This document shows, one piece after another, positions 1 through 64,000 of a DNA stretch of 64,000 bases. Under the pieces are notes generated by a model, which worked only from the letters and a program-made list of their open reading frames with translations, made no database searches and had not been told where the DNA came from. How positions within the stretch are numbered: position 1 is the first letter of the stretch; the number at the start of each line of letters is the position of its first letter. Origin of the DNA: a virus; IMG/VR virus record IMGVR_UViG_3300028829_004719; one strand, 5' to 3'. The translations under genes were made by a program, and so were the position numbers.

Positions 1-341
1 TTCCCCTTGGCTCTTTTCGATCCTTTATTAAGAACGTCGCCTAATTCTCTATTATAAGGAACCCATATAAAAAGAGGAGGAAAATCATGTTCTGGTTCTT
101 TCTGCATGATATATATCTTCTCATTCTTGATATCTACAGCATAACCGTAGACAATCATATCTTCCGGTGGGCTAGTGGCAAGAGGCTTTCCTGCATAAAG
201 AGTAATTAGCCAAAAATTTACTAGAGAAGACGCTACAACAACTATGATTAAGCCTGCTCGTAAACTAATATCTTGGAATCGGTAGATAAGAGACAGACAC
301 GCTACGATGGCTATCACTAAACTTACTATAAATGTAATCAT
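1..341 (-). CDS. Membrane protein, partial (runs off window edge); third gene of the ExbB/ExbD-like module
   Basis: Manual translation MITFIVSLVIAIVACLSLIYRFQDISLRAGLIIVVVASSLVNFWLITLYAGKPL... gives two hydrophobic helices. ATG at 341-339 overlaps the TGA stop of the 338..895 ORF (ATGA coupling). No stop before the window edge. Confidence 0.8.
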   Translation of the reverse strand, partial: MITFIVSLVIAIVACLSLIYRFQDISLRAGLIIVVVASSLVNFWLITLYAGKPLATSPPEDMIVYGYAVDIKNEKIYIMQKEPEHDFPPLFIWVPYNRELGDVLNKGSKRAKG

Positions 342-895
342 TGTATGACAAACCCCTGTAATGGATTTAAATTAAGATTTTTTACGTTGCCATCTTCGTC
401 AATGTAAAATCTAGCTACTGGCACTTCTTCGTTGTGGCTTATTGTCACTACCTTTTTAAAGATGTGTCTATAAGGAGAAGACTTTTGAAATTCTACAGTC
501 ACTTCTATTGGCGAATCTGTTTTTGGTATTCTATACCCCTGTAGAGAGAAGATATAATCACCAGCTTTTATTCTTTCTATTGTCAAGGTTTCCCTAGATT
601 CTTCCAAATTTTTACCATCCACTTGACCGTAGTTTCTAGAAGTGTTGTCATTATGTAGAATAAATACATCGTTCTCTCTTCTTTTGTAACCAGTTATAGA
701 ATCACTATTATCAACCCTGATTGCCCAAGTATCGACATCAGCATCGTGCTTGACATCCCAAGATACATTCAAAATAAACTCTGCCACCTGCGGAGGGGTG
801 GGTGCTTCTTCTTTCTTTGTAATAGGATTGTAAAGTAGTATCATGCAAACAAGCAGGATTAAAATAATGTCTAAAAAACATATTGGAATTTTCAT
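338..895 (-). CDS. ExbD/TolR/MotB-like single-pass membrane protein
   Basis: N-terminal TM helix with an Asp (FLDIILILLVCMILL), then a soluble domain with WDVKHDADVDTW; directly downstream of the MotA/ExbB-like gene. Confidence 0.6.
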   Translation of the reverse strand: MKIPICFLDIILILLVCMILLYNPITKKEEAPTPPQVAEFILNVSWDVKHDADVDTWAIRVDNSDSITGYKRRENDVFILHNDNTSRNYGQVDGKNLEESRETLTIERIKAGDYIFSLQGYRIPKTDSPIEVTVEFQKSSPYRHIFKKVVTISHNEEVPVARFYIDEDGNVKNLNLNPLQGFVIQ

Positions 896-1326
896 TTATC
901 GTCTTCCCTTAGAAAGATAACATAAGCATAAATAAATAAACTACAAACTATTCCGACAATTGTTGTGTTTAAAACAACAGCCATGCCGGTTGTAATTAAT
1001 TCTTGTCTCACTTCAGCATCATCGACGGTACTTAAAGATTCAAATAGATAACTCATTCCAATCACAGTGCCTAGAAGGCCGAGCATCTGGGCTATATATG
1101 ACATATCGTTCATTTTTTTCATATGGTATTTTTTTCTCATGATCTGCCTAAGACAGAATAAAGAAGAAGTAACACCCAGTAACAATATAGCATAACAGAT
1201 AAATGTTACATCGGCACTTGCTAAATCGCTAAAGGCCGAATAAGCCATTTCAGCCACAAGCAGTGAACATATAGCAATAGCTGTTATTGATAGCCATTTA
1301 AGAAAATTTACCTTTTGATTATTCAT
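892..1326 (-). CDS. MotA/TolQ/ExbB proton-channel family protein
   Basis: Hydrophobic helices with the family signatures LGLLGTVIGM and GMAVVLNTTIVG. Confidence 0.85.
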   Translation of the reverse strand: MNNQKVNFLKWLSITAIAICSLLVAEMAYSAFSDLASADVTFICYAILLLGVTSSLFCLRQIMRKKYHMKKMNDMSYIAQMLGLLGTVIGMSYLFESLSTVDDAEVRQELITTGMAVVLNTTIVGIVCSLFIYAYVIFLREDDK

Positions 1327-1341
1327 TTGAAGCCTCCTAAT

Positions 1342-1635
1342 CTACTCTAGTAGATTTCTAATTTTTTGGTTTTGTTCATCGTCTTCCTCGTCTGGTTGTT
1401 CGATATTTACTTGATTCTCATATAACTTTTGAATAGTCTCTGACAGTTGTCTTCTTGCTATACTGAAATCATTTAATGGAAACTCATTAACAACAATAAA
1501 TGAATCTACTCGATCTTCTCTGTGGTATGACAGTGTCAATACAAATTTGTCATTTTCGGGCTTTAAAGAACTGACTTCTGCCAGCATTTCTTCAAGGGTT
1601 TTCATTTTTGGTTTATATTTTTTCACTTTAAACAA
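1342..1635 (-). CDS. Hypothetical protein
   Basis: 97 aa ORF, co-oriented with neighbours, acidic C-terminus. Confidence 0.7.
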   Translation of the reverse strand: MFKVKKYKPKMKTLEEMLAEVSSLKPENDKFVLTLSYHREDRVDSFIVVNEFPLNDFSIARRQLSETIQKLYENQVNIEQPDEEDDEQNQKIRNLLE

Positions 1636-1659
1636 CTTTCTATTAACTTAAAAAATAAA

Positions 1660-1685
1660 AAGGACTATCAACCTTGATAGTCCTT
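1660..1685 (-). terminator. Intrinsic terminator
   Basis: AAGGACTATCA-acct-TGATAGTCCTT 11-bp hairpin followed by a T-rich tract on the minus strand. Confidence 0.85.
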
Positions 1686-1696
1686 AATAAGTAATA

Positions 1697-2029
1697 CTAC
1701 TCTACCGATTTAGTTTGAGAATTCCATTTAACCCAACCGCCATCCGGTAGCCAATTTCCATCACTATCTTTTCGTTTAGGGAAAAGACCGCCGCCTTTTT
1801 TATTAGCACCGAAAGACAACCTCGCCCCACATTTTGTACAACGAAGCTCATAGTACTCATTTTCATCAACAGTTCTAACAACATATTTAACATCATCACA
1901 ACCGCACTTACCACACTTATGACCAAACACCTCCTGAAAAGAAGCTAGTTGACCAACCAAATCTTTAGAAGTGTCGCTTTCAAAAGAAGCGATTAACTCT
2001 TTGGTTTTTGCGTTATAAGTTACCTTCAT
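1697..2029 (-). CDS. Zn-ribbon protein (CxxC...CxxC), possibly ssDNA-binding
   Basis: CGKC and CTKC motifs, aromatic/Gly-rich C-terminus; follows the Rad52-like gene. Confidence 0.6.
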   Translation of the reverse strand: MKVTYNAKTKELIASFESDTSKDLVGQLASFQEVFGHKCGKCGCDDVKYVVRTVDENEYYELRCTKCGARLSFGANKKGGGLFPKRKDSDGNWLPDGGWVKWNSQTKSVE

Positions 2030-2032
2030 TCA

Positions 2033-2803
2033 TTACCTCCATTGTTCATATCCAGAGATTTCCTCCGGAATAGACTTTACGCCAGTTTGATACTCGTTTA
2101 ATACTCCTAACATCTTAGATGCTGTATTCTTCTTAATTTGAGAAATATCTTCATACTTTGACTCACCCATATTGATAAAATTTAAGACATTTAGATCAAG
2201 CTGCTTACACTTGGCGTCAATAAAGTTGATCTGAGGTGGACTAATACTATCTTCCTCTTTCCATTCCCCATCGGTAGACTGTTTTTCTTGTACAGACTGT
2301 CTAACGATGGAAGCTACGTCCTTTTTAGCAAGTTCCTCCGCTGCTAAACATTTGACCTTTAGAGCTTTCCTTAATGCACGACCTTCGGCTCGTGTAGAAG
2401 CGGTAGCTACAGGATGAGCACAAAATAGGTCATCTGTGTTACCATGCCACACGTCTGCTACGTCAGAGTAAGTTCTTAATTGCCCAGAGTCCATCCAGTC
2501 TATCACTACTTCGAATACGACTGTCGCCCTACCGGGACCGTCACTTTCTGTAGCAGGAAAAACTTGAGAAGGTCTACTGATAACAATAGTCCCAAGCAAC
2601 TCTTCGGCAACTCTTCTTAACCCCGCACATACAGGATTACCATCGAATAGCTCCGATTTGTGAAATTTACTCATTACAAAGTCGTTCCATTTTTCAGATC
2701 CGTAAACCGGCATCTGGTCCTCATTCATTTCCATTTCCTTTTCCTTGTTAATATCTTTCTTAATACTTTCTGCGTCAAATAAATCCAAATATGCTGCTGT
2801 CAT
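2033..2803 (-). CDS. Putative Rad52/Sak-like single-strand annealing protein
   Basis: beta-beta-beta-alpha pattern ending in ATASTRAEGRALRKAL, resembling the A-x-T-x-A-x-x-R-A-L motif of Rad52/Sak proteins. Confidence 0.55.
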   Translation of the reverse strand: MTAAYLDLFDAESIKKDINKEKEMEMNEDQMPVYGSEKWNDFVMSKFHKSELFDGNPVCAGLRRVAEELLGTIVISRPSQVFPATESDGPGRATVVFEVVIDWMDSGQLRTYSDVADVWHGNTDDLFCAHPVATASTRAEGRALRKALKVKCLAAEELAKKDVASIVRQSVQEKQSTDGEWKEEDSISPPQINFIDAKCKQLDLNVLNFINMGESKYEDISQIKKNTASKMLGVLNEYQTGVKSIPEEISGYEQWR

Positions 2804-3576
2804 TAGCTTACCTCCAACTCAATAAATCTTTTAGTCTTTTGTGGAAACTTTTTTTCAATAGATTCTAAAGCTTCAGAGACAACTTTCCACAGTCTTCTCT
2901 CTACGCTAAGATTCATATTTTTACAAAGATATTTCACTCTGATGACACAAAACCCCTTACCAATCAATAAGCCGTTTTTGATACTGTCCATTTTAATGGT
3001 TTCTGTTAGTTTGCTTTCACCAAATAAAGGTAGGAAGTGTTGAGGTCCATCTATCTCTATTATAGTGTTTAATTCCGGCAAAAGCAAGTCTATTTCGAAA
3101 TTTCCTTCAACTAATCCCTTTTTATGCATTTGGACTTCATATCCCATCTGTTCCAATTTTCTGCGTAAAAACTTTTCAGCTTTTGATCCCTCTGTACATG
3201 CTTCTCTGAGGGCCGCACCAGCCTTAGACTGCATTTCCTTCTTTTTCATGGCGTCCATGTTATCCCATCTTTCTTTTGCTCCTTTCGCAAATTTTGCCTT
3301 GATGTCTTCCGGCATATCTTTCCATGCTTTCTCGACCCCTTTGCTGATAGCGAGCTTTACCTCATCTGTTCTTTTTTTTCCTTCCGTGGGATGATCTGCA
3401 CGTCCTTTTTTGATGGCTAGTTTCATCGCTTCCGCTCTACTTCTAATTTTTACATCGCTTTTTTTAAGAATTCTTTCTATTTTTTTAGAGTATGTGTTAA
3501 ACTCTTCTGCAATCTCTGCACAGCTACAGCCTTTTAGATATTGCTCTATAACGTATTTATCATCTATGGATTTCAT
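2803..3576 (-). CDS. Free-standing homing endonuclease (NUMOD3-like repeats plus Vsr/DUF559-like PD-(D/E)xK domain)
   Basis: HPTEGKKRTDEVKLAIS NUMOD-like motif; C-terminal EIDLLLPELNTIIEIDGPQHF ... D ... K. Confidence 0.75.
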   Translation of the reverse strand: MKSIDDKYVIEQYLKGCSCAEIAEEFNTYSKKIERILKKSDVKIRSRAEAMKLAIKKGRADHPTEGKKRTDEVKLAISKGVEKAWKDMPEDIKAKFAKGAKERWDNMDAMKKKEMQSKAGAALREACTEGSKAEKFLRRKLEQMGYEVQMHKKGLVEGNFEIDLLLPELNTIIEIDGPQHFLPLFGESKLTETIKMDSIKNGLLIGKGFCVIRVKYLCKNMNLSVERRLWKVVSEALESIEKKFPQKTKRFIELEVS

Positions 3577-4681
3577 TATAAATCTCCTTTATTGAATCTG
3601 CTATGTATTCTATTTGTTCAAACTTAAGTTCTGGAAAGCTAGGTATATTAAAACCAGTCCTATGTAAAACCTCTGACACACAATGCGATTCATACTTATG
3701 AGAGTACATCGGCATCGTGTGAATGGGGTAAAATAAAGGTCTAGTTTCTATCTTCTTATCCTTAAGTAAAATTTCCATCATTTTATTTCTTTGCTCTTCA
3801 TTTATATCCATCGTGACGCTAAACATCCAATAAGAGTGCTGTACATTTGGAGCTTCTCGATGCCAAGAAATTGGACTATTTTCAAAATGACCGATATATT
3901 GTTGAGCAATACTTCTTTTTGTTTTTAAGACAGTATCACTAATCTCCAGCTGGGAGCATCCAATAGCGGCTTGAATATTTGTCATTCTATAATTATAACC
4001 AAGTACATCATGCCAGTATTGCCGACCCTTGGCTAATCCTTGTCCTTTTAGTTTCTCAACCCTGTTATGTAGAGATTCGTTGTTTGTTACGACCATTCCA
4101 CCTTCTCCTGTGGTGATAGTCTTATTGCCGAAAAAACTATATGCAGCTATATCTCCGAATTGTCCTACGTGTTTATTGAGATATTTTGATCCGAAAGCCT
4201 CTGCACAATCTTCTATAATAAATAAAGGCCGTTTTCTATTATGTGCCATATATTGGATTTCAGACATATCTGCGGGATGTCCATACAAATGAACTACCAT
4301 AATGGCTTTTGTTTTTGACGTTATTTTCTTTTTAACATCGTCTGGATCAATCTGCCAAGTGTCTTTTAAACAGTCTACAAATACAGGAGTGGCACCTGTG
4401 TAGCGAATCGCATTTACTGACGCTATATAGGTAAAAGTAGGAACAATAACTTCATCACCCTCTCCAATTCCTAAAGCGGCTAAGGAAAGATGTAATGCCG
4501 ACGTTCCATTGCAGCAGCTAGTTGCATATTTTATATCTGTTTTTAATGAGAAACGATCTTCAAACATCTTGACGTATTTACCTTTAGAAGATATCCACGA
4601 ACTTTCCAAACATTCATTGACGTACTGTTTGGCCGTTTCTGCTATGATAGGTTTGTATATTGGAATCATTGAATCAATCAT
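3560..4681 (-). CDS. DegT/DnrJ/EryC1/StrS PLP-dependent sugar aminotransferase (perosamine synthase-like)
   Basis: NGTSALHL, IEDCAEAFG, SFFGNKTITTGEGG (PLP Lys), GYNYRM. Confidence 0.95.
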   Translation of the reverse strand: MIDSMIPIYKPIIAETAKQYVNECLESSWISSKGKYVKMFEDRFSLKTDIKYATSCCNGTSALHLSLAALGIGEGDEVIVPTFTYIASVNAIRYTGATPVFVDCLKDTWQIDPDDVKKKITSKTKAIMVVHLYGHPADMSEIQYMAHNRKRPLFIIEDCAEAFGSKYLNKHVGQFGDIAAYSFFGNKTITTGEGGMVVTNNESLHNRVEKLKGQGLAKGRQYWHDVLGYNYRMTNIQAAIGCSQLEISDTVLKTKRSIAQQYIGHFENSPISWHREAPNVQHSYWMFSVTMDINEEQRNKMMEILLKDKKIETRPLFYPIHTMPMYSHKYESHCVSEVLHRTGFNIPSFPELKFEQIEYIADSIKEIYNEIHR

Positions 4682-5358
4682 ATTGCATCGTTAATGTAAA
4701 TTATTTCGTTATTATAAATGAATTTCGGCCACATCAAGTTTCTTGAAAGCATATTATTGTGATTCTTTTTTATGGAGTTAGGAATACTGAAATATGCATT
4801 GTTTTCAAAATAAAAATCTAGTTCGTAACCCAAATCCTTAACTAGTTGCTTTCTTGTCTGCCAGTCAAACCCGCACTCAATGCACATAACTTTAGGGAGT
4901 AAGGTTTTGTCCATTTTTTTCATGTCTTTTAACACAAGGCTCTCCGAACCTTCGATATCTAGTATCATAATGTCAAAAAGAACGTCGGCAATTTTTTGGA
5001 TATTCTCAAAAGTTGTACAGGGCACAAAATAAGAGTCCAGTAATCTTCCGTTATTCATCTTAGCGTCATTGTTTTTTGCGTCGTTTGTATATGACCATCC
5101 GACTTCTTTAAATGAATAAAATTCCACCTCTCCTACATGGTCGGAAATTGCAAAATTAAGGATCTGCAAATTTCTGTCTCTTCCAGTGCGGTAACTTTCT
5201 AGAGAGGGCTCAACTAGCCAGACGTTTTTCTGTTGCTCTATCCATATTTCTGATTCGACAGATGTTTCGTCTTGTGTAATACACACACCAGACTCCAGAA
5301 CTGAAAAATTTTCATCTAGCTCGTAGCATTTTGAAATACATTCAGCAACGTGAGCCAT
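4678..5358 (-). CDS. FkbM-family SAM-dependent methyltransferase
   Basis: LVEPS, NFAISD, ILDIEGSE, VMCIE motifs. Confidence 0.8.
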   Translation of the reverse strand: MAHVAECISKCYELDENFSVLESGVCITQDETSVESEIWIEQQKNVWLVEPSLESYRTGRDRNLQILNFAISDHVGEVEFYSFKEVGWSYTNDAKNNDAKMNNGRLLDSYFVPCTTFENIQKIADVLFDIMILDIEGSESLVLKDMKKMDKTLLPKVMCIECGFDWQTRKQLVKDLGYELDFYFENNAYFSIPNSIKKNHNNMLSRNLMWPKFIYNNEIIYINDAI

Positions 5359-5420
5359 TTTATTTTCTCCTCGTATAGTTTATTACAAATCCTCGTTGGT
5401 TGCACGCCTTAACAACAGAT

Positions 5421-5978
5421 TTATTGTTTGTACATTTTTTCTAGCTCTAATAAACCTTTGTCTCTTGGGCCTATTCTCTGAGCGGGGCTTCCAAAATACA
5501 CAGACCAAGGGCGACACGACTTTCTAATTAACGACATAGCTCCAATCGCTGTGCCTTCTTTTATCTTTACTCTTGGTAATATAACAGAGTTAGAACCCAC
5601 GATGGCGTGCTTTTCCAGCGTTACCGTTCCAGATTGTACACCAGTAAACTCCGCAGGAACCGTGGGATTGGTCATATATTTACCAGAATAGTCGTCTGAA
5701 GCACTGTAAACTCTAACGCCTTGAGAAATTCCAGAAAAATCTTCCATTATGATTCCGCCACCACCACCCAAGTAGCAGTAGCCACCAATGTGAACATTTG
5801 ACCCAATTTCGATAAAACCGTTTGCAGCATTGAGTGTGCAAAAATCATCAATACGAACATCGTTTCCGAGAGATATCTTTTCTATACCAATCAGACTAGC
5901 TTTGCTAGAAACTAATACGTTTTTGCCAACGGACTTAAATCTTGCTAATTCAGATTCTCCCAACCAATTACTTTCCAT
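5421..5978 (-). CDS. Hexapeptide-repeat sugar acyltransferase (VioB-like)
   Basis: LbH repeats GKNVLVS, GNDVRID, GSNVHIG; SASDDYSG; C-terminal YFGSPA. Confidence 0.9.
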   Translation of the reverse strand: MESNWLGESELARFKSVGKNVLVSSKASLIGIEKISLGNDVRIDDFCTLNAANGFIEIGSNVHIGGYCYLGGGGGIIMEDFSGISQGVRVYSASDDYSGKYMTNPTVPAEFTGVQSGTVTLEKHAIVGSNSVILPRVKIKEGTAIGAMSLIRKSCRPWSVYFGSPAQRIGPRDKGLLELEKMYKQ

Positions 5979-6047
5979 GTTTTGCTCCTTTTAAATACTG
6001 CGTTATTATTTCTTCTACCAACGCATTAGCACTCGATTATGGCTTCT

Positions 6048-6356
6048 TTAGTATGTTTTGTGTTTCCGTTGGATGAACTTCCCAGCATCTAACTCTTCTC
6101 CTTTGTTTGCAGATTTGACAATTTCTACTATTTTTTCGTCAATCTCATCAATCAGTTGGTTGCGTTGGTAGTTAAGGTCGCAACACCTTTGAATAGCCTC
6201 GTAAAGCTCAGTCTGTTTGTCTTTTGTTCCAATGTATCTTTCTTGAAATTCTTCAAAAGTCATACGTCGAGATTCATAGAGGAACTCTTGATTAGTCCAC
6301 ATCTTCATGTCGATGGTAATCAATTTATCTACCAGTCCGCCTAAAGTATCAGCCAT
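6048..6356 (-). CDS. DUF4254-like protein
   Basis: TLGGLVDKLITIDMKMW ... LNYQRNQLIDEID resembles DUF4254 proteins of polysaccharide loci. Confidence 0.55.
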   Translation of the reverse strand: MADTLGGLVDKLITIDMKMWTNQEFLYESRRMTFEEFQERYIGTKDKQTELYEAIQRCCDLNYQRNQLIDEIDEKIVEIVKSANKGEELDAGKFIQRKHKTY

Positions 6357-6357
6357 T

Positions 6358-6819
6358 TTATTCTCCTATTATATTAAGTAGTTGTTTCATATTCCAATTA
6401 TCTACAATTCCTACAGTTTTTTTATTGCAGAAATTTTCTATGAGGTCTGCATGAGATACGCTTCTAGCTATGATTTTTATTTTGTCATCTCTTAAAATCT
6501 GCATCGCTGCTTGAAAATGCACAGGATTTTTTAACCAGTCTAAATTCCAAAGATACAAATACCTATCGCTTTTTTCTGGTAGTTTAAGAATAGTTCTTGC
6601 CTCTTCTAGTGTAGTCCCGATTAGTACGCCGTTAAAAGACGACATAAACAGACTCATTTTTGTCGCGAAGAAGGGGTGTTTAGGAGGTATGCAGTTTCTA
6701 TTATGAAAAACCGATGGAGAGATGTCGGTATCATTCATGCATTTATTAAACTCTTTTATAAGATAAAAGGATTTCTGTGACGGAGATAGATCGTATAAGT
6801 GTGCAGCAATGTTTATCAT
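6358..6819 (-). CDS. Hypothetical protein (glycan cluster)
   Basis: 153 aa ORF in the operon. Confidence 0.7.
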   Translation of the reverse strand: MINIAAHLYDLSPSQKSFYLIKEFNKCMNDTDISPSVFHNRNCIPPKHPFFATKMSLFMSSFNGVLIGTTLEEARTILKLPEKSDRYLYLWNLDWLKNPVHFQAAMQILRDDKIKIIARSVSHADLIENFCNKKTVGIVDNWNMKQLLNIIGE

Positions 6820-7439
6820 AGGCAGGTCTTTCCAATCGTTAACTCGTTAATATCTTGAACATCAACTACTGAGTTGTTGTTCATGCCCTGTTCCCCAAAT
6901 AGGTTCTTCACGTTTTTATAAATATTTTTCTCCAAGGGTATTGTTTTATCAAACGGTCTATTTTCCCATAGTCGAAGAAGTGTTCGAGTTTTCCCATACA
7001 TAAAGTCACCATTCATACTTTTTCTATTGATATTTAGACCTTCGCTCCCGTAGTTTAATATTGTAAATTTATTTTCTTTGATACTAGCTATACTTTGCAT
7101 TTCAAATCCAGCGGTTAGAATCATAGAGTGCTGAATTTCGTAGTTTTTCATTCTAGTTAATGCATCTATTACCATGTCCTGTCTAACCCATGTTTTGCGT
7201 GTAACCATCTCTGTTTTGTCTAAATCTGCTAATGGTCGATGCCAAGAAGTGTCGCGAACGTTGGCAACAACAATTATTTTGGGATCTGGAACCAAGTTTT
7301 TCATAGAGTTTATGGAATGAAGAACCTTTTGCCACCTTGTTGTGGGGTCTTCTTTCATGTATTTGCTTACTACTATTATTCCTAATTTGTTTTGCATTAT
7401 GTCAATCCTTTTAAAAGATTTAATTCTGTATGAGCACAA
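6816..7439 (-). CDS. Hypothetical protein (glycan cluster)
   Basis: 207 aa ORF in the operon. Confidence 0.65.
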   Translation of the reverse strand: MCSYRIKSFKRIDIMQNKLGIIVVSKYMKEDPTTRWQKVLHSINSMKNLVPDPKIIVVANVRDTSWHRPLADLDKTEMVTRKTWVRQDMVIDALTRMKNYEIQHSMILTAGFEMQSIASIKENKFTILNYGSEGLNINRKSMNGDFMYGKTRTLLRLWENRPFDKTIPLEKNIYKNVKNLFGEQGMNNNSVVDVQDINELTIGKTCL

Positions 7440-8260
7440 TGTATTTGATCTATATTTAAATTACTAAGCTTCACCCTTTTACCTCTATTGAATTCGTAAA
7501 GAAGTCTTTGTTCCGATATATTATAAGTTAATGCGTGTGGGTTTTTATGAGAATTTTGCACCATATTATTTGGACTATTGACAACGCAGCTTTGTAATGG
7601 TATGCCAACATATGGACCTAACAGATTGGTAAACCTTTGAAGAGCACTTTCTATCTCGTTAGGCGTCTGCTTCCACTTTTTTAATTTTTGCAAAAATACA
7701 AGCTCATCCATCCAGTCGAACATATCTCCAGTTCTAAAGATATGACCGTCTACGGACAAAGGGTAGTTCCAATATCCTCCAAAAAAATGCTGCGTCCTGT
7801 CGTATACGACTCCATATTCGTATCGATATAGCTTTTGATCTGGTGCATACTGCAATGGGTCATCGATCATAACTTCTGTGCCATTTGCATTATGCACGGC
7901 TCTTTTATTTGTGTTTAACCCTAGACGTAACGAATAGCAACATATACTATCTGTAAAACACTCATCCTTAAGATCAGGAGACTCTGTATATACTATGCAG
8001 TCATCAGTAAGAAACATAATATAGCCATTGTCGCATGTAGCTACAAGCATTAAAACATCTTTAAAAAGAGAGTTGGATTGCGTCCAAAACTCTACACTAG
8101 GATGATCCTTCTGAACCGTTTCATATGCCTGCTTATAATCATCATCGCAAGTGTATATAACATTAACCTTATAATCCATCTTTAAATTAACAAGACTGTT
8201 TAGGCAAAGATCCAATTGCAATGGTCTATTTTTACTGAATATAACTAAAGAAATCTTCAA
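7397..8260 (-). CDS. GT-A fold glycosyltransferase (GT2-like)
   Basis: VIFSKNRPLQLDLCLNSL N-terminus and FLTDDC DxD-like motif. Confidence 0.75.
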   Translation of the reverse strand: MKISLVIFSKNRPLQLDLCLNSLVNLKMDYKVNVIYTCDDDYKQAYETVQKDHPSVEFWTQSNSLFKDVLMLVATCDNGYIMFLTDDCIVYTESPDLKDECFTDSICCYSLRLGLNTNKRAVHNANGTEVMIDDPLQYAPDQKLYRYEYGVVYDRTQHFFGGYWNYPLSVDGHIFRTGDMFDWMDELVFLQKLKKWKQTPNEIESALQRFTNLLGPYVGIPLQSCVVNSPNNMVQNSHKNPHALTYNISEQRLLYEFNRGKRVKLSNLNIDQIHCAHTELNLLKGLT

Positions 8261-9212
8261 AACGCTTCTCCTGTTTATTTTTATAATACCAATTGATAGT
8301 GTCTTTAAGCCCTAAGTAAAGCCCTGTTTTAGCTTTAAATCCAAAAATCTCATAAGCTTTACTAGTATCTAAACATCTGCGTGGTTGTCCATCTGGAAAT
8401 TTTGAGTTGTAGATTATCTTTCCGTCGTACCCCATAAGGCCAGAAATTAATTCTGCTAGTTCGCAAATCTTAATCTCTTCTCCCGTTCCCACATTGATTG
8501 GCAGTGGAGTAGTTTCTGCTTCTAGGGATCGACAGATAACATCGGCACAGTCATCAACATATAAAAACTCTCTACTTGCATTACCAGTTCCCCATAGCTC
8601 TATTTCCTTCTGCTTAGTTGATTTTGCTTTATCTATCTTTAATATTAATGCAGGGATGACGTGACTGCTTATTGGATTGAAGTTATCGTATGGCCCATAC
8701 ATATTGACCGGAATCAGATTTGTAGAATTGAGGCCGTATTGTCTGTTATATGCAATCAGCATTTCTATAAGTGTTTTTTTAGCGATGCCGTAAGGAGCGT
8801 TGGTTTCTTCTGGATATCCATTCCATAGATTTTCTTCTTTGAATGGAACCGGAGTAATTTTAGGATAAGAACAAACAGTTCCAATCATAATAAGATTTTT
8901 CAACTTTCCATACTTCTTAGCGGTCTCAATTAAATTCATCCCCATAGAAAGATTGTCATAAAGAAATTTTCCGGGCTGATCTCGATTGATACCTATACCT
9001 CCACAGGCAGCGGCGAGATGGATGATATAATCAGGTTTCAGCTCTTGAAATGCATAGTCTACCATTTTTTGATTGGTTAAATCCCACTGTCTTCTGCCAG
9101 CCAATCCGAGTACGTGATAGTTGTAAGTAGACTTTAGTCTTAATGTGACTGCGGTTCCGAGGAATCCTGTAGATCCGGTAATAACTACTCTAGGTTGTGA
9201 TTTATTCATCAA
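8232..9212 (-). CDS. fcl: GDP-L-fucose synthase
   Basis: ITGSTGFLG, HLAAACGGIG, YGIAK (YxxxK), WGTGNASREFLYVDD, DGQPRR. Confidence 0.95.
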   Translation of the reverse strand: MMNKSQPRVVITGSTGFLGTAVTLRLKSTYNYHVLGLAGRRQWDLTNQKMVDYAFQELKPDYIIHLAAACGGIGINRDQPGKFLYDNLSMGMNLIETAKKYGKLKNLIMIGTVCSYPKITPVPFKEENLWNGYPEETNAPYGIAKKTLIEMLIAYNRQYGLNSTNLIPVNMYGPYDNFNPISSHVIPALILKIDKAKSTKQKEIELWGTGNASREFLYVDDCADVICRSLEAETTPLPINVGTGEEIKICELAELISGLMGYDGKIIYNSKFPDGQPRRCLDTSKAYEIFGFKAKTGLYLGLKDTINWYYKNKQEKRFEDFFSYIQ

Positions 9213-10245
9213 TTAAATGCTCCTCGTATTGTTTAATTATTTTTGAGGATAAGTGCCCAAGTCCAAATTCTTGCAATATTGTAGAAATTCTATGAAATCC
9301 AGTATGATTTTTTTTCACTATGTCTTGTCCACTTTTAGCCAATCCTAAACGGTCAGCGGGGTTTTTTAAATAATGATCTGTCAACTCTTTAAAATGATTT
9401 GGATTATCTGCAAAAACTACTGAATCTTTAAATAATGTGTGGTATCCCTCTACATTATCACTAATACAAAAGCCTCCTGCATACAAAATTTTGAATATTC
9501 TTTCATTTACATCAAATCCATACTCCTGAGCATGTGGTTCGCTAAGATTGGGACAAATTTTTGCAGAAACGAAGAGATCTTTAACCTTTTCGTCTTGTAT
9601 CATGCCGCAGTATTGATTTACACGCCAAGGTTGATTTCCGAATATTTTAGTCTTGTATTTGCCTACTGGATTCAACAAGGGGAATAAGTACGGTTCTATT
9701 ACTTGTCCTTTATACGGCCAAAACCCTCCAACAAATCCAATATCACACTCTAGAGCGGGATCAAACTTGGCATCACCGTAAGATTCAGTATCTGCACACA
9801 TCATAAGTGATACGGGTTTAATTCCGATAGATTCAAAACGGTTATGCGTGTGTTGGATGGCGTTTGGTGTGTAGTGTATATGAATAAATTCTGGTTGACC
9901 TGTTTGATTTTTTAGATCTTCTAATACATTACGCTCTTTTACACCGCAGGTCAAAATATTAAACTTGTTATGATCAATATTTGGCGTTTGATCACCCCAG
10001 TCTCCTGCACGCAATCCAACCTTTAGATGCGGTCTTTCTTTAATACACTTTATGGTCGCTTTATCTAGATTATAGGCTTGACCCATAAAAATATCAGGTT
10101 GGAATTGATCGAATACATCAAATGCTGGACGGGAATTAATCTCCCAATACGCAACCTCAAATCCACACTTCATAAAAGCGTTTGCCCAAGCCATTCTCTG
10201 ATAGTGATGAGCGTGCCTACCATCTCCTGAAATCAATACTCTCAT
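9202..10245 (-). CDS. CgeB-like glycosyltransferase (GT-B)
   Basis: DIGFVGG, AKICPNLS, NERIFKILYAGGFCISD. Confidence 0.8.
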   Translation of the reverse strand: MRVLISGDGRHAHHYQRMAWANAFMKCGFEVAYWEINSRPAFDVFDQFQPDIFMGQAYNLDKATIKCIKERPHLKVGLRAGDWGDQTPNIDHNKFNILTCGVKERNVLEDLKNQTGQPEFIHIHYTPNAIQHTHNRFESIGIKPVSLMMCADTESYGDAKFDPALECDIGFVGGFWPYKGQVIEPYLFPLLNPVGKYKTKIFGNQPWRVNQYCGMIQDEKVKDLFVSAKICPNLSEPHAQEYGFDVNERIFKILYAGGFCISDNVEGYHTLFKDSVVFADNPNHFKELTDHYLKNPADRLGLAKSGQDIVKKNHTGFHRISTILQEFGLGHLSSKIIKQYEEHLIDE

Positions 10246-10940
10246 TGTATATCCTTTATCCTGTCTATTTCTAGTAAGTTTTTGTTCTTAGGCTCATAGC
10301 ATTGAAAAGAACCTCCAAGCTGAATCACTTCATTAATAATTTCGAAAGAGAGCCTCTTTTTGTCTTTATCCTCGTATTTGTTAAATAAACTTGTTAGTAT
10401 TTTATATTCTTTTCCTGTGAAAAACGCCATCTGTCCCCATTTTGTAGGAAGTCCATATGACAAGATTGACAAACGACCGCCAATCATTGTTAATCCAATT
10501 TCTTGGTCTTTGATATAGTCTTCCGTGTCTATAATAACAAAGGATTGAGAATAATCTACATTTATACAACTTTCGTTAAATAATATATCTCCATGAACAA
10601 ACATAAAATTTTTACATGAAGCATTGTTAAATGCCAATCTCAAACTCTCTGAAGAATTTGTTTCGTTATAAATTTGATTCTCAACTACTCTTGTAGAGTT
10701 TTTTATCTTTTTTATAACTTTGTTTGCATGACATCCAACAACTGTTATTATTTCTACGTCTTTAAAATAGTTATTAATAGTTGATAACTGATGTTCGATT
10801 AAAGGCTTAGAGTTTATTTTCAATAAACTTCGAGGCTCATAAGATTTGATTTTGCTTCCACATCCCGCAGCTAAAATAGCAACAGATATACTGCTATCGG
10901 CTATTTTAGATTTTTGAATTTTTGTCACAAATCGAGACAT
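10242..10940 (-). CDS. Nucleotidyltransferase (LicC-like NTP transferase)
   Basis: ILAAGCGSKIK..PRSLLKIN..PLIEHQ, FVHGDILF, EIDRIKD. Confidence 0.85.
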   Translation of the reverse strand: MSRFVTKIQKSKIADSSISVAILAAGCGSKIKSYEPRSLLKINSKPLIEHQLSTINNYFKDVEIITVVGCHANKVIKKIKNSTRVVENQIYNETNSSESLRLAFNNASCKNFMFVHGDILFNESCINVDYSQSFVIIDTEDYIKDQEIGLTMIGGRLSILSYGLPTKWGQMAFFTGKEYKILTSLFNKYEDKDKKRLSFEIINEVIQLGGSFQCYEPKNKNLLEIDRIKDIQ

Positions 10941-10945
10941 TAAAT

Positions 10946-11710
10946 TTATCCTGTGATTATTTTGACGTTTTGTTTAAAAATTTCAGGAGTCATCTTCATA
11001 GATTGATTCCTGCCGTGACAGTTAGCAACGCCTAAACATTCAGGGATATGCGTGGTCATACAAACCTTAGACAATCTCAACCATAAATCATAATCTTCTG
11101 TGCATCCGATAAACCCTTGACTAGCTGGTCCATGAAGTTCACTTCGATAAAATTCCCCGTTCGGTAACCGTATCATCTCTAGATATTTCTTTTTAATTAG
11201 TGCGTTACTATGAACCATGCAATTCTTTTGTAGTTCTATACTACAATAAGAATCTTTAAATTCTCTCTTGGTATAATTAGGAAACACGTTTTCGTAGTCA
11301 GCGTATGCCACTCCTACTTCTTCGTGTTCGACAAGTTTCGCTACCAGTTTCTCGACTTTCTTTAGGTAATAAGCGTCATCAGCATCAAGAACGCCAATAA
11401 TATCGGCCCAGTCCCAGCACATATCAATCGCTACATTACGGGCGACACTAGCACCAGAGTTCTCAATTCTTTTGGCAAAGACGAATTTGGGATCGCTTTC
11501 TGCAAATTCCGATATTAGTTCCCAAGAATTATCTGATGATCCATCATCTACAACATAAAGCTGTATCTCGCCTTGGTAGTATTGCTTTTGAATACTCTCC
11601 ATAGCAGCTAAAATATAGTCGCCATAGTTGTAGTTCGCACAAATGATTGCTACTTTAGGAAGCATTAAATTCCTCCCATTGTATAATATTTGTGTTTTCA
11701 CTTCGTTCAT
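10946..11710 (-). CDS. GT2 glycosyltransferase
   Basis: YNYGDYI, VVDDGSSD, ARNVAI, LDADD, EDYDLWLR. Confidence 0.95.
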   Translation of the reverse strand: MNEVKTQILYNGRNLMLPKVAIICANYNYGDYILAAMESIQKQYYQGEIQLYVVDDGSSDNSWELISEFAESDPKFVFAKRIENSGASVARNVAIDMCWDWADIIGVLDADDAYYLKKVEKLVAKLVEHEEVGVAYADYENVFPNYTKREFKDSYCSIELQKNCMVHSNALIKKKYLEMIRLPNGEFYRSELHGPASQGFIGCTEDYDLWLRLSKVCMTTHIPECLGVANCHGRNQSMKMTPEIFKQNVKIITG

Positions 11711-12458
11711 CTGCGGCTTTTACTTTGTCTAAGAATGAGCGACTATCTATAATTTCATCTTGAAAAATTTTAGTTTTGTTTCCATTAAGAAATTTAAACA
11801 GGTAAGCCGGGAATATCATATTATTAAATCCATCTTTAGGCTCTACCATAACTATTTGCTTCATATCTTTGTTTATCAACTTATGCAACTTGTCTAATGT
11901 ATCGGCAGGTACATGCATTCCGCTACTAATACACATAATCCAACCATTTTCTGCATGAGCGAAGGCGTTGTCCACCAAGACATGTACTCCTCTCGAATCC
12001 GTATGTTGCATAAGGTGATATTTAGTATCAGAGACTTCTCCAAAGTTTTCAATAAATAAGTTCCAGACTTCTTCATTGTATTCAACCTTATCAGTCACTA
12101 CAACCACATATGCTGCATTATGACTCATGTTTGCAATTGACTTAATAGTTAGCTCTAAAGCTTGAATAGCTTGTGGCTCATCTGTTTTAAGTCGAATAAA
12201 AAAGCCCATTCTTGGATAAATCTCTTTGAGCACTTCTAGATGGGGTTGCAATTTCTCGTCGAAACTTAAAGTAGACTGCCATTCATTAGGTCGATAAGCA
12301 TTGCAAAATCTAGATAAGACAAAATACTTCTGACTGTCGTCTAACCGTGGTTCAACACCTAGTTTAGACGGCCTCTCAAGATGGCAACCGCGTTGAGAAC
12401 CGTCTCGATCCATCGACGCAAAGACGCAGCCTTCACAATTCGTATTTATATTTTGCAT
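11655..12458 (-). CDS. Hypothetical protein with Cys-rich N-terminus
   Basis: 267 aa ORF; CEGC, C and FCNAYR motifs. Confidence 0.7.
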   Translation of the reverse strand: MQNINTNCEGCVFASMDRDGSQRGCHLERPSKLGVEPRLDDSQKYFVLSRFCNAYRPNEWQSTLSFDEKLQPHLEVLKEIYPRMGFFIRLKTDEPQAIQALELTIKSIANMSHNAAYVVVVTDKVEYNEEVWNLFIENFGEVSDTKYHLMQHTDSRGVHVLVDNAFAHAENGWIMCISSGMHVPADTLDKLHKLINKDMKQIVMVEPKDGFNNMIFPAYLFKFLNGNKTKIFQDEIIDSRSFLDKVKAADERSENTNIIQWEEFNAS

Positions 12459-12459
12459 T

Positions 12460-12927
12460 TTAAGACTTCCTTTCTAATGTCAGGATAAATGTATCTCTAT
12501 AAAACTGTTTATGAATCTCTACAAAGTTATCTGGTATGTATTTTTCTACTTCTTCAATAGCTAGGCACGATTTTAGAATCGGATCAATCTTAGTAACCTT
12601 AGACTGCTCACTAGTCTCTTTTTGCACAGATTTTGGTTCACTGTTGAACAACATATTATTGATATCTTCTAGAGAGGTTCCTCTATAAATTTGGTCAGCT
12701 ATGCTGTTCCAGTCGTAGTCTGATATCAAAACCCGTCCACCAATTCTAACTTTTGAAAAAACCAAGGATAAAACTTTAGGCAGATCTGCAAGTTTGAATG
12801 TAGATAAGAAAAACTCACAGGCGATATATGTGGCTTCGGCGTTATCTACTCCTTCAGAAAAAGAACGAATATCTTTATATGTATTTTTTGCTTGACTTTG
12901 AGGGTTTAGAGATATTCTCATTTCCAC
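12460..12927 (-). CDS. Short methyltransferase-like protein
   Basis: SKVRIGGRVLISD resembles the class I MTase L.PGG.L segment; no clear SAM-binding motif I. Confidence 0.45.
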   Translation of the reverse strand: MEMRISLNPQSQAKNTYKDIRSFSEGVDNAEATYIACEFFLSTFKLADLPKVLSLVFSKVRIGGRVLISDYDWNSIADQIYRGTSLEDINNMLFNSEPKSVQKETSEQSKVTKIDPILKSCLAIEEVEKYIPDNFVEIHKQFYRDTFILTLERKS

Positions 12928-13946
12928 TCTCCTATAATATGATAAAACAGTTGATTCCAGCCATCTATAAATCTTTTCAAGTTAAAGTCGGAGAGAATAG
13001 TTTGCCTTCCAGCCTCTCCAATCTTACGTGCTAAGTCTGGCTTATCTAATAACTCTCTGCACCAAAATTTCAGATCTGATGCGTTGTTGGCTATAATTCC
13101 GTTGACACCATGCTCAATGATTTCTGGTATCATACAAGTTCCCGTTGTGACAACAGGACAGCCGCACGCCATAGCTTCTAACATAACCGTTGGTACAGGT
13201 GAGTGAAGTGATGTATTTAAAAACACGGCAGCGGTTTGATAAAGCTGTCTCAAATGTTCTCTTGACTCAGCGGGCTGTGAAAATCCAGCATGTTCTCCTG
13301 TGCATTTTCCTACCACTTGACATGGTACGGACGATGCTACTTCTTTCCACAAATTAAACCCACAACACCAATCTCTGGTAGGGAACTCGTTGACTACCGA
13401 TAAAACATGATTTTCCTTATACAGCATAGTTTTATTACTATACGACTCACCCCAAAACTCTGTGTCAACACCATGCTCTATGATATAGCCTTGATCGAGG
13501 CCCCATTTATCCCTATTGTACTCAGAGATGAATGAGTTATATTTAATCGGCAAACTGTTATAATTTTTGATCTGTTGATCTACATCAAATCTAACATCGG
13601 GCAAAACATGACAATGTCGCAGAATAGGAGGTGCTGCCTGCTCAGCCATTCCTGTAGTTCCCGTTAGAATGTCATGAGCTACCTGAAGTCTATTACAACT
13701 TGTATGACTTAACACTAAATCAACATCTAACGATTCTGGCAAACTATCAATAATATGGTAATTTTCCGGAATAGGTGCATACGTTGTATCCCACTCTTTA
13801 CCATATCTTAATGAGTAGAAGTTGTGACCCGTCTTGCATAAGCTTTCTTCATATCTTTCATGAGTGGCAAATGTAAGGATGTTTAGTTTCTTAGGCGTGT
13901 CCCTCATATGATATCTTACAGATCTTGTACTTGCTCTAGACGTCAT
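12918..13946 (-). CDS. GT4 glycosyltransferase
   Basis: IEHGVD, VFLNTS, MLEAMACGCPVV, IIEHGVNG. Confidence 0.9.
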   Translation of the reverse strand: MTSRASTRSVRYHMRDTPKKLNILTFATHERYEESLCKTGHNFYSLRYGKEWDTTYAPIPENYHIIDSLPESLDVDLVLSHTSCNRLQVAHDILTGTTGMAEQAAPPILRHCHVLPDVRFDVDQQIKNYNSLPIKYNSFISEYNRDKWGLDQGYIIEHGVDTEFWGESYSNKTMLYKENHVLSVVNEFPTRDWCCGFNLWKEVASSVPCQVVGKCTGEHAGFSQPAESREHLRQLYQTAAVFLNTSLHSPVPTVMLEAMACGCPVVTTGTCMIPEIIEHGVNGIIANNASDLKFWCRELLDKPDLARKIGEAGRQTILSDFNLKRFIDGWNQLFYHIIGEWK

Positions 13947-15018
13947 TTAAAATCTCCTTAATCAATTGTCCCACAGCTTGATGACTATATCTATTTGACT
14001 TCTCAATACATTTCTCTGCAATACCCTGCTTCATTTCGGAGTTGGAAAGCATATCATACATACCCCTCATTGAACTGCATAGTTTTACAACATCAATTTC
14101 CCGCCAACGCGAATAAGCAGTGTCTAAATATGGAGGACTCTCTACAGCTCCAAAGCACGTCTGTAGCGTTGAAGGCACTGCCGTTCCATAACAATGATCC
14201 ATTCCTATGCCATCTGTCCAAATTGAAGGAACACCCATAGCTCCGAGTTCAAGAGACGGAATGCAAAACGCTTCACCTCTGCTCGGCATGACAAAACAGT
14301 CGATTTGATTTAGGAGTGACAAATACTCTTGTCTTTTTGGCATACCGGTAACGATTACCTCTTCTTTGTAACGGTTTCTTATTTTTAATCCGGATCTAAT
14401 ATGTTCAAGATACTTTTGTATAGATTCTAAATCTCTTTTAGATGTTTTGATAAATAACGAAACAGGTTCTCGCGGATCGAATGTCATATGGTAAGCTTGT
14501 ACCAAGGCTTTTAGGTTTTTCCTCTCGATGAATTCACCAACAAACCCAAATGTAAAGCTAGACACAAGTGTGTCGATAGGCATACCCTTGGGAATGTTAG
14601 CATACTCAGAAAGATCTAGAGAATGAGGCACGACTTTAACAGGAACCCCTACTGCACTTTCAATAGCAATTTGCTTTGTCGTTTCACTAGGAACCCAAAT
14701 CTCATCCATAAGATTACAATTTCTTACCCATCTTTGTGTAAAATTGGTCGTTTCAACAGCTAAAAATCCAATATTTTTATATTTACCATTATAAACATAA
14801 TTGTGAGGAAGTGTATGCTGAATTACAACGTCACAACCCGTGTTTTTTTTACCTTCTAATTCTAAAATGTTTGGCTCAACTTTTGCATCATTTTGTTCGT
14901 AGGTTATAGCCCTCGGAACAACTTCGATCCCTACGCTATTCATTGCTAAGATATTATTTACGGCTGCGTTACCCCAGCCCGTTCCGTCTTTATAATGACC
15001 TATGTATAAAACTTTCAC
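13936..15018 (-). CDS. GT4 glycosyltransferase
   Basis: ERKN, FVMPSRGEAFCIPSLE. Confidence 0.9.
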   Translation of the reverse strand: MKVLYIGHYKDGTGWGNAAVNNILAMNSVGIEVVPRAITYEQNDAKVEPNILELEGKKNTGCDVVIQHTLPHNYVYNGKYKNIGFLAVETTNFTQRWVRNCNLMDEIWVPSETTKQIAIESAVGVPVKVVPHSLDLSEYANIPKGMPIDTLVSSFTFGFVGEFIERKNLKALVQAYHMTFDPREPVSLFIKTSKRDLESIQKYLEHIRSGLKIRNRYKEEVIVTGMPKRQEYLSLLNQIDCFVMPSRGEAFCIPSLELGAMGVPSIWTDGIGMDHCYGTAVPSTLQTCFGAVESPPYLDTAYSRWREIDVVKLCSSMRGMYDMLSNSEMKQGIAEKCIEKSNRYSHQAVGQLIKEILNDV

Positions 15019-15704
15019 TGGCTAGACTCTCCTAACTCCATAAGCTGTTCTTTAAAATCAGAAGATCTGGTACTAACTGTTTTTTTATGCAGATGTTTAA
15101 ACTTTTCAAACATCTCTTCGTTTAAATACCAATCTTCGACAGGACGATCAATAAACTCCCCAACATTTTCCCAGATAGGCTTGTATCCTAAACTCATAAA
15201 TTTATCTCTATCTAGTTTGTGCCTTTTTACTACTTTAGTCTTGTGTTCTTCGGTGTGGTTTTGATCACAGTTTGGATATGACTGAAACAGATTATGTTCA
15301 TAGGTTATAATCTTAAATTTATACTTTTCAAAATCCAGTTCTTCAAAAACCTTTTCTTGTGCATCATCAACATCAAAAGATAAATAATCAATTTCTGTAG
15401 GACAGTTTGCCTCTTCTAAGATTTCATTTATATTTCTCTGCATTAAATCTTCACATAAGATTTTAGCGTTCCTTTTAGTGCGAATAAAGTCACACCATCT
15501 TTTATCATAATCTATAGCTATCCCTGTCCAACCCGAATACCACTCTAAAAAATAGGTATTACTAAAAAAACCGGGATCATTTTCTCTGGGTGGTAACTGT
15601 CCAGTTCCCGCCCCGACATCGAGGAAACAACCTGTAGTTTTTCCTCCTGTTATTGACCAAACAAAAAAATCTTGATAGAACTGTGACTTAGACTCTAGCC
15701 GCAT
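15015..15704 (-). CDS. FkbM-like methyltransferase
   Basis: SQFYQD, FLDVGAG, SNTYFLE..GWTGIAID, IDYLSFDVD, ITYEH. Confidence 0.85.
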   Translation of the reverse strand: MRLESKSQFYQDFFVWSITGGKTTGCFLDVGAGTGQLPPRENDPGFFSNTYFLEWYSGWTGIAIDYDKRWCDFIRTKRNAKILCEDLMQRNINEILEEANCPTEIDYLSFDVDDAQEKVFEELDFEKYKFKIITYEHNLFQSYPNCDQNHTEEHKTKVVKRHKLDRDKFMSLGYKPIWENVGEFIDRPVEDWYLNEEMFEKFKHLHKKTVSTRSSDFKEQLMELGESSQ

Positions 15705-17358
15705 TAATTTTACCTCTTAATTTTTCGTAATCATTCCAAAGTCTTCTCATATTAATAAGCTCTTCTACGGCATTTAGCATATTAAATTTTTGGTATTTTT
15801 CAACTTTTGGTAAATGAGATTCGTTATAATAATAATCATCTTCTGCATTGTAGACGCGATATCCAAAAGTAATATCTTTAATTACTTTACCCCAAAAATA
15901 TCCACCAATCCATTCAGGCTTGTGTAAAATATTACTAAATATAAAATCCACCTGATCAACAAGCTCTGTCATTCCTGTTGGCATTTGGGTATTTGGCTCT
16001 TTGATATTTATTGGAGATAACCAAGTCTCATTAATGTCTTTCATAGGTATCGTTTTAAAATGATCGATCCATACCTGTGCAGTTTTATCCCAATTATAAT
16101 ACTCTCTTGCTAGTTTTTCAGACCTCTGTCCTATTTCTTTTAATCCGACAGCTCTAGCAATGTTTGTTTGATTTATAGTATTAGAAGGCGTGTAAGATTT
16201 TATAATTTCTACTAACTGATTATTATCTGGCATTGCTCTATAGCAACCAGTTTCACACTCCATACTTAGTGCTATAGGCTCTATAGAAATAGCTCCAATG
16301 TTTTTAATTACTGATTCCATTGCGGAATAGTTAACTGACACGACCGGAAGACCACAGTAAGCAGCTTCCAGTTGTGGCATCCCAAACCCTTCGCTATTGG
16401 CATACTGTACATACATATCGAACAGGTTGTAAACTTTGTTAAGTTCCTCGTCGTTAATAGAGTTGTCAACACCTGCTAATCTTTTAGAAAGCGTTTTACA
16501 TTTTTCGCAATAACATACAACATCTTTGTAAAAATCTACACTAACAGATTTACAGTCAGAACATCTATAAGTAAATAAAACTCTATTATTTAATCCAAAC
16601 TTATCCAATAACTCTGGAGTTTCCCAGCCAATATCTGGATAATACTTGTGGCAATAAAGAAATACATTTGATCGTTTTGTAGAGTCTAGGAATTTTCTAA
16701 ACGCTTTGAATAAATCTGGATACAATTTTCTACGTTGGTTACGCATTACGGTTCCGATGATAACCGAATCTGGATCTAGTCCCATCGCGTCTTTATGTGC
16801 GGCTTTGTCCTTGACGGGCTTGAAAGCTGCACCCGCCGCCGGAGAAGCTATGTCTATAAAGTTTATTTGGTCACTCTGGTTTAATAATGTTTGTTTGCCA
16901 AATTCAGAATATGCAAAAACTGAATCCGCATCCGAAAATGTATTCATCCATTGACCATTTTGAGGCATAGCGTCTACAGTCGGCATAATTGCCCAATGGA
17001 AAAAATCCCTAAACGGGGACCGTTGTTCAAACTCAAACATCCACCAATCGCGAATATCCATCACGATATCTGGCATAAAATCAATTAATACATGGTTAAA
17101 CGTTTGCTCGCCAAAAACTCTTGAAGGATGAGAAACATAGGTAGAAAATTCCGGATCGCTTTCTAAAGGTCTATTGGCATAGACTTTCCAAGGTCGTTTA
17201 TTAATTTCTGGATCGTCTCTGTCTATGTAACATGCAAGTTCTGCGATCTCAAATTCTTCTACTTTATGTAAACGAGTAAGAATTTCATTACCGTAAGTGC
17301 CATATCCCGTCCCCTTCCACGAAGCTTCATTAACCCATAGTATTCTTTTCTTCCTCAT
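15688..17358 (-). CDS. GT4 glycosyltransferase with internal CxxC pairs
   Basis: NQRRK, YANSEGFGMPQLEAAYCG; CSDC and CEKC. Confidence 0.9.
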   Translation of the reverse strand: MRKKRILWVNEASWKGTGYGTYGNEILTRLHKVEEFEIAELACYIDRDDPEINKRPWKVYANRPLESDPEFSTYVSHPSRVFGEQTFNHVLIDFMPDIVMDIRDWWMFEFEQRSPFRDFFHWAIMPTVDAMPQNGQWMNTFSDADSVFAYSEFGKQTLLNQSDQINFIDIASPAAGAAFKPVKDKAAHKDAMGLDPDSVIIGTVMRNQRRKLYPDLFKAFRKFLDSTKRSNVFLYCHKYYPDIGWETPELLDKFGLNNRVLFTYRCSDCKSVSVDFYKDVVCYCEKCKTLSKRLAGVDNSINDEELNKVYNLFDMYVQYANSEGFGMPQLEAAYCGLPVVSVNYSAMESVIKNIGAISIEPIALSMECETGCYRAMPDNNQLVEIIKSYTPSNTINQTNIARAVGLKEIGQRSEKLAREYYNWDKTAQVWIDHFKTIPMKDINETWLSPINIKEPNTQMPTGMTELVDQVDFIFSNILHKPEWIGGYFWGKVIKDITFGYRVYNAEDDYYYNESHLPKVEKYQKFNMLNAVEELINMRRLWNDYEKLRGKINAARV

Positions 17359-17364
17359 TATCTC

Positions 17365-17670
17365 TCACTTCAAAATTTTAAAACTGGTAACTCTGAAATA
17401 TGTAACATAATCTTCTTCTTGTTCTTGATGATTACGAGCAACAGCCTCCACCGCAATTAGTCCCTGTTTTTCCGAATATTTTTCGATAGCTAGTGCGGCA
17501 CTATCCCACGCTTCAAACATCAAGTAAGTAAGATCTCTAGTCTTTCCTTCTGTCCCTTTCCCCTTTCTAAATTCTTCAATTTCTAATTCAAATATACAAT
17601 ATGGAACTCCGTTGTCTAGTTCCACTTCTACATTATGCGTAAGTTTGCCTAAAAAATGACATTTATTCAC
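17365..17670 (-). CDS. SSB-like OB-fold protein
   Basis: NKCHFLGKLT ... FEAWD.AA ... AVEAVAR pattern of SSB proteins; lacks the acidic tail. Confidence 0.65.
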   Translation of the reverse strand: MNKCHFLGKLTHNVEVELDNGVPYCIFELEIEEFRKGKGTEGKTRDLTYLMFEAWDSAALAIEKYSEKQGLIAVEAVARNHQEQEEDYVTYFRVTSFKILK

Positions 17671-17680
17671 ATACTACCTT

Positions 17681-18832
17681 TCAAATTTGAGACACTTGAT
17701 TTACGATAAAAGAGTCTTTGTCTTTAGAATTTACTTCGCCCATCAATAAAACGGTATTACTTTCTAAAAGTAAATCTTTATATTTCTCATACGCTTCTGG
17801 AAACGTAACTACATCTTCCAAAGAACCGCTGCCATCTTCAACTGTAAGGAATGCCATCTCTTGACCGGGAGTTTTACCCTTTTTTGTCTTGACAACTTTG
17901 ATACGTACAATTTCAACAGCAAGATTTACTTTCTTTGTTATCACACGATTAGCTACGTCTTGACACATATTTGTTGCCATATTCAAATCTAATCCGTCAA
18001 CTTTACTACAAGTAAGACTACATGACATGTACTTTTCTTCATCTATAGCGAGCATTCCGATTTTATCATTCAAATCGTAAAACGGATTATCTAAAGATAC
18101 TTTTATATCGTCTACAGTCGGCTTTCTTCTAGAGTTAACCTTAATAGACCGAAACATATTGTCGATAGCTTCTGATAAAGAACCAGAATAGACAGATGGG
18201 TCTGAACTTTTATAGTTGTCTACAATAGCCTGTTGCTCTCTCGTTGAAAGTTGCTTCCAGCTATCAAACTCATACAACATTTTCTGTCGGCTTTCAAGAT
18301 TATTTTTACCATTAAAAGCACCAACGGAAATAAGTGCAATAGTAGCACGCTTGTTGAGCCTTAAACCATGAATTAGATAAATAAGACAATCCATCCAAGT
18401 ATAATTTTGAACATCTGTCTCTTTAATATACTCAATTATCTTTTCTGATTCTTTCCCGACATGTTTTACGTGCCTCAATCCATACACAATTGTGTCTTGT
18501 AGGGGATGTCTAAAGAAATCGTTGAACAAGTGTTGTAATCTTGGAGGCAATACTTCAATATTAGAAGCTTTTGCGTCCATAATCAACTCCTTTTTTTCAA
18601 TGTCTGGTTTGGGCTTTTTCTCTGCTCTGTTAAGATATTTCTCATAGAATTTTTTACGTCGATAAAATTTACAATAAGCAGACCAATAAGCATTGAAAGC
18701 ATAAGACACCGCATGAGAGTTGGATGTCGCAATACCGTCGCCATAAAACACATGAGATTCGTTGCTAACCTCGATGTCCATTGTTTTTGTATGCCCAACT
18801 ATTCGAACGTCAGTAACTTTTTTAGCTTGCAT
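17681..18832 (-). CDS. dnaE: DNA polymerase III alpha, C-terminal piece, preceded by the C-half of a split intein
   Basis: MQAKKV...GIATSN followed by SHAVSYA; C-terminal OB fold KTKKGK...MAFLTVEDGSG...VTFPEAY. Confidence 0.95.
   Translation of the reverse strand: MQAKKVTDVRIVGHTKTMDIEVSNESHVFYGDGIATSNSHAVSYAFNAYWSAYCKFYRRKKFYEKYLNRAEKKPKPDIEKKELIMDAKASNIEVLPPRLQHLFNDFFRHPLQDTIVYGLRHVKHVGKESEKIIEYIKETDVQNYTWMDCLIYLIHGLRLNKRATIALISVGAFNGKNNLESRQKMLYEFDSWKQLSTREQQAIVDNYKSSDPSVYSGSLSEAIDNMFRSIKVNSRRKPTVDDIKVSLDNPFYDLNDKIGMLAIDEEKYMSCSLTCSKVDGLDLNMATNMCQDVANRVITKKVNLAVEIVRIKVVKTKKGKTPGQEMAFLTVEDGSGSLEDVVTFPEAYEKYKDLLLESNTVLLMGEVNSKDKDSFIVNQVSQI
18719..18832 (-). mobile_element. Split intein, C-half (38 aa)
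   Basis: Block F TMDIEV and block G ending SN, +1 Ser of SHA. Confidence 0.9.
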
Positions 18833-19701
18833 TTAATTTTCTCCGTATTGTTAACAATATCATCTTCCCAAATTCTTATTAAGGCATGATGATTAGCCTG
18901 ACAGAATTCATTCTTTTTTTGATCTCTGTAGTGATTTATTTTCTGTGTTTTGGTTTTTGGTTCTGGGTAAAATTTTGGATTTGAATGATAATAGTCGCCA
19001 TCAACTTCTATAAGTACATGAAGATCTGTTAGATAAAAATCAAATGACCAATACTTTATAACATACTCTTCTTGAAATGCAACTCCTAACTCAGTTAATA
19101 TTTCTAAAAGTATTAAATGAGGTCTTGTTCTTGTTTGTTTGAGCTTTCCTTCTTTTATTGCCTTCAACGTCGCTTGTCGCATTTTGTCTTTCGACTCTTC
19201 GGAATGTTTGCATCCAGTATGACCATGTGTTTTTCTTTTTTTTGCAGATTCAGACTGCCTGCGTTTTGTCTCGTCTGTGACGACTCTTCCTGCCATCTTG
19301 TCAGAAACGGTCATCAGACCTGTAGAGTCATTTTTTGTTTTCCCAAAATTCCAAGGCTTCTTGTTGTACATTGGATTGTTTTTTCCTCTTCGTGATACTT
19401 TAGCCTCTTTACTCCATTTTTGAACGCCTTTATTCCTTCCACATTTATAATTCCGCCAAGAGAAGTTAGCCTTACTCTTCCACGTTAAATTAACAACTTG
19501 TTCACATACACCACAAGAACATCTTGGTCTATCTGTTATCGACTCAAAGTATTCTTCTGGGGTCATTTGATGAGAGTTCTTTAAGTGCTTTACGAAAACC
19601 TCAGTATAGTATTTTCCATTGCCGCCCAAGTCTTTAGATAACTGGTTTATTTTACATCCACAAATTTTACATGTATGCCAATCTTCTTTGTTTATAGCCA
19701 T
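18799..19701 (-). CDS. Free-standing homing endonuclease (NUMOD3 repeats plus Vsr/DUF559-like domain) inside dnaE
   Basis: NNPMYNKKPWN, GRVVTDETKRRQS, HSEESKDKMR repeats; FDFYL...IEVDGDYYH...D..K...IRIWE. Start MAINKE at 19701 has a GGAGG SD (ORF track starts at 19743). Confidence 0.85.
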   Translation of the reverse strand: MAINKEDWHTCKICGCKINQLSKDLGGNGKYYTEVFVKHLKNSHQMTPEEYFESITDRPRCSCGVCEQVVNLTWKSKANFSWRNYKCGRNKGVQKWSKEAKVSRRGKNNPMYNKKPWNFGKTKNDSTGLMTVSDKMAGRVVTDETKRRQSESAKKRKTHGHTGCKHSEESKDKMRQATLKAIKEGKLKQTRTRPHLILLEILTELGVAFQEEYVIKYWSFDFYLTDLHVLIEVDGDYYHSNPKFYPEPKTKTQKINHYRDQKKNEFCQANHHALIRIWEDDIVNNTEKIKCKLKKLLTFE

Positions 19702-19730
19702 TAGTATGCCTCCTGTTAATAAGTGCCATG

Positions 19731-20594
19731 CTAATCTATACACATTATTTCTAGATCCCGGTCAAGAATTTCATAAAGAGGTCTCTTTTTTCCATCCTTA
19801 CACAAAAACTTATGGTCTAGCGTACAGGTAATTTTTTTTCCATCCTCCATTGTTACCTCTACGACCTCTTTTATACCATTGTCAATTACATCTAAAACTT
19901 CAACAAACTCATCTTCTAAGTCGTTTTTTGGGGCAAGTACCTTATCTCCGACTTCTAATTCATCCAATAACTTTTCACCATTTTCTGTTATTACGACCGT
20001 TTTAGGCGACAGGCACTTATTAAATGCGTAGCGGTTGGATTTTTCAATCCATCCAAAAATCTCTTCTGCAATATCCTTAGTAACGATTCCTTTACTTTGA
20101 GCACCCTCTAGGAAAGATTTCTTTACTTTCTCCATAAGGTCAGCTTTCTTTTTACCAATAGCCTTACGAAGTGCGTCAGCTTCCTTGAGATCGAACCCGG
20201 CGAGCTGTTGAGCAATCATCATAGATTGCTCTTGGTAAACAAGTACTCCATAAGTTTCTTTCAAGATAGATTCAAGCGAATCATGTAGGTATTCTACAGG
20301 CGAATCTGCTTTTCTTGCTTTGCGATCAGCGTAAACCTGTGTCATACTTTTACCATTCGCATCACGAGCAAGCAAAGTACCCGGACGAATAAGACTAATA
20401 AGTGCGGCTAAGTCTTTGATATTTCTGGGCTGCGTTTCCTTAGCCCAGTGCCTACCAAGATTAGACTCAAGCTGGAACACGCCTTTGGTATCGCCATCAC
20501 ATATTAAGTCCCATACATTGTCATCTTCAAAATCATTAATATCAAATTTGTGTTTATTTGACATACAAATCACCATTAGCAAATGCCTTTTCAA
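19731..20594 (-). CDS. dnaE: DNA polymerase III alpha, middle piece, fused to the N-half of a split intein
   Basis: GDTKGVFQLES, LIRPG, TYGVLVYQEQ, ADALRKAIGKK, RYAFNK then CLSPKT. Likely start MSNKHK near 20564. Confidence 0.95.
   Translation of the reverse strand: MKRHLLMVICMSNKHKFDINDFEDDNVWDLICDGDTKGVFQLESNLGRHWAKETQPRNIKDLAALISLIRPGTLLARDANGKSMTQVYADRKARKADSPVEYLHDSLESILKETYGVLVYQEQSMMIAQQLAGFDLKEADALRKAIGKKKADLMEKVKKSFLEGAQSKGIVTKDIAEEIFGWIEKSNRYAFNKCLSPKTVVITENGEKLLDELEVGDKVLAPKNDLEDEFVEVLDVIDNGIKEVVEVTMEDGKKITCTLDHKFLCKDGKKRPLYEILDRDLEIMCID
19734..20015 (-). mobile_element. Split intein, N-half (94 aa)
   Basis: Block A CLSPKTVV...LEVGDKV and block B CTLDHKF, ends at a stop codon. 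Confidence 0.9.
19737..19743 (-). promoter_or_regulatory. GTGTATA motif (putative phage promoter)
   Basis: About 35 nt upstream of the endonuclease start at 19701. Confidence 0.5.
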
Positions 20595-21240
20595 ACTTAA
20601 TCTTTTTAGATAGATTGCGTTGCATTTTCAGAAACTTGATTAAGATATTGGCAGTATCTTTAACATCCTGTAAAGCATCGTGAGCATTATCTTTAGACAT
20701 ACCAAAGTAATCACGCAAATAATCTAGACTATAACCTTTAACATCAGCGTTATTTTCAAACCAACAATAAACATGTTGCATGAGATCCATTGTAAAAATA
20801 GGATTGAAAAGTTTTTGCTTATGTTTCTTTTCGTCAATCGGGCCATAAGATTCACACAGTCGGTCAACGATGGGCATATCGTAACCGTTAATGTTATACC
20901 CTGCCGCAATTGGAGCCGTGAAAGAAGTCCCCTTCCAATTATACTTATCGCAAAACTGAGTGAACTTTTTCCAAACCGTCTTAGGCATTGGCCCCTTTGA
21001 AATTTCTTCTCTAGTCTTTCTTGTGACTTCGAGAGCCTTTTCTTCAACCGGATCGAATCCGGCAGCTATAGCTTTCTCATCGTCTACAATACAACGCATC
21101 GTACTTTCAAAGACACCTCCGGGCTGTAATTCTAACTTTCTAGCGTGAATGGCTACGGCGGCAATTTGTGTTGGCTGACACCTGTATGGGTTTTGACCTG
21201 TGGTTTCAAAGTCAAATACAATTATGTCCCTATAATTAAT
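20554..21240 (-). CDS. DEDDh 3'-5' exonuclease (DnaQ/epsilon-like), probably ATT-initiated
   Basis: Frame is open 47 codons upstream of the track's 21099 start and holds ExoI IIVFDFETTG; ExoII AGYNINGYD; ExoIII AHDALQD. Confidence 0.9.
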   Translation of the reverse strand: MNYRDIIVFDFETTGQNPYRCQPTQIAAVAIHARKLELQPGGVFESTMRCIVDDEKAIAAGFDPVEEKALEVTRKTREEISKGPMPKTVWKKFTQFCDKYNWKGTSFTAPIAAGYNINGYDMPIVDRLCESYGPIDEKKHKQKLFNPIFTMDLMQHVYCWFENNADVKGYSLDYLRDYFGMSKDNAHDALQDVKDTANILIKFLKMQRNLSKKIKFEKAFANGDLYVK

Positions 21241-21263
21241 AATACACCTTCGCTTTCTTTTAT

Positions 21264-21434
21264 TTACCAGTTTTTATTATTTTGCAACATCTCTAATTTA
21301 CGCTTTACTCTTTGTCTCGCAGTCTCTTCGTTTGTTTTGTAGTCAGGCTCTTTAAGGCAGCCCCAAGATCCAGCAACAAGCAAACATAAAAAAAACAAAA
21401 TAAACCAACAGAAAACATCTTTAATACAATTCAT
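21264..21434 (-). CDS. Small membrane or lipoprotein-like protein (56 aa, below ORF-track cutoff)
   Basis: MNCIKDVFCWFILFFLCLLVAGSWGCLKEPDYKTNEETARQRVKRKLEMLQNNKNW: hydrophobic stretch then GC. Confidence 0.6.
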   Translation of the reverse strand: MNCIKDVFCWFILFFLCLLVAGSWGCLKEPDYKTNEETARQRVKRKLEMLQNNKNW

Positions 21435-21439
21435 AATCT

Positions 21440-21664
21440 TTAACCTCTCAATTCTAAAAATTTTTCTACAGCTTCATCAATAGTAAAAAATAACTTGTAA
21501 TATCTATGCTTGTCTGACCAAACTTGGTATTTTGATCTAGGAATTCCAACGGTTGTATTCATAAAATCTTCTAAGTTGCATAACGAGACACCTTTGGATT
21601 CTACGCAACACCCATCGTAAACTACAGCGGAATAAATTTCTTCAGGATTTTCAATCATTTTCAC
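21440..21664 (-). CDS. Hypothetical protein
   Basis: 74 aa ORF overlapping the stop of the dnaE N-terminal piece. Confidence 0.65.
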   Translation of the reverse strand: MKMIENPEEIYSAVVYDGCCVESKGVSLCNLEDFMNTTVGIPRSKYQVWSDKHRYYKLFFTIDEAVEKFLELRG

Positions 21665-23264
21665 AAATCTCCATTATTTTAGATAAGAGGTCAATACCCA
21701 ACACGTCAAATTTAACATGTCCTTGGATTTCTAGTGGGTTCATTTCAAAAGCTACAACCGGATCGCCCGATTTGTCTACAGTCATCGGACAAACATCCGA
21801 TAATTTATATTTAGAAATAATAACACCAGCAGGATGCTTGCCTTGCGACTTATTAGTTCCTTCAATATTAATTGCTTGCTTAAATAAATTAGCAAGTGGA
21901 CCGTCTAACTTGCCATCATCATTGATGAATACCCAGTTCTTTAATTTTTCTGGATCGTTATCAAGTGCCCATCTGATGACAGACTTATCTTCCATTAATT
22001 CTAACTGATCGGAAATCTTAGCTTCGTCTGGTATACTATCTGTTATCTCATTCATTTCAGCAAATGACACAGCGTCATTAATTCTCAATACTTCTTTGAT
22101 GGCAGACCGTCCTTGTAATCGTCCAAATGTGATCATTTGTGATACATTTTCTTCTCCGTACTTTTCTTTGATATATGCAATTACCTCGTCCCTATGCTCT
22201 GCCGGAACATCGATATCAACATCAGGAATAGCCACATTGCCATCTGTATTTCTACCCTCGTTGTAAAATCGTTCAAAAAGTAAATCAAACTCAATAGGGT
22301 CAACTTCTGTAATATCTAGCAGGTAGGAGACTAAGCAACCAGCAGCACTTCCTCGACCCGGACCTGCAAGCCACCCTTTACTTTTAACCCATCCAACTAT
22401 ATCTTGAACAATTAAAAAATAACCAGATAGCTGGGCTTTAAAAATTACTTTTAGCTCGTGTTTGATTCTATCCCTGTAAAGACTGTTGAAGTATTCACCT
22501 TCGACGCGGCCAGCAGGAATTAGCTTTTTCTTCCACCCGTCTCGACACAATTGAGTTAAGTATTCATCTTCATCAAAACCCTCTGGACATTCAAAAGTAG
22601 GAAATGAGGGCTGATCTGCAAGATCGTAATCTTCGCATTTTTCAACAATACGCCAGATATCTTTGTCTCCAACTGTTAGCATCCTTTTTGCTATTGTGAC
22701 GTTTTTATCTGGCAGGTGGAATGTGTTATAATGTTTGTGACTTTTATCAAAAAACTGTTTACAGTCATGATCTAGTTTTTCTATCTTTTTTAATGTCGTT
22801 TTCATTTTTCCACAAAGCATGATTTTATGACATTCAGCGTCAGACTCATCAACATAATATATAGCTTGGGACTCATAATCAATCTGTATATAATTATGTT
22901 TAAACAGGTTAGAAAACCCATTCCTGTCTGGAGTTACACATAAAACATTACCATTCTTAGCGACATTTTTTAAAACTTCTAGGTTTCGATTCGAAACATA
23001 TTTTACTAAATCGAACCATCCAGCTTTATTCTTTGCATAAAGAATATAACCATTGAACTCGCATCCAATGATTGGTTTGATACCATTCTTCTTACAGTCT
23101 TGCTGAAACCCTACCGCACCAGACAGTGTTCCAAAGTCGGCAATACCGCACGCGGTGTATCCATATTCAGCACACCTTTTTGCCAGTTTATCAGTTTTAC
23201 AAAAACCATGCTGCAAGCTGAAATGAGTCTTGCAATTAATCGGATTCCACATTCTATTCCTCAA
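21651..23264 (-). CDS. dnaE: DNA polymerase III alpha, N-terminal piece (PHP plus palm)
   Basis: KTHFSL, IKPIIGCE, GPGRGSAAGCLVSYLLDITEVDP, LLFERF, PDVDID, KHPAGV, VKFDVLG. Confidence 0.95.
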   Translation of the reverse strand: MRNRMWNPINCKTHFSLQHGFCKTDKLAKRCAEYGYTACGIADFGTLSGAVGFQQDCKKNGIKPIIGCEFNGYILYAKNKAGWFDLVKYVSNRNLEVLKNVAKNGNVLCVTPDRNGFSNLFKHNYIQIDYESQAIYYVDESDAECHKIMLCGKMKTTLKKIEKLDHDCKQFFDKSHKHYNTFHLPDKNVTIAKRMLTVGDKDIWRIVEKCEDYDLADQPSFPTFECPEGFDEDEYLTQLCRDGWKKKLIPAGRVEGEYFNSLYRDRIKHELKVIFKAQLSGYFLIVQDIVGWVKSKGWLAGPGRGSAAGCLVSYLLDITEVDPIEFDLLFERFYNEGRNTDGNVAIPDVDIDVPAEHRDEVIAYIKEKYGEENVSQMITFGRLQGRSAIKEVLRINDAVSFAEMNEITDSIPDEAKISDQLELMEDKSVIRWALDNDPEKLKNWVFINDDGKLDGPLANLFKQAINIEGTNKSQGKHPAGVIISKYKLSDVCPMTVDKSGDPVVAFEMNPLEIQGHVKFDVLGIDLLSKIMEICEND

Positions 23265-23745
23265 ACTTATTCAAATCTTTAATAGCCACGTTATGACAAT
23301 CTGCTCTGACGATAAATCCATTTGATGGATCTTTTTGTCCCTTAGTTAGCGTTCTTGCCTTCTTGTAATATTCGTCGCGTGGAAGCCAGCCCAACACCCA
23401 AGCTCGCCCCCATCTTCCATTCTTATTTTCAATCCTGACAAAAATGTAGTTGTCACAATCTTGGCTAGTGTTGTAATCGGCCACTGAACAATCATAATAG
23501 TCCTTTGGAGGACTTGTACATCTCTTGGTTTTTACATCCCAAGTAGTGTCTTCTGTCATGATGTCGTAGTCGAATGTATTACTAATTATACCATCCAAAA
23601 CCTCATTTGCAACCGCCTCTCCTAAAAAACCTGCAATATTTCCGTCACCTTTCATGATGGAGTTCTTTAATTTCCCCATTTCGCGAGCTTTTCTCCATGC
23701 TTGCTGTTTCATGTTTTCTGTAATTTCTACTTCAATCATCTTCAT
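23254..23745 (-). CDS. Putative PD-(D/E)xK-like nuclease
   Basis: GFLGE ... YDI ... DVKT motif spacing. Confidence 0.5.
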   Translation of the reverse strand: MKMIEVEITENMKQQAWRKAREMGKLKNSIMKGDGNIAGFLGEAVANEVLDGIISNTFDYDIMTEDTTWDVKTKRCTSPPKDYYDCSVADYNTSQDCDNYIFVRIENKNGRWGRAWVLGWLPRDEYYKKARTLTKGQKDPSNGFIVRADCHNVAIKDLNKFEE

Positions 23746-23763
23746 CCTCTTTTTTAATATCTA

Positions 23764-24454
23764 TTAATTGTGCCATTCACTTACCTTTTTACATATCTCT
23801 ATAAAATATTCGTTATTAAAATCTGTCTTCATTCTTTGAATGTCCTTATGTATCCATTGAATATTATCTTTAGTATACCCTTTAGATGAATCAATCCTAT
23901 GTTAATTTACACTTACCGTCTTGGATCAACCACTGTTCCCACATTTCTTCCATAGTTATAGAAAATTCAATATTTCTCGCTGCGGCACTTCCTTTTGTTC
24001 TTGACCAGTATCTTTTAGAAATTCCCTCGTAACCTTGAAACAGCGGGTGGTCTTTCCCCTGTCTCATTTTGAGACAACCGCAACTGGAAACATTCCCGCT
24101 TTTTAGATTGCCTAAAGTTACATATTTTTCTTTTCCGCAGTCGCAAAGACATTTTCTATAAAGTTTTCCGCTAGAGTTCTTTTCGCCGTCTATATCAACT
24201 ACCACAAGACTTCCGTATCTTGTTCCTACATCATATATGGTTGGCGAGTGTCTCATATTGAGACAACCGCAACTTCTTTTTCCACAACAGGTAAGTTCAG
24301 TAGTGGTTGCCTCATAAGTGTTTCCGCACTCGCACTGAACCAACCATACTAAACTCTTTCTGTTTTTTCTTTTCTCTCTACCCACAAAACTAATGACGGT
24401 TCCCATATTGAACTTTTGACCAATTAGTTTTTCTTCTTGTTTTACTTTTGTCAT
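23764..24454 (-). pseudogene. HNH-type homing endonuclease with internal deletion and frameshift
   Basis: ORF 23897..24454 (CECG repeats) stops at KCKLT; another frame continues RIDSSKGYTKDNIQWIHKDIQRMKTD..., matching the intact paralog at 25538. Confidence 0.8.
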
Positions 24455-24483
24455 AATATACCTCCTTATTGGTTATATATTAT

Positions 24484-24490
24484 TATACAC
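24484..24490 (-). promoter_or_regulatory. GTGTATA motif (putative phage promoter)
   Basis: GTGTATAATA...ATAACC..AAGGAGG upstream of the HNH start at 24454. Confidence 0.6.
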
Positions 24491-24512
24491 AAAAATGTAC
24501 AAATGAAGGACT

Positions 24513-25541
24513 TTATCCGGGACATTCGTAATATCCTACGTTAAATCCTTCTTTCGTGCATTTCTCCACAGTCTCGTCATGCCCAAAAGCCTTTAAGTTG
24601 TTTTCTACGTGTTCACACATAGAAATATTAGTTCCTTCCCAGTTCTTTTTATAGAACGAACAAAGTCGTGTACACTTGAAGCTCGTTCTATTTCTAGAGC
24701 ATAGCGATGGATATTTGTTGTGTTGTATTTGTTTAACACGCTGTTCAAGCATCCCTAAAAACTTTTTCTGATCATCTTCGTCAAAACACATACTAAACGG
24801 GCCGCCATCTCTAGTGTAGAATATCGTCATTATAGCCTGTTTATAATTAGGATAAAGTTTAGAAATTGCATAATTATACAAAAGTAATTGAGGGTCTTCC
24901 AATAACTTTTCGTAAGTCTTTTCTTCTCCGGTTGCCCAGTTTTTACGCTGACCCGTTTTCCAATCTACTACCTCGATAATTCCATCTTCTATTTCTGTTA
25001 CGAGGTCAATAGTTCCTTTGATGGCAAGCCGACCTTCTACTTCTTTTCCATCTTTGTCTTTGTACTTAATCTTAGCCCAAGGTTCGTCAATCGGAATATC
25101 AAACTGTGGCTCTGTGTCTACAATCTTTCTTTTACGAGGGTCAAACTGACCATTGTTGTAATCCAAAGCGTTGTTTGTTTGAGTTATGCAGAACTTTTTA
25201 TCAGCACCAGTATATTTATGCTTCGCTTCGCACGTAGTAGTGTAGTGTTCATAACTTCTGTCTAACATGTCCATGACAAACTTTTTAGTTTTAAGTTTGG
25301 CAGGAGTAAAGTTGACTTTGCCGATAGCGTCATCATTGACAAACAAACTTTTCTTGTCTGGATTCTCCTGTGATTTTTTGGTACACGACGCCAGTACTTC
25401 CAGTACTTTATGTACAACAGTTCCCAACTGAGCTTTCTTGCCAGATACAGATCTATGACCAAGCACATAGGTAATAAAAAACTGCATCTGACAGTAATCG
25501 TAGTTATTATAACTACTTGATCTGACGTAGGTTACTATCAA
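24513..25541 (-). CDS. Cas4/RecB-like PD-(D/E)xK exonuclease
   Basis: GTVVHKVLE, GTIDLV...VVDWKTG, QLLLY; Cys at the N-terminus plus a C-terminal C..C...C cluster. Confidence 0.85.
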   Translation of the reverse strand: MIVTYVRSSSYNNYDYCQMQFFITYVLGHRSVSGKKAQLGTVVHKVLEVLASCTKKSQENPDKKSLFVNDDAIGKVNFTPAKLKTKKFVMDMLDRSYEHYTTTCEAKHKYTGADKKFCITQTNNALDYNNGQFDPRKRKIVDTEPQFDIPIDEPWAKIKYKDKDGKEVEGRLAIKGTIDLVTEIEDGIIEVVDWKTGQRKNWATGEEKTYEKLLEDPQLLLYNYAISKLYPNYKQAIMTIFYTRDGGPFSMCFDEDDQKKFLGMLEQRVKQIQHNKYPSLCSRNRTSFKCTRLCSFYKKNWEGTNISMCEHVENNLKAFGHDETVEKCTKEGFNVGYYECPG

Positions 25542-26095
25542 TTTACTTCTCCTATTAATTTACAAAATTTTATGAATTCTTCTTGTGTTAGATCCGTCTT
25601 CATTCTGTTCACCGTTTTGTGAACCCATTGAATATTTCCGGGTACATAACCTCGTGATGAGTCTATCCTGTCTAGTGACGCAGTTGTATCGTTTTTACGT
25701 TGGACTGTCTCGGTAAAGGATATGTCCAGCCCAGACAACGCACATTTACGGTTTTGATTTTCGTATAGTTCCCAAGCCTCTTCTATTGTAACTTCAACAT
25801 CTAAATTTCTGGCATTTGCACCACTTTTTACCGCATACCAGTATGACCCGCTTAATTCCCCACATCCTTTCCATTGGTGATGATTGTCTCGCCTCCACTT
25901 TTTAGGAACGGGTACATCTACATACTCTCCCCACTTTAATCCCAGCTTATGTGCCTTTCTCCAGATTGAATCTTCGCTACGACCTAGCTCTTGGGCACAT
26001 TTTTTGCCCAGTTTGTGGTAGTTGTCTATTAGCCATTGCGTTTCTTCATCTGACCAAGTTTTCGTTTTCATATTGTCTCCTTTATGTACTGTCAC
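25538..26095 (-). CDS. HNH-type homing endonuclease with N-terminal HTH
   Basis: KCALSG ... SLDRIDSSRGYVPGNIQWVHKTVNRMK. Confidence 0.85.
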   Translation of the reverse strand: MTVHKGDNMKTKTWSDEETQWLIDNYHKLGKKCAQELGRSEDSIWRKAHKLGLKWGEYVDVPVPKKWRRDNHHQWKGCGELSGSYWYAVKSGANARNLDVEVTIEEAWELYENQNRKCALSGLDISFTETVQRKNDTTASLDRIDSSRGYVPGNIQWVHKTVNRMKTDLTQEEFIKFCKLIGEVN

Positions 26096-26108
26096 CTAGT
26101 TAATAGGT

Positions 26109-26115
26109 TATACAC
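26109..26115 (-). promoter_or_regulatory. GTGTATA motif (putative phage promoter)
   Basis: GTGTATAACC upstream of the HNH gene at 25538..26095. Confidence 0.6.
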
Positions 26116-26145
26116 AAAAGAAGCAATATTGGGATCTATTTTTAT

Positions 26146-26952
26146 TTATTCCGCCTTTATGGTATGGAGTCGTTCTTTTTTACTAGTAATCTTTGTTTCT
26201 GAGAACCATCCCCAGTCGTCAATATTTCGAATTACTTCTGTACACATCTCATGAATGCTGATTTCTTGGTTGTCAATCACAGCGTCAAACAAGTCCCAGT
26301 TGTCTTTTATAACTTGTTCACTGGAGTGACTGTCTTCGTAGGGGTTTCGACTTAGACCAATAACTTTACCACCAGCTTTCTGTACAGCCTTGATCTCGTT
26401 TTCAAAGCGACAATCATCAACAATAGCAAGAAGTGGTTCTTCATATTTAATATCATTGATACATCTGTCCACCCAGATAGAATCGTGAATTGTTCTACAA
26501 ATATCTGTGCCGAAATATTGCAGGAAGTCACGAACGGTCATTGGGCCTGTGGCATGTGCCCCCGGCATGTTCTCCCATCTAAGATGCGGAACCTGTTGAT
26601 TTTTGTATGCTTCACCGCTATACACCTGTTCATAAGTCAATCCAAAAAGATTGATCGCAATATCTTTAAGACTGTCCGCGAAAGAGTATTTTTTTACAAA
26701 CGGCCACATATTGTACATCGCCCATTCAACAAACTCTTGATCTCGACGATTTGTATCAAGGTATGTATCTTCGATTTGCTCTGACCCATTTTCCTGAAGT
26801 ACATTAGTCTTAACAAAAAGATTGCCATTGTCCATAATTCCAAAATTCTCTATAATCTCTTGAGCACGTAGCTGGTAACCATGTAGAAAATTACTACATG
26901 TTGATTTACCTGCTTGCTTTGCACCAGCAAATGCTAAAATCTTAGTATTCAT
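26146..26952 (-). CDS. Deoxynucleoside monophosphate kinase (T4 gp1-like)
   Basis: P-loop GAKQAGKS, SFADSLK, RDFLQYFGTD, DDCRFENE. Confidence 0.85.
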   Translation of the reverse strand: MNTKILAFAGAKQAGKSTCSNFLHGYQLRAQEIIENFGIMDNGNLFVKTNVLQENGSEQIEDTYLDTNRRDQEFVEWAMYNMWPFVKKYSFADSLKDIAINLFGLTYEQVYSGEAYKNQQVPHLRWENMPGAHATGPMTVRDFLQYFGTDICRTIHDSIWVDRCINDIKYEEPLLAIVDDCRFENEIKAVQKAGGKVIGLSRNPYEDSHSSEQVIKDNWDLFDAVIDNQEISIHEMCTEVIRNIDDWGWFSETKITSKKERLHTIKAE

Positions 26953-28022
26953 TTAATAAACTTCTCCAATTGAGGTAAAATAAGTTCTTTAATTTGTTCT
27001 ACGGTAAGATCGCCAATATCTTTGACGCCTTTCGGCATCTCTGGTCTAATGTAGTTGAAACGCCTTCCACACTTTTTCATGATCTGCTGTGCAGCCTTGT
27101 TACCAGCTTCGTCATAGTCTGTAAGTACCACTAAATTCAACGCTCCGCTTTGTTCAAGTAAAATTAATTGGTCTTCATTTATACTAGATCCAAATATACC
27201 AACCGACATATCAAGACCGGCTTCTACGGCACGCCATACATCTCCCTGTCCTTCGACAACGACTACGGTTCTCGTTTCAAGTATTTTTTCTTTTGCTAGA
27301 TTCAAGCCATATAAAATATTTTTGGTAAAACCTTTGCTATGTAACCATTTTGGCTTTAGATGTTCTTTAATAGCTCTACCAACACACCCTACATAATTAT
27401 AGCTTTCATCGTACACGGGGACAACAACTCTTCCTGACATTGGCTGATTTTCTACTAAACATTCGCCAACATCAAAAGATTCTAATACCAATTGACTATA
27501 TTTTCTTCCTAAATAGTAAGGAGCAGGAATTTGTAACTTGGTTCTAATCTCATCTCTAGATATTTTGCTTTCTGTTCTTTGAATTGTACGATTAAAAATA
27601 TCAACTGCTTTACTTTGTCTAATTTTAGATGGGGCTAGGTTGTCTAAATCCGTACCTAAAAAATCAATCAAGAAAGAAGCTGTGTCATTCATGTTGAAGT
27701 CCCGTGAGCCGTTACGAGACAAACAACCACGAACAAATCCAAACAAATTATTTACATATTCCTCATGACATCCATGTGTCCAACATGACCAATTGCCCTG
27801 ATTTGTTAAACCGTCTGTAAATATACAACAACCCTCTGCATTATCTCCTCCATGCACGGGGCAAGCAAAAGCAATACGGTTAGGATATTCAACATATTCT
27901 ATATCAAAATAGTTTAACAGTTTATGAATTTGAAGAAATGCACCATCACATATCGATGCTAGTTTCTCCTTCGTCAATCTCCTCTGTTTCAAATCCTTGT
28001 TCTCTACTTCTGTTTGCATCAT
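26949..28022 (-). CDS. dnaG: DNA primase (Zn-binding plus TOPRIM)
   Basis: CPVH...CWTHGC zinc site; LYGL, VVEGQGD, TDYDEAG. Confidence 0.9.
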   Translation of the reverse strand: MMQTEVENKDLKQRRLTKEKLASICDGAFLQIHKLLNYFDIEYVEYPNRIAFACPVHGGDNAEGCCIFTDGLTNQGNWSCWTHGCHEEYVNNLFGFVRGCLSRNGSRDFNMNDTASFLIDFLGTDLDNLAPSKIRQSKAVDIFNRTIQRTESKISRDEIRTKLQIPAPYYLGRKYSQLVLESFDVGECLVENQPMSGRVVVPVYDESYNYVGCVGRAIKEHLKPKWLHSKGFTKNILYGLNLAKEKILETRTVVVVEGQGDVWRAVEAGLDMSVGIFGSSINEDQLILLEQSGALNLVVLTDYDEAGNKAAQQIMKKCGRRFNYIRPEMPKGVKDIGDLTVEQIKELILPQLEKFIK

Positions 28023-29406
28023 GAATCTCGTTTCGCGTCAAACCTTGTTCAATCTTTCCATATTTTCCATGCATAATCATACTAACGTAGTCATGATCAT
28101 CTAAACCCTCACCGTGCCTAGCTGCAATTGGTACAAGTTTTCTATTCCCATGAGCTATTCCATCTTCAGCCATTTCGTCCTCAGATTTCAATTTAAATAT
28201 AGAGAAACTAGTACACAACCAAATCAATCTGTCCGATCCTGAAACGGCATCTGTAGATTCTTTTGTTATGCCGTCGCGATTTAATTGCACAAAAGCACAG
28301 CAAGCAATATCATACTTCACCATAAAGTTGTGAAGCTTTGTAATTTGAAATCCTAACACTTGATACTCTTGCATAGAAGCACTGATGCCTTCACTACCCA
28401 TTAATTTCAAGTAATCATATACGATTAAACAATCGTTAGTTCTGCCAGTCTCATCAAACCCTACGTGTTGATAAACCCATTTTCTCATTTGGCTAAGAAT
28501 ATTTTCAAATGATTCACCGGCAATACTTATGTAATGATAAGGTATTTCTTTTAATTTCGAAGCTGCGTTTTGAACCTTTTCTTTCTCAGAATATGATTCT
28601 GTATATCTACCGCTTGCTATTCTATTAATTTCAATACCTGATAGATTAGCCAATATGCGATTATAATGATCCTCTTTAGACATTTCCGTATCGAGCACAA
28701 GAACTGGTATGTTATGCTCTAAAGCCACATACAAAGCCACAGCGTCCCCAAACATAGACTTCCCAACTTTTGGACGTGCTGCAATCAGATCGACACATTT
28801 CCTACGAAAACCACCCCCTATCGCGGCGTCATAAGCAGGAAAGCCCGATGGGATACCGATAAAATCGGACACGTTGTTGGCGAGAAAGTCTAAGTAATCA
28901 TCTAGACCTTCACCCAAAGTTTCTGTTTTCTTACTAGAAGATTGATAAATATCTCCGGTGGCATCAAGTAAAGGCTCTTCGATGCGGGCAACGATATCCA
29001 TCACATCCTCTTCGCCAGTGACTTCGTTTAGCTCTTTCTCACAAGCTTTAAGAGTCTTAAGTAAGTCTCTTGAAAGTTTTAGTTTTGCTATCTTAGTTCC
29101 GTAGGTTCCAACATTTGATTTAACTATCGGAAAATTAAATAAAGAACGGATGAATCCAATCTCGTCTTTACTATTAATTTGATCTCCTACCCCTAAATCA
29201 TTTGCAGCAGATAGGATGGATGACAATTCTACTTGTGAGTTTTCTGAAATCGATTTGTAAATACAATCAAATATAATTTGATTCATAGGATCAGTAAAGT
29301 CTTGCGAGCTTACGAAATCAATTTCTAAATATGCGTCAAGACCAAACTGACACAACGCGGCTAAAACCGCTCGTTCTGCCGCTAAGTCTGCAAGTTTCTT
29401 TGTCAT
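27946..29406 (-). CDS. dnaB: Replicative DNA helicase
   Basis: AARPKVGKS, DTEMS, VYDYLKL, QLNR, SGSD. Confidence 0.95.
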   Translation of the reverse strand: MTKKLADLAAERAVLAALCQFGLDAYLEIDFVSSQDFTDPMNQIIFDCIYKSISENSQVELSSILSAANDLGVGDQINSKDEIGFIRSLFNFPIVKSNVGTYGTKIAKLKLSRDLLKTLKACEKELNEVTGEEDVMDIVARIEEPLLDATGDIYQSSSKKTETLGEGLDDYLDFLANNVSDFIGIPSGFPAYDAAIGGGFRRKCVDLIAARPKVGKSMFGDAVALYVALEHNIPVLVLDTEMSKEDHYNRILANLSGIEINRIASGRYTESYSEKEKVQNAASKLKEIPYHYISIAGESFENILSQMRKWVYQHVGFDETGRTNDCLIVYDYLKLMGSEGISASMQEYQVLGFQITKLHNFMVKYDIACCAFVQLNRDGITKESTDAVSGSDRLIWLCTSFSIFKLKSEDEMAEDGIAHGNRKLVPIAARHGEGLDDHDYVSMIMHGKYGKIEQGLTRNEIHDANRSREQGFETEEIDEGETSIDM

Positions 29407-29407
29407 T

Positions 29408-29932
29408 CTATTTCCTCATGCATTTATCACACTTAAAAAACTCGCGTGCAAACTGCGGATGGACTTCTACACTATTACTACATATCCCACACTTTTGTGA
29501 TACTTTTTTAAAAGGTTTCCTTCGTCTTTCATTTAAGGTTGTTTCAGGAGTTTGGATATCGTCATGAAGACTGCCGTCGTCAATAAATTTATTTGGCCTT
29601 TTCTTAACTACCAAAGGCTCACGACTCCTTTTCTCTGTATTAGTCTTATTCATTGAGAATTCTTCAAATTTAGAGGAAGGCTTCGACTTCTTTAACACCT
29701 CTTTAATTTTCGGACTTTCTGGAAGTTCTACTTCTGGAAGTTCTACTTCTGGAAACTGACCAGTCTTAACATATTCGGGCAAATCATTCAATGCTCTTGC
29801 CTCATCTTGAAATTCTACTTCTGGAACTGGGATTTCATCCAATAACTCCATAGCAAGGTCTACCATGTCAATATCACCTTGCTCTTTTGCTTTCTTGAGT
29901 AGTTTTTTGATCTTTTCTTTAATTTCAGTCAC
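29408..29932 (-). CDS. Hypothetical protein with C-terminal Zn ribbon and PEVEL repeats
   Basis: CGIC...CDKC; short tandem 15-nt repeat near 29718-29752. Confidence 0.7.
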   Translation of the reverse strand: MTEIKEKIKKLLKKAKEQGDIDMVDLAMELLDEIPVPEVEFQDEARALNDLPEYVKTGQFPEVELPEVELPESPKIKEVLKKSKPSSKFEEFSMNKTNTEKRSREPLVVKKRPNKFIDDGSLHDDIQTPETTLNERRRKPFKKVSQKCGICSNSVEVHPQFAREFFKCDKCMRK

Positions 29933-30405
29933 TATTTCCTCCTAGCTAGATTTGTTAGTATTTCAGCCATTTTCATTATTCGACCATGTTTACCATCTAA
30001 TGTATTCACTCTAGCCTCTGCATGACCTTTGATTTTTAATATGTCCGTAGCGAGTGGATTTTCTTTGCAGGCGTTATAATATTTCTCCTGCCATTTAGAA
30101 TATTGTCCTCCGTATTGATTGATCACCCCACCTATTATATACCAAATAGAAGATTCTGCCCACTCTAAAATATTTTTTTCTTTAACATTTTGCGTTTCTA
30201 TGTATTCAGCATAGGCATAAAGTTTAAACGCTGAAATATTACATTTTTCATAGTTCCACTGTTGCATGTCCTCACTATCTGCGTTTAATATATCTGCTAT
30301 TTCTTGAGGCGGCTTTACTTCAACTATATACTTAGATTTAGTCCAGTCCTCCACCACTTGTAAAAATTCAGCTAATTTTTCTTCTCCATTCATCTTCATT
30401 CTCAT
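29932..30405 (-). CDS. Hypothetical helical protein (possible UvsY-like recombination mediator)
   Basis: 157 aa helical ORF between recA and dnaB; the function rests on context only. Confidence 0.4.
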   Translation of the reverse strand: MRMKMNGEEKLAEFLQVVEDWTKSKYIVEVKPPQEIADILNADSEDMQQWNYEKCNISAFKLYAYAEYIETQNVKEKNILEWAESSIWYIIGGVINQYGGQYSKWQEKYYNACKENPLATDILKIKGHAEARVNTLDGKHGRIMKMAEILTNLARRK

Positions 30406-30766
30406 TATAGTTAAATGTTACAAATCTAATCTCATTCAAACTGCACCATTCTACCTTGTCTCTATCTCTCGCTTGAGCACGAAAGAAAGATAGTTTGTCT
30501 TTGTAATGAAATTTGTTAAATTTAAAATGCTGCTCGCCGTGAACTTCTACTATTAAATTTCTATTGGGAATATAGAGATCTGCACGTAGAGTGCCTCTTC
30601 TTGCGGTCGTTTTTGTTCCCGGAATAGAAACCTCTTCATATATTGTATCATACGGATAACAAATATCAAGGGTTTTTTTTGCTTTCTTATGAAGTTTTGA
30701 TTTTATACCATTATTAGATTTAGGCTTCCAGTTATAGCTATTCCCATCTAAACCTATCACTTTCAT
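30368..30766 (-). CDS. Small Vsr/DUF559-like endonuclease
   Basis: YEEV, ADLYIP, VEVHGEQH, DRDKVEWC. Confidence 0.75.
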   Translation of the reverse strand: MKVIGLDGNSYNWKPKSNNGIKSKLHKKAKKTLDICYPYDTIYEEVSIPGTKTTARRGTLRADLYIPNRNLIVEVHGEQHFKFNKFHYKDKLSFFRAQARDRDKVEWCSLNEIRFVTFNYNENEDEWRRKIS

Positions 30767-31667
30767 ACTGCAACCTATCTAATAATTTATCAAAATTTTC
30801 TTCCAGCAATAAAGAGTAATCGTACTCAATTTTCCCATGCTCTGCGTGAAAGTCATTCATCCGTGTTCTGACGTCGGTCCACTCATATCTATTAACAAGA
30901 ACCATAGGCCAAATTTTAGAGAACACTTGATTCATCCAACTGTCTTGAACAATCGGAACCGTGTTACAGAGAATACACTCCCACGTTCTAAAAGTATCCA
31001 AACCATTGCCAGTCGGAGCTATTGCGAAGTGATGAGAAGATAACTCTGTAAGAAATTCTTTTACTGGTAACTTCTCCCCTTTCAATATTGGCATATTTAA
31101 TTCTACATCTTGTGCATTGTACCTTTTGGGGAAATTGCAATTTATGTAGTTTTGTTTCCAAGCCCATTCAGCAACTCTGATTCTATAAGGAGAAGTGATC
31201 GTAAAGTTTGCATAGCACAATCCACTTTTATTAATCGATCTAAGTTGTTCTAAGTTTACATTATCAAAAGTATTTTCCATAGCGTTGATAGGTATCGGAT
31301 AAATATTTTCTCTTAAAGGTTGTTTTATATTGGTGGTAAACCATCTTTCAACCCTACTGGCTACAGAGTCAATCTCTAGATTTAAATAAACACCACCGCT
31401 TGCAGCGTCTTCGATAGTATAAGAATACCACGGACTAGAAGTTATTTTACATTCGGTTTTCTTTATTCCCCAATCACCAGAATGAGTAATCAAAGTTGAC
31501 CCATCGTCCAATCTGTCTTCAATTAATGTCTCTAATCCATCTATAGTATTTTGCTTTAAACCCGTGGCGATATCTAAAGCGTTCATATTTTTACATGCCT
31601 TGTAAAGATTGCAATATGTCTTATCTTTAAGTTTGCCTTCTTTATCTTTCAACGTCCATAGATTCAT
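30738..31667 (-). CDS. Exostosin-like (GT47) glycosyltransferase
   Basis: HFAIAPTGNGLDTFRTWECILCNTVPIV. Confidence 0.75.
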   Translation of the reverse strand: MNLWTLKDKEGKLKDKTYCNLYKACKNMNALDIATGLKQNTIDGLETLIEDRLDDGSTLITHSGDWGIKKTECKITSSPWYSYTIEDAASGGVYLNLEIDSVASRVERWFTTNIKQPLRENIYPIPINAMENTFDNVNLEQLRSINKSGLCYANFTITSPYRIRVAEWAWKQNYINCNFPKRYNAQDVELNMPILKGEKLPVKEFLTELSSHHFAIAPTGNGLDTFRTWECILCNTVPIVQDSWMNQVFSKIWPMVLVNRYEWTDVRTRMNDFHAEHGKIEYDYSLLLEENFDKLLDRLQYESDRFRWE

Positions 31668-33823
31668 TAATTCAAACCCTCTTTGATCATAGTCTCAAGA
31701 AAATCTACTAAAACTGGGTTCGTTCTCAAAAATTCATACAACTTGTTTTGTCCTTGAAACTTACCAGCTTTTACTGAAAACAGTTCTTCTTCTTTTTCTA
31801 CATCAATATCTGGGAATATTTCTTTCGCCGTATCTTTTAAAAATTGTAAGAATGTACATGTAAACCATGCACCAGATTTGTCGATGAGTCCCAAGTCTAG
31901 TGCTAACGTCAGAATCTCTTGGGTCTTATCGATACCATGACCATAGCGAATGTAGCTTTGCACCTGACCTCCCGGCGGCCCCATTGAAGAACATACAATT
32001 TTCCAGTTAACTAGTTGACCAATTCTTTTTCCGTCGTCGTCGTCCCAGAACTTCACAGCAGAGATTTTTTCGCCACCACCAGCAATTTCCATTCTTGTGT
32101 CTGCCTGATACTGAATTTTGTTACCGCCGTCTGCCATCTTAGCCTTGCCAAAACCAGATGTGTTGGCAATGTAGTGAGTAATAGCAAGAACAAGTCCACG
32201 CTGCCGTGGTAGCAGTTGACCAATCTTCTTTGTGAATATACTAAGGATTTTTGGTAGTCCAGCACGACCGGGAGTGAAGTCATTATCTAACTCTTTAGAT
32301 GGAATCAACGACGAAATAGAGTCAATAATCAAGATAGCCCCGTAATTGTCTGGATGGCTCATCATTAAATAAGCCCACTCCAAAAACTTTTCGGCAGGAA
32401 TAGGTTTGTCTTCTGGAGCCATAATCAACATCTTATTTGGATCAAGCCCGTCCACTTGGAAGTTCATATCTTTGAATCTTCCTTCTGCGTCAATATAGAT
32501 GACGTTGCGTCCCATCTTTTGCACATTGCAGGCAATCTGCATAGCGGTCGTGGTATTATGCGTAACGTTCATACCGTCTGTAACAAAAAGGTGGTCGGGG
32601 TGATCAACACTAATACAAACGCACTCTTCTTTACTTGGAAGTTTTTCCACATCTACTATTTTTTTCATCAAAGTTGACTTACTTCTCTCCTTCTTTCCGG
32701 TTTTTCGATCCAGCCAAAAAAGCTGGTTAATACCTTCGCCAGAAATGTGTAGGCGAAACGATTTAAATCGCTTGCCACCGCACTTTGTGTAACGTTCAAC
32801 AATCTTCACTTTGAATCCAAGAGAGCGAATTACTTCAGCAACATCGTCTCGTAAAGCCGAAGATACTGTGGAGAATTCAGCACCGCCACCGTTGTTATTG
32901 TAACCATCTGAGTCCATTAACCCACGAACAAGTTCAAATCTTTGGTCAATGTCTCCATATTTGTAGCAGTCAGGGATAAACTTTCGGTGGCTATTAAGCC
33001 CCATTAATCCTAGATTTTTGAGATCGTTTGTGAGCGAATTATCTCCCACTCCATTGTCAGGATGAGACAGTGCATAATCGTAATTCGATATGTGTCTCAC
33101 TTTCAAGTTGCGACTCTCGGCAAATTCAGAAAATCTCATCATAATGTCGAGGTCTGCCGTTGAAATCCTCGGCGTTCTCTGGGTTAGACCCCCGTCGCCA
33201 AGAAGCATTCCAAGCTCCCAACCGGGTATCGGTTGTTCTTTTTGTGAAAATTCTAAGGGTTGAGTTAGCTGGATTCTCCACTTAGGATGGTCGCTGTAAT
33301 GAAGCCCCTCAGTTACCATGTCGCCAAGCGTCATAACCTCAAACCCTTTGTATCTGCCGTGATAGTTTTTATTAACACGCCATAAGTGGTCCCACGAGCA
33401 GTCTACATATGTACCGTCACAAAAATGCACACGGTAAATATCAAGCTCCCCTTGGGGAAAAACGCCGTCAACAATTGCGGTTGACCCATCTGGCGTCACC
33501 ACCTCATCTCCAACTTCGATGTCACCTATTTTTACAGGACCATCAGGCGTGTACACGGCAGCGTCAATACGCAGGCTCTTGCCAGACTTTGGATCACCAG
33601 TTAAGGTGACCCAGCTACCTTCCTTGATCCCTCCACCAAGAGCAATATCAATAGCTGGACCAACAGAAATAACTTCGTAATTACTTTTCTCTTTCAAGAC
33701 TTCGGTTCCGGTCTTTATAATCCTGCCAAATTCTTTAGAGGATTTCTTCAAGTAGTCTGGAACCTTGTATGGCTTAGATGGTTCGGGTTCAAGGTTGGAA
33801 TCTGTTAATTTAACTAGTGCCAT
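31667..33823 (-). CDS. recA: RecA-family recombinase containing an intein
   Basis: IDIALGGGI, P-loop GDPKSGK|TT split by an intein, YIDAEG, IIDSISSL, GGNKIQY. Confidence 0.9.
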   Translation of the reverse strand: MALVKLTDSNLEPEPSKPYKVPDYLKKSSKEFGRIIKTGTEVLKEKSNYEVISVGPAIDIALGGGIKEGSWVTLTGDPKSGKSLRIDAAVYTPDGPVKIGDIEVGDEVVTPDGSTAIVDGVFPQGELDIYRVHFCDGTYVDCSWDHLWRVNKNYHGRYKGFEVMTLGDMVTEGLHYSDHPKWRIQLTQPLEFSQKEQPIPGWELGMLLGDGGLTQRTPRISTADLDIMMRFSEFAESRNLKVRHISNYDYALSHPDNGVGDNSLTNDLKNLGLMGLNSHRKFIPDCYKYGDIDQRFELVRGLMDSDGYNNNGGGAEFSTVSSALRDDVAEVIRSLGFKVKIVERYTKCGGKRFKSFRLHISGEGINQLFWLDRKTGKKERSKSTLMKKIVDVEKLPSKEECVCISVDHPDHLFVTDGMNVTHNTTTAMQIACNVQKMGRNVIYIDAEGRFKDMNFQVDGLDPNKMLIMAPEDKPIPAEKFLEWAYLMMSHPDNYGAILIIDSISSLIPSKELDNDFTPGRAGLPKILSIFTKKIGQLLPRQRGLVLAITHYIANTSGFGKAKMADGGNKIQYQADTRMEIAGGGEKISAVKFWDDDDGKRIGQLVNWKIVCSSMGPPGGQVQSYIRYGHGIDKTQEILTLALDLGLIDKSGAWFTCTFLQFLKDTAKEIFPDIDVEKEEELFSVKAGKFQGQNKLYEFLRTNPVLVDFLETMIKEGLN
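32555..33577 (-). mobile_element. LAGLIDADG intein (341 aa) in the RecA P-loop
   Basis: Starts Ser (SLRIDAAV), block B SWDH, LGMLLGDG and LVRGLMDSDG, ends VTHN, +1 Thr. Confidence 0.95.
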
Positions 33824-34277
33824 CTGCTTTCCTTATCTTTGATAGTAAACTTTTCTTGTTTGGTAACTTTCTCGACTTGAACTCACCCTTTGGCTGTTCA
33901 ACGATTTTCTTAGGCTTGCTTTCTTCTGCGTCAACAATCTTCTTAGAATTTTCTATTCCTGATTGTACAAAATCTAAAGCTAGAACAAACTTTTTACTTT
34001 TATGTAAAAATCCCAAGGAGTAAATATTTTTACCTTTAGGACTATTCAAATAGTGAAGTATGGCCTTTTCGCCGTATTTTTTAATCAATTTATGTGCGAC
34101 TCTTACTTGAATCTTATAGTTATCCGTCTTGTTCCAAAACTTATAACCCAAACTGCCCTTATTTTCTTTTTGAGCCTTTCTTAAACACACCATTTCTGCG
34201 ATGTATTGTGCGGTATTACAAGGCTCCCCGGTTGAGATGCTCTTGTATTTCTGGTCGTTTGATTTTTTCTGAGTCAT
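33810..34277 (-). CDS. Hypothetical protein
   Basis: 155 aa basic ORF. Confidence 0.7.
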   Translation of the reverse strand: MTQKKSNDQKYKSISTGEPCNTAQYIAEMVCLRKAQKENKGSLGYKFWNKTDNYKIQVRVAHKLIKKYGEKAILHYLNSPKGKNIYSLGFLHKSKKFVLALDFVQSGIENSKKIVDAEESKPKKIVEQPKGEFKSRKLPNKKSLLSKIRKADGTS

Positions 34278-34737
34278 GTCTAAAGATTAATTGTTTAACG
34301 TTTGCTAAGGTTAACTTACGAGTTTCTTGCAGTGGTTCAATTTCATTTCCTAGAGGCCAAATAAACTTTTTCACCGATATGTAATCACACTCTTCAGACA
34401 GTTTTGACACAGATAAAAATTGAAAATCTCTAGCATTTCCCATACTCTGATCTCTAGCTACCCCCCTAATGATGGAAAAACCATCTAAACCATCTTTATC
34501 TTCCCAAAAAACATGTTGAGGCTGTCCGAACATATAAAGTTTGACCTTTGTTACGTTTAACTTATTGTCATAACAATACTTTCTGAATCTATCCCAACAT
34601 TCAGCATGGTCCGGACGATCATAATCCCCAAAAACACTTTCTCCATTAGAGAGAATACATTCCCAGCTTATTATAATTTGTTGTTCTGTAAGGTCTATAA
34701 AATACTTGTCAGGCTTTTTACAAACATCATAAATCAT
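34216..34737 (-). CDS. Hypothetical protein
   Basis: 173 aa ORF. Confidence 0.7.
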   Translation of the reverse strand: MIYDVCKKPDKYFIDLTEQQIIISWECILSNGESVFGDYDRPDHAECWDRFRKYCYDNKLNVTKVKLYMFGQPQHVFWEDKDGLDGFSIIRGVARDQSMGNARDFQFLSVSKLSEECDYISVKKFIWPLGNEIEPLQETRKLTLANVKQLIFRHDSEKIKRPEIQEHLNRGAL

Positions 34738-34739
34738 AA

Positions 34740-35111
34740 TTATTCCTTAATGCGATGAATAAATCTAGAAATTTTAGAAGACGGTTTGGACTTTGGCTTT
34801 TTTGACTTGTTGTCATCAGCCGCCATAGAAGCTTCTCTTGTCATGATAACTACACCTCTATCTTCTTTTTTTGCAAGAAGGTGTGTGATGTCTTGTCGTG
34901 GCATCCCTCCTCCTGACCCCTTGTTCGAATCTTCACCCTGCACATCTTCGGAGGAGTCAGCGTCGGCGTTGGAGAAGTTTAGTTTCATAATATGCTTCTC
35001 TACCATATGGGTCGATCTATCTAAAGAGATCGCAATATTGGCGACAGACTCATCTTTATACTTTTGTTCAATTGTCTTCTTTTCTTTTTTTGAAAGTGGA
35101 CCTTTTTTCAT
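34740..35111 (-). CDS. Hypothetical protein with possible HTH
   Basis: LSKKEKKTI...SVANIAISLDRSTHMVEKHI. Confidence 0.55.
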   Translation of the reverse strand: MKKGPLSKKEKKTIEQKYKDESVANIAISLDRSTHMVEKHIMKLNFSNADADSSEDVQGEDSNKGSGGGMPRQDITHLLAKKEDRGVVIMTREASMAADDNKSKKPKSKPSSKISRFIHRIKE

Positions 35112-35112
35112 T

Positions 35113-35481
35113 TTAAATCTCCGTTAGTAAAAGTCTTCTTGAAGTTGTAAAGTGTATTCTATTTTTATTTTTTAAGTATTCAACAAAGCTATCGAATGTT
35201 TTCTTTCCAACTTTCCTAAAAGTAAAATCGGATTGCAGTCTTTTTTTAGATACGGAAGAGTCTACCCCATAAGGATCTATGATTTCTCCCCTTCCTACCT
35301 TTAGGAAGTATTGTACACTTCTATCGTCATAGTTATAAGAATTGACCACAAGCTTAGCGTACACACGCTCGTCCTCAGATACCTCTTTGCCCCCTATACC
35401 AAAAAATGTCACTTCGCAAGAAGCGGGATTTGGAATGTTTAAGCTTTTTAATTCGTCTTCGTGATGTCTAGTTTTGCTCAT
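35113..35481 (-). CDS. Hypothetical protein
   Basis: 122 aa ORF. Confidence 0.7.
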   Translation of the reverse strand: MSKTRHHEDELKSLNIPNPASCEVTFFGIGGKEVSEDERVYAKLVVNSYNYDDRSVQYFLKVGRGEIIDPYGVDSSVSKKRLQSDFTFRKVGKKTFDSFVEYLKNKNRIHFTTSRRLLLTEI

Positions 35482-35821
35482 TGATTAACCTTAATATACT
35501 GTCTACCTTTTTTGCGACTTCAGAAAAATTTCCGCCCTTAACTATCAGTCTACCAGAGTCATTCATGCCTATTTTTTTTAAATCATTTGCATTATTAATT
35601 CTGCTGATTAAATTTCCATCAGTGTCTATTTCGTTTGTTGTTATTTTAAACTCCACTATAGCGACGTGAGGTCTATTCTTTCTTAGGGATTCGTTTTTTT
35701 CTTGAGGTCTGTGTAATAATCTTGCAAACGAACTTTGTTGAGAATCTAAACCTTCACACAAATTGTCCATCCATTCTTTCTTCTGATCGTTGCTATAGTT
35801 ATCCCAAGCTTCGTTCTTCAT
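35468..35821 (-). CDS. Hypothetical protein
   Basis: 117 aa ORF. Confidence 0.65.
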   Translation of the reverse strand: MKNEAWDNYSNDQKKEWMDNLCEGLDSQQSSFARLLHRPQEKNESLRKNRPHVAIVEFKITTNEIDTDGNLISRINNANDLKKIGMNDSGRLIVKGGNFSEVAKKVDSILRLINEQN

Positions 35822-36180
35822 TTTTTATCCCCTGTTCTGATCCAATGATCTTTTTCTTGTGGGGTCATTCTATTAATATCATCATGATGTGTTCGCATTT
35901 GATTCATTTTTGTGTGTTTTTTAACCTCGTCTTGTATCTCTTTGTTTTGCTTTTCTAGCTTACCCATCGCTCTTGAGTTCTTGTCTGCCAGTTGACCGAT
36001 TGTTGTAGGTTCACCCCTAATAAAACTAATTGGGGGAGTGAGAAAGACCTTTTTAAATGCTGCCTTTTCATTACACATAGGACAATCTAACTCTGATGGT
36101 GCATCCATAGACTGAATTACTTCATCCACAGCATGACAAATAGAACATTCAAAATCATAAGTAGGCATCCAAATCTCCAT
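35818..36180 (-). CDS. FmdB-family Zn-ribbon protein
   Basis: MPTYDFECSIC...CPMC. Confidence 0.85.
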   Translation of the reverse strand: MEIWMPTYDFECSICHAVDEVIQSMDAPSELDCPMCNEKAAFKKVFLTPPISFIRGEPTTIGQLADKNSRAMGKLEKQNKEIQDEVKKHTKMNQMRTHHDDINRMTPQEKDHWIRTGDKK

Positions 36181-36193
36181 TCAATGTAAAAAC

Positions 36194-36227
36194 TAGGGTT
36201 ACTGTATTATAGTCTACAGTAACCCTA
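36194..36227 (-). terminator. Intrinsic terminator after phoH
   Basis: TAGGGTTACTGTA-ttatagtc-TACAGTAACCCTA 13-bp stem with a T-tract on the minus strand. Confidence 0.85.
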
Positions 36228-36237
36228 AAAGCATTTT

Positions 36238-36903
36238 TTATTTCAATCTTTTAAGAATTTTTGAAATGATACCATTTCTTACAATGTCTTCACTTGTTAA
36301 ATAACAAATCCCCACGCCCATTAGACTTGTTAAACAATCCATACATTGAAGCAGCCCTCCGGATTCCCCTTTTAGATCGGTCTGATCTAGGTCTCCATTT
36401 ATCACAGCTTTTGATCCTATTCCAATTCTTGTCATAAACATTTTGATTTGCTCAAATGTGGCGTTCTGAGCCTCGTCCAGAATCATGAACGTATTATGAA
36501 AGTTCCTTCCACGCATGTATTCCAACGGACAAATCTCTATAGTGTTAGTTGCTCTCATGGAATTGTAAGTTTCCATTCCTAGATACAGTTTCATTTCTTC
36601 TATGATAGGAACCATATATGGATGTACTTTTTCGTTCAGCGATCCGGGTAGAAATCCAATACCCCTTCCAGACTCTACGACAGGTCTAGTAATGATTATT
36701 TTTTCAACCCTGTCAGAAAGAACATATTCGCAAGCCATTCCTACAGAAACTGCTGTTTTTCCAGATCCCGCTGGACCAGAGCAAAACGTTACGTCTGATT
36801 CAGTCATTGCAATGATGTAGTCTTCTTGATTTTCTGTTTTAGGTTTTAATTTTTTACGAGCCGGTCTTATTTGTTGCTTCTGAGATGATCGTTTTTTTTT
36901 CAC
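36238..36903 (-). CDS. phoH: PhoH-family ATPase
   Basis: GPAGSGKT, TRPVVE, GFLPG, YMRGRNF, LDEAQN, GDLDQTD. Confidence 0.95.
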   Translation of the reverse strand: MKKKRSSQKQQIRPARKKLKPKTENQEDYIIAMTESDVTFCSGPAGSGKTAVSVGMACEYVLSDRVEKIIITRPVVESGRGIGFLPGSLNEKVHPYMVPIIEEMKLYLGMETYNSMRATNTIEICPLEYMRGRNFHNTFMILDEAQNATFEQIKMFMTRIGIGSKAVINGDLDQTDLKGESGGLLQCMDCLTSLMGVGICYLTSEDIVRNGIISKILKRLK

Positions 36904-36911
36904 GTTGACCC

Positions 36912-38015
36912 TTAAAATTTAGCTGTTGGTGTAAAGCTTTGAGCGGTATTATCGCGTATAGCGAAATAATCACTATGATCGTTCTGATAATTAAGAGTAA
37001 TTTCTACATTGCCACCACCTGTGTCACCCCCTCCGATATCTATATTAGTTAAGTAATTTTTATCGCCTAAATGCCATTGGAAAAAATTTGAATCCAGCGG
37101 ATTGTTTGCAGTGACCATACTAATTGTCTGATCTGCTGGAGTGTAACCATCTTCTACATTTGAATAAGAAATAGTATTATCGTATCTCGCAATCCCCCTT
37201 ATAGAAAACGATACTCCGACAGGAAGGCTTAGCATTTTGAACCTATTTTGTTCACTTTCATTCGTCGCACCTCTCCAAGTTCCGTTATCGGCCAATTCTT
37301 CATATGTAAAATCCAAGGAAATGTCAAACGACTGCAATCCCCATACTGGATCGCCCGCAGGTTGATTTAGATCAAAATATTCACTAACAAGGTCCGGAAA
37401 TACACTTTGAGTCAAACTGAAATCTTTCTTTTTGACCACGGTTCCGCTTTGAGCAGGGGTGAAATCACTAGGAATAGTTGGAGATGCGTTTCTGGTTACA
37501 GTTCTAGTCGTAAAAGTTGCATCCTCTGTCATTTGACCGTCTATCGATAAACTATAAGACAGACTGGTTAATGTACAATATTCATAAGTAGAAGATATAG
37601 ACTCGCTGGCATCACTTACCGCCCTTTTGTCATCAGGAGTGTAGAAAAGTTCTATATTAAACTCTTTTACAGGATCTGCAACGCCGCCGGTTCCTATTTC
37701 TTTCAATAGATGGCCCGACTTATAATTGACTGATGGGCTTTCATATAATAACGGCTGTCCTTTACAAACAATTCTAGAAATGGTAATTTGATATTCTTCT
37801 TTGCCAAATCTATAAAAGGTCTTTTGTGCGTACCCTACATCAAGAAGGGGTTCTGGAGCTGTTGTTCTAGAGACTCCAACGCTTTGCACGCCTTGCAAAA
37901 TGCTTCCGTCTAGTTTGACTGCTTGACAGGCGAAAAAAATCCTGTCATTTGGTAATGAAAATGGCATAAATAAATTTCTAAAAAGTGGGAGTCCGTTCCC
38001 AATACGTTTAACCAA
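36912..38015 (-). CDS. Putative virion structural protein (tail-tube-like)
   Basis: 367 aa, beta-rich, Thr/Ser/Gly-rich. Likely start MPFSLPND near 37967. Function is inferred only. Confidence 0.4.
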   Translation of the reverse strand: MVKRIGNGLPLFRNLFMPFSLPNDRIFFACQAVKLDGSILQGVQSVGVSRTTAPEPLLDVGYAQKTFYRFGKEEYQITISRIVCKGQPLLYESPSVNYKSGHLLKEIGTGGVADPVKEFNIELFYTPDDKRAVSDASESISSTYEYCTLTSLSYSLSIDGQMTEDATFTTRTVTRNASPTIPSDFTPAQSGTVVKKKDFSLTQSVFPDLVSEYFDLNQPAGDPVWGLQSFDISLDFTYEELADNGTWRGATNESEQNRFKMLSLPVGVSFSIRGIARYDNTISYSNVEDGYTPADQTISMVTANNPLDSNFFQWHLGDKNYLTNIDIGGGDTGGGNVEITLNYQNDHSDYFAIRDNTAQSFTPTAKF

Positions 38016-38148
38016 ATAAGTTAGACCACCATCCTAGACCAACACCAGCAAAATAAGTACCGACGATAAGACCAGTTACAAAAACAGTACGTCTAATAAG
38101 CTTGTATTTTCTAACAAAACAAGCTATAGGACCATTAAAAATAGGCAT
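38008..38148 (-). CDS. Small membrane protein (46 aa, below ORF-track cutoff)
   Basis: MPIFNGPIACFVRKYKLIRRTVFVTGLIVGTYFAGVGLGWWSNLFG with a GAGG SD. Confidence 0.55.
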   Translation of the reverse strand: MPIFNGPIACFVRKYKLIRRTVFVTGLIVGTYFAGVGLGWWSNLFG

Positions 38149-38219
38149 TACATATTCCTCTTTGGACAAGTTTTATAAAACCCTATACGCATTTATTGCC
38201 TGAATTGTAAGCTTTTATT

Positions 38220-38528
38220 CTATGTAAGATCATCTTCTTTTATAAATACACCATTCCTCATCATACCCTTTCTGTCTTTTATGTCGTCCCAAGCTTTTAT
38301 TAAACAATCTATGAGCGTAAGATTGTTCCTTTCTGCAATATTAATAAGAACTACAATCATGTCACCAATATCATCAGAAACGTCTTTTCCTTTACAAATA
38401 CTATCTGATAACTCGCCAGACTCTTGAATAAGTTTACAAAACTGATCTTTGTCAGTAGACCCCTCTATCAAATTACGATCATGATGCCATCTAGTAATTT
38501 TGTTAATTAATTCCATGTATTCAATCAT
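38220..38528 (-). CDS. MazG-like NTP pyrophosphohydrolase
   Basis: KLIQESGEL...DDIGDMIVVL...AWDDIKDRKG. Confidence 0.85.
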   Translation of the reverse strand: MIEYMELINKITRWHHDRNLIEGSTDKDQFCKLIQESGELSDSICKGKDVSDDIGDMIVVLINIAERNNLTLIDCLIKAWDDIKDRKGMMRNGVFIKEDDLT

Positions 38529-38755
38529 TTTTTAAACCTAAAGTTAATCTTATTTAAATGTATAGTAACAAACGTTTCATCTCCGATATCTTGGACTTCG
38601 ACATTCTTTGTAACGCCGTCAACAATGTCTGTGATCTTTTTAATAAGCTCTTTTGAAATGTTGTGGTTTTCCAATATATTATCAACAATTCCATCAACAA
38701 TACCACCATATCTTTTCTCTTTTTTCATCATTTTTTTACTTTCTGATAAGGCCAA
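38525..38755 (-). CDS. Hypothetical protein
   Basis: 76 aa ORF. Confidence 0.6.
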   Translation of the reverse strand: MALSESKKMMKKEKRYGGIVDGIVDNILENHNISKELIKKITDIVDGVTKNVEVQDIGDETFVTIHLNKINFRFKK

Positions 38756-39105
38756 ATCTTTGCAAGCTCATCCGTAACGCCGTCGATCTCCACTAACCAA
38801 CGGCCATACTTGCCTTGTTTGTGAGTTCTAATTGTTAAGTAGTGTTCTGGATGTCCAAGTGCAGCATTTTCTACATCAGCTACAACAGAGATCAGTCTAG
38901 CACATTCGGCGGTTGCTTTTTTCCAGTCTGGATGTCCTCGTTCTGGCGTGTCAACACCAATCAGTCTGGTTCTGATCTTTATATTGACGTTAAATCCAAG
39001 ATCAACAATAAAATCTACAGTATCGCCGTCTACGACTCTATCAACCTTTGCTTTGTATTCGTACATTAATTGCCTCCAATGTATGCTTGAATGGTTGTCC
39101 TTCAA
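38728..39105 (-). CDS. Thermonuclease (SNase-like) family protein
   Basis: RVVDGDT, RLIGVDTPE, GKYGRWL. Likely start MYEYKAK near 39063. Confidence 0.85.
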   Translation of the reverse strand: MKDNHSSIHWRQLMYEYKAKVDRVVDGDTVDFIVDLGFNVNIKIRTRLIGVDTPERGHPDWKKATAECARLISVVADVENAALGHPEHYLTIRTHKQGKYGRWLVEIDGVTDELAKIWPYQKVKK

Positions 39106-39718
39106 TGTTCTCCACTAAATCCCACATCTGCTGTGCGATCTCACGAATCTCTAGCTGGGCATGTTCGCTATTTCGCAGCTTGATAAAGTTAGCAAAACTC
39201 CTTAGATTGAATGAAACATCAGCCTGAATCTGACTGTTGTACGTCTTAAAGAATCGTGCTGACTCTTTTGCTCGTTTACGTCCCAATACTGGTTCAAGGT
39301 CTGCTATACATTTGTGGTAAAGGTCGTTACCTAGTTCAGTATACATCGCCAACTGATCTCCCCAATCATTAAAGTGTCCGTCCTGACTGGACACTCTGGT
39401 ATCCTTCCAGTCCTCTGGAATGTAATACTTATCTTCTTTTAATTCTTTATACCTAGCAGACTCCCCGTTGAAACTGCTTATGCGATGTTTCAAAAGATGA
39501 ATGTGCGAAGCCTGATCTACGTTAATCAGAAAGTGAACAACACCCTTTTCAAACGGAGTCTCGTGACCCTCACTCCAAAGCATGTTAATCATCTTGCCAA
39601 CACGTTTTTTCTTTTCTTCTGTTAAATTCCTGCTAGTAGAAGTCCATGCTGAACATGCTATTGTCAGATCATCACCGTAAAATCCAATCAACTCTACTGT
39701 ATTTTTAAGTTGTCCCAT
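39041..39718 (-). CDS. thyX: FAD-dependent thymidylate synthase
   Basis: GHETPFE, LKHRISSFNGESARY (ThyX motif variant), NLRSFANFIKLR, AQLEIRE. Confidence 0.92.
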   Translation of the reverse strand: MGQLKNTVELIGFYGDDLTIACSAWTSTSRNLTEEKKKRVGKMINMLWSEGHETPFEKGVVHFLINVDQASHIHLLKHRISSFNGESARYKELKEDKYYIPEDWKDTRVSSQDGHFNDWGDQLAMYTELGNDLYHKCIADLEPVLGRKRAKESARFFKTYNSQIQADVSFNLRSFANFIKLRNSEHAQLEIREIAQQMWDLVENIEGQPFKHTLEAINVRIQSKG

Positions 39719-39733
39719 TGTTTTCCTTATTAA

Positions 39734-40825
39734 TTAAAAAGATGATAAATCCATGTCGTCTAAATCATTCTTCGAGGCTCCAATCTTGTAAGAGGTAATC
39801 TCGTGTTCTTGCGGGGCGACTTGAACGCTCTCGCTGCTCATCCAATGACTCGTCCATCCGCCGATTGGATTCTTTCCAACGCTTTCGTAGGGCAAACCGA
39901 TGGCCTTCCGACGAGACATACAAAGCCAGTCGATATACTGATGGAGGATTTGCTCGTTGAGGCCAATAATTGATCCATCCTTAAACAAATAACTTGCCCA
40001 AGCCTTTTCCTCTTGAGCGGCGGATTCAAACATCTCAACGGCTGCACCTTCGCACTCCTTAGCCGTTTTCTGGAATCCTTCCGACTCCTCACTGTGAAGA
40101 ATCTTAAGTATAGCTTGAGTGTTCGCTAGATGCAAAGCCTCGTCTCGCTTGATCAATTTGACGATATCCGCATTGCCTACCATTTTTTTGTTTTCAGCAA
40201 AAGCGAAGCTACAAATAAAGCTCACGTAGAAACGAACGGCCTCAAGGATGTTGATCGAAATGACCGACATATAAATTTGCTTCTTAATATCAGCTGTCGA
40301 GTTCGATCCACATGCCATGCCCATCAGGTTGTTATAATCCCGAATAGCTGATTTTGCACGCTTGATAATCTCTTTGTCCTCGTATATGCCATCGAATACT
40401 TCATTACTGTCTGGGTAGACGTTCTGGATAATGTAGCTATACGATTGTGAATGTATCTTCTCGAAGAAACCCCAAGTAATCAAGCACGCCTCTAACTCAC
40501 TGTTGGTGACAAACTCCAGAAGCGTTGGAACGCCTCTACAAATCACGCTATCGAGCATAGTCTGATACTTCAGATTGCTTGTGAAGATGAACTTTTCGTT
40601 GTCCGTTAGATTCTGAAAGTCGGATCGATCCTTCTTCAATTCAATCTCCTCTGGACGCCAGAAATTTTGCATCTGTTTGGAATCGAGATCTTTGAATACA
40701 GGATACTTAATGTTATCATATCTCTGCACTCCTAAATCTTTGCCAAGGAAAAGAGGCTGGGATTTCGGATCGACGTTCTTTAAATTAAATACAGTTTTCA
40801 TATTGCACACGCTCCTGACTCGCAA
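39734..40825 (-). CDS. nrdB: Ribonucleotide reductase class Ia beta subunit
   Basis: FWRPEE, LDS, EKIHSQSY, EAVRFY, RDEALH, VAPQE; iron ligands and radical Tyr present. Confidence 0.97.
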   Translation of the reverse strand: MRVRSVCNMKTVFNLKNVDPKSQPLFLGKDLGVQRYDNIKYPVFKDLDSKQMQNFWRPEEIELKKDRSDFQNLTDNEKFIFTSNLKYQTMLDSVICRGVPTLLEFVTNSELEACLITWGFFEKIHSQSYSYIIQNVYPDSNEVFDGIYEDKEIIKRAKSAIRDYNNLMGMACGSNSTADIKKQIYMSVISINILEAVRFYVSFICSFAFAENKKMVGNADIVKLIKRDEALHLANTQAILKILHSEESEGFQKTAKECEGAAVEMFESAAQEEKAWASYLFKDGSIIGLNEQILHQYIDWLCMSRRKAIGLPYESVGKNPIGGWTSHWMSSESVQVAPQEHEITSYKIGASKNDLDDMDLSSF

Positions 40826-42964
40826 TTCATTTCTTTTTCTGTTTCGCCATCACCGTCTGGGCTATTCGCGTAGTAAAAGTTCTTTAGGCCGTACTTGTAG
40901 CCGTAAAGTTGGTCTTTGATTAGCACACTCAATGGTATATTCCCTTCGGGGTATTGTGAATAATTATAGTAAAGATTTGTACTCATGCTCATGTCAATAA
41001 ACTTTTGCATAACAGCTGCTGTATCCAAAACGGCTTTATTGCCTTCCTGCTCCCACGCAAGGTCATAATAGTTCTTACGTGAACTAAAATTGGGAACTAA
41101 CTGCTTTAAGACGCCGTTCTTAGCTTTCTTTGCGATGAGTAGACTTCGGATAAGCTCTTGGCCGTTTGTGCTGTTCTGGACTACGCTGCTGGATTCGCAC
41201 GGCATTTGAGCGGAAACAGTAGAATGTCGTAAACCATGAGTCTTGATCTGTTCACGTAGACCCTCCCAATCTTGTTTAAGAGGCACGTCGACGATCTCAT
41301 CTACTTCTTTTTTGTACCAGTCGATTGGTAGTAACCCTTTCGAGTACTTGGTTTCATTGAATTTCTCGCAAGCACCAAGTTCAGCTGCAAGCTCGCAGCT
41401 GGCAAGTAACAAATGATATTGGATCGATTCCATCGTTTCGTGAATAAGTTTGAGAGCTTCAGCACTACCATATTTGAGTTTGTGTTTGGCAATCAAACCT
41501 GCAAGATTCGTTATCCCGATCCCTAATGAGCGGCGATTCTTTGTGAAGTTCTCGCCCGCTAAAACTGGGTAGTCTTGATAATCTATGATCGATTCAAGGG
41601 ATCGCACGGCGGTTCTGGTGGCATCGCGGATATCTTGTTCGTCTTTTAGTTCCAGAAGGTTTAAAGCTGCGAGGATACAGATCCCGATTTCTCCATTAGG
41701 GTCGTCGATAGACTTAATTGGAACTGTCGGGATTGGCAGTGTCGAGATTCATCGAGTAAATTCTGCCGGTCTCCAACCTCTCTTTCGCAAAGATCTGGGC
41801 TAGTTGTCTAGCTGGAATCTTACGCTTGAACTTCAGAGACCTTGACCGCTCATACTTGAGATACAGCTCTTCAAACTTCGCATTGTCGCCGAAAGCTTCG
41901 TACAACCCCTTAGCTTCGTGGGGGCTGAATAACGTAATGTCTTCGTTCGCAATGAGTCGGTCATAAAATAACTTGCAGAATTGAATGGAGTAATCAAGTT
42001 TCCTAACTCTTGTATCGTCCGTTCCAGCGTTATTTTTCAAGACTAACACGTCCTCGATTTCGTAATGCCAGAAAGGGAGGTAAATCGTCGCGGACCCGCC
42101 CCTTAGCCCATTTTGGGATGTTGACTTGACCGCTGACTCAAAATTCTTTAGATATGGAATCAGGCCCGTATGAATGACTTCCCCACCCCTAATCGGGCTG
42201 TTAATAGGTCGAATTCGACCGACATTTAACCCGATACCAGCACGTCGAGCCGTATATCGGCCAACTGCGTGCAGGGAGCTAAAGATTCCATCTAGGTTAT
42301 CTGCGACATCGACCAGAACGCAGCTGGCGAACTGCTTGATAGTCGTCCTGACGCCTGCCATGATTGGCGTTGGTAGCGATATCTTGAAGGTTGAGTATGC
42401 GTCATACGCCTGTTTGACTTCCTCGACAGTGTCAAACAACGACATAGCGATCAACATGTAAGCAAGTTGCGGAGTCTCAAAAATTTGGCCCGTGTCTCGG
42501 TTTTTAACTAAATACTTATCAACCAACTGTTGCAAACCGGCATATACAAACAAGTCATCCCTGTTGTGCTTGATATATTTCCCGATTTGATCAATCTGCT
42601 CTTCGGTCCATTTTGACTCAACTGCTGGATCATAAATGCCAGCGTCTACGTTTTGCCTAACGAACGTCAGGAAATCCGGGGGTAGCTTTCCGCCCCATAT
42701 ATTTTTCCGAAGCCAACCATTCAGCAATCTGGCGGCGACGATTTGATAGTTAGGCGATTGTTCGCTTATCAAATCATTAGCGGACTTGATCAACACCTGT
42801 TGTATTTCAGCGGTTGTGATACCGTCGTAGAAGCTTAGGTTAGCGTTCATTTCGACCTCGGACAGACTAACGCCGTTCAGCCCATCAACCGCCCTACCCA
42901 CTACCTTATGGATTTTCTCAATGTCAAGAGGTTCAGATTCTCCATCAACTTTAACTACATTCAT
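40798..42964 (-). pseudogene. nrdA: Ribonucleotide reductase class Ia alpha subunit, frameshifted at about 41731 and missing the SNLCxEI loop
   Basis: ATP cone, QFASC, TGRIYSMNLDTAN in one frame; PTVP...GICIL, NFYY, CESGAC in another; no NLCxE between them. Confidence 0.9.
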
Positions 42965-42966
42965 AA

Positions 42967-43599
42967 CTAATTATCTCCTTTCAATTTTTCTCGATATTCG
43001 TCACTTGTCTTATCATTCTTGCTATTGTTGCACGGAAAGCAGCACGGTTGAACGTTGTTGAGAACATTCAATCCTCCTTGAGCAAATGGAATGTCGTGGT
43101 CTAAACCAACCTTCTTATCTGTTCCACAGAACACACAAACATCGCCCATTTCCTTAAATTTTGCTTCTACTTCTCCCAGATCCAACTGGTTATCATCGTT
43201 ATGCTTGGTCCGAGCTTTGAGATTCGCGTCGCATACTGCCCTCCGCAACGTATTCTCGGTATGATAAATAGCATCATAAGCACTCCTACAAGCTTTACAA
43301 TGGTTCATCAAACCGTCAGGCTTATACATACACTTCGAGAACGATTCCTCACCTCGCTCATATTCAGTCTTACATTTCGGGCAAGTTTTCGGCCCTTTCT
43401 TAACAAGATTGCCTCCCTTAGCCTTGGTTTTAGTGTTCCGCTCAGCGTGACGAGCTTTCTGGCAAGACTTACAATGGCAAGAAAAACCACACGCCTCTCG
43501 CTTATTTTTATAAAACTCCTCAACATTTTTCCAAGTTCCACAAGCCTTGCACCACTTGGCGGTCCTGCTAACATTCATTGTCCTTAATCTACTCATCAA
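42967..43599 (-). CDS. Free-standing HNH endonuclease with Cys-rich repeats
   Basis: CKAC/CKSC repeats; CVFCG...DHDIP..GG...NNVQPCCFPCNNSK. Confidence 0.9.
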   Translation of the reverse strand: MMSRLRTMNVSRTAKWCKACGTWKNVEEFYKNKREACGFSCHCKSCQKARHAERNTKTKAKGGNLVKKGPKTCPKCKTEYERGEESFSKCMYKPDGLMNHCKACRSAYDAIYHTENTLRRAVCDANLKARTKHNDDNQLDLGEVEAKFKEMGDVCVFCGTDKKVGLDHDIPFAQGGLNVLNNVQPCCFPCNNSKNDKTSDEYREKLKGDN

Positions 43600-43695
43600 T
43601 CATTTTTTCCCTCTTGCATATATGTAACTGTATTTTATTATCAATAATAATGACAACTTCGACACCAATGTCAATAATTCTTCTAGCAAAAAAAA

Positions 43696-43742
43696 ACCCG
43701 TCCATTACGAAAAACATTAGAGTCTTACCATAAGGGACGGGT
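43696..43742 (-). terminator. Intrinsic terminator with long stem
   Basis: ACCCGTCC/GGACGGGT inverted repeat followed by a run of about 9 T on the minus strand. Confidence 0.75.
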
Positions 43743-43757
43743 ATAATATAGTTATAA

Positions 43758-44081
43758 TTATTTTTTAGTTATCTGTTCCATTTTGTCAATTAAGACATCA
43801 AATTTATCGCCAATCTGAGATTGTAGCGAAGACTGGGCATTTAGAAGAATTTTATGTTCTATAACATTAGAATGAATTTCTTCTATAACCGATTCAACCC
43901 TAGTGATCTTAGCCTCGACGTGTTTTATCTTCTCTCCTAATTGCTGATTAACTTTTTGTTCTAACACGATAATTGATTTACCTTGCTGCATAAGAGTATA
44001 AACGACCCAAGTAAAAACCGGGATAGCTACCATTCCAACAACCTCGGTAACATTTCTAATTAAATCCCAAGTTTCATTCAT
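43758..44081 (-). CDS. Single-TM coiled-coil protein
   Basis: VVGMVAIPVFTWVVYTL followed by heptad pattern. Confidence 0.65.
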   Translation of the reverse strand: MNETWDLIRNVTEVVGMVAIPVFTWVVYTLMQQGKSIIVLEQKVNQQLGEKIKHVEAKITRVESVIEEIHSNVIEHKILLNAQSSLQSQIGDKFDVLIDKMEQITKK

Positions 44082-44110
44082 AAACGAATTCCCCGTATAA
44101 AATTATAAAG

Positions 44111-44142
44111 CAGGATCATGCCTATCAAAACACGATCCTGCA
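44111..44142 (-). terminator. Intrinsic terminator
   Basis: GCAGGATC/GATCCTGC stem then TTTATAATTT on the minus strand. Confidence 0.65.
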
Positions 44143-44154
44143 TCAATAAACAGT

Positions 44155-44853
44155 TTACATACCTGTAATTGGTTTATAGTCGAAGAAATCGCCACCAGTT
44201 GAAACATCAGTGGTAACAAAGTCAACCTTCATAACTAACTTACCCGGAATAGCTCGTGTTGGATTAGCAGCACTATCAGTTTTTTGACCAGTAGCACCAG
44301 CTTCAGGATTCCACGGATCGAGGTTAGTCGCGGTAGCAGGTGCCTCTGATTCGTCGCCAGCAGCATTCAACCAATTCAAACGAGATTTAATTGGCGTACC
44401 ATCGTCAAGATTGCCAGTCCAAGAGAACTCATTTGCTCTCCATTTGGCAAGTAGACGAACACCAAAGTCGTGGATGAACTGATGGATAGAATTACCAGCA
44501 TTGCTAGAATTAGAACCCGGAATGAGAACTGCATTACTCGCAACACCAGAAAGCTCGGTGCTGATAGTTCTGATGACATATTTACCAGCTTCTTGAAAAG
44601 CAAACGTACCGCCTGCAAGACATTTCTGCGTGCCATACATACCAGAGTTTGCAGGATATGCACCTCCGGGGTAAGCGGTTTCTACTACGCCATAAACCTT
44701 GTTTACATCATCAACAGCGGTAAAAAGTGGAAAAGATTTAGTAATAACGCTACCTGTGGTATCGTTACCAAGAAGTGTACCACCCTCAGTCTGTTCGGTG
44801 AAAGCACCGCCAGTTGTGTTCTTTAGGTGGTTGTTGTTAGATGGAACTGCCAT
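44155..44853 (-). CDS. Hypothetical protein, probably virion structural
   Basis: 232 aa Gly/Ala/Thr/Asn-rich; own GTGTATAAT motif, GGAG SD and terminator. Confidence 0.55.
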   Translation of the reverse strand: MAVPSNNNHLKNTTGGAFTEQTEGGTLLGNDTTGSVITKSFPLFTAVDDVNKVYGVVETAYPGGAYPANSGMYGTQKCLAGGTFAFQEAGKYVIRTISTELSGVASNAVLIPGSNSSNAGNSIHQFIHDFGVRLLAKWRANEFSWTGNLDDGTPIKSRLNWLNAAGDESEAPATATNLDPWNPEAGATGQKTDSAANPTRAIPGKLVMKVDFVTTDVSTGGDFFDYKPITGM

Positions 44854-44936
44854 AATTAAATCTCCTTAAATAGAAAGAATTATTCAAATATTTTCCAAAA
44901 TCATCCAAAAAAAAAGATCCAGTTCCTATCATATAT

Positions 44937-44943
44937 TATACAC
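44937..44943 (-). promoter_or_regulatory. GTGTATA motif (putative phage promoter)
   Basis: GTGTATAATA upstream of the 44155..44853 gene. Confidence 0.6.
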
Positions 44944-44951
44944 AACTTTGA

Positions 44952-45428
44952 TCAATGCTCGCAACTATTTTTACATGTTTCGACGGCTTTTTTTAACTTA
45001 CGTCGTGCTGTCTCTCGACTATATCCATTCGCCTTACCGATTTCTTTCATGGTCATATTATGCAGATATCTTTGATTTAGTAGCAGTGTACAACTTGGAT
45101 CTAAACCATCAGTAGCGTCATAATACTTTCTGTGTGATAATTGATTTGTGTCTACCTTTTCCATATTACTAGTGCAGTTATATTCTCTGTTTTTCTTTTT
45201 TACTTTGTTCTTGTATGCGTATGATAACTGTTGGTACAAATAAGATGTGAACTTAGTTCCACGATCAGCGTCATATTTTAATATACATTTCCATAAAGTA
45301 TTCATCTTGATAGACTCTATTTCATCTTGATCAATATTTCTGTTGAAACGATTGCTAATCTGATTCATTATATTAATAATATCGTTATCGTTCCATTTTT
45401 GTGTAAATTCTTGATTAATGTTATTCAT
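44952..45428 (-). CDS. Phage sigma-70-family RNA polymerase sigma factor
   Basis: Region 2 YDADRGTKFTSY and region 4 HTH MTMKEIGKANGYSRETARR. Confidence 0.85.
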   Translation of the reverse strand: MNNINQEFTQKWNDNDIINIMNQISNRFNRNIDQDEIESIKMNTLWKCILKYDADRGTKFTSYLYQQLSYAYKNKVKKKNREYNCTSNMEKVDTNQLSHRKYYDATDGLDPSCTLLLNQRYLHNMTMKEIGKANGYSRETARRKLKKAVETCKNSCEH

Positions 45429-46158
45429 TATTTGGACCTTTCAAAATTATCCCACCTAGTGACTGTTTAACTTCTACCAATTCAGCCAAGCCATCCAGAT
45501 ACTTCTGGTCTAACTTATCTGAAACGACATAGTCTACTTTACCGGTTGATGCTACGAGTATCGACCAATATTTATCGTTTTTCAATTGTTCTTTAACCAA
45601 TGCTACCGTTTTCCTAGTCTCTTCGTTCATCACCTCTTCTTCTGTAAAAATACAAAGTTTTTTCTCAATATCAGCTCTTACGTCTCTAAAATCAAAAGTA
45701 TGAGGTATACCTATAAAGAAGGTATATCTACCTATAATTTTTAATGCTTCAATCCCTTCTACGTCTTTTACTAATTTATTTTTTATACTTTGAGTAATGC
45801 TAAAGTTAGTTGTTCCGATTCTACAATCCCACCTATCAGAAGGTTTAAACATGGAATCAATTGGATATACTCCTAAAGGTGTATAAATTACATTTGCACT
45901 ATCACCTCGCAGAAATCCCATAGGCATTACTCCCATGTCATTTCCATCTGTTACTGCATTAGATAGATCGGTTGTGATTTCTGCCAAGTCTTCATATAAT
46001 TTCATTATGTAATCATCGGCCATCGCGTTCCAGCTTTTCCATGTGATTATTTTATTGCTCATTGGTAATCTCTCCGATTTAAATGTTGAAGACTTGATCT
46101 GGAGGAATAACAATACCGTCTTCGGATTTATCATCTTTGGATAAATTAGTATCAACAC
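45421..46158 (-). CDS. Hypothetical protein
   Basis: Up to 245 aa; true start probably MSNKIITW. Confidence 0.65.
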   Translation of the reverse strand: MLILIYPKMINPKTVLLFLQIKSSTFKSERLPMSNKIITWKSWNAMADDYIMKLYEDLAEITTDLSNAVTDGNDMGVMPMGFLRGDSANVIYTPLGVYPIDSMFKPSDRWDCRIGTTNFSITQSIKNKLVKDVEGIEALKIIGRYTFFIGIPHTFDFRDVRADIEKKLCIFTEEEVMNEETRKTVALVKEQLKNDKYWSILVASTGKVDYVVSDKLDQKYLDGLAELVEVKQSLGGIILKGPNNE

Positions 46159-46429
46159 GTTCCTCTATAGAATTATTTAGCATGTTGATTAAACGATAAT
46201 AATCACCCTCTCTACCATTTGTTACACATTGCGACTTGATTTCTTCCAATATTTCGAATGTAAAATTATCTACTAACAGTTTATGAAAAATCCCAGCAAT
46301 AGCAGCTAAACCTTCATCACTATAATCCCAATCGCAAGTATAAGACAATAAACCATCATCGTCTACAAATATTTGTAAAGACGCTTGGGTATTATTAGAA
46401 TCTAGGAATTGCTTGGATTGATCTGACAT
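46079..46429 (-). CDS. Hypothetical protein
   Basis: 116 aa ORF. Confidence 0.65.
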   Translation of the reverse strand: MSDQSKQFLDSNNTQASLQIFVDDDGLLSYTCDWDYSDEGLAAIAGIFHKLLVDNFTFEILEEIKSQCVTNGREGDYYRLINMLNNSIEERVDTNLSKDDKSEDGIVIPPDQVFNI

Positions 46430-46832
46430 ATTTTTCCTTTATAAGCATTTTATCAATTGGCGTGATTTGATATCCAGCTTTAGCACATAGAATACCGCTG
46501 GACACAAGAGAATAGTATATAACCTCAGTTTCATTAGAGCCTACCTCATGTATGCAATCACAAATTTTAGTACTTACAGAGTTAAAATCTAGATTGCAAC
46601 TTTGATGAGTTAGATCTCTAAGCGTTTGTTCGGTAGTTTTTGAAGAGATGTACTTGTTGATAAATTCACCTTTCGAATCAGTTAAAAAGGCTATTCTAGG
46701 GATAACGTTTCTAGACACAAACCCCTGACTTTCTATCAAAAGTAACGTTAGCTTAGTCTTCATCTTTTTTGACGTCCACCTCTCTTTGCTCTTCCTTCTG
46801 AAACTCTTGTATAAAGCTTGTAGCGGTTTCAA
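46395..46832 (-). CDS. Hypothetical protein
   Basis: ORF of up to 145 aa. Confidence 0.55.
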   Translation of the reverse strand: MKPLQALYKSFRRKSKERWTSKKMKTKLTLLLIESQGFVSRNVIPRIAFLTDSKGEFINKYISSKTTEQTLRDLTHQSCNLDFNSVSTKICDCIHEVGSNETEVIYYSLVSSGILCAKAGYQITPIDKMLIKEKYVRSIQAIPRF

Positions 46833-46986
46833 ATTGAGATTTCAAAAGAACAAATTGTTTTATTGCATTTTCTATTCTGTTTAAAGAGTCTGACTCTAAA
46901 GGGTTTTGCAAGATTTGATTAATCTCAAATTTTCTCTCAATCATATTTGATTGTAGTTTTGCTGCTAGTACTTGTATAATATCCAT
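46753..46986 (-). CDS. Hypothetical protein
   Basis: 77 aa helical ORF. Confidence 0.6.
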   Translation of the reverse strand: MDIIQVLAAKLQSNMIERKFEINQILQNPLESDSLNRIENAIKQFVLLKSQFETATSFIQEFQKEEQREVDVKKDED

Positions 46987-47016
46987 TTCTATTCCTATTT
47001 TGCTAAAAATTGTAAA

Positions 47017-47087
47017 TCAGCGTTGGCGGATTTGAACCGCCTCATCTTTAAAAGATTTTAACCATTTGACATATCAATGTCCGCTGA
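47017..47087 (-). ncRNA. Degenerate tRNA-like element
   Basis: 71 nt; perfect T-arm GGCGG-TTCAAAT-CCGCC and TCAGCG/CGCTGA terminal stem; no canonical D or anticodon arm. Confidence 0.45.
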
Positions 47088-47101
47088 ATTTCCTGTAAAT
47101 A

Positions 47102-47551
47102 CTAATTAACTAAACAATAAGCAAACCCATGAAAATCCGTTTTTAGCTTGGTCTTCTCTTCGTTTGTTACTGAGTGATTTTCTGTCCCTAAAGCATCCTT
47201 CATTAGATTAGTGACACCCTGTCCATAACCCTCGTATTTACCTTTTAAACTATCTCCATAAACTTCTTTTGCGGCACCAACATAAATATCATTAACCTGT
47301 TGAGAATCTAAATCATAAGACTCTATCCTCTTGGAAAAAATCCAATTAAAGATTCCCAAACTGTCTCTGTCATTTTTATCGGTTACAAGATTCGCAACTC
47401 TTGAAACTTTTTTCAAAATAACATCATCAGGTTTTGAAATACTTACAATAGGGTCATTAGCCGATGGATCAATATGCGGAATCACTGTTTTAATCTGATT
47501 CCAAAAGAGACCCAAAGAAACTACTGACAAACCTAACACAAGTCTAAGCAT
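47102..47551 (-). CDS. Secreted or membrane-anchored protein
   Basis: N-terminal hydrophobic segment MLRLVLGLSVVSLGLFW. Confidence 0.7.
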   Translation of the reverse strand: MLRLVLGLSVVSLGLFWNQIKTVIPHIDPSANDPIVSISKPDDVILKKVSRVANLVTDKNDRDSLGIFNWIFSKRIESYDLDSQQVNDIYVGAAKEVYGDSLKGKYEGYGQGVTNLMKDALGTENHSVTNEEKTKLKTDFHGFAYCLVN

Positions 47552-47846
47552 CTACATCACCCCCTTCGTGTTCATCGTCACTAGTACGTGAACTTAATAA
47601 AAGCGGAAAAACCGCATCCAGTTGCTTGCAAGCATCGCATAATCCGCTTTTGCGACATGCGTCAGCTAAACATTCCCATTTACAAACTAAATCAGTCAGC
47701 CCTTCTTGGCTTACTTCTTTTGACTTAGATTTTGACACGCTGTTGAACAGTTTTTTGGACGGTTCGAAAACAGCCGGTAGAGCAATAATCAAACCAATTC
47801 CAATAAGAATCCACTGAACAACACTAACTTCTGAAAGAATATCCAT
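47544..47846 (-). CDS. Single-TM protein with Cys cluster
   Basis: VVQWILIGIGLIIALPAV; CKWECLADAC...CDAC. Confidence 0.7.
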   Translation of the reverse strand: MDILSEVSVVQWILIGIGLIIALPAVFEPSKKLFNSVSKSKSKEVSQEGLTDLVCKWECLADACRKSGLCDACKQLDAVFPLLLSSRTSDDEHEGGDVDA

Positions 47847-47868
47847 AGTCCTAAGTCCTTAATTAATA

Positions 47869-48045
47869 TTACTTTGTTTCACGAACAGTATCGCCAATAA
47901 CCCATGTAACTACGATAGTAACAATTCCGATTAACTGCTCTTGATTAAGTTCAACACCCAATGCCTCCGATGCTACAACTGACACCAAACCAACTGTAGA
48001 CACCCAGAAACGCCTAGATGCAAGTAAACTCTTCCACTTATTCAT
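47869..48045 (-). CDS. Small two-TM holin-like protein (58 aa, below ORF-track cutoff)
   Basis: MNKWKSLLASRRFWVSTVGLVSVVASEALGVELNQEQLIGIVTIVVTWVIGDTVRETK; SRRFW start and two TM helices. Confidence 0.65.
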   Translation of the reverse strand: MNKWKSLLASRRFWVSTVGLVSVVASEALGVELNQEQLIGIVTIVVTWVIGDTVRETK

Positions 48046-48093
48046 AATTCTTCTCCCAACAATAAACTATTGTTATTAACAACCGGAGGTCGG

Positions 48094-48543
48094 TCATCCA
48101 CGGAAGAGGCGACCTCCAAAAAAACCTCTTCTTTGATACGTTTTTGGTTGTGATGGTGGAGCGACTTGCACTGGTGGAGATTTACAATCCCCATTGGCAC
48201 ACTTGCAGCCACTTTTGTCACAACCACAGCTACATGTTGGTTCATCCTTGCTACCATGATAAGGACATGGTGATACATGCCCGTCTCCTTGTAAAATTTC
48301 ACCGGTCCCCTGACAAATGCATTTTTTTGGATCTGGATCTGGCCCAGATGGCTTATTGTCAGGAGTTACTGGTTTATCAAGAATTTCTTTTTCGACTTTA
48401 TCGAAGGCGTTCTCGACTTCTCTTATTATAGCGTCTGATTGACCATTTGTCAACCCCGTTTCTTCATTTTTCCCAGAATTTGTTGTGGCAATGAATCCAA
48501 CTATCGCTACCACGCCTAGAATAATTCTCTGTTGTATATCCAT
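48094..48543 (-). CDS. Exported Cys-rich protein
   Basis: N-terminal hydrophobic helix; CICQGTG...CPYH...CSCGCDKSGCKCANGDC; ends RRGFFGGRLFRG. Confidence 0.7.
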   Translation of the reverse strand: MDIQQRIILGVVAIVGFIATTNSGKNEETGLTNGQSDAIIREVENAFDKVEKEILDKPVTPDNKPSGPDPDPKKCICQGTGEILQGDGHVSPCPYHGSKDEPTCSCGCDKSGCKCANGDCKSPPVQVAPPSQPKTYQRRGFFGGRLFRG

Positions 48544-48544
48544 T

Positions 48545-50599
48545 TTAGAATACCTCTCCGATACTGTATTTTATTTCTCTAGCAGGGAATCCATCCACGT
48601 CACTGAATACCCAAGCACTCCCGCTGGATAACATTCCCTTTGCATCTTTTTCACGAATCCAAAAAGATCCGTCAGGTTGATCATGGACCTTGGGTCCAGT
48701 ATTCCACGCCCCCCAGCTGTTTTGCACTAAGAATAAAGTTTCATTTAGTCTATTTTTAGTATCGTCACATGCAATCCACGCCATAGCATGTGCCCATCCA
48801 CTAGAGCGTTTAGCAATTCCGTTTTTATCTCGACGAGAACTAAATCCGTACCCACTACATACAGACATTGCATAACCATTGGCAAGAGCGTCACGAGCTT
48901 CTTCTACCGTTCTAATGTTAGAAATGGTTTTTACTTGATGTTTTTGTGCTTCATCCTCATAAATCCTGTTAGGAATTTGCTTTTTTGCACCTAGAGAGGA
49001 ATCATAAGTAGAGAGATCAACTTCTCCGTAATCCTTCCTAAGTAAAATTCCGCCCTTTTGATTGACATATCTAGCGGCTCCTGAGCATGTCATACCTTGA
49101 CCCCTGTGTCCACGAGACTGGTAAATTCCTTCAGTTGCACTACGGACAATAAAACTTTCCCTTTCTCCATTTTTTATTTCAACAGCCCTTGTAATGTCTA
49201 TAGCATTTCTTGTCGCATGAGAAACGCAATTATGCACTGCCAATCCGTTAGCGATGAAACTATGATCTTCTTCTACATTGACACAATAGACATAATCATC
49301 ATGAGGCGAGACATTAATAGTAGTTATGGGTGCTAACAACCCTAAACTACAGGTAAGTTTATTTTGTCTAGTTTTTTGATGAACCTTAGTAGCACAAGAG
49401 TGTTCTGGGTATACTTTATACACCTGATCGCCATATAAATTAATTTGCCAAGCTTTTTTACTTCGCTTTCTTGGCTCTCTTTTATGTATGGTGTGTTGAA
49501 TCTGTAATTTGATTAAAATATCAGATATGTCTTTAATTAGAGATTCTGATACAGATACTCCAGAAATTTTTCTTCTGTTTTCTAGAGTTAAATGACCATC
49601 TCCATCAATCCAACCTCTAACAAATTGAGTCATGAGATCTTTAGTGTTATTTTTTATTACATCATTAATTGATTTAGACCACTGATTACCGGCAACCATA
49701 TCAGAAAATAATCTAGCAATAACTATATTAGAACATCTAATACATACTACGCCTTTTTTAGACCTGTCCAATTTTGTAGTTCTAGTCCCAGTCCCAAATA
49801 TTTCCTTAAACAGTAATTGAATTCTATCTTGTATCTCTACTTCTTTTGAAGATAGATTGAAGGTAATTCTCTCTTTGTTTTTTCCATCCAAACCGCCTTC
49901 GGCAGCATAAATACCGAATAACCACATAAGATCAGAAGATAGTGGAATATATCTTGGAATTTTATTTTTAGAATTTTTATTTCTTATGAAATTCTCATTA
50001 ATTTCACCCACCGTATCTAAATATTTTGACATATCTAGTACGTCATACTCTGTTGATCTTTTAGAAATAGATTTAGGCAATACTAATAAATCTTCTTCTT
50101 TTAGGTCTTCAGCTTTAATCCACTCATATCCATAGTCTGAATAAACTACAAATTGATGATCCCTAGTCACTGAGATAGTTTTATCATATTTTTTTATGTA
50201 AATCTCTAGTAACTCTGGATGGTGAGGATATTTTTTTATCTCTTGATAAACCCTTCTACTTCTGTTATTGTGTGTTATGACATAATCGCCAACGCGAACA
50301 TCTTCGATGTTTTTATATGTACCATCTGACATGCTTACCTTAGTGCCACTAATTAGGCAGTCCCCGGTAGTCTGTCTTTCTGACGGACCAAATTCTGGAT
50401 CAAAATCAATTAAACTTTTAAAAGGAAGACTTAATTTTTCCTCTCCAGATCTATATAGACTGTATGCCGCAGCACCAAACACAGGAGATGAAAGTTCTCC
50501 TAGTAGTTTTTTTACATCTTCTTCATCGCATACTGAACCAACAAAGCCCTGCTTATACATTTTAAGCAATGCCGCTGGCGTTTTAAAGTTGTATTCCAT
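48545..50599 (-). CDS. Papain-like (clan CA) cysteine peptidase containing an intein
   Basis: After intein removal: QTTGD|CVSHA (oxyanion Gln and catalytic Cys), GWAHAM (His), QNSWG (Asn). Confidence 0.85.
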   Translation of the reverse strand: MEYNFKTPAALLKMYKQGFVGSVCDEEDVKKLLGELSSPVFGAAAYSLYRSGEEKLSLPFKSLIDFDPEFGPSERQTTGDCLISGTKVSMSDGTYKNIEDVRVGDYVITHNNRSRRVYQEIKKYPHHPELLEIYIKKYDKTISVTRDHQFVVYSDYGYEWIKAEDLKEEDLLVLPKSISKRSTEYDVLDMSKYLDTVGEINENFIRNKNSKNKIPRYIPLSSDLMWLFGIYAAEGGLDGKNKERITFNLSSKEVEIQDRIQLLFKEIFGTGTRTTKLDRSKKGVVCIRCSNIVIARLFSDMVAGNQWSKSINDVIKNNTKDLMTQFVRGWIDGDGHLTLENRRKISGVSVSESLIKDISDILIKLQIQHTIHKREPRKRSKKAWQINLYGDQVYKVYPEHSCATKVHQKTRQNKLTCSLGLLAPITTINVSPHDDYVYCVNVEEDHSFIANGLAVHNCVSHATRNAIDITRAVEIKNGERESFIVRSATEGIYQSRGHRGQGMTCSGAARYVNQKGGILLRKDYGEVDLSTYDSSLGAKKQIPNRIYEDEAQKHQVKTISNIRTVEEARDALANGYAMSVCSGYGFSSRRDKNGIAKRSSGWAHAMAWIACDDTKNRLNETLFLVQNSWGAWNTGPKVHDQPDGSFWIREKDAKGMLSSGSAWVFSDVDGFPAREIKYSIGEVF
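49229..50359 (-). mobile_element. LAGLIDADG intein (377 aa)
   Basis: Starts CLISGTKV, block B TRDHQF, LFGIYAAEG and FVRGWIDGDG, ends AVHN, +1 Cys. Confidence 0.95.
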
Positions 50600-51674
50600 T
50601 TAATAATCTTTCTGCTGAATTTTTCCATGTAAACTTTTTAGCCGTTTTTACCCCTGCATGATTTATATTAAGTATATCACGCATAGAATGTGGATGTCCG
50701 TTGGTGTATTGTTGCTTAACACCATGAACATTTCTCATATGTTCAATAAGCTGATCTTTCGCAGAACCGTTAAGACTCGCCCACTCCCCATGCAGTCCAG
50801 AAAAGAAAACACCATCAGAAGCTGGCTCAAGCTCGTCAATTTCGATCAAAAAACTGTTATCATCATTGCAAAACTCAGTATGAGCTGAATAATTTGTTGT
50901 TATTACCGATTTACCACATGCCATCATTTCTAACAGCTCTAAATTCCACCCCTCTGCCCTCGCTGGAAAGACTCCGCAATCAACCTGCTTCATAATATTA
51001 TACACATCTTTATGCGTACCTTGTCTTGGTATCATCCTTATTTTATGGCCTAAAGGAGAATCTTTATATAATTTTGCCCATTTTAGATTATCTTGACCAA
51101 TAAATGGATTATCACACATCATCCATAGCTCTACGTTGTCGTCATGACGGAATGCCCTATTAAAACACTCCAATAAAATATCGTGACCTTTACGTTTTTC
51201 CCATTTTCCACAATTGAAAAATACTGTCTCTTGACGACTACTCACACAAGGCTGGAACAAATCTGTATCCACTCCTAATGGTACGACATGGACAGACGGA
51301 GCTACCCAGCCTTTTTGGCTATGTAGTACATTTTTAGCCCATTCCGAACAAACAAACAATTTGTCGCAATGTTCCATGCTTATTTTTTCTTCTTGATTGA
51401 ACTCTGTAAGTTCAAATATAGGAAATCCGATATGCTGACCTTTTCCAACATAAGAATGCACATCGTTTTGATGCCAAATTTTAACCGATGTGTTTTTATC
51501 TGATGATAGCTGTCGGTTTTTCATTCCTATGTCTACGTACTCATCAGTAAATTCTGGCTTAGAGATGGGATACAAAGACACCGATGGATGCATCTTTATA
51601 ACCTGTTTAAAAATATTATAACCAGCAATGCCGTATCCTAGATTATTGATAGCTGTTTGAAAATTTATCATCAT
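50583..51674 (-). CDS. GT4 glycosyltransferase
   Basis: VPLGVD, GKWEKRKG, VFPARAEGWNLELLEMMACG. Confidence 0.92.
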   Translation of the reverse strand: MMINFQTAINNLGYGIAGYNIFKQVIKMHPSVSLYPISKPEFTDEYVDIGMKNRQLSSDKNTSVKIWHQNDVHSYVGKGQHIGFPIFELTEFNQEEKISMEHCDKLFVCSEWAKNVLHSQKGWVAPSVHVVPLGVDTDLFQPCVSSRQETVFFNCGKWEKRKGHDILLECFNRAFRHDDNVELWMMCDNPFIGQDNLKWAKLYKDSPLGHKIRMIPRQGTHKDVYNIMKQVDCGVFPARAEGWNLELLEMMACGKSVITTNYSAHTEFCNDDNSFLIEIDELEPASDGVFFSGLHGEWASLNGSAKDQLIEHMRNVHGVKQQYTNGHPHSMRDILNINHAGVKTAKKFTWKNSAERLLNGIQL

Positions 51675-51742
51675 GAACCTTTTAATATTAGATATGTATG
51701 TTTCATTATATGTGTTTTACACGACTTTAACACAGAAAAATT

Positions 51743-52537
51743 CTAGCATTTACTAGTTATATTGGCCTCAATCACAGCCCTTTCTCCTCGATAAACTTTT
51801 AACATCCAAGACTGCTGACGTTTATATAATAACTTGTCTATGTCATACTCCATACTATCTGACGGACATACATTCATATATAATGCTGGATTGCCTATTT
51901 TTTCAAATTCTTCCGGAGTGCCTCTCCCTTTCCTTCTTTTATAATTTTTTTCATCTGATGAGTGATGATGATCTATTCTGACTAACTCACAAGGGTTCAA
52001 TGCTTTCATACCTGAAACAACAGCATTAAATGCAATCCTATTATCACAACCCGGAACTCCGAAATAAAATTGCGAACTGTCGATCATTTCTTCACTCATA
52101 AACCGAGGTTTAAAAACCCACGCATCTTGAGAAAACTTCCTAGACATGGCTGGAAGTTTCAACCGTCTATCGTCCCATCGGGTAAGGCAGAGAAATTTGT
52201 TTTCCATATCATCGTTATTGATAATGTCAACTGCTTCTTGCGTAAAAGAAATGTCGTTATTGCATACAGCAAAGGACTTAGAGTTGCCCCATCCTTCGAT
52301 CTCCTCTGTTTGCAATCTTTTAAATATAGATGCAAACGTCTGCCTTTTTGGTTCGTGGATTTGTACTATGTTTTTGAAACCTAAATGCCTTTTAGCATAC
52401 AAAACCGATTCTTTCTCTTTGGAATTTACAAACAGTAAAACCTCTTCTGCGACATCGCTGTTGAGACTTATCGCCCCGACTATTTCATCTAGCCTAGCTT
52501 CGCTTTTGGGCATGTAAAATTCTGTAGCTATAATCAT
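51743..52537 (-). CDS. Hypothetical protein, possibly glycan-related
   Basis: CNNDI, SQDAWVF, GVPGCDNRIA motifs; located in the glycan cluster. Confidence 0.55.
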   Translation of the reverse strand: MIIATEFYMPKSEARLDEIVGAISLNSDVAEEVLLFVNSKEKESVLYAKRHLGFKNIVQIHEPKRQTFASIFKRLQTEEIEGWGNSKSFAVCNNDISFTQEAVDIINNDDMENKFLCLTRWDDRRLKLPAMSRKFSQDAWVFKPRFMSEEMIDSSQFYFGVPGCDNRIAFNAVVSGMKALNPCELVRIDHHHSSDEKNYKRRKGRGTPEEFEKIGNPALYMNVCPSDSMEYDIDKLLYKRQQSWMLKVYRGERAVIEANITSKC

Positions 52538-52544
52538 AACGTCT

Positions 52545-53357
52545 CTAATAATAAACAGAATTGGAGTTTATATCAAGAACTTCCCAGCCATTGTCATACT
52601 TATCATTTAAGTAACAGCTAGTAAAAGTATTTTGCATAGGAAAGTCTCTAACGTGATAAAAATATTTTGGTTTGTCTAGTCTCATTTGTTTAATTAAGTG
52701 AAACCACGAAGTGTCTACAGTATGCACCTCAGTAGCGTTTTCTATCACGCTCATCCAATCAAATATTAAATCATCACGAGTATGACGAGGTTTAATAATG
52801 GGAAGATTAGTGTTTGGTTTTATGGGATAACTACGTCTCGACGAAACGTTAGAACAAAAGGCGTACTCCGAAGGAAGTTCCAGCCTTTCAACAATCTGAC
52901 TCTCTCTATCTCTATCTCTTTCGATGTAAAAATGCTCATGCCTTGCGGTATAGGGAGCTTGATGAGCGTGATAGAACAATTCAGGCCAACAATTAGTTTT
53001 GTGGTCTAGTCCACGTTTAGTCATTTGTCCATACCAGTCGTTACTGTACCAGAAAAATATTCTAGCTTGTGCGTGGGGATATTGTCTAGCCCGCTTATTC
53101 ATCTTCCTTCTTGCCTGTTTACCATTAGAAGCTGCGGGTTCAGGTATTACGGAGATTTTTTCATTGTCTCGATACATCCATGAAATATGTCTAAATTTGT
53201 TGTGATCACCTACACACAACACATACGCATGATCCACATCAGGGCGAGATGCAACATATCTAGCCGCTCCGTTTAACAACAGGCAATCTCCAAGACCTGT
53301 ATTATTAGCTAGAAAAACTTCCATTATAAGCAACCCCCAATATTTTGCCCAACTCAT
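52545..53357 (-). CDS. Hypothetical GT-B-like protein
   Basis: NTGLGDCLL N-terminus and IENATEVHTVDTSWFH C-terminus, reminiscent of GT9-like proteins. Confidence 0.5.
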   Translation of the reverse strand: MSWAKYWGLLIMEVFLANNTGLGDCLLLNGAARYVASRPDVDHAYVLCVGDHNKFRHISWMYRDNEKISVIPEPAASNGKQARRKMNKRARQYPHAQARIFFWYSNDWYGQMTKRGLDHKTNCWPELFYHAHQAPYTARHEHFYIERDRDRESQIVERLELPSEYAFCSNVSSRRSYPIKPNTNLPIIKPRHTRDDLIFDWMSVIENATEVHTVDTSWFHLIKQMRLDKPKYFYHVRDFPMQNTFTSCYLNDKYDNGWEVLDINSNSVYY

Positions 53358-53378
53358 TATTGTTACATAAAAAAACTC

Positions 53379-54131
53379 TCATGACACCTCGCCTGTGTAA
53401 ATTTTTTCTATTTCATTTAAGCAGTCACCGACGCTTAACTCCCAAGCGTTGTCTTGAAAGGATAATTTATTTAAAATCTTGATCAATTCTGAGGTCGATC
53501 TGTATCGAACAACCGGATACTCCCAACACCATCCCACATCCGGTGCGATAACAGGCTTTCTCATGGCAATCGCTTCTGCAACACTCATAGGCCCAGCCTC
53601 TATCTTGGATGTAACTAAAATGTAATCAGTATTCTGATAGGCTTGGAACAGTTCAGCTTGTGTCATTTTACCTTTTGAAAAGGTTATGTCTACATTACAA
53701 TGTTTCTTTACCTCTTCGAGTGTACTGTAGTTTTTTCTACCAGTCCGATAACTTCTCCCAACAACAAGTAACTTTATTGGATGTGAGTTTTTATAAATTT
53801 CAAAAGGTGGAGGATTAAAAATCACCCTCTTAAAATCAGGAGCGGTTAGTGCGTATCTCGAACCCATCATTACTGCCACATCACAATTTTTTATAGAGTT
53901 GTTCCACATTTGTCGATGTTTTGACCCATTTTCTATATGAGTAAAGTAGCAGACGTCAAATCTTGTCTTTTTTTTAAACCCATGCCAGTTAAAGTAAAAG
54001 TTAACATCTGAATTTGGATCGGCCACTGCGGAGATTTTAGAGCGTGGAATATATTTGTTAAAATGATTTGCCAGATCTTCCATTACCCAACTCCTGTCAT
54101 GAAGAACCAAATTATAACTAGGCATCAACAC
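53379..54131 (-). CDS. Glycosyltransferase (GT4-like)
   Basis: LVTSKIEAGPMSVAEAIAMRKPVI. Confidence 0.8.
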   Translation of the reverse strand: MLMPSYNLVLHDRSWVMEDLANHFNKYIPRSKISAVADPNSDVNFYFNWHGFKKKTRFDVCYFTHIENGSKHRQMWNNSIKNCDVAVMMGSRYALTAPDFKRVIFNPPPFEIYKNSHPIKLLVVGRSYRTGRKNYSTLEEVKKHCNVDITFSKGKMTQAELFQAYQNTDYILVTSKIEAGPMSVAEAIAMRKPVIAPDVGWCWEYPVVRYRSTSELIKILNKLSFQDNAWELSVGDCLNEIEKIYTGEVS

Positions 54132-54931
54132 CCCTTTTTAGATTCAAAATTTTGATTTGTTAAAAATACGCCTCTTTTTTGCAACTTAGGGCAATTGTAC
54201 TTTTCCTGAGTTATTCCGGTTTTGACTTGTATTAAATCCTTTATTTCAAAATTATCAACCAAAGCACTCCACCTTTGGCCATTATGGTTTTCAATGTTAA
54301 AAAAATCTATCTCGTAGCCCTTAAATATATTCAAATAAGAAATACACCATAATTGTTCTATGCAACAAAAAGACTGCATATTCTTTAAAACCGAAGCAGC
54401 AACCTCTTTGGAAGCCCATCGTTTAACATCTAAAGCAAATCCACATTGAAATAAATCCGAAGGGCAGAAAAGCCTAGTGCAAGCCTCCGACATATAAAAA
54501 TAATTCCTGTTTTCATGAATAAAGTTTTTAAATGGGCCTTTAAAGTCAGGATTTCTACTTAATAAAGCTGGAACTACAAGTTTGTTCGGTATAACCTGAT
54601 TGAATATATCTTTTTTGTGAATCATATCCGTTCTAGTTAGAAGTATCTTATCTCCAGTTGCGACCTCTGCCCCAAGATTAGCCAAGGTTGTTTGCCTGTT
54701 GCAATTTCTTTTAAAGGGATAACACCTCAATTCATCTTGCCCAACATCCTTAGTTGTTATCACTACATCGACCATTTTATGGTCAAAATCCATAGGTTGA
54801 TCATCCCAAGTAGAAAGAATAACTTCTCCATCATGCCAATCTCTAACCGAGCGTAAAACTTTATTGAACTGATTAATGCTAGTTTTTCCACTGTCTCTAA
54901 ACAATTGACCTCGAAATACAACACTATTCAT
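54125..54931 (-). CDS. WavE-like lipopolysaccharide synthesis protein
   Basis: VVFRG, EVILSTW, N.NRQ, LLTRTDM, SDLFQCG, EQLW. Confidence 0.7.
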   Translation of the reverse strand: MNSVVFRGQLFRDSGKTSINQFNKVLRSVRDWHDGEVILSTWDDQPMDFDHKMVDVVITTKDVGQDELRCYPFKRNCNRQTTLANLGAEVATGDKILLTRTDMIHKKDIFNQVIPNKLVVPALLSRNPDFKGPFKNFIHENRNYFYMSEACTRLFCPSDLFQCGFALDVKRWASKEVAASVLKNMQSFCCIEQLWCISYLNIFKGYEIDFFNIENHNGQRWSALVDNFEIKDLIQVKTGITQEKYNCPKLQKRGVFLTNQNFESKKGC

Positions 54932-55388
54932 TTATTAAACCTCGTATTTTAGTAGAGCTAATATCTTTAGTATAATCTAAATAAATCAACTGAATACAAT
55001 GTCGCTCTAGCCACTCTTCAGAAAATCCCATTTGCTGATGATAATCTCTATCCTTCCAATCGTCGCCAACAGCAATTATATCTGGATTAACTTTCAATAT
55101 CGTTGGTTTTGAATCTTTACCATGAGAATTAGCCACAACCTCATCCACATGTCTACAAGAAAGTAACACCTCTTTCCTGCTTTCGAAATCAATTACTGGC
55201 CTCAAACCCTTATACTCCATAATAAAAGAATCGGTATTTAGTGCCACCACTACTTTATCCGATATTTCCTTGCATTTTTTTAAAAGTCTAACATGCCCAA
55301 AATGGAACAAGTCGAAAGTGCCACCAGTATACAAAATAGTCATACGAATCTCACTTGTGAATAAAATAAACATCTTGTCTGTCTTCAA
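54924..55388 (-). CDS. Cytidylyltransferase (TagD/RfaE-like)
   Basis: GGTFDLFHFGH (HxGH), GDDW, ISSTKIR. Likely start MTILYTGG. Confidence 0.92.
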   Translation of the reverse strand: MKTDKMFILFTSEIRMTILYTGGTFDLFHFGHVRLLKKCKEISDKVVVALNTDSFIMEYKGLRPVIDFESRKEVLLSCRHVDEVVANSHGKDSKPTILKVNPDIIAVGDDWKDRDYHQQMGFSEEWLERHCIQLIYLDYTKDISSTKIRGLINE

Positions 55389-56136
55389 ACTTTTTAAACT
55401 CGCTACAGAAAGGGTATCCTGAATGAATTTTACTAAAGAAAGACCTAGCTATATAGTTTGATAAAGCCATATTTATATTTAATTTGCATTTTTTGGTGAT
55501 AGAAAAATCTTTCACCTCATTCCTTTCATGCTGGAAAAGAATTAAAAATTTTAAAACTTGATGGAAAGAACCCCCTAATACTCCCGCGTTAAATAACACA
55601 TTTTTTAAATCTATCTGATTCCAATTCAGAGAGTTTGAAATTTCCCTGTATGAATATTGATGAAACTTGTATTCTTCTATAGAAATACCATCTTGGCAGA
55701 AATAAAGATCAAATTCCTCGGTTGACATTTTAGATGGATCGTTTTTGCACTCCACATCCCAAAGATCGGTCATAAAAACCTTAGAAACATAACTCTGACC
55801 AAATAGATAATCTAAATAAACAAAAAACCTTTCATCATTGTTGGATAAATAGGGTAAGTCTGTAGATGTTTTGACAAAATTTAAATTTTTAGATAAGCAC
55901 ATCATATCTTCAACAAACTGTTCAGAAAGATCGTCATGAAATATCAAACACTCTACATCAAATTTTGAAAGAGACTTGATCCACTTTTCACAATAACCTC
56001 TATTGCCTGTTTTAACATGCCCTATTTTATTTCCCTTGCTAACCAATCCTCCTATACCCTTGCATTTAGGATGATATTGAGGATGTATTTTCTTGGTAAA
56101 ATAACTAGACATTACCAACGTTCTACCATCAGTCAT
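55351..56136 (-). CDS. Hypothetical protein, glycosyltransferase-like
   Basis: RFFVY, VFMTDLWDV, FNAGVLGG, NMALSN. Confidence 0.5.
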   Translation of the reverse strand: MTDGRTLVMSSYFTKKIHPQYHPKCKGIGGLVSKGNKIGHVKTGNRGYCEKWIKSLSKFDVECLIFHDDLSEQFVEDMMCLSKNLNFVKTSTDLPYLSNNDERFFVYLDYLFGQSYVSKVFMTDLWDVECKNDPSKMSTEEFDLYFCQDGISIEEYKFHQYSYREISNSLNWNQIDLKNVLFNAGVLGGSFHQVLKFLILFQHERNEVKDFSITKKCKLNINMALSNYIARSFFSKIHSGYPFCSEFKKFEDRQDVYFIHK

Positions 56137-56214
56137 TCAGTCACCTGTAATTAACATAGGAAAGTTAATATCAAAATCAGTTAAGGTTTTATGGTTTAAT
56201 AGATATGATGTCTA

Positions 56215-56991
56215 CTACCAACCACTTATCCAATGTCTTAGTGGAAGCGTTTGACCTCTAGCACCACTACCTACAAAATAAACATCGCCTTCGTTGAATA
56301 CTCCAGCAGTATATGCAAGTCCACTTTTTGACATGATGAAAACTTTCGCAGTAACGAAGTGATGATAAGCTGTAAGCATGTCAAATTCTTGAAATGAAAG
56401 ACTAGGGCTTGCCAGTCTGAATACAGTTCTGTCTATTAAGTCTTTAGGCCAATTATCCATAATAGGAGCAAACTCTTCAACTTCTCCCTCAGAGTATATA
56501 GCTATCCTATAATGACTCGGATACTTTTGTGCTACTCTTGGGATGTTGTGATTATACCAACTGTTGTGCATATGTCTAGCTCTTCTATCTCCACCACGAT
56601 GGGGTTGGACATCGCCCCTGCGAATATGTACTACTATTTCACAATCAGAAGGGTTTGGTTTTTCAGTAGACCAATAATGAGATCGAATTATATTTAAAAC
56701 ATGATCCGTATAGTAGGCGGCTGGGTTGGCAAAAACTTTCTTATTAAATCTTTGACACACATGTATTTTCCTACCATGTCTATTGTCTGGTATTCCTACG
56801 AATTTATTGATAGCTTGAATTTCTTTACTACCGTTCCAGCAATGACTTACCGTAGTGAATGGCGTATGAACATATCTTAACCTGCCGCGACTATTATAAC
56901 AAACTGCCATTCCAGACAGTTTAGCGTTCCACTGGCAACCAAACCCGTCAGTTTTCCCTCTGATTGTTAAGTTCTTGAAGCCCACTGACAC
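56215..56991 (-). CDS. Fucosyltransferase-like protein (GT11/GT23-type motif)
   Basis: DGFGCQ, IVVHIRRGDV, AKVFIMSKSGLAY. Confidence 0.7.
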   Translation of the reverse strand: MSVGFKNLTIRGKTDGFGCQWNAKLSGMAVCYNSRGRLRYVHTPFTTVSHCWNGSKEIQAINKFVGIPDNRHGRKIHVCQRFNKKVFANPAAYYTDHVLNIIRSHYWSTEKPNPSDCEIVVHIRRGDVQPHRGGDRRARHMHNSWYNHNIPRVAQKYPSHYRIAIYSEGEVEEFAPIMDNWPKDLIDRTVFRLASPSLSFQEFDMLTAYHHFVTAKVFIMSKSGLAYTAGVFNEGDVYFVGSGARGQTLPLRHWISGW

Positions 56992-57033
56992 TCCTTAGTA
57001 ATATTAATCCAGAACATCAAAAACAAAGGCAAG

Positions 57034-57687
57034 TTAGATCACCATTAAAATAATGAATGGGATTAAAACCCAGAACTTGCATGACCAGTATCTTGGACTG
57101 GTCTTGTCTGTAGCGGTATCACAATTGTGTCTAGCACGAAAACTCTTACGGCGAGCAGGATCAGACTTCTTAATCGTCATATTGGGATCGCCAAAGTTAA
57201 CCTTAACTACATTTCCTTTATCGTTCTTAACGTAAACAGAACGTTTTTTGGGACCATCGGGAGTTAGAAAGGGTTTACCAAGTTTAACTTTACGACCTTG
57301 ATACTCAGCAGCTTTACCTTTGTAAATAAGTTTCTGTCCATCTTTTTTATAGTCGCCTATTCTTTCGAAGGTAAAAACCTCTCCAGTTTTTGGGTTTTCA
57401 TACCTGAAAGCTGATTGAGCTTCTTTGTAGGCGTCCGGATCTGGACGATCTTTGTCACCCCTTTTAGCAGGTTTATAATCTTTGCCCTCTCGTTCTTTCT
57501 TTTTGCGAATATTTTCCCAAAGCCCCGGCTTAGCTACAGAAATATCCCAATCTTCCTCACTTTCGCCAGCGACAGATTCGTATTCGTTTTCCGAAGGACA
57601 ATAAAAATTATCTTCTGTAATTTCTTCAGTTGTACCGAACGTATCCTCGTACCAAGCCTTGTCCGTATCTCTAATTATATCACTCAT
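57034..57687 (-). CDS. Conserved phage protein with DUF6321-like C-terminal domain
   Basis: AEYQGRKVKLGKP...KKRSVYVKN...VKVNFGD...RRKSFRARHNCD...YWSCKFW. Confidence 0.7.
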   Translation of the reverse strand: MSDIIRDTDKAWYEDTFGTTEEITEDNFYCPSENEYESVAGESEEDWDISVAKPGLWENIRKKKEREGKDYKPAKRGDKDRPDPDAYKEAQSAFRYENPKTGEVFTFERIGDYKKDGQKLIYKGKAAEYQGRKVKLGKPFLTPDGPKKRSVYVKNDKGNVVKVNFGDPNMTIKKSDPARRKSFRARHNCDTATDKTSPRYWSCKFWVLIPFIILMVI

Positions 57688-57728
57688 TGTTATCTCCTGT
57701 AATAGTGGGTTCGAATGTATGATCCACG

Positions 57729-58970
57729 CTAGACCTCTGTTAAAATATTTTTGGCGTCGTTTTTCACGATGTTGTGAGGACGTCCATCGGTAGCCGTATA
57801 TCTCGCATTTTTTGGAATATTAAGATGGTTAAAGATAGTCCACGCTAGGTCTTCTGGCGATGTTTTACCGTCTTCTACATCATCGGCGTTCGGATTGGAT
57901 TGCCCTATTGTTCTACCCATTTCGTAGTTGTCGCAGGCGATCATCAAGGGTGCTAAGCGACCGAAATGGTCGCGGCCTGCGTTTCCATTGATTTTAGGAG
58001 TTCTGCCAAACTCCGAAGTAACGACCAACATAACACGTTTGTTCAGACTTCTCTGTTCTAATAGGTCTAAGATTTTACCTAAGTAATTATCTAGTTCTAC
58101 TTGACGACGCTCAAGACCTGTAACGATGTTATTATGCATATCCCATCCGCCGAGATTCAGCGTGACAAACTTAGACCCCGCTTGAATTAATCTAATTGAG
58201 GTTAATGCGTCCACACCAAACGAACTCCCCTTGAAGGCATCATATTGAGGATCTTGTTCAACTTTGAATGCTTTAGATGCGTCACCAAGTATGACATTGG
58301 TTGCTTGTTGTTGTAGTTCTTTCCAGTCTTTGGCTAATTGTTGATCCTTTGCTGCAAATTTATTGTCAATCATATTTAGAATTTGTAGTCTCTTTCTAAA
58401 ATCTGCACTATTGCCTAAAAGCTGCAAATCCCTTCTACCTTGACGTGTAGCATCATACCCAGCATACTTACCACCAAGCCACGCAGCATCGTCATGAGCA
58501 AACTGACCAACCTTAACATATGTGGGCAAACCATTCTCTGTATTTGTTCCATGATGCACACTCATCATGCTGCCATAACTGGGCCATTTAGAGGTTGTGC
58601 CTGCACCAAAATTAGCTTCACCCGTAACCACCCAATGAGTCGCACTGGCATGGTTAGCATCTCTGTGGCCGAAACCTCTAGCAATTGCCACTTTGTCTGT
58701 GCGTTTTGCCAATTCTTTAAAAAGACCCCCAATCTGAATGCCTCCAACATTCGTAGATATAGCACCTGTTGTTGATCTTCTTTCAACCGGAGCGAGAGGA
58801 ATAGGATTAAACGTTTCAATGTGTGTTGCACCGCCAGATAGAAACAAAAAGAGGACGGCGGTATCGTCTTCATCTATATCGTCTGCATAACTTGCTGTGA
58901 TGTTACCTTGGGCTATACATGCACCCCCAAGAAAACTTGCTCCATATTTAAAAAGGTCTCGTCTTTTCAT
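57729..58970 (-). CDS. DUF1501-family protein with twin-arginine signal
   Basis: MKRRDLFK Tat motif; FLFLSGGATHIETFNP, GGWDMH, VTSEFGRTPKIN..AGRDH. Confidence 0.9.
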   Translation of the reverse strand: MKRRDLFKYGASFLGGACIAQGNITASYADDIDEDDTAVLFLFLSGGATHIETFNPIPLAPVERRSTTGAISTNVGGIQIGGLFKELAKRTDKVAIARGFGHRDANHASATHWVVTGEANFGAGTTSKWPSYGSMMSVHHGTNTENGLPTYVKVGQFAHDDAAWLGGKYAGYDATRQGRRDLQLLGNSADFRKRLQILNMIDNKFAAKDQQLAKDWKELQQQATNVILGDASKAFKVEQDPQYDAFKGSSFGVDALTSIRLIQAGSKFVTLNLGGWDMHNNIVTGLERRQVELDNYLGKILDLLEQRSLNKRVMLVVTSEFGRTPKINGNAGRDHFGRLAPLMIACDNYEMGRTIGQSNPNADDVEDGKTSPEDLAWTIFNHLNIPKNARYTATDGRPHNIVKNDAKNILTEV

Positions 58971-59413
58971 CTAAACCATCCCCTTCTAATTGTCTTTTTT
59001 TTCTTATTATGATCGTCATCGTGTAACTTTTGAAGTTCGTCTGTTGACAAGGTATTTAAATACGATTTATCAAATCCATGATTAGCACCGTTAAGGTGAT
59101 ATATTAAATCTATTCTGTTTTGCACTTTGTTCCAACTACCGTTTACATTCCAGCGAGGATTGTAGCGTCCGTTTTCGTAAAGGTTTTTTAGGGGCTTTTT
59201 TTCAATAAGCTCAGACGGAAGTGGCGAATTGAAAGTTTCCATCATTTCTTTTTGGGTTTTCTCATCTACCTCGTCTACATTCCATAATTTAATGTCATCA
59301 TATGAGGATGTGAGGCACTTTTTAGGTTTGCACTTGGTGAATAAGGATAGAAATCCCGATGATGCAACAATCCCTAATCCTACTACTGATTGCAAGAAGG
59401 CTCTTCTTTCCAT
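58967..59413 (-). CDS. Tat-exported protein with His-rich domain
   Basis: MERRAFLQ Tat motif; RWNV...HL...HG...LSTDELQKLHDDDH; ends RRGWFR. Confidence 0.75.
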   Translation of the reverse strand: MERRAFLQSVVGLGIVASSGFLSLFTKCKPKKCLTSSYDDIKLWNVDEVDEKTQKEMMETFNSPLPSELIEKKPLKNLYENGRYNPRWNVNGSWNKVQNRIDLIYHLNGANHGFDKSYLNTLSTDELQKLHDDDHNKKKKTIRRGWFR

Positions 59414-59416
59414 AAT

Positions 59417-59629
59417 CTATTCTACAATCATGGGAAAAGGTTCAACATTATGACTAGGACTAGACGGAACAGGAACTTCCTGTTTTTGAATCAAAATAGG
59501 AACATATCGCAAATATTCCCAAACCAAGTAACCCGATAAAGCAAGTGTAGTGGCTACAAAAAATCCTAAAAAAAAGTTTCTCACAAGTTTTCCCCTTCTG
59601 ATTGATGTTAGATATAAATATATACGCAA
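59417..59629 (-). CDS. Small membrane protein
   Basis: FFLGFFVATTLALSGYLVW. Confidence 0.6.
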   Translation of the reverse strand: MRIYLYLTSIRRGKLVRNFFLGFFVATTLALSGYLVWEYLRYVPILIQKQEVPVPSSPSHNVEPFPMIVE

Positions 59630-59630
59630 T

Positions 59631-60080
59631 TTATATTTTCGACAAACAGTCTTTCATTAAATCTTCTGAACTAGTATATTTTTTTATTCGACATATATCT
59701 TTTATCAGACTTTTAGCAGTTTTTGAATCGAACCCAAGATTTTTTAATCCTGCTACAACATCTTTGATAATGTTGGAATCTGTTTTAATCTCTGGTCGAG
59801 GTGTAGACTTGGAGGGGTTCTTACGCTGGACGGGTTTTTCGCGATATACAATCTTTTCTTTATATACAGGCTTGTCGCGATATACAATCTTTTCTTTGTA
59901 TATAGGTTTCTGGCGATATGTAGTTGTTTTTACTGGTAGATAAGTGCATTCTTCTGTTCTTTCATATTTTAGACTCATATTCTGCACTGCCGGGGCTAAT
60001 AATCTAAACAAAAACGCAATTCCAAAAGCAGTGCAAAAGACTAAAAACAAAAACGGATCAGACTGACCTACATTACTCAT
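59631..60080 (-). CDS. Membrane protein with short repeats and a RuvA-CTD-like C-terminus
   Basis: TM helix, KEKIVYR(D/E)KPV twice, DVVAGLKNLGF. Confidence 0.6.
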   Translation of the reverse strand: MSNVGQSDPFLFLVFCTAFGIAFLFRLLAPAVQNMSLKYERTEECTYLPVKTTTYRQKPIYKEKIVYRDKPVYKEKIVYREKPVQRKNPSKSTPRPEIKTDSNIIKDVVAGLKNLGFDSKTAKSLIKDICRIKKYTSSEDLMKDCLSKI

Positions 60081-60119
60081 ATATTTATCTCTTGAATGAA
60101 CTAAACTTGATCGTAATTA

Positions 60120-60341
60120 TTATACAGTCTTATTCTTGATTGTCAATCCTTTATTTTGAAGTTTTCTTATTTCATCCTCTAGTTTAAACGTTTCCTTCTC
60201 CAGCTTTTTCTTTTCTATATTATCGGATTTTCGCTTCAAAGACTTAATCTTGTTTATCTTTTTTTTTCTTAGTTGTTTTTTAGACTTTTTCTTTCCTCTT
60301 GCGAGATCTTTCTTTTGTTTAGATTTGTTTGGTTTTTGCAT
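60120..60341 (-). CDS. Small Lys-rich protein
   Basis: 73 aa, very basic, GGAA SD. Confidence 0.55.
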   Translation of the reverse strand: MQKPNKSKQKKDLARGKKKSKKQLRKKKINKIKSLKRKSDNIEKKKLEKETFKLEDEIRKLQNKGLTIKNKTV

Positions 60342-60381
60342 GGTTTTTCCTATTCAAACACGATCAATCCTACTAGAACAG

Positions 60382-60540
60382 CTTAGACACTGGTATAAAA
60401 ATGCAGGCTCACGAGTTCCTGCTTGCCCCTTGAACTGAACCACGGCTGGCCTATTTAAAGATCTAAGTCTACCGTAGTGGGGTAATTGCAAGAGGGGTTG
60501 TCTCGTTTGGATACTTCATGTCCCAGCAACGAACCCCTCC
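60382..60540 (-). ncRNA. Unassigned structured RNA or leader
   Basis: Three GC-rich hairpins plus a potential 7-bp pseudoknot in a 210-nt intergenic gap. Confidence 0.65.
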
Positions 60541-60551
60541 AAATAAATAAC

Positions 60552-60740
60552 TTAATTAAAATCAGACTCTTTAAGTTTTCTTATTAATTTTTTTTTATTT
60601 TTTACTAACTTTTTTTTACGTTTATTAATCTCTCGTAACTCCGATGAATCCAACTCTACATTGTAAGCTCTTTCCTGTAATAGATCAAGTCTGTCTTCAA
60701 TGTTATTAATTTGTTTTACGATAGACGGTCTGTTTTGCAT
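60552..60740 (-). CDS. Hypothetical protein
   Basis: 62 aa coiled-coil, basic ORF. Confidence 0.55.
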   Translation of the reverse strand: MQNRPSIVKQINNIEDRLDLLQERAYNVELDSSELREINKRKKKLVKNKKKLIRKLKESDFN

Positions 60741-60754
60741 AATAAAAAAAGAAA

Positions 60755-60785
60755 TAGAACAACCGACGTGACATCAGCTGTTCTA
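60755..60785 (-). terminator. Intrinsic terminator after ssb
   Basis: TAGAACAGCTGA/TCGGTTGTTCTA stem then TTTCTTTTTTT on the minus strand. Confidence 0.8.
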
Positions 60786-60797
60786 CTTTTAAGCTCC

Positions 60798-61139
60798 TTA
60801 AAAGGTTTCAGTCTCAGTACGTTTTGGTTTAACTACTTTTGAAAAGGTGACCGGCGTGATCGAATAGCTAATACGTTTAACTCCATTATTATCTTCCCAG
60901 TCACGTTGACGTAATCGCCCATCAACAATCACACGATCACCTTTAACCAAGTTTACATTTTTTGCATAGTCTGAATGACTACCCCAACCATCTACGTCAA
61001 GATAGACAGTTTCTTCTTTGTCCTTACCAACGTACTCATTAACAGCAATTCGAAAACTTACAAGATTAGAATCTGAAATACTTTTGTATTCTGGATCTTT
61101 TGTTAGATTTCCTTTAAAACGAACTTCATTATTTCTCAT
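60798..61139 (-). CDS. ssb: Single-stranded DNA-binding protein
   Basis: NEVRFKGNLTKDPE, FRIAVN, KGDRVIVDGRLRQRDWED..G.KR. Confidence 0.93.
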   Translation of the reverse strand: MRNNEVRFKGNLTKDPEYKSISDSNLVSFRIAVNEYVGKDKEETVYLDVDGWGSHSDYAKNVNLVKGDRVIVDGRLRQRDWEDNNGVKRISYSITPVTFSKVVKPKRTETETF

Positions 61140-61155
61140 TATAAACCCCCTAAAA

Positions 61156-61389
61156 TTAGTTATTTGTAGTAGTAGAAGAACATTTTCTACGATTCAAAGC
61201 CTTACGAGTTAAACCTCTAGCACGATCTACGCCGCCTTCTGCACGAAGTAGACTGCGTACCTGTCCACCAGAGTCAGTACCTGCGTGATACGAATAAAAC
61301 TCCGAGCCACTTAGATTTCCCATAGCAAACTGTTGTGCAAGGGATACGTTTTGACGATCCTTAAGAATCGAATTCCAATCAGTAGTCAT
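61156..61389 (-). CDS. Hypothetical protein
   Basis: 77 aa ORF with GGAG SD. Confidence 0.65.
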   Translation of the reverse strand: MTTDWNSILKDRQNVSLAQQFAMGNLSGSEFYSYHAGTDSGGQVRSLLRAEGGVDRARGLTRKALNRRKCSSTTTNN

Positions 61390-61812
61390 TTAAGACTCTC
61401 CTTTCAAAGAAACACTTACTAATTTATGCGGACAATTATACATATTGTCACACAGTTTCGACTTTTTAAAAGTTCCCATGTATAATACTACATGAGTTGA
61501 AGACGTTTTAACTTTGCTGAACTCTCCCATTCCATACGCTTGGATAAAATCCCTTCCAACTTTATCTACTTTAAATCTACCATAAGACCCCATATAAACT
61601 TTTTCTTTTGTAGAAGGGTCTTCCCAATAAGGACCATTCCCATGTACGGATCTTACAATATCTCCTTTCTTTAATTCTTGCCAGTTATCAATTACGGATT
61701 TTACCTTCTTGTAAAAACAATGCCCACAATCGCACTCTGCTTTTCTTGCATGTAATTTATTTTTACACTCAGGACATGTTTTTAGTGGCGGGGTTCGTTT
61801 CTTATCAATCAT
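61390..61812 (-). CDS. Zn-ribbon protein
   Basis: CPEC...CDCG; strong GGAGAGG SD. Confidence 0.7.
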   Translation of the reverse strand: MIDKKRTPPLKTCPECKNKLHARKAECDCGHCFYKKVKSVIDNWQELKKGDIVRSVHGNGPYWEDPSTKEKVYMGSYGRFKVDKVGRDFIQAYGMGEFSKVKTSSTHVVLYMGTFKKSKLCDNMYNCPHKLVSVSLKGES

Positions 61813-61848
61813 TTTCCTCTCCTTAAGACACGCTTTGGTTTACATACC

Positions 61849-61877
61849 ATTATAGCATACTAATCAATATTTGTCAA
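61849..61877 (-). promoter_or_regulatory. Consensus sigma-70 promoter
   Basis: TTGACA-17 nt-TATAAT with TG extension on the minus strand. Confidence 0.9.
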
Positions 61878-61904
61878 CTTGTATATTATTTTTTTTCATA
61901 AAAA

Positions 61905-61925
61905 TCCGTTTTTTACAGAAACGGA
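61905..61925 (-). terminator. Terminator after the tmRNA-like gene
   Basis: TCCGTTT/AAACGGA stem then TTTTT. Confidence 0.7.
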
Positions 61926-61927
61926 AA

Positions 61928-62198
61928 GGGGTCTTGCGACTCACTACCGGACTACCGGCCAGAAAAACTGGTTATATTGGGTGATAAGGCATAACAACCT
62001 CAGACAGCTTACGCTGCCAATGCGAGACTTTCATCTGCAATTAACACACTACCCCAAGCGTATTTTACTTGGTAATCCGTCGATCATATGAGTTACATTC
62101 TCATATAAGTGTGCTTCTGGTGGACCTGCCGACATTCGAAAGTCGGGTCCATAACAAACTTCCATAACAACGTCTACAATCATATCTGGCAAAGCCAG
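61928..62198 (-). ncRNA. ssrA: Circularly permuted (two-piece) tmRNA-like gene, tag ADESLALAA
   Basis: GGAC-T-arm-CAGGTCC-ACCA (62150-62118) lies upstream of GATCGACGGATT and of TAATT-GCA GAT GAA AGT CTC GCA TTG GCA GCG TAA (62038-62009). Confidence 0.8.
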
Positions 62199-62201
62199 CT
62201 T

Positions 62202-62540
62202 TCATTCCCAGTGCATCTCATCATAGGTTCTAATCCTGTGACAATTAGAACATCTGATTTCACATTTGTCAATCTCCTTTTGGATACGTTCTGTCGAGAA
62301 TCGAGATCGTACCATTTTAGAGATTCCTTTTGTTTTCTTTTTAGGGTCTACATGGTCAAAATCTAGGCATTTCCAGTTGTCCTCACCGCAATCGACGCAC
62401 TTAGATGCTTTCTTAATATCATTTACATAGTCTCTAGCTTTGTTCAGCCTAGCCTTTTGACGAGCTTGATAAAGTTCCTTATTTTTTTGATAATGTTCCG
62501 CTTGAGCAAGTCTTTGCTTCTCTTTGTCTTTATATGGCAT
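62202..62540 (-). CDS. HNH endonuclease
   Basis: CVDCG...LDFDHVD...KCEIRCSNCHRIRT. Confidence 0.92.
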   Translation of the reverse strand: MPYKDKEKQRLAQAEHYQKNKELYQARQKARLNKARDYVNDIKKASKCVDCGEDNWKCLDFDHVDPKKKTKGISKMVRSRFSTERIQKEIDKCEIRCSNCHRIRTYDEMHWE

Positions 62541-62571
62541 AATAACTCCTTAATTAAATAGGTTATTATAC

Positions 62572-62578
62572 TATACAC
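62572..62578 (-). promoter_or_regulatory. GTGTATA motif (putative phage promoter)
   Basis: GTGTATAGTATAATAACC upstream of the HNH gene at 62202..62540. Confidence 0.6.
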
Positions 62579-62616
62579 ATTTTTTGGGTTTGAGTGCGAA
62601 ATTTCGCTCGAACCAA

Positions 62617-62690
62617 CGACTCTGACCGGATTCGAACCGGCAATCGCTGGATCGACAGTCCAGTGCATTGACCAATTATGCTACAGAGCC
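62617..62690 (-). tRNA. tRNA-Asp(GTC), CCA not encoded
   Basis: Full cloverleaf: GGCTCTG/CAGAGTC acceptor, CTGGA-CTGTCGA-TCCAG anticodon arm, GTTCGAATC T-loop, G73. Confidence 0.93.
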
Positions 62691-62693
62691 AAA

Positions 62694-62764
62694 AGCCACT
62701 ACGAGGAATCGAACCCCGAATAGCTGATTACAAATCAGCAGTTATACCGTTTAACTATAGTGGC
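62694..62764 (-). tRNA. tRNA-Thr(TGT), CCA not encoded
   Basis: GCCACTA/TAGTGGC acceptor, GCTGA-TTTGTAA-TCAGC anticodon arm, GTTCGATTC T-loop. Confidence 0.95.
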
Positions 62765-62771
62765 AAAAAAT

Positions 62772-62845
62772 TGAATGACGGGGTTTCCACCCGCGAATCT
62801 AGTGTTGTCCATCTGTCTAATCGCTCTAGGCTTCCGACTTCACTC
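62772..62845 (-). ncRNA. tRNA-sized, tRNA-like element
   Basis: GAGTGA/TCATTC terminal stem plus CGGG-TGGAAAC-CCCG T-arm-like hairpin; no canonical anticodon arm. Confidence 0.35.
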
Positions 62846-62858
62846 GCTTATGTATTTT

Positions 62859-62887
62859 ATTATACTGTACAAAATAACCTTTGTCAA
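62859..62887 (-). promoter_or_regulatory. Consensus sigma-70 promoter of the tRNA array
   Basis: TTGACA-17 nt-TATAAT on the minus strand. Confidence 0.9.
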
Positions 62888-63777
62888 TTTAAATCTTTAT
62901 ATTTTTCTAAATTTTGCATAACTTTGCCTACAATTTTATCAAAAGATTTGGAATTGTTTTGGTTTTTAAAATCGTTCAAACTATCTTTATAAACAAAAAG
63001 CTCCTTTGTAAAAAACTGACAAGGTTTGCCTCCAAGTACAGCGTTGTTACTATTCACATCAGATGCTCCTGTGGGATCTATAACATGAATATCCGTCTCT
63101 GCACAAGTTAATGCCAATAGAGTGGTTCCAGTTGATTGACCTATGAGTGATATACAATTTTCATTTTTAATTAGAGAAACGTAATCTTTCAATCTTTCTA
63201 AATAGTTAATTTTATTCATACTGCAAAAATCTTCGAACCCCTTACCTACTACATATATTGGTAGATGTTTCCTAAATTTATGAACAAACCTTTGAAATAA
63301 AGATATGTCTGTATTTCTGTTATCACACCAATCTCTTTTTCTCATAGCCAAGACTAAAAAAGCTTCTTGAGGATTGATACCTCTATTTATATCCCAACCA
63401 TTGCGAATCAAATCTCCGTCTTCCTTTTGTCTCACGTAATTACCTTGCGGATCTGCAAAAGTATCCTTACAGAAATGAAGATCTAAGTGATTAGCAGGCC
63501 AATCTCCTATAATTTCGTCTTTGTCTTTTTGAAAAGTGTTTAAAAACGCCTCATAACTTATTACGTTATCATAAAAACTAGTATATAAGAACATTCTATC
63601 TTTTATTGTTACAATAGCAACCTTAGAAGGGTCTAACATCCCCTTGTTATGCATAGCAATAACGTCAAATCTACTACCTACAACTTCCCATCCTAGCTCA
63701 AAATATTCATTAAGTTTGCCTGAGTCATTACGATGTGAGCCAGAAACCTCATTTTTGGAAACTATTAAGTATTTCAC
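62884..63777 (-). CDS. Hypothetical protein
   Basis: 297 aa ORF. Confidence 0.7.
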   Translation of the reverse strand: MKYLIVSKNEVSGSHRNDSGKLNEYFELGWEVVGSRFDVIAMHNKGMLDPSKVAIVTIKDRMFLYTSFYDNVISYEAFLNTFQKDKDEIIGDWPANHLDLHFCKDTFADPQGNYVRQKEDGDLIRNGWDINRGINPQEAFLVLAMRKRDWCDNRNTDISLFQRFVHKFRKHLPIYVVGKGFEDFCSMNKINYLERLKDYVSLIKNENCISLIGQSTGTTLLALTCAETDIHVIDPTGASDVNSNNAVLGGKPCQFFTKELFVYKDSLNDFKNQNNSKSFDKIVGKVMQNLEKYKDLN

Positions 63778-64000
63778 ACATTGTCCTTATTGATAATAAT
63801 GTCCTCGGTTTTAACCAAATTTGTTGGAGGAATCCCATTTACTGCAAAATCAACCTGTTCATCTAAAGGTAAGCTAAACTTTGCACAACGACCACAGTTT
63901 CTACGACCTGTATTGTCTCCGTGATTAATTGCAGAATGTTCTGCAAAATGTTGCACTGGAGACGGGTCCATGAACCACATAGATCTACCCATGCGATTCA
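63774..64000 (-). CDS. C-terminal part of an ORF entering from beyond the window
   Basis: Frame is open to the window edge (NRMGRSMWFMDPSPVQHF...); GTGA overlap with the next gene. Confidence 0.55.
   Translation of the reverse strand, partial: NRMGRSMWFMDPSPVQHFAEHSAINHGDNTGRRNCGRCAKFSLPLDEQVDFAVNGIPPTNLVKTEDIIINKDNV

Follow-up and report, generated by a model that had tools for sequence, protein, structure and literature searches.

Ion-driven motors of the 5:2 type power flagella, Ton uptake, the Tol-Pal system, gliding and Zorya defence, and each newly found output of these motors has proved informative. In the MotA/ExbB/TolQ proteins, Gly/Thr motifs in the last two transmembrane (TM) helices line the pore, and in the flagellar stators the MotB plug acts at the channel mouth. 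The lining of the ion path by these Gly/Thr motifs, as well as the SHLS/His motor-binding motif of TonB and TolA, are set out in section 8 of the work of Williams-Jones et al. (2025; PMC12204202), where TolQ-like proteins are also described that are paired with 'TPH-vWA' proteins, in which an Asp-bearing trans-pore helix is joined to a head that is not of the ExbD type.

Here we describe a locus of three genes, gA, gB and gC, at the start of a 64,000-nucleotide stretch of viral DNA (IMG/VR record IMGVR_UViG_3300028829_004719), referred to as the window. The window is DNA of a large marine phage, encoding a DnaE-type polymerase, a primase, DnaB, RecA/UvsX, RNR, ThyX and PhoH, and no flagellar genes were seen in it. 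The initial annotation had proposed three coupled membrane genes at this end of the window, and these turned out to be real: the three ORFs lie on the minus strand, each overlaps the next via an ATGA stop/start (892-895 and 338-341), through which they are translationally coupled, and gA is preceded by an AGGAGG ribosome-binding site (Table 1). The whole trio is compact and self-contained, with about 500 residues in all. We favor, with a probability of roughly 55%, the reading that the trio forms one 5:2-type ion-driven envelope motor of the MotA/ExbB/TolQ kind, in which both the head domain and one partner are new. Our literature searches found no description of the trio, and both the type of head domain in gB and the third subunit gC appear to be new relative to the literature searched.

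Table 1. Positions of the features of the gA-gB-gC locus in the window.
Feature	Positions	Strand	Basis
gC, first 113 residues of a protein of ~167 residues; predicted two-TM hairpin and start of a small, putatively periplasmic beta domain	3-341	-	ORF cut by the window start
gB, predicted single-pass protein with a trans-pore-type helix and a putatively periplasmic TerD-like beta-sandwich	338-895	-	185-residue ORF; AF2 model
gB residues 37-175, predicted beta-sandwich domain	371-787	-	AF2 model; fold comparison
Codon of gB Asp9 (TM aspartate)	869-871	-	Asp in 165/166 relatives from the loci
gA, predicted minimal MotA/ExbB/TolQ-family channel subunit	892-1326	-	144-residue ORF; Pfam PF01618; four predicted TM segments
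GMAVVLNTTIVG motif, gA residues 114-125, TM4, with T121/T122	952-987	-	read from the ORF
LGLLGTVIG motif, gA residues 82-90, TM3	1057-1083	-	read from the ORF
Ribosome-binding site AGGAGG of the gA gene	1333-1338	-	read from the sequence; upstream of the gA ATG (1326-1324)

The cassette is no invention of this phage: at least 136 IMG/VR contigs, four cultured Rhizobium phages and a number of bacterial chromosomes carry it. In the relatives the three genes stay linked: the A-B-C order was complete in 78 of 80 IMG/VR loci and in 73 of 80 bacterial loci, where six of the seven misses lay at contig ends, and it was kept in both Rhizobium phage loci examined. These 80 bacterial loci were taken by best score from at least 534 and are no random sample, and they are skewed towards one subfamily since the genome scan used a narrow alignment. 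Such a co-ordering of three families in both viral and bacterial loci is more than chance. The flanking genes are not alike between the window and its close relatives L003 and L005, suggesting that the trio moves as a unit. The gB family comprises 873 representatives at E ≤ 1e-3, and the gB profile matched 13 of 401 sampled Pseudomonadota genomes (about 3%). Viral and proteobacterial gB proteins fall into largely separate clades, and their function may thus differ. A megablast search of INPHARED with window positions 1-6000 gave no match, PHROGs held no family for gA, gB or gC, and the ESM Atlas returned unnamed, virus-rich clusters only, with DUF2135 and PPC, at 0.85-0.86, as mere leads. A fusion of gA and gB was seen in a single 451-residue record, possibly a frameshift artefact.

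Judged by its sequence, gA is a member of the MotA/ExbB/TolQ proton-channel family. It matched the Pfam profile MotA_ExbB (PF01618) with an E-value of 6e-12 and 45.9 bits, above the cut-off of 22.9; its relatives in Rhizobium phages and bacteria match PF01618 too, with three of the seven scanned falling slightly under the cut-off. The stator-family reading given to the first gene in the initial annotation was thus borne out by the profile search, and the two channel motifs, LGLLGTVIG and GMAVVLNTTIVG, are present. Among 162 gA relatives, the TM3 motif is conserved at G83 (161), G86 (161), G90 (160) and T87 (140), the TM3 Thr being replaced by Lys in 20 of them, while in the TM4 motif, which includes NTTIVG, T122 and G125 are kept in all 162 and T121 in 146. 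The loop between TM2 and TM3 spans about 15 residues in the family alignment, so that gA has almost no cytoplasmic part.

In order to place gA among the described members of this family, it is useful to consider its individual matches. Among PDB entries, gA matched TolQ best by sequence (8odt; gA residues 60-130 versus 118-186, E 0.021). The best scores against the NCBIfam equivalogs of ExbB, TolQ, MotA and PomA were 13.7-18.7 bits, with cut-offs of 135-403, and gA was rejected as ExbB, TolQ, MotA or PomA proper on account of these scores, far under the cut-offs, and of the absent cytoplasmic domain. Matches to ZorA were weak, with PADLOC E-values of 5e-4 to 1.6e-3 (15-17 bits) and an E-value of 0.07 for NCBIfam ZorA, and a tblastn search with gA for closely similar phage DNA gave no match. 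The locus resembles ExbB-ExbD-TonB and TolQ-TolR-TolA in having a MotA_ExbB-family channel subunit with TolQ as its best match by sequence in the PDB, but differs from them in that gA, with 144 residues, has almost no cytoplasmic loop. With MotA-MotB and PomA-PomB it shares a four-TM A subunit, whereas the cytoplasmic rotor-binding loop of the flagellar stators is missing. As in the ZorA-ZorB part of Zorya, a MotA-like protein and an Asp-helix protein are paired outside motility and uptake; unlike Zorya, the trio has neither the long ZorA tail nor a ZorB-type domain nor ZorC, ZorD or ZorE genes, and it sits in phage genomes.

The membership of gA in the same Pfam family as ExbB could also suggest an auxiliary Ton energiser, plugging into the TonB-dependent iron or polysaccharide uptake of the host, and passages of PMC11361711 and PMC13065750 read viral 'ExbB' or 'exbB/D' genes in this way. 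We consider this explanation very improbable, as TIGR02805, the equivalog model of ExbB, has a cut-off of 135 bits and gives gA 13.7, gB is devoid of an ExbD domain, the module carries two partners of its own and travels as a closed trio, and no gene for TonB or for a TonB-dependent receptor was present among the neighbor families scanned in the viral and bacterial loci.

The second gene had been described as encoding one TM helix with an Asp, and in agreement with this, one TM helix was predicted in gB, from residue 5 to 22, holding Asp9. This Asp proved to be conserved, occurring in 165 of 166 gB relatives and being invariant in two alignments of 43 and 52 diverse family members, respectively. 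The likeness of gB to ExbD or MotB, which had also been claimed, is supported for this Asp-bearing helix of the trans-pore type and is lost beyond it, where the predicted fold is TerD-like. Indeed, window gB had no Pfam match at E ≤ 1, the ExbD, OmpA, MotB_plug and TerD models being included. Among 25 gB relatives, the ExbD N-terminal Pfam model gave a sub-threshold match in one, on the helix alone (this member is named ExbD by JGI), and MotB_plug reached an E-value of 0.089 in one. The top PDB sequence match of the gB profile is the TM segment of MotB, with the Asp aligned, at a non-significant E-value of 0.45. PADLOC gave no match for gB or gC.

In the AF2 model of gB (pLDDT 83), a linker of about 15 residues leads from the helix to the head, which in this model has a TerD-like beta-sandwich fold. 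The predicted head (residues 37-175) aligned with TerD structures 2kxt (Z 9.6, rmsd 3.8, 136 residues) and 2qz7_B (Z 9.6, rmsd 3.5, 128 residues), the next-best chain after the TerD structures having a Z of 5.9, and Foldseek matched gB to TerD 3ibz with an E-value of 1.8e-4. The TerD Pfam profile (PF02342) had no match on window gB or on 25 relatives, nor in two genomes with gB relatives, and the Pfam and profile-profile comparisons showed no homology of gB to TerD by sequence. Residues W46, D53, D55, D83 and E102 of gB are each kept in all 166 relatives, and according to a passage of PMC8779313 TerD binds Ca2+ at two sites. Because the comparison of the gB family with eight true TerD proteins by hhalign resulted in a probability of just 0.35%, the likeness is one of fold only, and the binding of a divalent cation by D53, D55, D83 and E102 of the modeled head is a guess. 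What gB has in common with the TerD proteins of tellurite resistance (2kxt, 2qz7, 3ibz) is thus the predicted fold of the head and a conserved acidic cluster; unlike TerD, gB is membrane-anchored, shows no sequence or profile similarity and has no ter operon context.

By analogy with ExbD, TolR and MotB, the gB head would be located in the periplasm. As in the Ton and Tol systems, gB appears to be a single-pass partner whose helix carries the Asp close to its cytoplasmic end, but the predicted head is TerD-like and not ExbD/TolR-like. The weak alignment of the gB profile with the MotB TM segment (E 0.45) recalls the flagellar stators, from which gB differs in having neither an OmpA-like peptidoglycan-binding domain nor a plug match. 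In the TolQ-like/TPH-vWA pairs, as in the trio, the Asp helix of a predicted 5:2-type motor is fused to a head other than that of ExbD, TolR or MotB, and both systems are uncharacterised. The trio differs from these pairs in its TerD-like instead of vWA head, in its single gB gene instead of a heterologous pair, in the addition of gC and in being also phage-borne.

Full-length gC, which is cut by the window start, has 166-169 residues in the close relatives L003-L005 (L003:4561-5064; L005:4561-5061), and the AF2 model of the L003 copy comprises two TM helices and a small beta domain. Residues 124-149 form a disordered Gly/Glu/Asp-rich stretch, and a conserved Pro-rich motif, absent from two Rhizobium phage copies, is found at the C-terminal end. 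Across the gC family, the loop between TM1 and TM2 averages 1.97 Lys plus Arg versus 0.05 Asp plus Glu, and both ends of the protein are net negative, suggesting that the loop is cytoplasmic and the domain periplasmic. Pfam had no family for gC, either for the fragment in the window (E ≤ 1) or for four bacterial copies (E ≤ 0.001). In the fold searches the helical hairpin prevailed: the VIA search returned generic helical hairpins only, over residues 1-51. Foldseek had no match with E ≤ 0.001; small beta-barrels, SilF and CusF among them, reached a probability of 0.6-0.7. Neither a family nor a fold of the TonB_C type turned up in these searches.

The third gene had been put forward in the initial annotation as a candidate for the slot of TonB or of an OmpA-like partner. 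Its topology and its tail make this plausible, and a three-gene operon whose third product is a membrane-anchored protein with a periplasmic extension is also what the Ton and Tol systems have. Against a TonB-like or OmpA-like protein as such speak the two TM helices, in contrast to the single N-terminal one of TonB and TolA, the lack of any Pfam match in the copies scanned, and the composition of TM1 in window gC, which contains no His, so that the SHLS/His motor-binding motif of TonB and TolA is impossible there.

A different explanation for the same proteins would be that gA and gB are a gated proton or cation leak and not a force-transducing motor, with the gB head gating in response to periplasmic Ca2+ and gC as a regulator, by which the phage would depolarize or re-tune the host membrane for superinfection exclusion, for lysis timing or for stopping PMF-dependent uptake. 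Phage gA has no cytoplasmic domain of the sort that its relatives use for torque transfer or as a cytoplasmic cage, and the short linker of gB (~15 residues) would set the head on the channel mouth, the place of action of the MotB plug. The acidic cluster of gB is invariant, and the TerD-type fold is tied to Ca2+ binding in the passage of PMC8779313 mentioned above. We nevertheless regard the leak as unlikely, and its use by the phage equally so, as copies of the trio lie next to housekeeping and PQQ genes in bacterial chromosomes, where a depolarizing leak makes little sense, as a conserved gC with a long periplasmic tail suits an output arm better, and as no plug-type Pfam match was obtained on window gB.

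The neighborhood of the bacterial copies may point to PQQ. Genes for PQQ or PQQ-alcohol dehydrogenase (PQQ-ADH) lay at most 4 kb away in 33 of the 80 bacterial loci, with PQQ-ADH in 18, a TIGR03866 beta-propeller in nine and a TIGR03863 binding protein in nine; pqqB, pqqC and pqqE were found directly upstream of the trio in 10-11 loci, and the PQQ-linked loci occur in both Alpha- and Betaproteobacteria. PQQ dehydrogenases need Ca2+ or lanthanides. This could suggest that the trio is a PMF-powered periplasmic device for metal or cofactor, the bacterial copies of which mature or supply PQQ-dependent alcohol dehydrogenases, either by inserting Ca2+ or a lanthanide or by moving PQQ or metal across the envelope, with the phage copies being diverged and cation-handling. 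The resemblance of the gB head to the Ca2+-binding TerD fold would be consistent with such a device, and SilF and CusF, which are metallochaperones of the periplasm, are among the weak, non-significant fold matches of the gC domain. However, 47 of the 80 bacterial loci had no PQQ gene within their 4-kb flanks, PQQ families were absent among the 17 commonest neighbor families of the 80 viral loci, viral and proteobacterial gB fall mostly into separate clades, and the 80 loci, as the best-scoring of at least 534, are no random sample. Both the device and the acts ascribed to it seem to us quite unlikely.

As to the other neighbors, no conserved fourth phage gene emerged, the commonest being a GDP-mannose 4,6-dehydratase gene directly after gC in 19 of 80 loci, probably a lineage effect. 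A trypsin-like protease was dismissed as a general partner, since only L005 and L001 have one close to the cassette, and neither of these two has relatives elsewhere among L001-L088. Genes for Pal and TolB were not seen near the trio.

In the envelope motor that we favor, the four-TM gA would build the outer ring, and its conserved Thr/Gly motifs would line the ion path. The N-terminal helix of gB would enter this ring, with Asp9 as the ion-binding site of the trans-pore helix. In the periplasm gB would present, instead of an ExbD/TolR or OmpA-type domain, its TerD-like sandwich, whose four invariant acidic residues may bind a divalent cation. With both ends in the periplasm, gC would be the third subunit and act as an adaptor or output arm, its small beta domain being followed by a flexible linker rich in Gly and acidic residues and by the C-terminal Pro-rich peptide. 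As phage gA lacks a cytoplasmic domain, the motor would do its work within the membrane or periplasm instead of driving a cytoplasmic rotor, which would resemble the Ton and Tol systems. During infection, the phage would by this means tap the ion gradient of the host in order to act on the envelope.

A more far-reaching version of the motor, which we offer tentatively and hold to be improbable in its entirety, would make the trio a new class of ion-driven periplasmic machine, in which the minimal MotA-like ring would drive the turning of a cation-binding TerD-like head and, via gC, exert a pull or a signal on a target in the envelope. In infection, large phages would use their copy to seize the energetics of the envelope, while the proteobacterial copies would serve the maturation or supply of PQQ dehydrogenases, through metal insertion or through cofactor or metal movement. 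If true, this would be the first link between a 5:2 motor and the biogenesis of periplasmic enzymes. A concrete phenotype to seek follows from the association with PQQ dehydrogenase clusters. For phage biology, the trio would represent a module for membrane energy distinct from holins and from the known exclusion systems. Large environmental phages carry it in abundance. Being small, the trio is well suited to structural work, and the cultured Rhizobium phages RHph_N3_19 and RHph_I1_18, both of which have the trio, together with PQQ-linked isolates such as Noviherbaspirillum pedocola and Azohydromonas lata, open the way to genetics.

RNA run X18, one of four RNA runs, yielded no contig over positions 1-1300. 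The cassette is covered by contigs of three RNA libraries from two studies, in which DNA carry-over is possible, and one of these contigs spans positions 93-1172.

The best-supported reading of the three overlapping membrane genes near the start of the window is that gA, a MotA/ExbB-type channel subunit, and gB, its partner with a single transmembrane (TM) helix, would form an ion-driven motor core of the 5:2 type (a pentameric MotA/ExbB/TolQ-type ring around two partner helices) delivering its work in the periplasm, and that gC would be a new third subunit of this motor. We infer this architecture from homology, from an Asp that is invariant, from the way the operon is built and from a published parallel, the nearest concept being the pairing of a TolQ-like protein with 'TPH-vWA' (PMC12204202). 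In the literature searched we found no account of the gA-gB-gC trio, no TerD-like head on a stator subunit and no characterised phage ExbB/ExbD-like system; viral 'ExbB' or 'exbB/D' appear as auxiliary genes, by annotation only, in PMC11361711 and PMC13065750.

As read from the sequence, an AGGAGG box lies 5' of the gA start codon and an ATGA overlap is present at both junctions, gA/gB and gB/gC. Across 9 studies (marine, estuary, marsh and sediment samples), 20 sequencing runs contained near-identical DNA, and two of these runs may be the source sample. Contigs from RNA libraries covered the cassette at 93-1172 (run X16) and 655-1403 (X15), and those of the DNase-treated RNA library X17 lay at 576-750 and 853-1074; the RNA run X18 gave no contig on positions 1-1300. 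This coverage is consistent with transcription of the cassette, without being proof of it.

Coordinates of the trio, of the tRNA genes of the window and of examples of trio loci in PQQ context
Feature	Sequence	Position	Strand	Description
gA	window	892-1326	minus	ORF, 144 aa
gB	window	338-895	minus	ORF, 185 aa
gC	window	3-341	minus	ORF, 113 aa, extends past window start
tRNA-Asp(gtc) + tRNA-Thr(tgt)	window	62616-62764	minus	tRNA genes, adjacent
PQQ-context example	L016	394-3351		bacterial locus
PQQ-context example	L059	6363-8153		bacterial locus
PQQ-context example	L045	152-1084		bacterial locus

The Pfam family MotA_ExbB was matched by gA with an E of 6e-12 (45.9 bits vs a cut-off of 22.9), and the closest PDB sequence was TolQ 8odt (E 0.021; gA 60-130 vs 118-186); against the curated TolQ, PomA, ExbB and ZorA models gA scored far under the cut-offs. 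In an alignment with 18 relatives, two hydrophobic segments near the N-terminus precede a loop that varies from 0 to ~80 residues and is nearly missing in the phage copies; the two motif-bearing helices follow. All of 162 relatives keep T122 and G125, while G83 and G86 are each kept by 161 and T87 by 140, its place being taken by Lys in 20. The Pfam match, the near loss of the loop in phage copies and the kept motifs indicate that gA is a minimal family member which, unlike ExbB, TolQ and MotA, is without a cytoplasmic domain. A rival to the motor reading at this point is a simple Ton-system helper.

No family in Pfam, PHROG, NCBIfam or PADLOC matched gB, for which we found 37 close homologues. 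A profile search gave 254 representatives at E <= 1e-10 and, when the limit was E <= 1e-3, a total of 873, almost all of which have 180-240 aa and share the same architecture. Asp9 of its TM helix is invariant in sets of 43 and 52 diverse members and is kept by 165 of the 166 members taken from loci; the top PDB sequence for the family profile, at a non-significant E of 0.45, was the TM segment of MotB, in register at the Asp. The AF2 model (pLDDT 83) comprises a helix (5-22), a linker of ~15 residues and a beta-sandwich (37-175). In this predicted model the sandwich resembles the TerD structures 2kxt and 2qz7 (Z 9.6; next chain 5.9), Foldseek ranked TerD entries first (3ibz, E 1.8e-4) and a BFVD search returned TerD-like phage proteins among its matches. 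The likeness to TerD lies in the predicted fold but does not extend to the sequence, where a relationship was rejected, all tests being negative: PF02342 (TerD) had no match on gB, on 25 gB relatives or in two genomes carrying gB relatives, and hhalign of gB with eight true TerD proteins gave a probability of 0.35%. W46, D53, D55, D83 and E102 are each found in 166/166 members. TerD binds Ca2+ at two sites (PMC8779313), which makes a putative cation site in the gB head a reasonable proposal; the head is of a new kind and probably binds a cation. A Ca2+-gated leak channel is the rival to be set here beside the motor.

Full-length gC in close relatives has 166-169 aa. In the AF2 model of the copy from an IMG/VR phage (L003; pLDDT 78), residues 2-20 and 25-51 form a TM hairpin and residues 61-120 a small beta domain that includes one helix; residues 124-149 are disordered and rich in Gly, Glu and Asp, and a C-terminal strand folds back onto the beta domain. 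A G-W-P-like turn follows TM2 in 144/154 family members, and 120/154 have, in their C-terminal part, a Pro-rich motif of loose definition whose median distance from the end is one residue; it is missing from the gC of two Rhizobium phages. Charge counts in the TM1-TM2 loop (K+R 1.97 vs D+E 0.05), taken over the 106 sequences (of 154) whose hydrophobic segments number exactly two, would place this loop inside the cell and both termini outside. Fold and family searches with gC gave no match.

Close copies of the trio, with gB 68-73% identical, are present in three IMG/VR contigs, where the flanking genes differ from those in the window, which indicates that the trio moves as a unit. Relatives of gB also occur in four Rhizobium phages; in the two examined, the A-B-C order is the same and gA matches MotA_ExbB. 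The scans gave 133 viral places and no fewer than 534 bacterial ones, and the gB profile matched 13 of 401 sampled Pseudomonadota genomes, the seed genome counted. With HMMs built in this analysis, the trio was found in order in 78/80 further IMG/VR loci and in 73/80 bacterial loci, the latter being the best-scoring 80 of at least 534 and not a random sample; six of the seven bacterial misses are at contig ends, and L048 has neither neighbour. The bacterial trios are flanked by housekeeping genes and are therefore chromosomal operons, not prophages. A 451-aa gA-gB fusion (P0187) and a 371-aa tandem gC-gC protein (P0186) were each met in one record, and could be real fusions or assembly/frameshift artefacts. 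An IMG/VR phage (L005:5883-6620) and a Rhizobium phage (L001:7144-7866) have a trypsin-like serine protease gene 1-3 kb downstream of the trio, with no relative of either in the other loci among L001-L088; a protease was rejected as a regular partner of the trio.

In the gB trees a long branch leads to the clade of four that includes the window. The viral sequences mostly fall into a single clade, 68 proteobacterial sequences make up a second, and the virus/bacterium label changes 6 times (FastTree, 154 rows) or 4 times (IQ-TREE quick, 54 rows). Given these separate clades and few label changes, phage and bacterial gB look like old, mostly separate lineages. Four loci filed under 'uncultured Bifidobacterium sp.' MAGs (L043, L056, L061, L080) contain pqq genes, and their trios group with copies from Oxalobacteraceae and Burkholderiaceae; these loci are probably mis-binned contigs.

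A further rival is a role in handling a metal or cofactor in connection with PQQ enzymes, for which the bacterial neighbourhoods speak: PQQ-related genes lie <= 4 kb from the trio in 33/80 loci (L009-L088), in both Alpha- and Betaproteobacteria. They include a PQQ-dependent alcohol dehydrogenase (18 loci), pqqB, pqqC and pqqE directly upstream (10-11), the PQQ-system beta-propeller TIGR03866 (9) and the binding protein TIGR03863 (9); PQQ-system ABC genes also adjoin the trio in PQQ-linked loci. To our knowledge, no stator-like module has been reported in a PQQ gene context. Against such a role, the viral neighbours are ordinary phage genes, with no PQQ family among the 17 commonest neighbour families of the viral loci scanned. 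A GDP-mannose 4,6-dehydratase directly follows gC in 19/80 other viral loci.

The window itself is from a large phage, with genes for primase, DnaB, a RecA/UvsX-like protein, RNR, ThyX, PhoH, a sigma factor, a DnaE-type polymerase in pieces and many glycosyltransferases; no DNA closely resembling its positions 1-6000 was found among GenBank phages. At 17681-23264 the DnaE-type polymerase, a Pol III alpha, is spread over several ORFs, and its parts are interrupted by a Hint/intein-like module and an RNase T-type exonuclease; a 684-aa ORF (48545-50599) combines a LAGLIDADG domain with one for intein splicing. The RNR large subunit (40798-43599) is in two ORFs (416 and 269 aa) with ~100 bases between, adjoined by an HNH endonuclease gene; a further homing-endonuclease-like gene lies at 2803-3576. 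The 718-aa protein at 31667-33823 joins an N-terminal P-loop region, with PHROG matches to terminase, primase and DnaC-like proteins, to a RecA/UvsX-like core, and could be a fusion or contain an inserted element. Sugar-nucleotide and glycosyltransferase genes form two large sets (3560-17358 and 50583-55388), which include a DegT-type aminotransferase, an epimerase, GT1/GT2/GT4 enzymes, a cytidylyltransferase and a WavE-like protein, and a phage-encoded DUF1501 protein (E 2.9e-58) is located at 57729-58970.

Follow-up and report, generated by a model that had tools for sequence, protein, structure and literature searches.

The locus at 60545-60348 on the minus strand of the window, the 64,000-nucleotide stretch of viral DNA analysed here, is on balance thought to be the gene of a discrete structured small RNA (~145 nt) of an uncatalogued phage-specific family, which would be stable, act in trans and be tied to tRNA or translation biology. 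A 62-codon gene (60740-60552) flanks it on the 5' side and a Lys-rich 73-codon ORF (60341-60120) on the 3' side, the contig being AT-rich with every gene on the minus strand, and within the window ARAGORN calls tRNA-Asp and tRNA-Thr at 62616-62764, ~2 kb upstream of the RNA. An earlier note on this DNA had taken the whole span from 60348 to 60545 as one structured RNA; the part from 60540 to ~60397 (minus strand, ~145 nt) is retained here as the functional unit, whilst the last 50 nt (60396-60348) fall outside the conserved RNA (Table 1). This last stretch has no counterpart in those members of the family that are embedded in tRNA arrays, and it holds GUCUAAGCU (60390-60382), which is common only to one group of relatives (L005/L032), where tandem copies of another hairpin come after it.

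Table 1. Parts of the window copy of the RNA, in 5' to 3' order of the transcript
Feature	Position	Strand	Basis or remark
P1, 5' hairpin (GGAGGGGUU...AACCCCUCU)	60540-60491	-	MFE folds
Linker UGCAAUUA, ending in UA	60490-60483	-	alignment A1
Clamp helix, 5' strand CCCC (family: CCCY)	60482-60479	-	pairs with 60426-60429
Invariant A	60478	-	alignment
P2, variable hairpin	60477-60440	-	covarying stem base
Junction strand J, UUCAGUUCAA	60439-60430	-	unpaired, 9-10 nt bulge on 3' strand
Clamp helix, 3' strand GGGG	60429-60426	-	pairs with CCCC 5' strand
Spacer CAA	60425-60423	-	between clamp and P3
P3 hairpin, GCAGG/CCUGC stem, apex AACUCGUGA(G)	60422-60403	-	stem covaries
Tail AUUUUU (A + U5)	60402-60397	-	with P3, an intrinsic-terminator-like 3' end
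Spacer upstream of Lys-rich ORF	60396-60348	-	outside conserved RNA

The three hairpins that the earlier note had drawn (60540-60491, 60482-60426 and 60422-60403, the last followed by UUUUU at 60401-60397) are all present and occur in the MFE fold. The energy of that fold is -54 kcal/mol against a mean of -53.5 in dinucleotide shuffles (z = -0.12), and as this is no better than shuffles the support for the structure therefore rests on covariation in homologs. The observation in the earlier note is confirmed in part. Pattern searches of viral and metagenome contigs gave ~27 distinct homologs, and the core that they have in common is ~75 nt long and reads UA-CCCY-A, a variable P2, UUCAGUKCAA (J), GGGG, a spacer of 2-3 nt and P3 with the apex WACUCGURA. 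All of these defining features of what is here called the clamp-J-P3 RNA family are found in the window copy.

The collection of sequences started from an exact search with hairpin 3, which led to an RNA between tRNA-Ala and tRNA-Ile in three viral contigs, and the core shared between this RNA and the window copy gave the patterns that were run over viral contigs, metagenome contigs and species-representative genomes. A first DNA pattern in which the P2 bases were included found nothing. Once chance matches had been removed 25 distinct sequences were left, and one contig (L029) is the same as the window sequence over the compared stretch. A final scan fixed only the 5' clamp, the GGGG and the P3 apex and left J free; it recovered the known members together with two new types on four contigs (L049/L052 and L050/L051). 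Exact-match patterns of this kind miss more divergent relatives. With the covariance model R1 the members score 63-87 bits, against at most 19 bits for chance pattern matches, and the window copy reaches 81.7 bits over all 89 model positions (60399-60488).

The family is restricted to phage contigs, from uncultured marine and freshwater phages, and the samples are marine, estuarine, marsh and sediment, with lake judged from some of the sample names. Amongst 185,579 species representatives no bacterial genome with the core was found by pattern scan and R1, as the scan returned only one contig (L044) and two chance matches (L045/L046, 16-18 bits with R1). That contig (CAUZEB010000192.1, 3293 bp) was deposited in a Dehalococcoidia MAG, yet it is identical to the metagenome contig L020 and carries the RNA with tRNA-Ala and tRNA-Lys genes, resembling the phage contigs; it is probably a phage fragment that was mis-binned. 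Among 50,697 phage records BLASTN matched neither the window copy nor either of two other members, and it therefore appears that no cultured phage carries the RNA.

The earlier note had proposed to look for covariation in homologs, and the pairs do covary. In the R1 alignment 99% of cells are paired and 6 of the 13 pairs change on both sides; such double-sided change affects 38 cells, where shuffles give 8.8, and the covariation score was reached by none of 500 shuffles. These shuffle-based statistics are inflated by relatedness, and about half of the sequences come from one phage group; the double-sided changes are still seen between at least six groups. The signal collapses when the partners are slid, and the same three helices were obtained from anchored counts, from RNAalifold and from single-sequence folds of 15 members. 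The clamp is paired in 25 of 25 sequences, with a fourth pair that is C-G or U-G. The second hairpin of the earlier note is indeed closed by this CCCC/GGGG helix, but its proposed UUG/CAA extension is not upheld, the position adjacent to the clamp being A.C in 20 of 23 sequences. P2 begins with four pairs that are standard in each of 23 sequences, as many as six pair types occurring at one position, and three of its four modelled pairs change on both sides. The P3 stem is 97.6% paired, with double-sided changes in three of its five pairs. Because U-G pairs are frequent in the conserved helices and R1 matches the minus strand only, the RNA is placed on that strand, in agreement with the earlier note.

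The interior of P2 is 20-42 nt long, variable in sequence and without a 3-nt period, and the spacer between clamp and P3 is 2 or 3 nt; as these length changes are not multiples of three a coding reading is excluded. It can hardly be credited, then, that the locus is a mere 3' UTR with a terminator, a chance structure or a 45-codon ORF (60354-60491). The folding energy at shuffle level would suit such an explanation, an ORF can be drawn there, and P3 with its U5 is terminator-like, but ~27 sequences from different groups of phages conserve the core and show its covariation, also at sites with no upstream gene and no U-tract, and indels break any reading frame. Barring alignment artefacts, this explanation is refuted by the covariation, the indels and the scan in which J was left free.

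J reads UUCAGU(U/G)CAA and is constant at nine of its ten positions, with one U/G position, although the invariance of bases in the patterns is partly so by construction since the members were collected by exact matches, a constraint that the J-free scan relieves for J only; in the four new contigs from that scan J differs at one position only (UUCAGUGCAA). The last two bases of the linker, U and A, are invariant or nearly so (columns T5 and A6 of alignment A1) and were in no search pattern until the J-free scan. The P3 apex ACUCGU is kept in every member found without requiring that motif, the R of the loop is only ever G or A, and one way to draw the apex is with a 4-nt bulge (WACU), one C-G pair and a tetraloop of the GNRA type (GUGA or GUAA). 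Going by the letters only, the second half of J, GUUCAA, resembles the GT-psi-CRA signature of tRNA T-loops, and the single variable position of J (U/G) would fall at T-loop position 2. The loop R (G/A) and the clamp Y (C/U) are associated (Fisher p = 0.02, uncorrected for relatedness), an association too weak for a tetraloop-receptor contact to be claimed.

P1 is an optional 5' accessory hairpin. It has a different sequence in each group, is duplicated or branched in some and is missing in L049/L052, where a TTGCAA-17-TATAAT promoter is followed within ~8 nt by UACCCCAC and the RNA starts at the clamp. As P1 is absent there the functional core is therefore ~75 nt. A long-range pseudoknot had also been suggested in the earlier note, between CUUAGAU (60467-60461) and GUCUAAG (60388-60382). 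The 7-bp complementarity exists but is expected by chance, as 1411 of 2000 shuffles of the tail (71%) give a helix of at least 7 bp with the P2 interior. The pseudoknot is not supported: the loop of P2 shows no conservation, its partner is found past the putative terminator, and the array-embedded relatives have a tRNA gene in the partner's place.

It is apparent from its different settings that the RNA serves as a free-standing gene module. It has a sigma-70-type promoter immediately 5' in the L006 group (~13 sequences), L049/L052 and L050, in which P3 is then followed by a U-tract, and such a tract follows P3 in 18 of the 25 distinct members. Six members have instead a non-U tail without a U-tract, and for five of these ARAGORN calls a tRNA gene that starts 0-2 nt past the model match and 4-6 nt after P3; the next tRNA begins 0-2 nt after the R1 match in L019, L022, L024 and L031. 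The RNA abuts a tRNA gene on one or both sides in L001, L005, L019, L022, L024, L031 and L051, and in L001 it exactly fills the 169-nt gap between tRNA-Ala and tRNA-Ile. In L020 it abuts tRNA-Ala upstream only, with the same non-U tail downstream and no tRNA called; the stretch right after the RNA there, L020:360-428 (-), resembles the tRNA-Ile of L001, is not called by ARAGORN and may be a divergent or degenerate tRNA.

The same RNA is found behind a promoter in L050 and directly behind tRNA-Glu in L051, and in the L005 group it stands at the end of a tRNA array, ahead of a strong U7 terminator. The locus also shifts among related phages: the RNA follows a 453-aa gene in L050 and the 62-aa gene in the window, and precedes dnaE in L052, with L050 syntenic with the window for the 453-aa gene, a 75-aa gene, SSB and a 67-aa homolog of the 62-aa gene. 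The RNA is associated with tRNA and tmRNA clusters, with tRNA genes within the locus for most members and tmRNA in several; within the examined loci of L049/L052 and L050 ARAGORN finds no tRNA gene.

For the window copy a promoter scan upstream gave no convincing candidate. The nearest promoter-like site is TTGATC-17-TACAAT at 60688-60660 (-), inside the 62-codon ORF, and a strong intrinsic terminator (17-pair stem and U-run) lies at 60788-60752 (-), 3' of the SSB gene. P3 and AUUUUU form a 5-bp GC-rich stem with its tract but are absent from the list of the terminator scan, because under strict pairing the loop is longer than 8 nt. The 62-codon Lys-rich ORF (minus strand) is a real conserved gene, L050:8005-8208 encoding the 67-aa homolog in the same gene order after SSB and the 75-aa gene, and its product has no Pfam family.

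These neighbourhoods bear on whether the RNA is a riboswitch or attenuator, that is a leader that binds a ligand or a factor and uses the P3/U-tract terminator to control the ORF downstream. The order of promoter, conserved core with invariant junction, hairpin with U-tract, SD and ORF in the window, the L006 group, L049 and L050 is what such a leader would have, but the genes downstream differ by group (the Lys-rich 73-aa ORF, a 64-aa protein, DnaE, tRNAs) and at least five members have a tRNA gene immediately 3' and no U-tract, the tail of L020 being alike. The apex of the supposed terminator hairpin is conserved, even where hairpin 3 is not followed by a U-tract, no alternative antiterminator pairing was seen and the distance from clamp to P3 is only 2-3 nt. 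A leader of this type is very unlikely, and the suggestion in the earlier note of an attenuator of the Lys-rich ORF is not supported, because what lies downstream in the relatives is either unrelated ORFs or tRNAs.

Contigs assembled from RNA libraries are a weak hint at a discrete transcript. The 1.3-kb stretch of the window around the RNA is present in DNA runs of ~ten studies (marine, estuary, marsh, sediment) and in six RNA libraries. In the metatranscriptome run X20 a 151-nt contig is exactly 60390-60540, with 0 differences, starting at the first base of P1 and extending ~7 nt past the U-tract; besides this, the flanks appear in X20 only as two A-rich 21-nt pieces of a 561-nt contig, which is probably from another organism. 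A contig of run X14 (60401-60924) joins the RNA to the upstream genes, and runs X17 and X19 have contigs on flanking genes only, a lack of cover over the RNA that speaks neither for nor against it. The evidence for expression is weak because it consists of contigs, which cannot prove transcription, strand or ends.

A self-cleaving ribozyme, or some other processing signal that cuts the transcripts of phage tRNA arrays, is a further explanation. Small self-cleaving ribozymes are likewise compact RNAs with few invariant unpaired nucleotides, and by analogy the ~75 nt of the core, its few such bases and its placement in tRNA arrays may be thought to resemble them. No Rfam ribozyme family matches even at E<=10, however, HDV-like and twister ribozymes have nested pseudoknots that this fold lacks, the whole RNA is spanned uncut by the contig of X20, and those copies that are monocistronic, with promoter, RNA and terminator, have nothing to process, all of which makes a processing role most improbable.

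The put RNAs of phage HK022 are cis-acting processive antiterminators, in which a nascent two-hairpin RNA binds RNA polymerase and allows it to read through terminators. If the clamp-J-P3 RNA worked in this manner the terminators to be overridden would include its own P3/U-tract and the structured tRNA and tmRNA genes downstream. Like the put RNAs (~70 nt), the core is short (~70-75 nt) and combines two neighbouring hairpins with unpaired bases that do not vary, and in L049, L050 and the L006 group it comes directly after strong promoters that head clusters of RNA and other genes. As every gene has the same orientation something always lies downstream, and a universal target, e.g. RNA polymerase, would be in keeping with sequence conservation across phages whose hosts apparently differ. 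On the other hand the RNA has precise boundaries, a promoter or tRNA 3' end on one side and a terminator or the next tRNA on the other, which matters for a released and not for a nascent RNA. Copies are also found in the middle of arrays and, in the L005 group, at the array end before the strong U7 terminator, the RNA has a putative terminator of its own, and in X20 the contig is the RNA alone without flanks, which is a weak point. We know of no sequence similarity between the put RNAs and the clamp-J-P3 RNA, and antitermination of this sort is thought unlikely.

Comparison with known RNAs supports the view of the earlier note that this is a new non-coding RNA. Infernal searches of Rfam, which that note had advised, matched no known family, with riboswitches, ribozymes, 6S, SRP, RNase P, tmRNA, Y RNA, Drum and IMES among those covered: at the gathering score only two tRNAs pass in the whole window, at E<=10 in 60100-60800 there is only a chance AgrB match outside the element, and in eight other members nothing overlaps the RNA except a chance match to enod40 (E = 0.51; all Rfam 15). 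ARAGORN calls the flanking tRNAs and tmRNAs in other loci and never this RNA, neither as tRNA nor as tmRNA. Judged by eye, a permuted tRNA, SRP, 5S, a kink-turn or an HDV-like fold do not fit, and a full-text literature search with the core sequence returned nothing relevant.

Non-tRNA RNAs that travel with phage tRNA arrays, such as T4 species 1 and 2, GOLLD/ROOL and Y-like RNAs, are largely unexplained. The T4 RNAs 'species 1' and 'species 2' (rnaC and rnaD) are released by tRNA-type processing, and they resemble the clamp-J-P3 RNA as small stable RNAs (119-139 nt) annotated where a phage tRNA cluster ends, on the same strand as the tRNAs. They differ in that rnaC ends in a tRNA-like T-arm, whereas the clamp-J-P3 RNA has no acceptor-like or T-arm hairpin. 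Homology was rejected, as R1 with filters off over T4 69000-75000 gave a best score of 9.3 bits, in a match that lies elsewhere. GOLLD and ROOL are large (~500-800 nt) and occur mainly in bacteria and prophages. Along with Drum they are structured RNAs of unexplained function that are often in prophages and beside tRNA genes (PMC5737381), unlike the clamp-J-P3 RNA with its 75-nt core, its occurrence in uncultured aquatic phage contigs only and its lack of an Rfam match. Bacterial and phage Y RNAs (YrlA, RF02553; Ro60/Rsr) are small RNAs within or beside tRNA arrays that have tRNA-like modules (PMC4201824), but the clamp-J-P3 RNA has neither their 5'-3' closing stem nor their tRNA-like domain or CAGCAA handle, and RF02553 matches no tested member. 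The family is rated as a new one within a known kind, the small structured RNAs of phage tRNA clusters, although the motif may already be listed, without a name, among the 10,006 candidate phage RNAs of one catalogue (PMC10690425).

Stability, trans action through the invariant unpaired bases and the binding of a partner are inferred for the RNA. Free-standing copies would be transcribed from their own sigma-70-type promoter and end at P3 and the U-tract, whilst copies in tRNA arrays would be given the same ends by 3' processing of the upstream tRNA and the RNase P cut of the next one. The window copy would probably come from the transcript of the upstream SSB and 62-aa genes, or from a weak promoter, and end at its own terminator. 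Once released, the RNA would accumulate as a stable molecule acting in trans, with its invariant single-stranded bases and GNRA-type apex as the surface to which a highly conserved partner from tRNA or translation metabolism would bind, and its role may be the support or protection of the tRNA and tmRNA toolkit of the phage. As the J strand reads like a tRNA T-loop, the leading guess is that the RNA may be a mimic or binder of the tRNA elbow.

Current discussion sees phage tRNA arrays as a means of codon supply and of escape from tRNA-cleaving host enzymes. A more specific proposal, which is tentative and rather doubtful, is that the family is the first of a new class of tRNA-sized phage RNAs, in which a T-loop-like platform and a GNRA hairpin would bind or decoy a universally conserved component that recognises tRNA, and so protect or tune the supply of phage tRNA and tmRNA during infection. 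Candidate targets might then be such as RNase P, the ribosomal contact with the tRNA elbow, a tRNA-modifying enzyme or a tRNA-cleaving defence nuclease. When compared with the 16S, 23S and 5S rRNA of E. coli, the invariant strands gave only complementary or similar stretches of 8-9 nt, which is chance level, and sites complementary to the invariant strands are not enriched in the 64-kb window. The family is a compact example of such RNAs, with strong covariation, a conserved strand and apex and clean gene boundaries, and its small size and strict conservation make it suited to pull-downs, probing and structure determination. The locus deserves annotation as an RNA gene and not as intergenic DNA or a mis-called small ORF.

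The proteins encoded around the RNA are not constant. No protein common to all of its neighbourhoods was found, the small proteins that adjoin it have no Pfam family and are not common between groups, and a search of viral contigs with the neighbouring SSB protein found no relatives. The sole protein cluster that spans four groups is probably a homing endonuclease, going by the sequence of one member. In L001 the tRNA array ends with a tmRNA (tag ANENFALAA) and has within it, just beyond the tRNA-Ile that is 3' of the RNA, a gene (L001:8104-8469, minus strand) for a 122-aa RF-1-domain protein with a GGQ motif (Pfam E = 1.6e-24), which is ArfB-like, a ribosome-rescue factor.

Another hairpin is found directly 3' of the RNA in the L005 group, which is from freshwater, with at least three tandem copies (L005:1280-1540 (-), L025:9700-9960, L032, L036). 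It has the form UUCUGAUUG-N15-18-CAGUCAGC with a 7-bp stem, and UUUGUCUAAG precedes some of the copies. These tandem hairpins look like a second, unrelated array of small RNAs, and the GUCUAAGCU of the window may be a remnant of one of them. Upstream of the 415-453-aa gene, L050 (4135-4758), L013, L026, L039, L040 and L042 encode proteins that start MGRPC(I/K)CCE and continue into very long poly-Ser tracts.

Follow-up and report, generated by a model that had tools for sequence, protein, structure and literature searches.

Two-piece tmRNAs are already known from marine phages. Melnitz, a phage of OM43, and the pelagimyophages encode them, and 53 of 133 unique phage tmRNA structures are two-piece, 50 of the 53 coming from marine or aquatic phages (PMC9004378). 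Permuted forms are covered by a merged covariance model, RF04321 tmRNA_permuted, and partial tmRNA genes also occur in phages, for instance in DS6A; the tmRNA database likewise holds entries of the type "permuted, no CDS" (PMC11915505). Genomes of Planctomycetota contain 1914 standard tmRNAs and 1 permuted tmRNA (PMC11915505, Table S2). Here we compare with these systems a locus in IMG/VR virus record IMGVR_UViG_3300028829_004719, in a stretch of 64,000 nucleotides that was analysed as a whole and is called the window below. A preliminary description had read positions 61928–62198, on the minus strand, as an independent, minimal, circularly permuted tmRNA with the tag ADESLALAA, by which a phage would control ribosome rescue. 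Our comparison of related contigs corrects this apparent new minimal tmRNA to a deleted copy of an ordinary phage two-piece tmRNA: the window very probably holds a 94-base deletion allele, real or made by an assembly error, of a known kind of gene, and no new minimal design.

Like the tmRNA genes of Melnitz and the pelagimyophages, the locus is a permuted ssrA in a marine phage, lies near tRNA genes behind a promoter, and no phage smpB was found with it. As the preliminary description had stated, the 64-kb window contains no smpB detectable by tblastn with two host SmpB proteins as queries; a weak match at 8607–8948 was rejected as a chance match to an NAD-dependent epimerase. Unlike the phages described in PMC9004378, whose tmRNAs group with the permuted lineages (Alphaproteobacteria, a betaproteobacterial group and Cyanobacteria), this one appears to infect a family with one-piece tmRNA only, and its tag and pseudoknot 1 match those of the host. 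It further differs from them in that Rfam, in gathering and permissive modes, detected no glutamine riboswitch in the window, and in that the window copy has a 94-base internal deletion. The genome is phage-like by its replication and nucleotide-metabolism genes, its inteins and endonucleases, its tRNAs and its related IMG/VR contigs; no phage structural gene was found among 20 window ORFs tested.

The element belongs to one RNA cluster on the minus strand. The cluster begins behind a perfect sigma-70-type promoter (62859–62887; TTGACA, 17-base spacer, TATAAT) with tRNA-Thr (UGU; 62694–62764) and tRNA-Asp (GUC; 62616–62691), both called by ARAGORN and Rfam, continues with an ORF for a 112-residue HNH endonuclease (62202–62540) and then the tmRNA-like element, and is closed by an intrinsic terminator (61905–61925). 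The HNH ORF is polymorphic: contigs of runs X3, X6 and X15 are without it and join 62615 to 62186 through the 9-base joint CCCGAAGGG, which itself forms a small hairpin. Just downstream of the element lies a conserved gene for a 140-residue protein (61390–61812), homologues of which were found on IMG/VR contigs; a search for relatives of a 297-residue neighbour yielded none. A second perfect sigma-70-type promoter (61849–61877, minus strand; TTGACA, 17-base spacer, TATAAT, TG extension) directly follows the tmRNA terminator, drives the 140-residue gene and is kept in L124 and L125, the contigs with the closest homologues of that gene. Mobile endonucleases are frequent in the window genome; a RecA-like recombinase and a second protein (31667–33823 and 48545–50599, minus strand) each contain an intein bearing a LAGLIDADG endonuclease domain.

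The anatomy of the element agrees in large part with the preliminary description. On the minus strand the tRNA-like 3' end comes first. The acceptor piece opens with a leader hairpin, CUGGC-UUU-GCCAG (62186–62198), at a position where relatives retain a hairpin of different sequence, and continues with the 3' strand of helix 2 (62151–62185), which is intact while its partner is deleted. Next comes a block (62118–62150) made up of GGAC (62150–62147), a T arm (62146–62129) with the 5-bp stem CCGAC/GUCGG and the 8-base loop UUUCGAAU (62134–62141), the adjoining 3' acceptor strand CAGGUCC with U70 (62128–62122), and ACCA, the discriminator A plus an encoded CCA (62121–62118). A hairpin is present 3' of ACCA, within the segment (62045–62117) that lies between the two pieces in intact alleles; there, an outer hairpin GAAGCACACU/AGUGUG (also given as AGUGUGUUUC) surrounds an inner hairpin and GAUCGACGGAUU.

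The coding part follows the deletion junction (62044–62045). UUAAUU, the resume codon GCA and the tag frame with its stop occupy 62009–62044, the frame ADESLALAA plus stop itself spanning 62038–62009 and ending, as had been noted, in ALAA with its stop inside a hairpin, GGCAGC-GUAA-GCUGUC (62003–62018), which is kept across the family with G-U/G-C changes. It is followed by a 3' hairpin (61970–61997) whose loop, CCUUAUCACCCAA, is common to the betaproteobacterial two-piece tmRNA model, by a 32-base stretch of 3' tail (61928–61959) found in the window and in the relative L184, and then by the terminator. ACCA lies upstream of the tag, with a single promoter and a single terminator around the cluster, so that the permuted gene order is preserved. 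The claim of a circularly permuted tmRNA in a phage stands insofar as the locus is homologous to permuted genes and the genome is phage-like; it falls insofar as the window copy is broken by the deletion.

The ARAGORN and Infernal/Rfam check suggested in the preliminary description yielded no tmRNA call in the window. ARAGORN called two tRNAs only and no tmRNA, and no tmRNA model of Rfam was reached at gathering scores. In permissive mode, RF04321 gave a sub-threshold full-length alignment of 16.6 bits, against a threshold of 47, with acceptor-stem mismatches flagged, and beta_tmRNA gave a partial match of 28.1 bits (E 8e-7) over the tag end and 3' hairpin. When the 64 kb was compared with a profile built from the family's coding pieces, the match began only at UUAAUUGCA, and no 5' coding part of tmRNA type turned up anywhere else. 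Exact and near searches of the phage collection and IMG/VR with the locus DNA returned no match.

The missing parts can be named. For a 7-bp acceptor stem with G3:U70 and A73, the window has CAGGUCC-A, and the complementary 5' strand is absent from the locus: of the 7-mers aligned there, the best, GAGAAUG, fails to pair with CAGGUCC at 3 of its 7 positions. GGGAAUG, at the end of the HNH frame (62209–62203), was rejected as a 5' acceptor strand because it pairs at 5 of 7 positions with two A-G mismatches, and also because intact alleles hold a perfect strand elsewhere. A GGAC/GUCC minihelix was rejected as well, since GGAC is a conserved pre-T-arm motif in 64 of 74 family members. Helix 2 has its 3' strand in the window and its 5' strand within the deleted 94 bases. 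Pseudoknot 1, present with compensatory changes in the sister alleles L224 and L225 and across the family, is deleted, and the window has no room for one, in keeping with the earlier remark that space was too short for a normal pseudoknot 1.

These sister alleles come from three contigs, L224 (a 24.5-kb JGI contig), L225 and L226, which encode exactly the window's HNH protein and originate from samples other than the window's. All three match the window at 99.9–100% on both sides of the junction; for L224, identity is 100% over 64000–62043 and 99.9% over 61927–59264. Exactly between window positions 62045 and 62044, L224 has 94 extra bases (L224:3497–3590). L225 and L226 have the 94-base segment at the same site, that of L226 being the same as in L224 and that of L225 differing in helix 2a and pseudoknot 1. 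L224 is also without the 32 bases of 3' tail (61959–61928), so that two length differences fall within 300 bases. Over 62043–62571 a contig of run X3 has exactly the window's sequence, and it then goes on as the intact alleles do, with GGGCCUG-AAAGGUA-UCGAC.

In order, the 94 bases contain the end of the intervening hairpin, GGGCCUG, a 7-base spacer, UCGAC, helix 2a and a complete pseudoknot 1. In L224, L225 and L226, GGGCCUG pairs 7/7 with CAGGUCC, G3:U70 included. RF04321 scores 92.6 bits on L224, with no non-standard pair flagged, and 88.6 bits on L225. Cofolding joined the two predicted mature pieces of L224 (81 and 171 bases) through 30 intermolecular pairs and reproduced the leader hairpin and the T arm as well as the acceptor stem and helix 2; the duplex energy of the true helix 2a is −16.7 kcal/mol. 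ARAGORN misses the intact L224 and L225 alleles too, which may well be due to their long intervening segment or to the T loop of 8 bases.

Among the individual models, RF01850 beta_tmRNA aligns with L224 over its whole length at 79 bits, including the stretch after CCA and the 3' hairpin loop CCUUnnnACCCAA, just under the gathering score of 84, whereas the window copy fails all models. Because the intact gene aligns along the whole betaproteobacterial model, the independent origin that had been proposed is not supported. L224 also passes alpha_tmRNA (65.3 bits against 50), and its subtype is therefore unclear. It departs from RF01850 and RF04321 in its long intervening segment (81 bases; up to about 605 in relatives) and its T loop of 8 bases. 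Phage-borne two-piece tmRNAs having been published, the intact allele belongs to a known kind.

For the window copy the consequence is direct. The 94-base gap takes away the 5' acceptor strand, so the RNA cannot form an acceptor stem and cannot be charged, and without that stem it cannot control ribosome rescue as a tmRNA, contrary to what had been suggested. The phage may have another, complete copy beyond the 64 kb. What looked like a minimal design, without pseudoknot 1 and the 5' acceptor strand, is a 94-base deletion relative to otherwise identical contigs. Function is not certain even for the intact allele, because the T loop that it shares with the window allele has 8 bases, against 7 in all other family alleles examined. 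Either ssrA pseudogene or assembly gap would be a suitable annotation for the window copy.

As to the origin of the gap, the evidence tilts modestly towards a real deletion. It is possible, at somewhat below even confidence, that the phage of the source sample has an intact gene like that of L224 and that the gap was made during contig assembly. The junction 62045|62044 was found in the window and in no other contig read, and all other contigs that have the window's distinctive T arm and intervening segment and reach the junction carry the 94 bases. In the probable source runs, 0.98 of the words from a 711-base stretch are present, yet only 2 of the 3 sampled junction words, the same share as in unrelated runs; for the 62-base junction stretch, no run in the k-mer index, the probable source runs included, had all 3 sampled words, three words being a weak test. 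A look-up of the spurious ORF spanning the junction gave no record, and the contigs L124 and L125 end shortly before the gene. Arguing against an assembly artefact, the flanks of the gap have no repeat of k-mer length and only about 2 bases of microhomology, so that a graph assembler had no obvious reason to skip the segment; the separate 32-base indel relative to L224, in the same 300-base region, points to real length variation at the locus; and relatives show natural losses, L124 being without the coding piece and L126–L129 without a tmRNA gene immediately upstream of the 140-residue gene.

L124, the closest relative by the 140-residue gene (74% identity), preserves in L124:1–212 the 3' strand of the acceptor stem, then ACCA and the same hairpin, GAAGCACACUU. 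After this hairpin come directly an 11-bp stem and a U run, then the promoter of the next gene, and the tag frame is absent. By its sequence L124 reads as another truncated allele; the contig begins within the T arm.

If the deletion is real, the shortened RNA might have acquired a different role. With its T arm and elbow it could bind host SmpB or compete with host tmRNA as a decoy and so dampen trans-translation. Promoter, terminator, acceptor-piece part and tag part are all intact in the window, L124 likewise retains the acceptor-piece part only, and in mycobacteriophage DS6A a form of tmRNA that is tRNA-like and has no tag reportedly inhibits the tmRNA of the host (PMC11915505). The window copy resembles such truncated or tag-less forms in being a partial tmRNA gene in a phage, some of which have been proposed to act on host trans-translation. 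It also differs from them: they keep a foldable tRNA-like domain without a tag, whereas the window copy keeps the tag and loses half of that domain, which cannot fold as in tmRNA without the 5' strand. Since there is also no sign that the deleted form is conserved beyond one contig, we regard a decoy function as very unlikely.

The reading closest to the preliminary description, that of a minimal functional two-piece tmRNA, is more improbable still. It would have an acceptor stem GGAUU/GGUCC, a helix 2 formed by GACGGAUU.../...AGUUUGUU and no pseudoknot 1. Short complementarities of this kind do exist in the sequence, and MAFFT and RF04321 loosely place the stretch on the acceptor-stem/helix 2a region. 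However, GGAUU is unable to serve both helices at once, and the stem would have 5 pairs only, with A3-U70 in place of G3:U70. The proposed helix 2 duplex, at −12.0 kcal/mol, is reached by 28% of shuffles and is thus at chance level, and the covariance-model score lies far under its threshold, as given above. The intact sister alleles contradict this reading: GAUCGAC-GGAUU, taken earlier as the start of the coding piece, sits inside their intervening segment, where the same bases would be excised and lie upstream of the perfect GGGCCUG. There the stretch beginning with GAUCGACGGAUU falls in the 81-base intervening segment, inside an outer hairpin also found after ACCA in L137 and L141. Its weak resemblance to the true UCGAC and helix 2a region suggests that it may be a degenerate duplicate, which would explain its placement on helix 2a by alignment programs.

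That the element is an attachment-site remnant, a copy of the host ssrA 3' end carried for integration, can practically be set aside: integration into ssrA is common among phages, which carry the 3' end of the gene (PMC11915505, PMC9004378), but the window's T arm and acceptor strand are unlike the host tmRNA 3' end, alignment is confined to the stretch running from pseudoknot 1 to the tag, and the locus is collinear with complete permuted genes of relatives.

The deletion allele stands within a wider family of such genes. Upstream of homologues of the 140-residue gene, L001 and L002 reach 105 bits on RF04321 and are called by ARAGORN as permuted tmRNAs with the tag AEETLALAA, and L004 reaches 79 bits. 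Aligned with these three, the window is short of about 32 bases at the relatives' pseudoknot 1, and where they have GGGGGUG or GGGCGUG, perfect partners of their own 3' strands, the window has GAGAAUG. In L001 (5040–5086) and at the same place in L002, a tRNA-like minihelix lies just upstream of the permuted tmRNA, with a 7-bp acceptor-like stem and a T arm (loop UUCGAUU) and with the D and anticodon arms absent; it could serve as a signal for processing or be what is left of a tRNA.

A degenerate tag-frame pattern retrieved at least 90 marine metagenome contigs and 4 genome contigs. The tag frame, the absence of which from relatives would by the preliminary description's own account have spoken against it, is therefore conserved; the 94 tag matches in these loci comprise 91 of ADESLALAA and 3 of ADDSLAFAA. 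ARAGORN called a permuted tmRNA in slightly more than half of the metagenome contigs. A strict test of the tRNA-like domain, which required all 7 acceptor-stem pairs, an A as discriminator and an adjacent T stem of 5 bp, was passed by 74 of the 97 loci with a tag, the failures being mostly contigs cut short. The acceptor stem occurs in six covarying versions, all with G3:U70. In RNAalifold on 25 members, 19 of 40 pairs showed compensatory changes, and hardly any pair was broken.

The family's intervening segments are between 5 and 605 bases long. In L184, which is nearest to the window by its 3' part (98%), an ORF for a 182-residue endonuclease (L184:2457–3002, minus strand; PHROG 3322, with endonuclease VII/HNH-like matches) lies between the tmRNA pieces, and its stop codon overlaps with the 5' acceptor strand. 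Segments of similar length, 598–605 bases, occur in L172, L201 and other loci. Homing endonuclease genes seem to use the excised segment as a landing site.

The tag leads to the probable host. Two genome matches are Planctomycetota/Pirellulaceae MAGs with a one-piece tmRNA (RF00023, 151–163 bits) and the tag ADESLALAA. Among 41 Pirellulaceae genomes, 31 have a tmRNA match above the RF00023 threshold, and ARAGORN found a one-piece gene at 29 of the 30 Pirellulaceae loci fetched. Tags in this family are mostly of 9 residues, ADESFALAA, ADENLALAA and AEGNFALAA among them; a literature search found no paper mentioning ADESLALAA. The planctomycete host assumed earlier is thus likely, judged by the match of tag and pseudoknot 1 to the Pirellulaceae one-piece tmRNA and by a DUF1501 protein encoded in the window.

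Beyond the identical tag, the resume region is nearly identical to that of the Pirellulaceae one-piece tmRNA (RF00023), as is pseudoknot 1 in some phage alleles. The host gene, in contrast, has the unpermuted arrangement and its full set of pseudoknots, and its alignment with the phage gene is limited to the part that runs from pseudoknot 1 to the stop. Between L225:924–1001 and the host MAG L220:4603–4683, a single stretch of 81 bases aligns, which extends from pseudoknot 1 through the stop codon and is 91% identical. L224 and L225 have the same sequence upstream and diverge in helix 2a and pseudoknot 1, the pseudoknot 1 changes being compensatory. These patterns suggest that modules of ssrA have been exchanged, either between phage and host or from phage to phage.

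Some very deeply covered metatranscriptome contigs (depth up to about 3500; runs X15, X17 and X18) match 62008–62044 only, and as contigs they show presence, not RNA ends. Two loose-end consensuses of metatranscriptome contigs run on into sequence like that of the one-piece tmRNA in L222, from Pirellulaceae. In the estuary and sediment samples with words of the locus, the tmRNA of the likely host is abundant.

We propose that the locus is the ssrA of a marine phage whose host would probably be a member of Pirellulaceae (Planctomycetota), and that its intact form is a circularly permuted two-piece tmRNA gene, presumably transcribed within one RNA cluster. In sister contigs the order runs from the promoter through tRNA-Thr, tRNA-Asp and sometimes HNH to the leader hairpin, the helix 2 3' strand, the T arm and CAGGUCC-ACCA, and on through the 81-base intervening segment to GGGCCUG, UCGAC, helix 2a, pseudoknot 1, ADESLALAA, the 3' hairpins and the terminator. 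By analogy with what is established for two-piece tmRNAs, from which we infer processing, charging and tagging alike, the intervening segment would be removed by tRNA-processing enzymes, and the two pieces would stay together through 7 bp of acceptor stem and some 23 bp of helix 2. Host AlaRS would charge the RNA via G3:U70 and A73, host SmpB would deliver it to stalled ribosomes, and the tag, identical to the host's own, would direct the rescued product to host proteases. The window allele would be either dead or a live one that was misassembled.

For the family as a whole we tentatively advance, at slightly under even confidence, that Pirellulaceae phages carry a betaproteobacterial-type two-piece tmRNA whose messenger module is kept host-matched by ssrA recombination, and that the intervening segment and flanks are landing sites of homing endonucleases driving mosaic alleles and deletions. 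New in this picture may be a permuted phage gene with a host-matched messenger module in a one-piece phylum, and the endonuclease genes in and beside the gene. The identical tag and near-identical pseudoknot 1 link these phages to marine Pirellulaceae, a group with few known phages. The permuted phage gene set against the one-piece host gene offers a natural case for why phages favour the two-piece form, and the family is also a case for how a tag module stays matched to its host.
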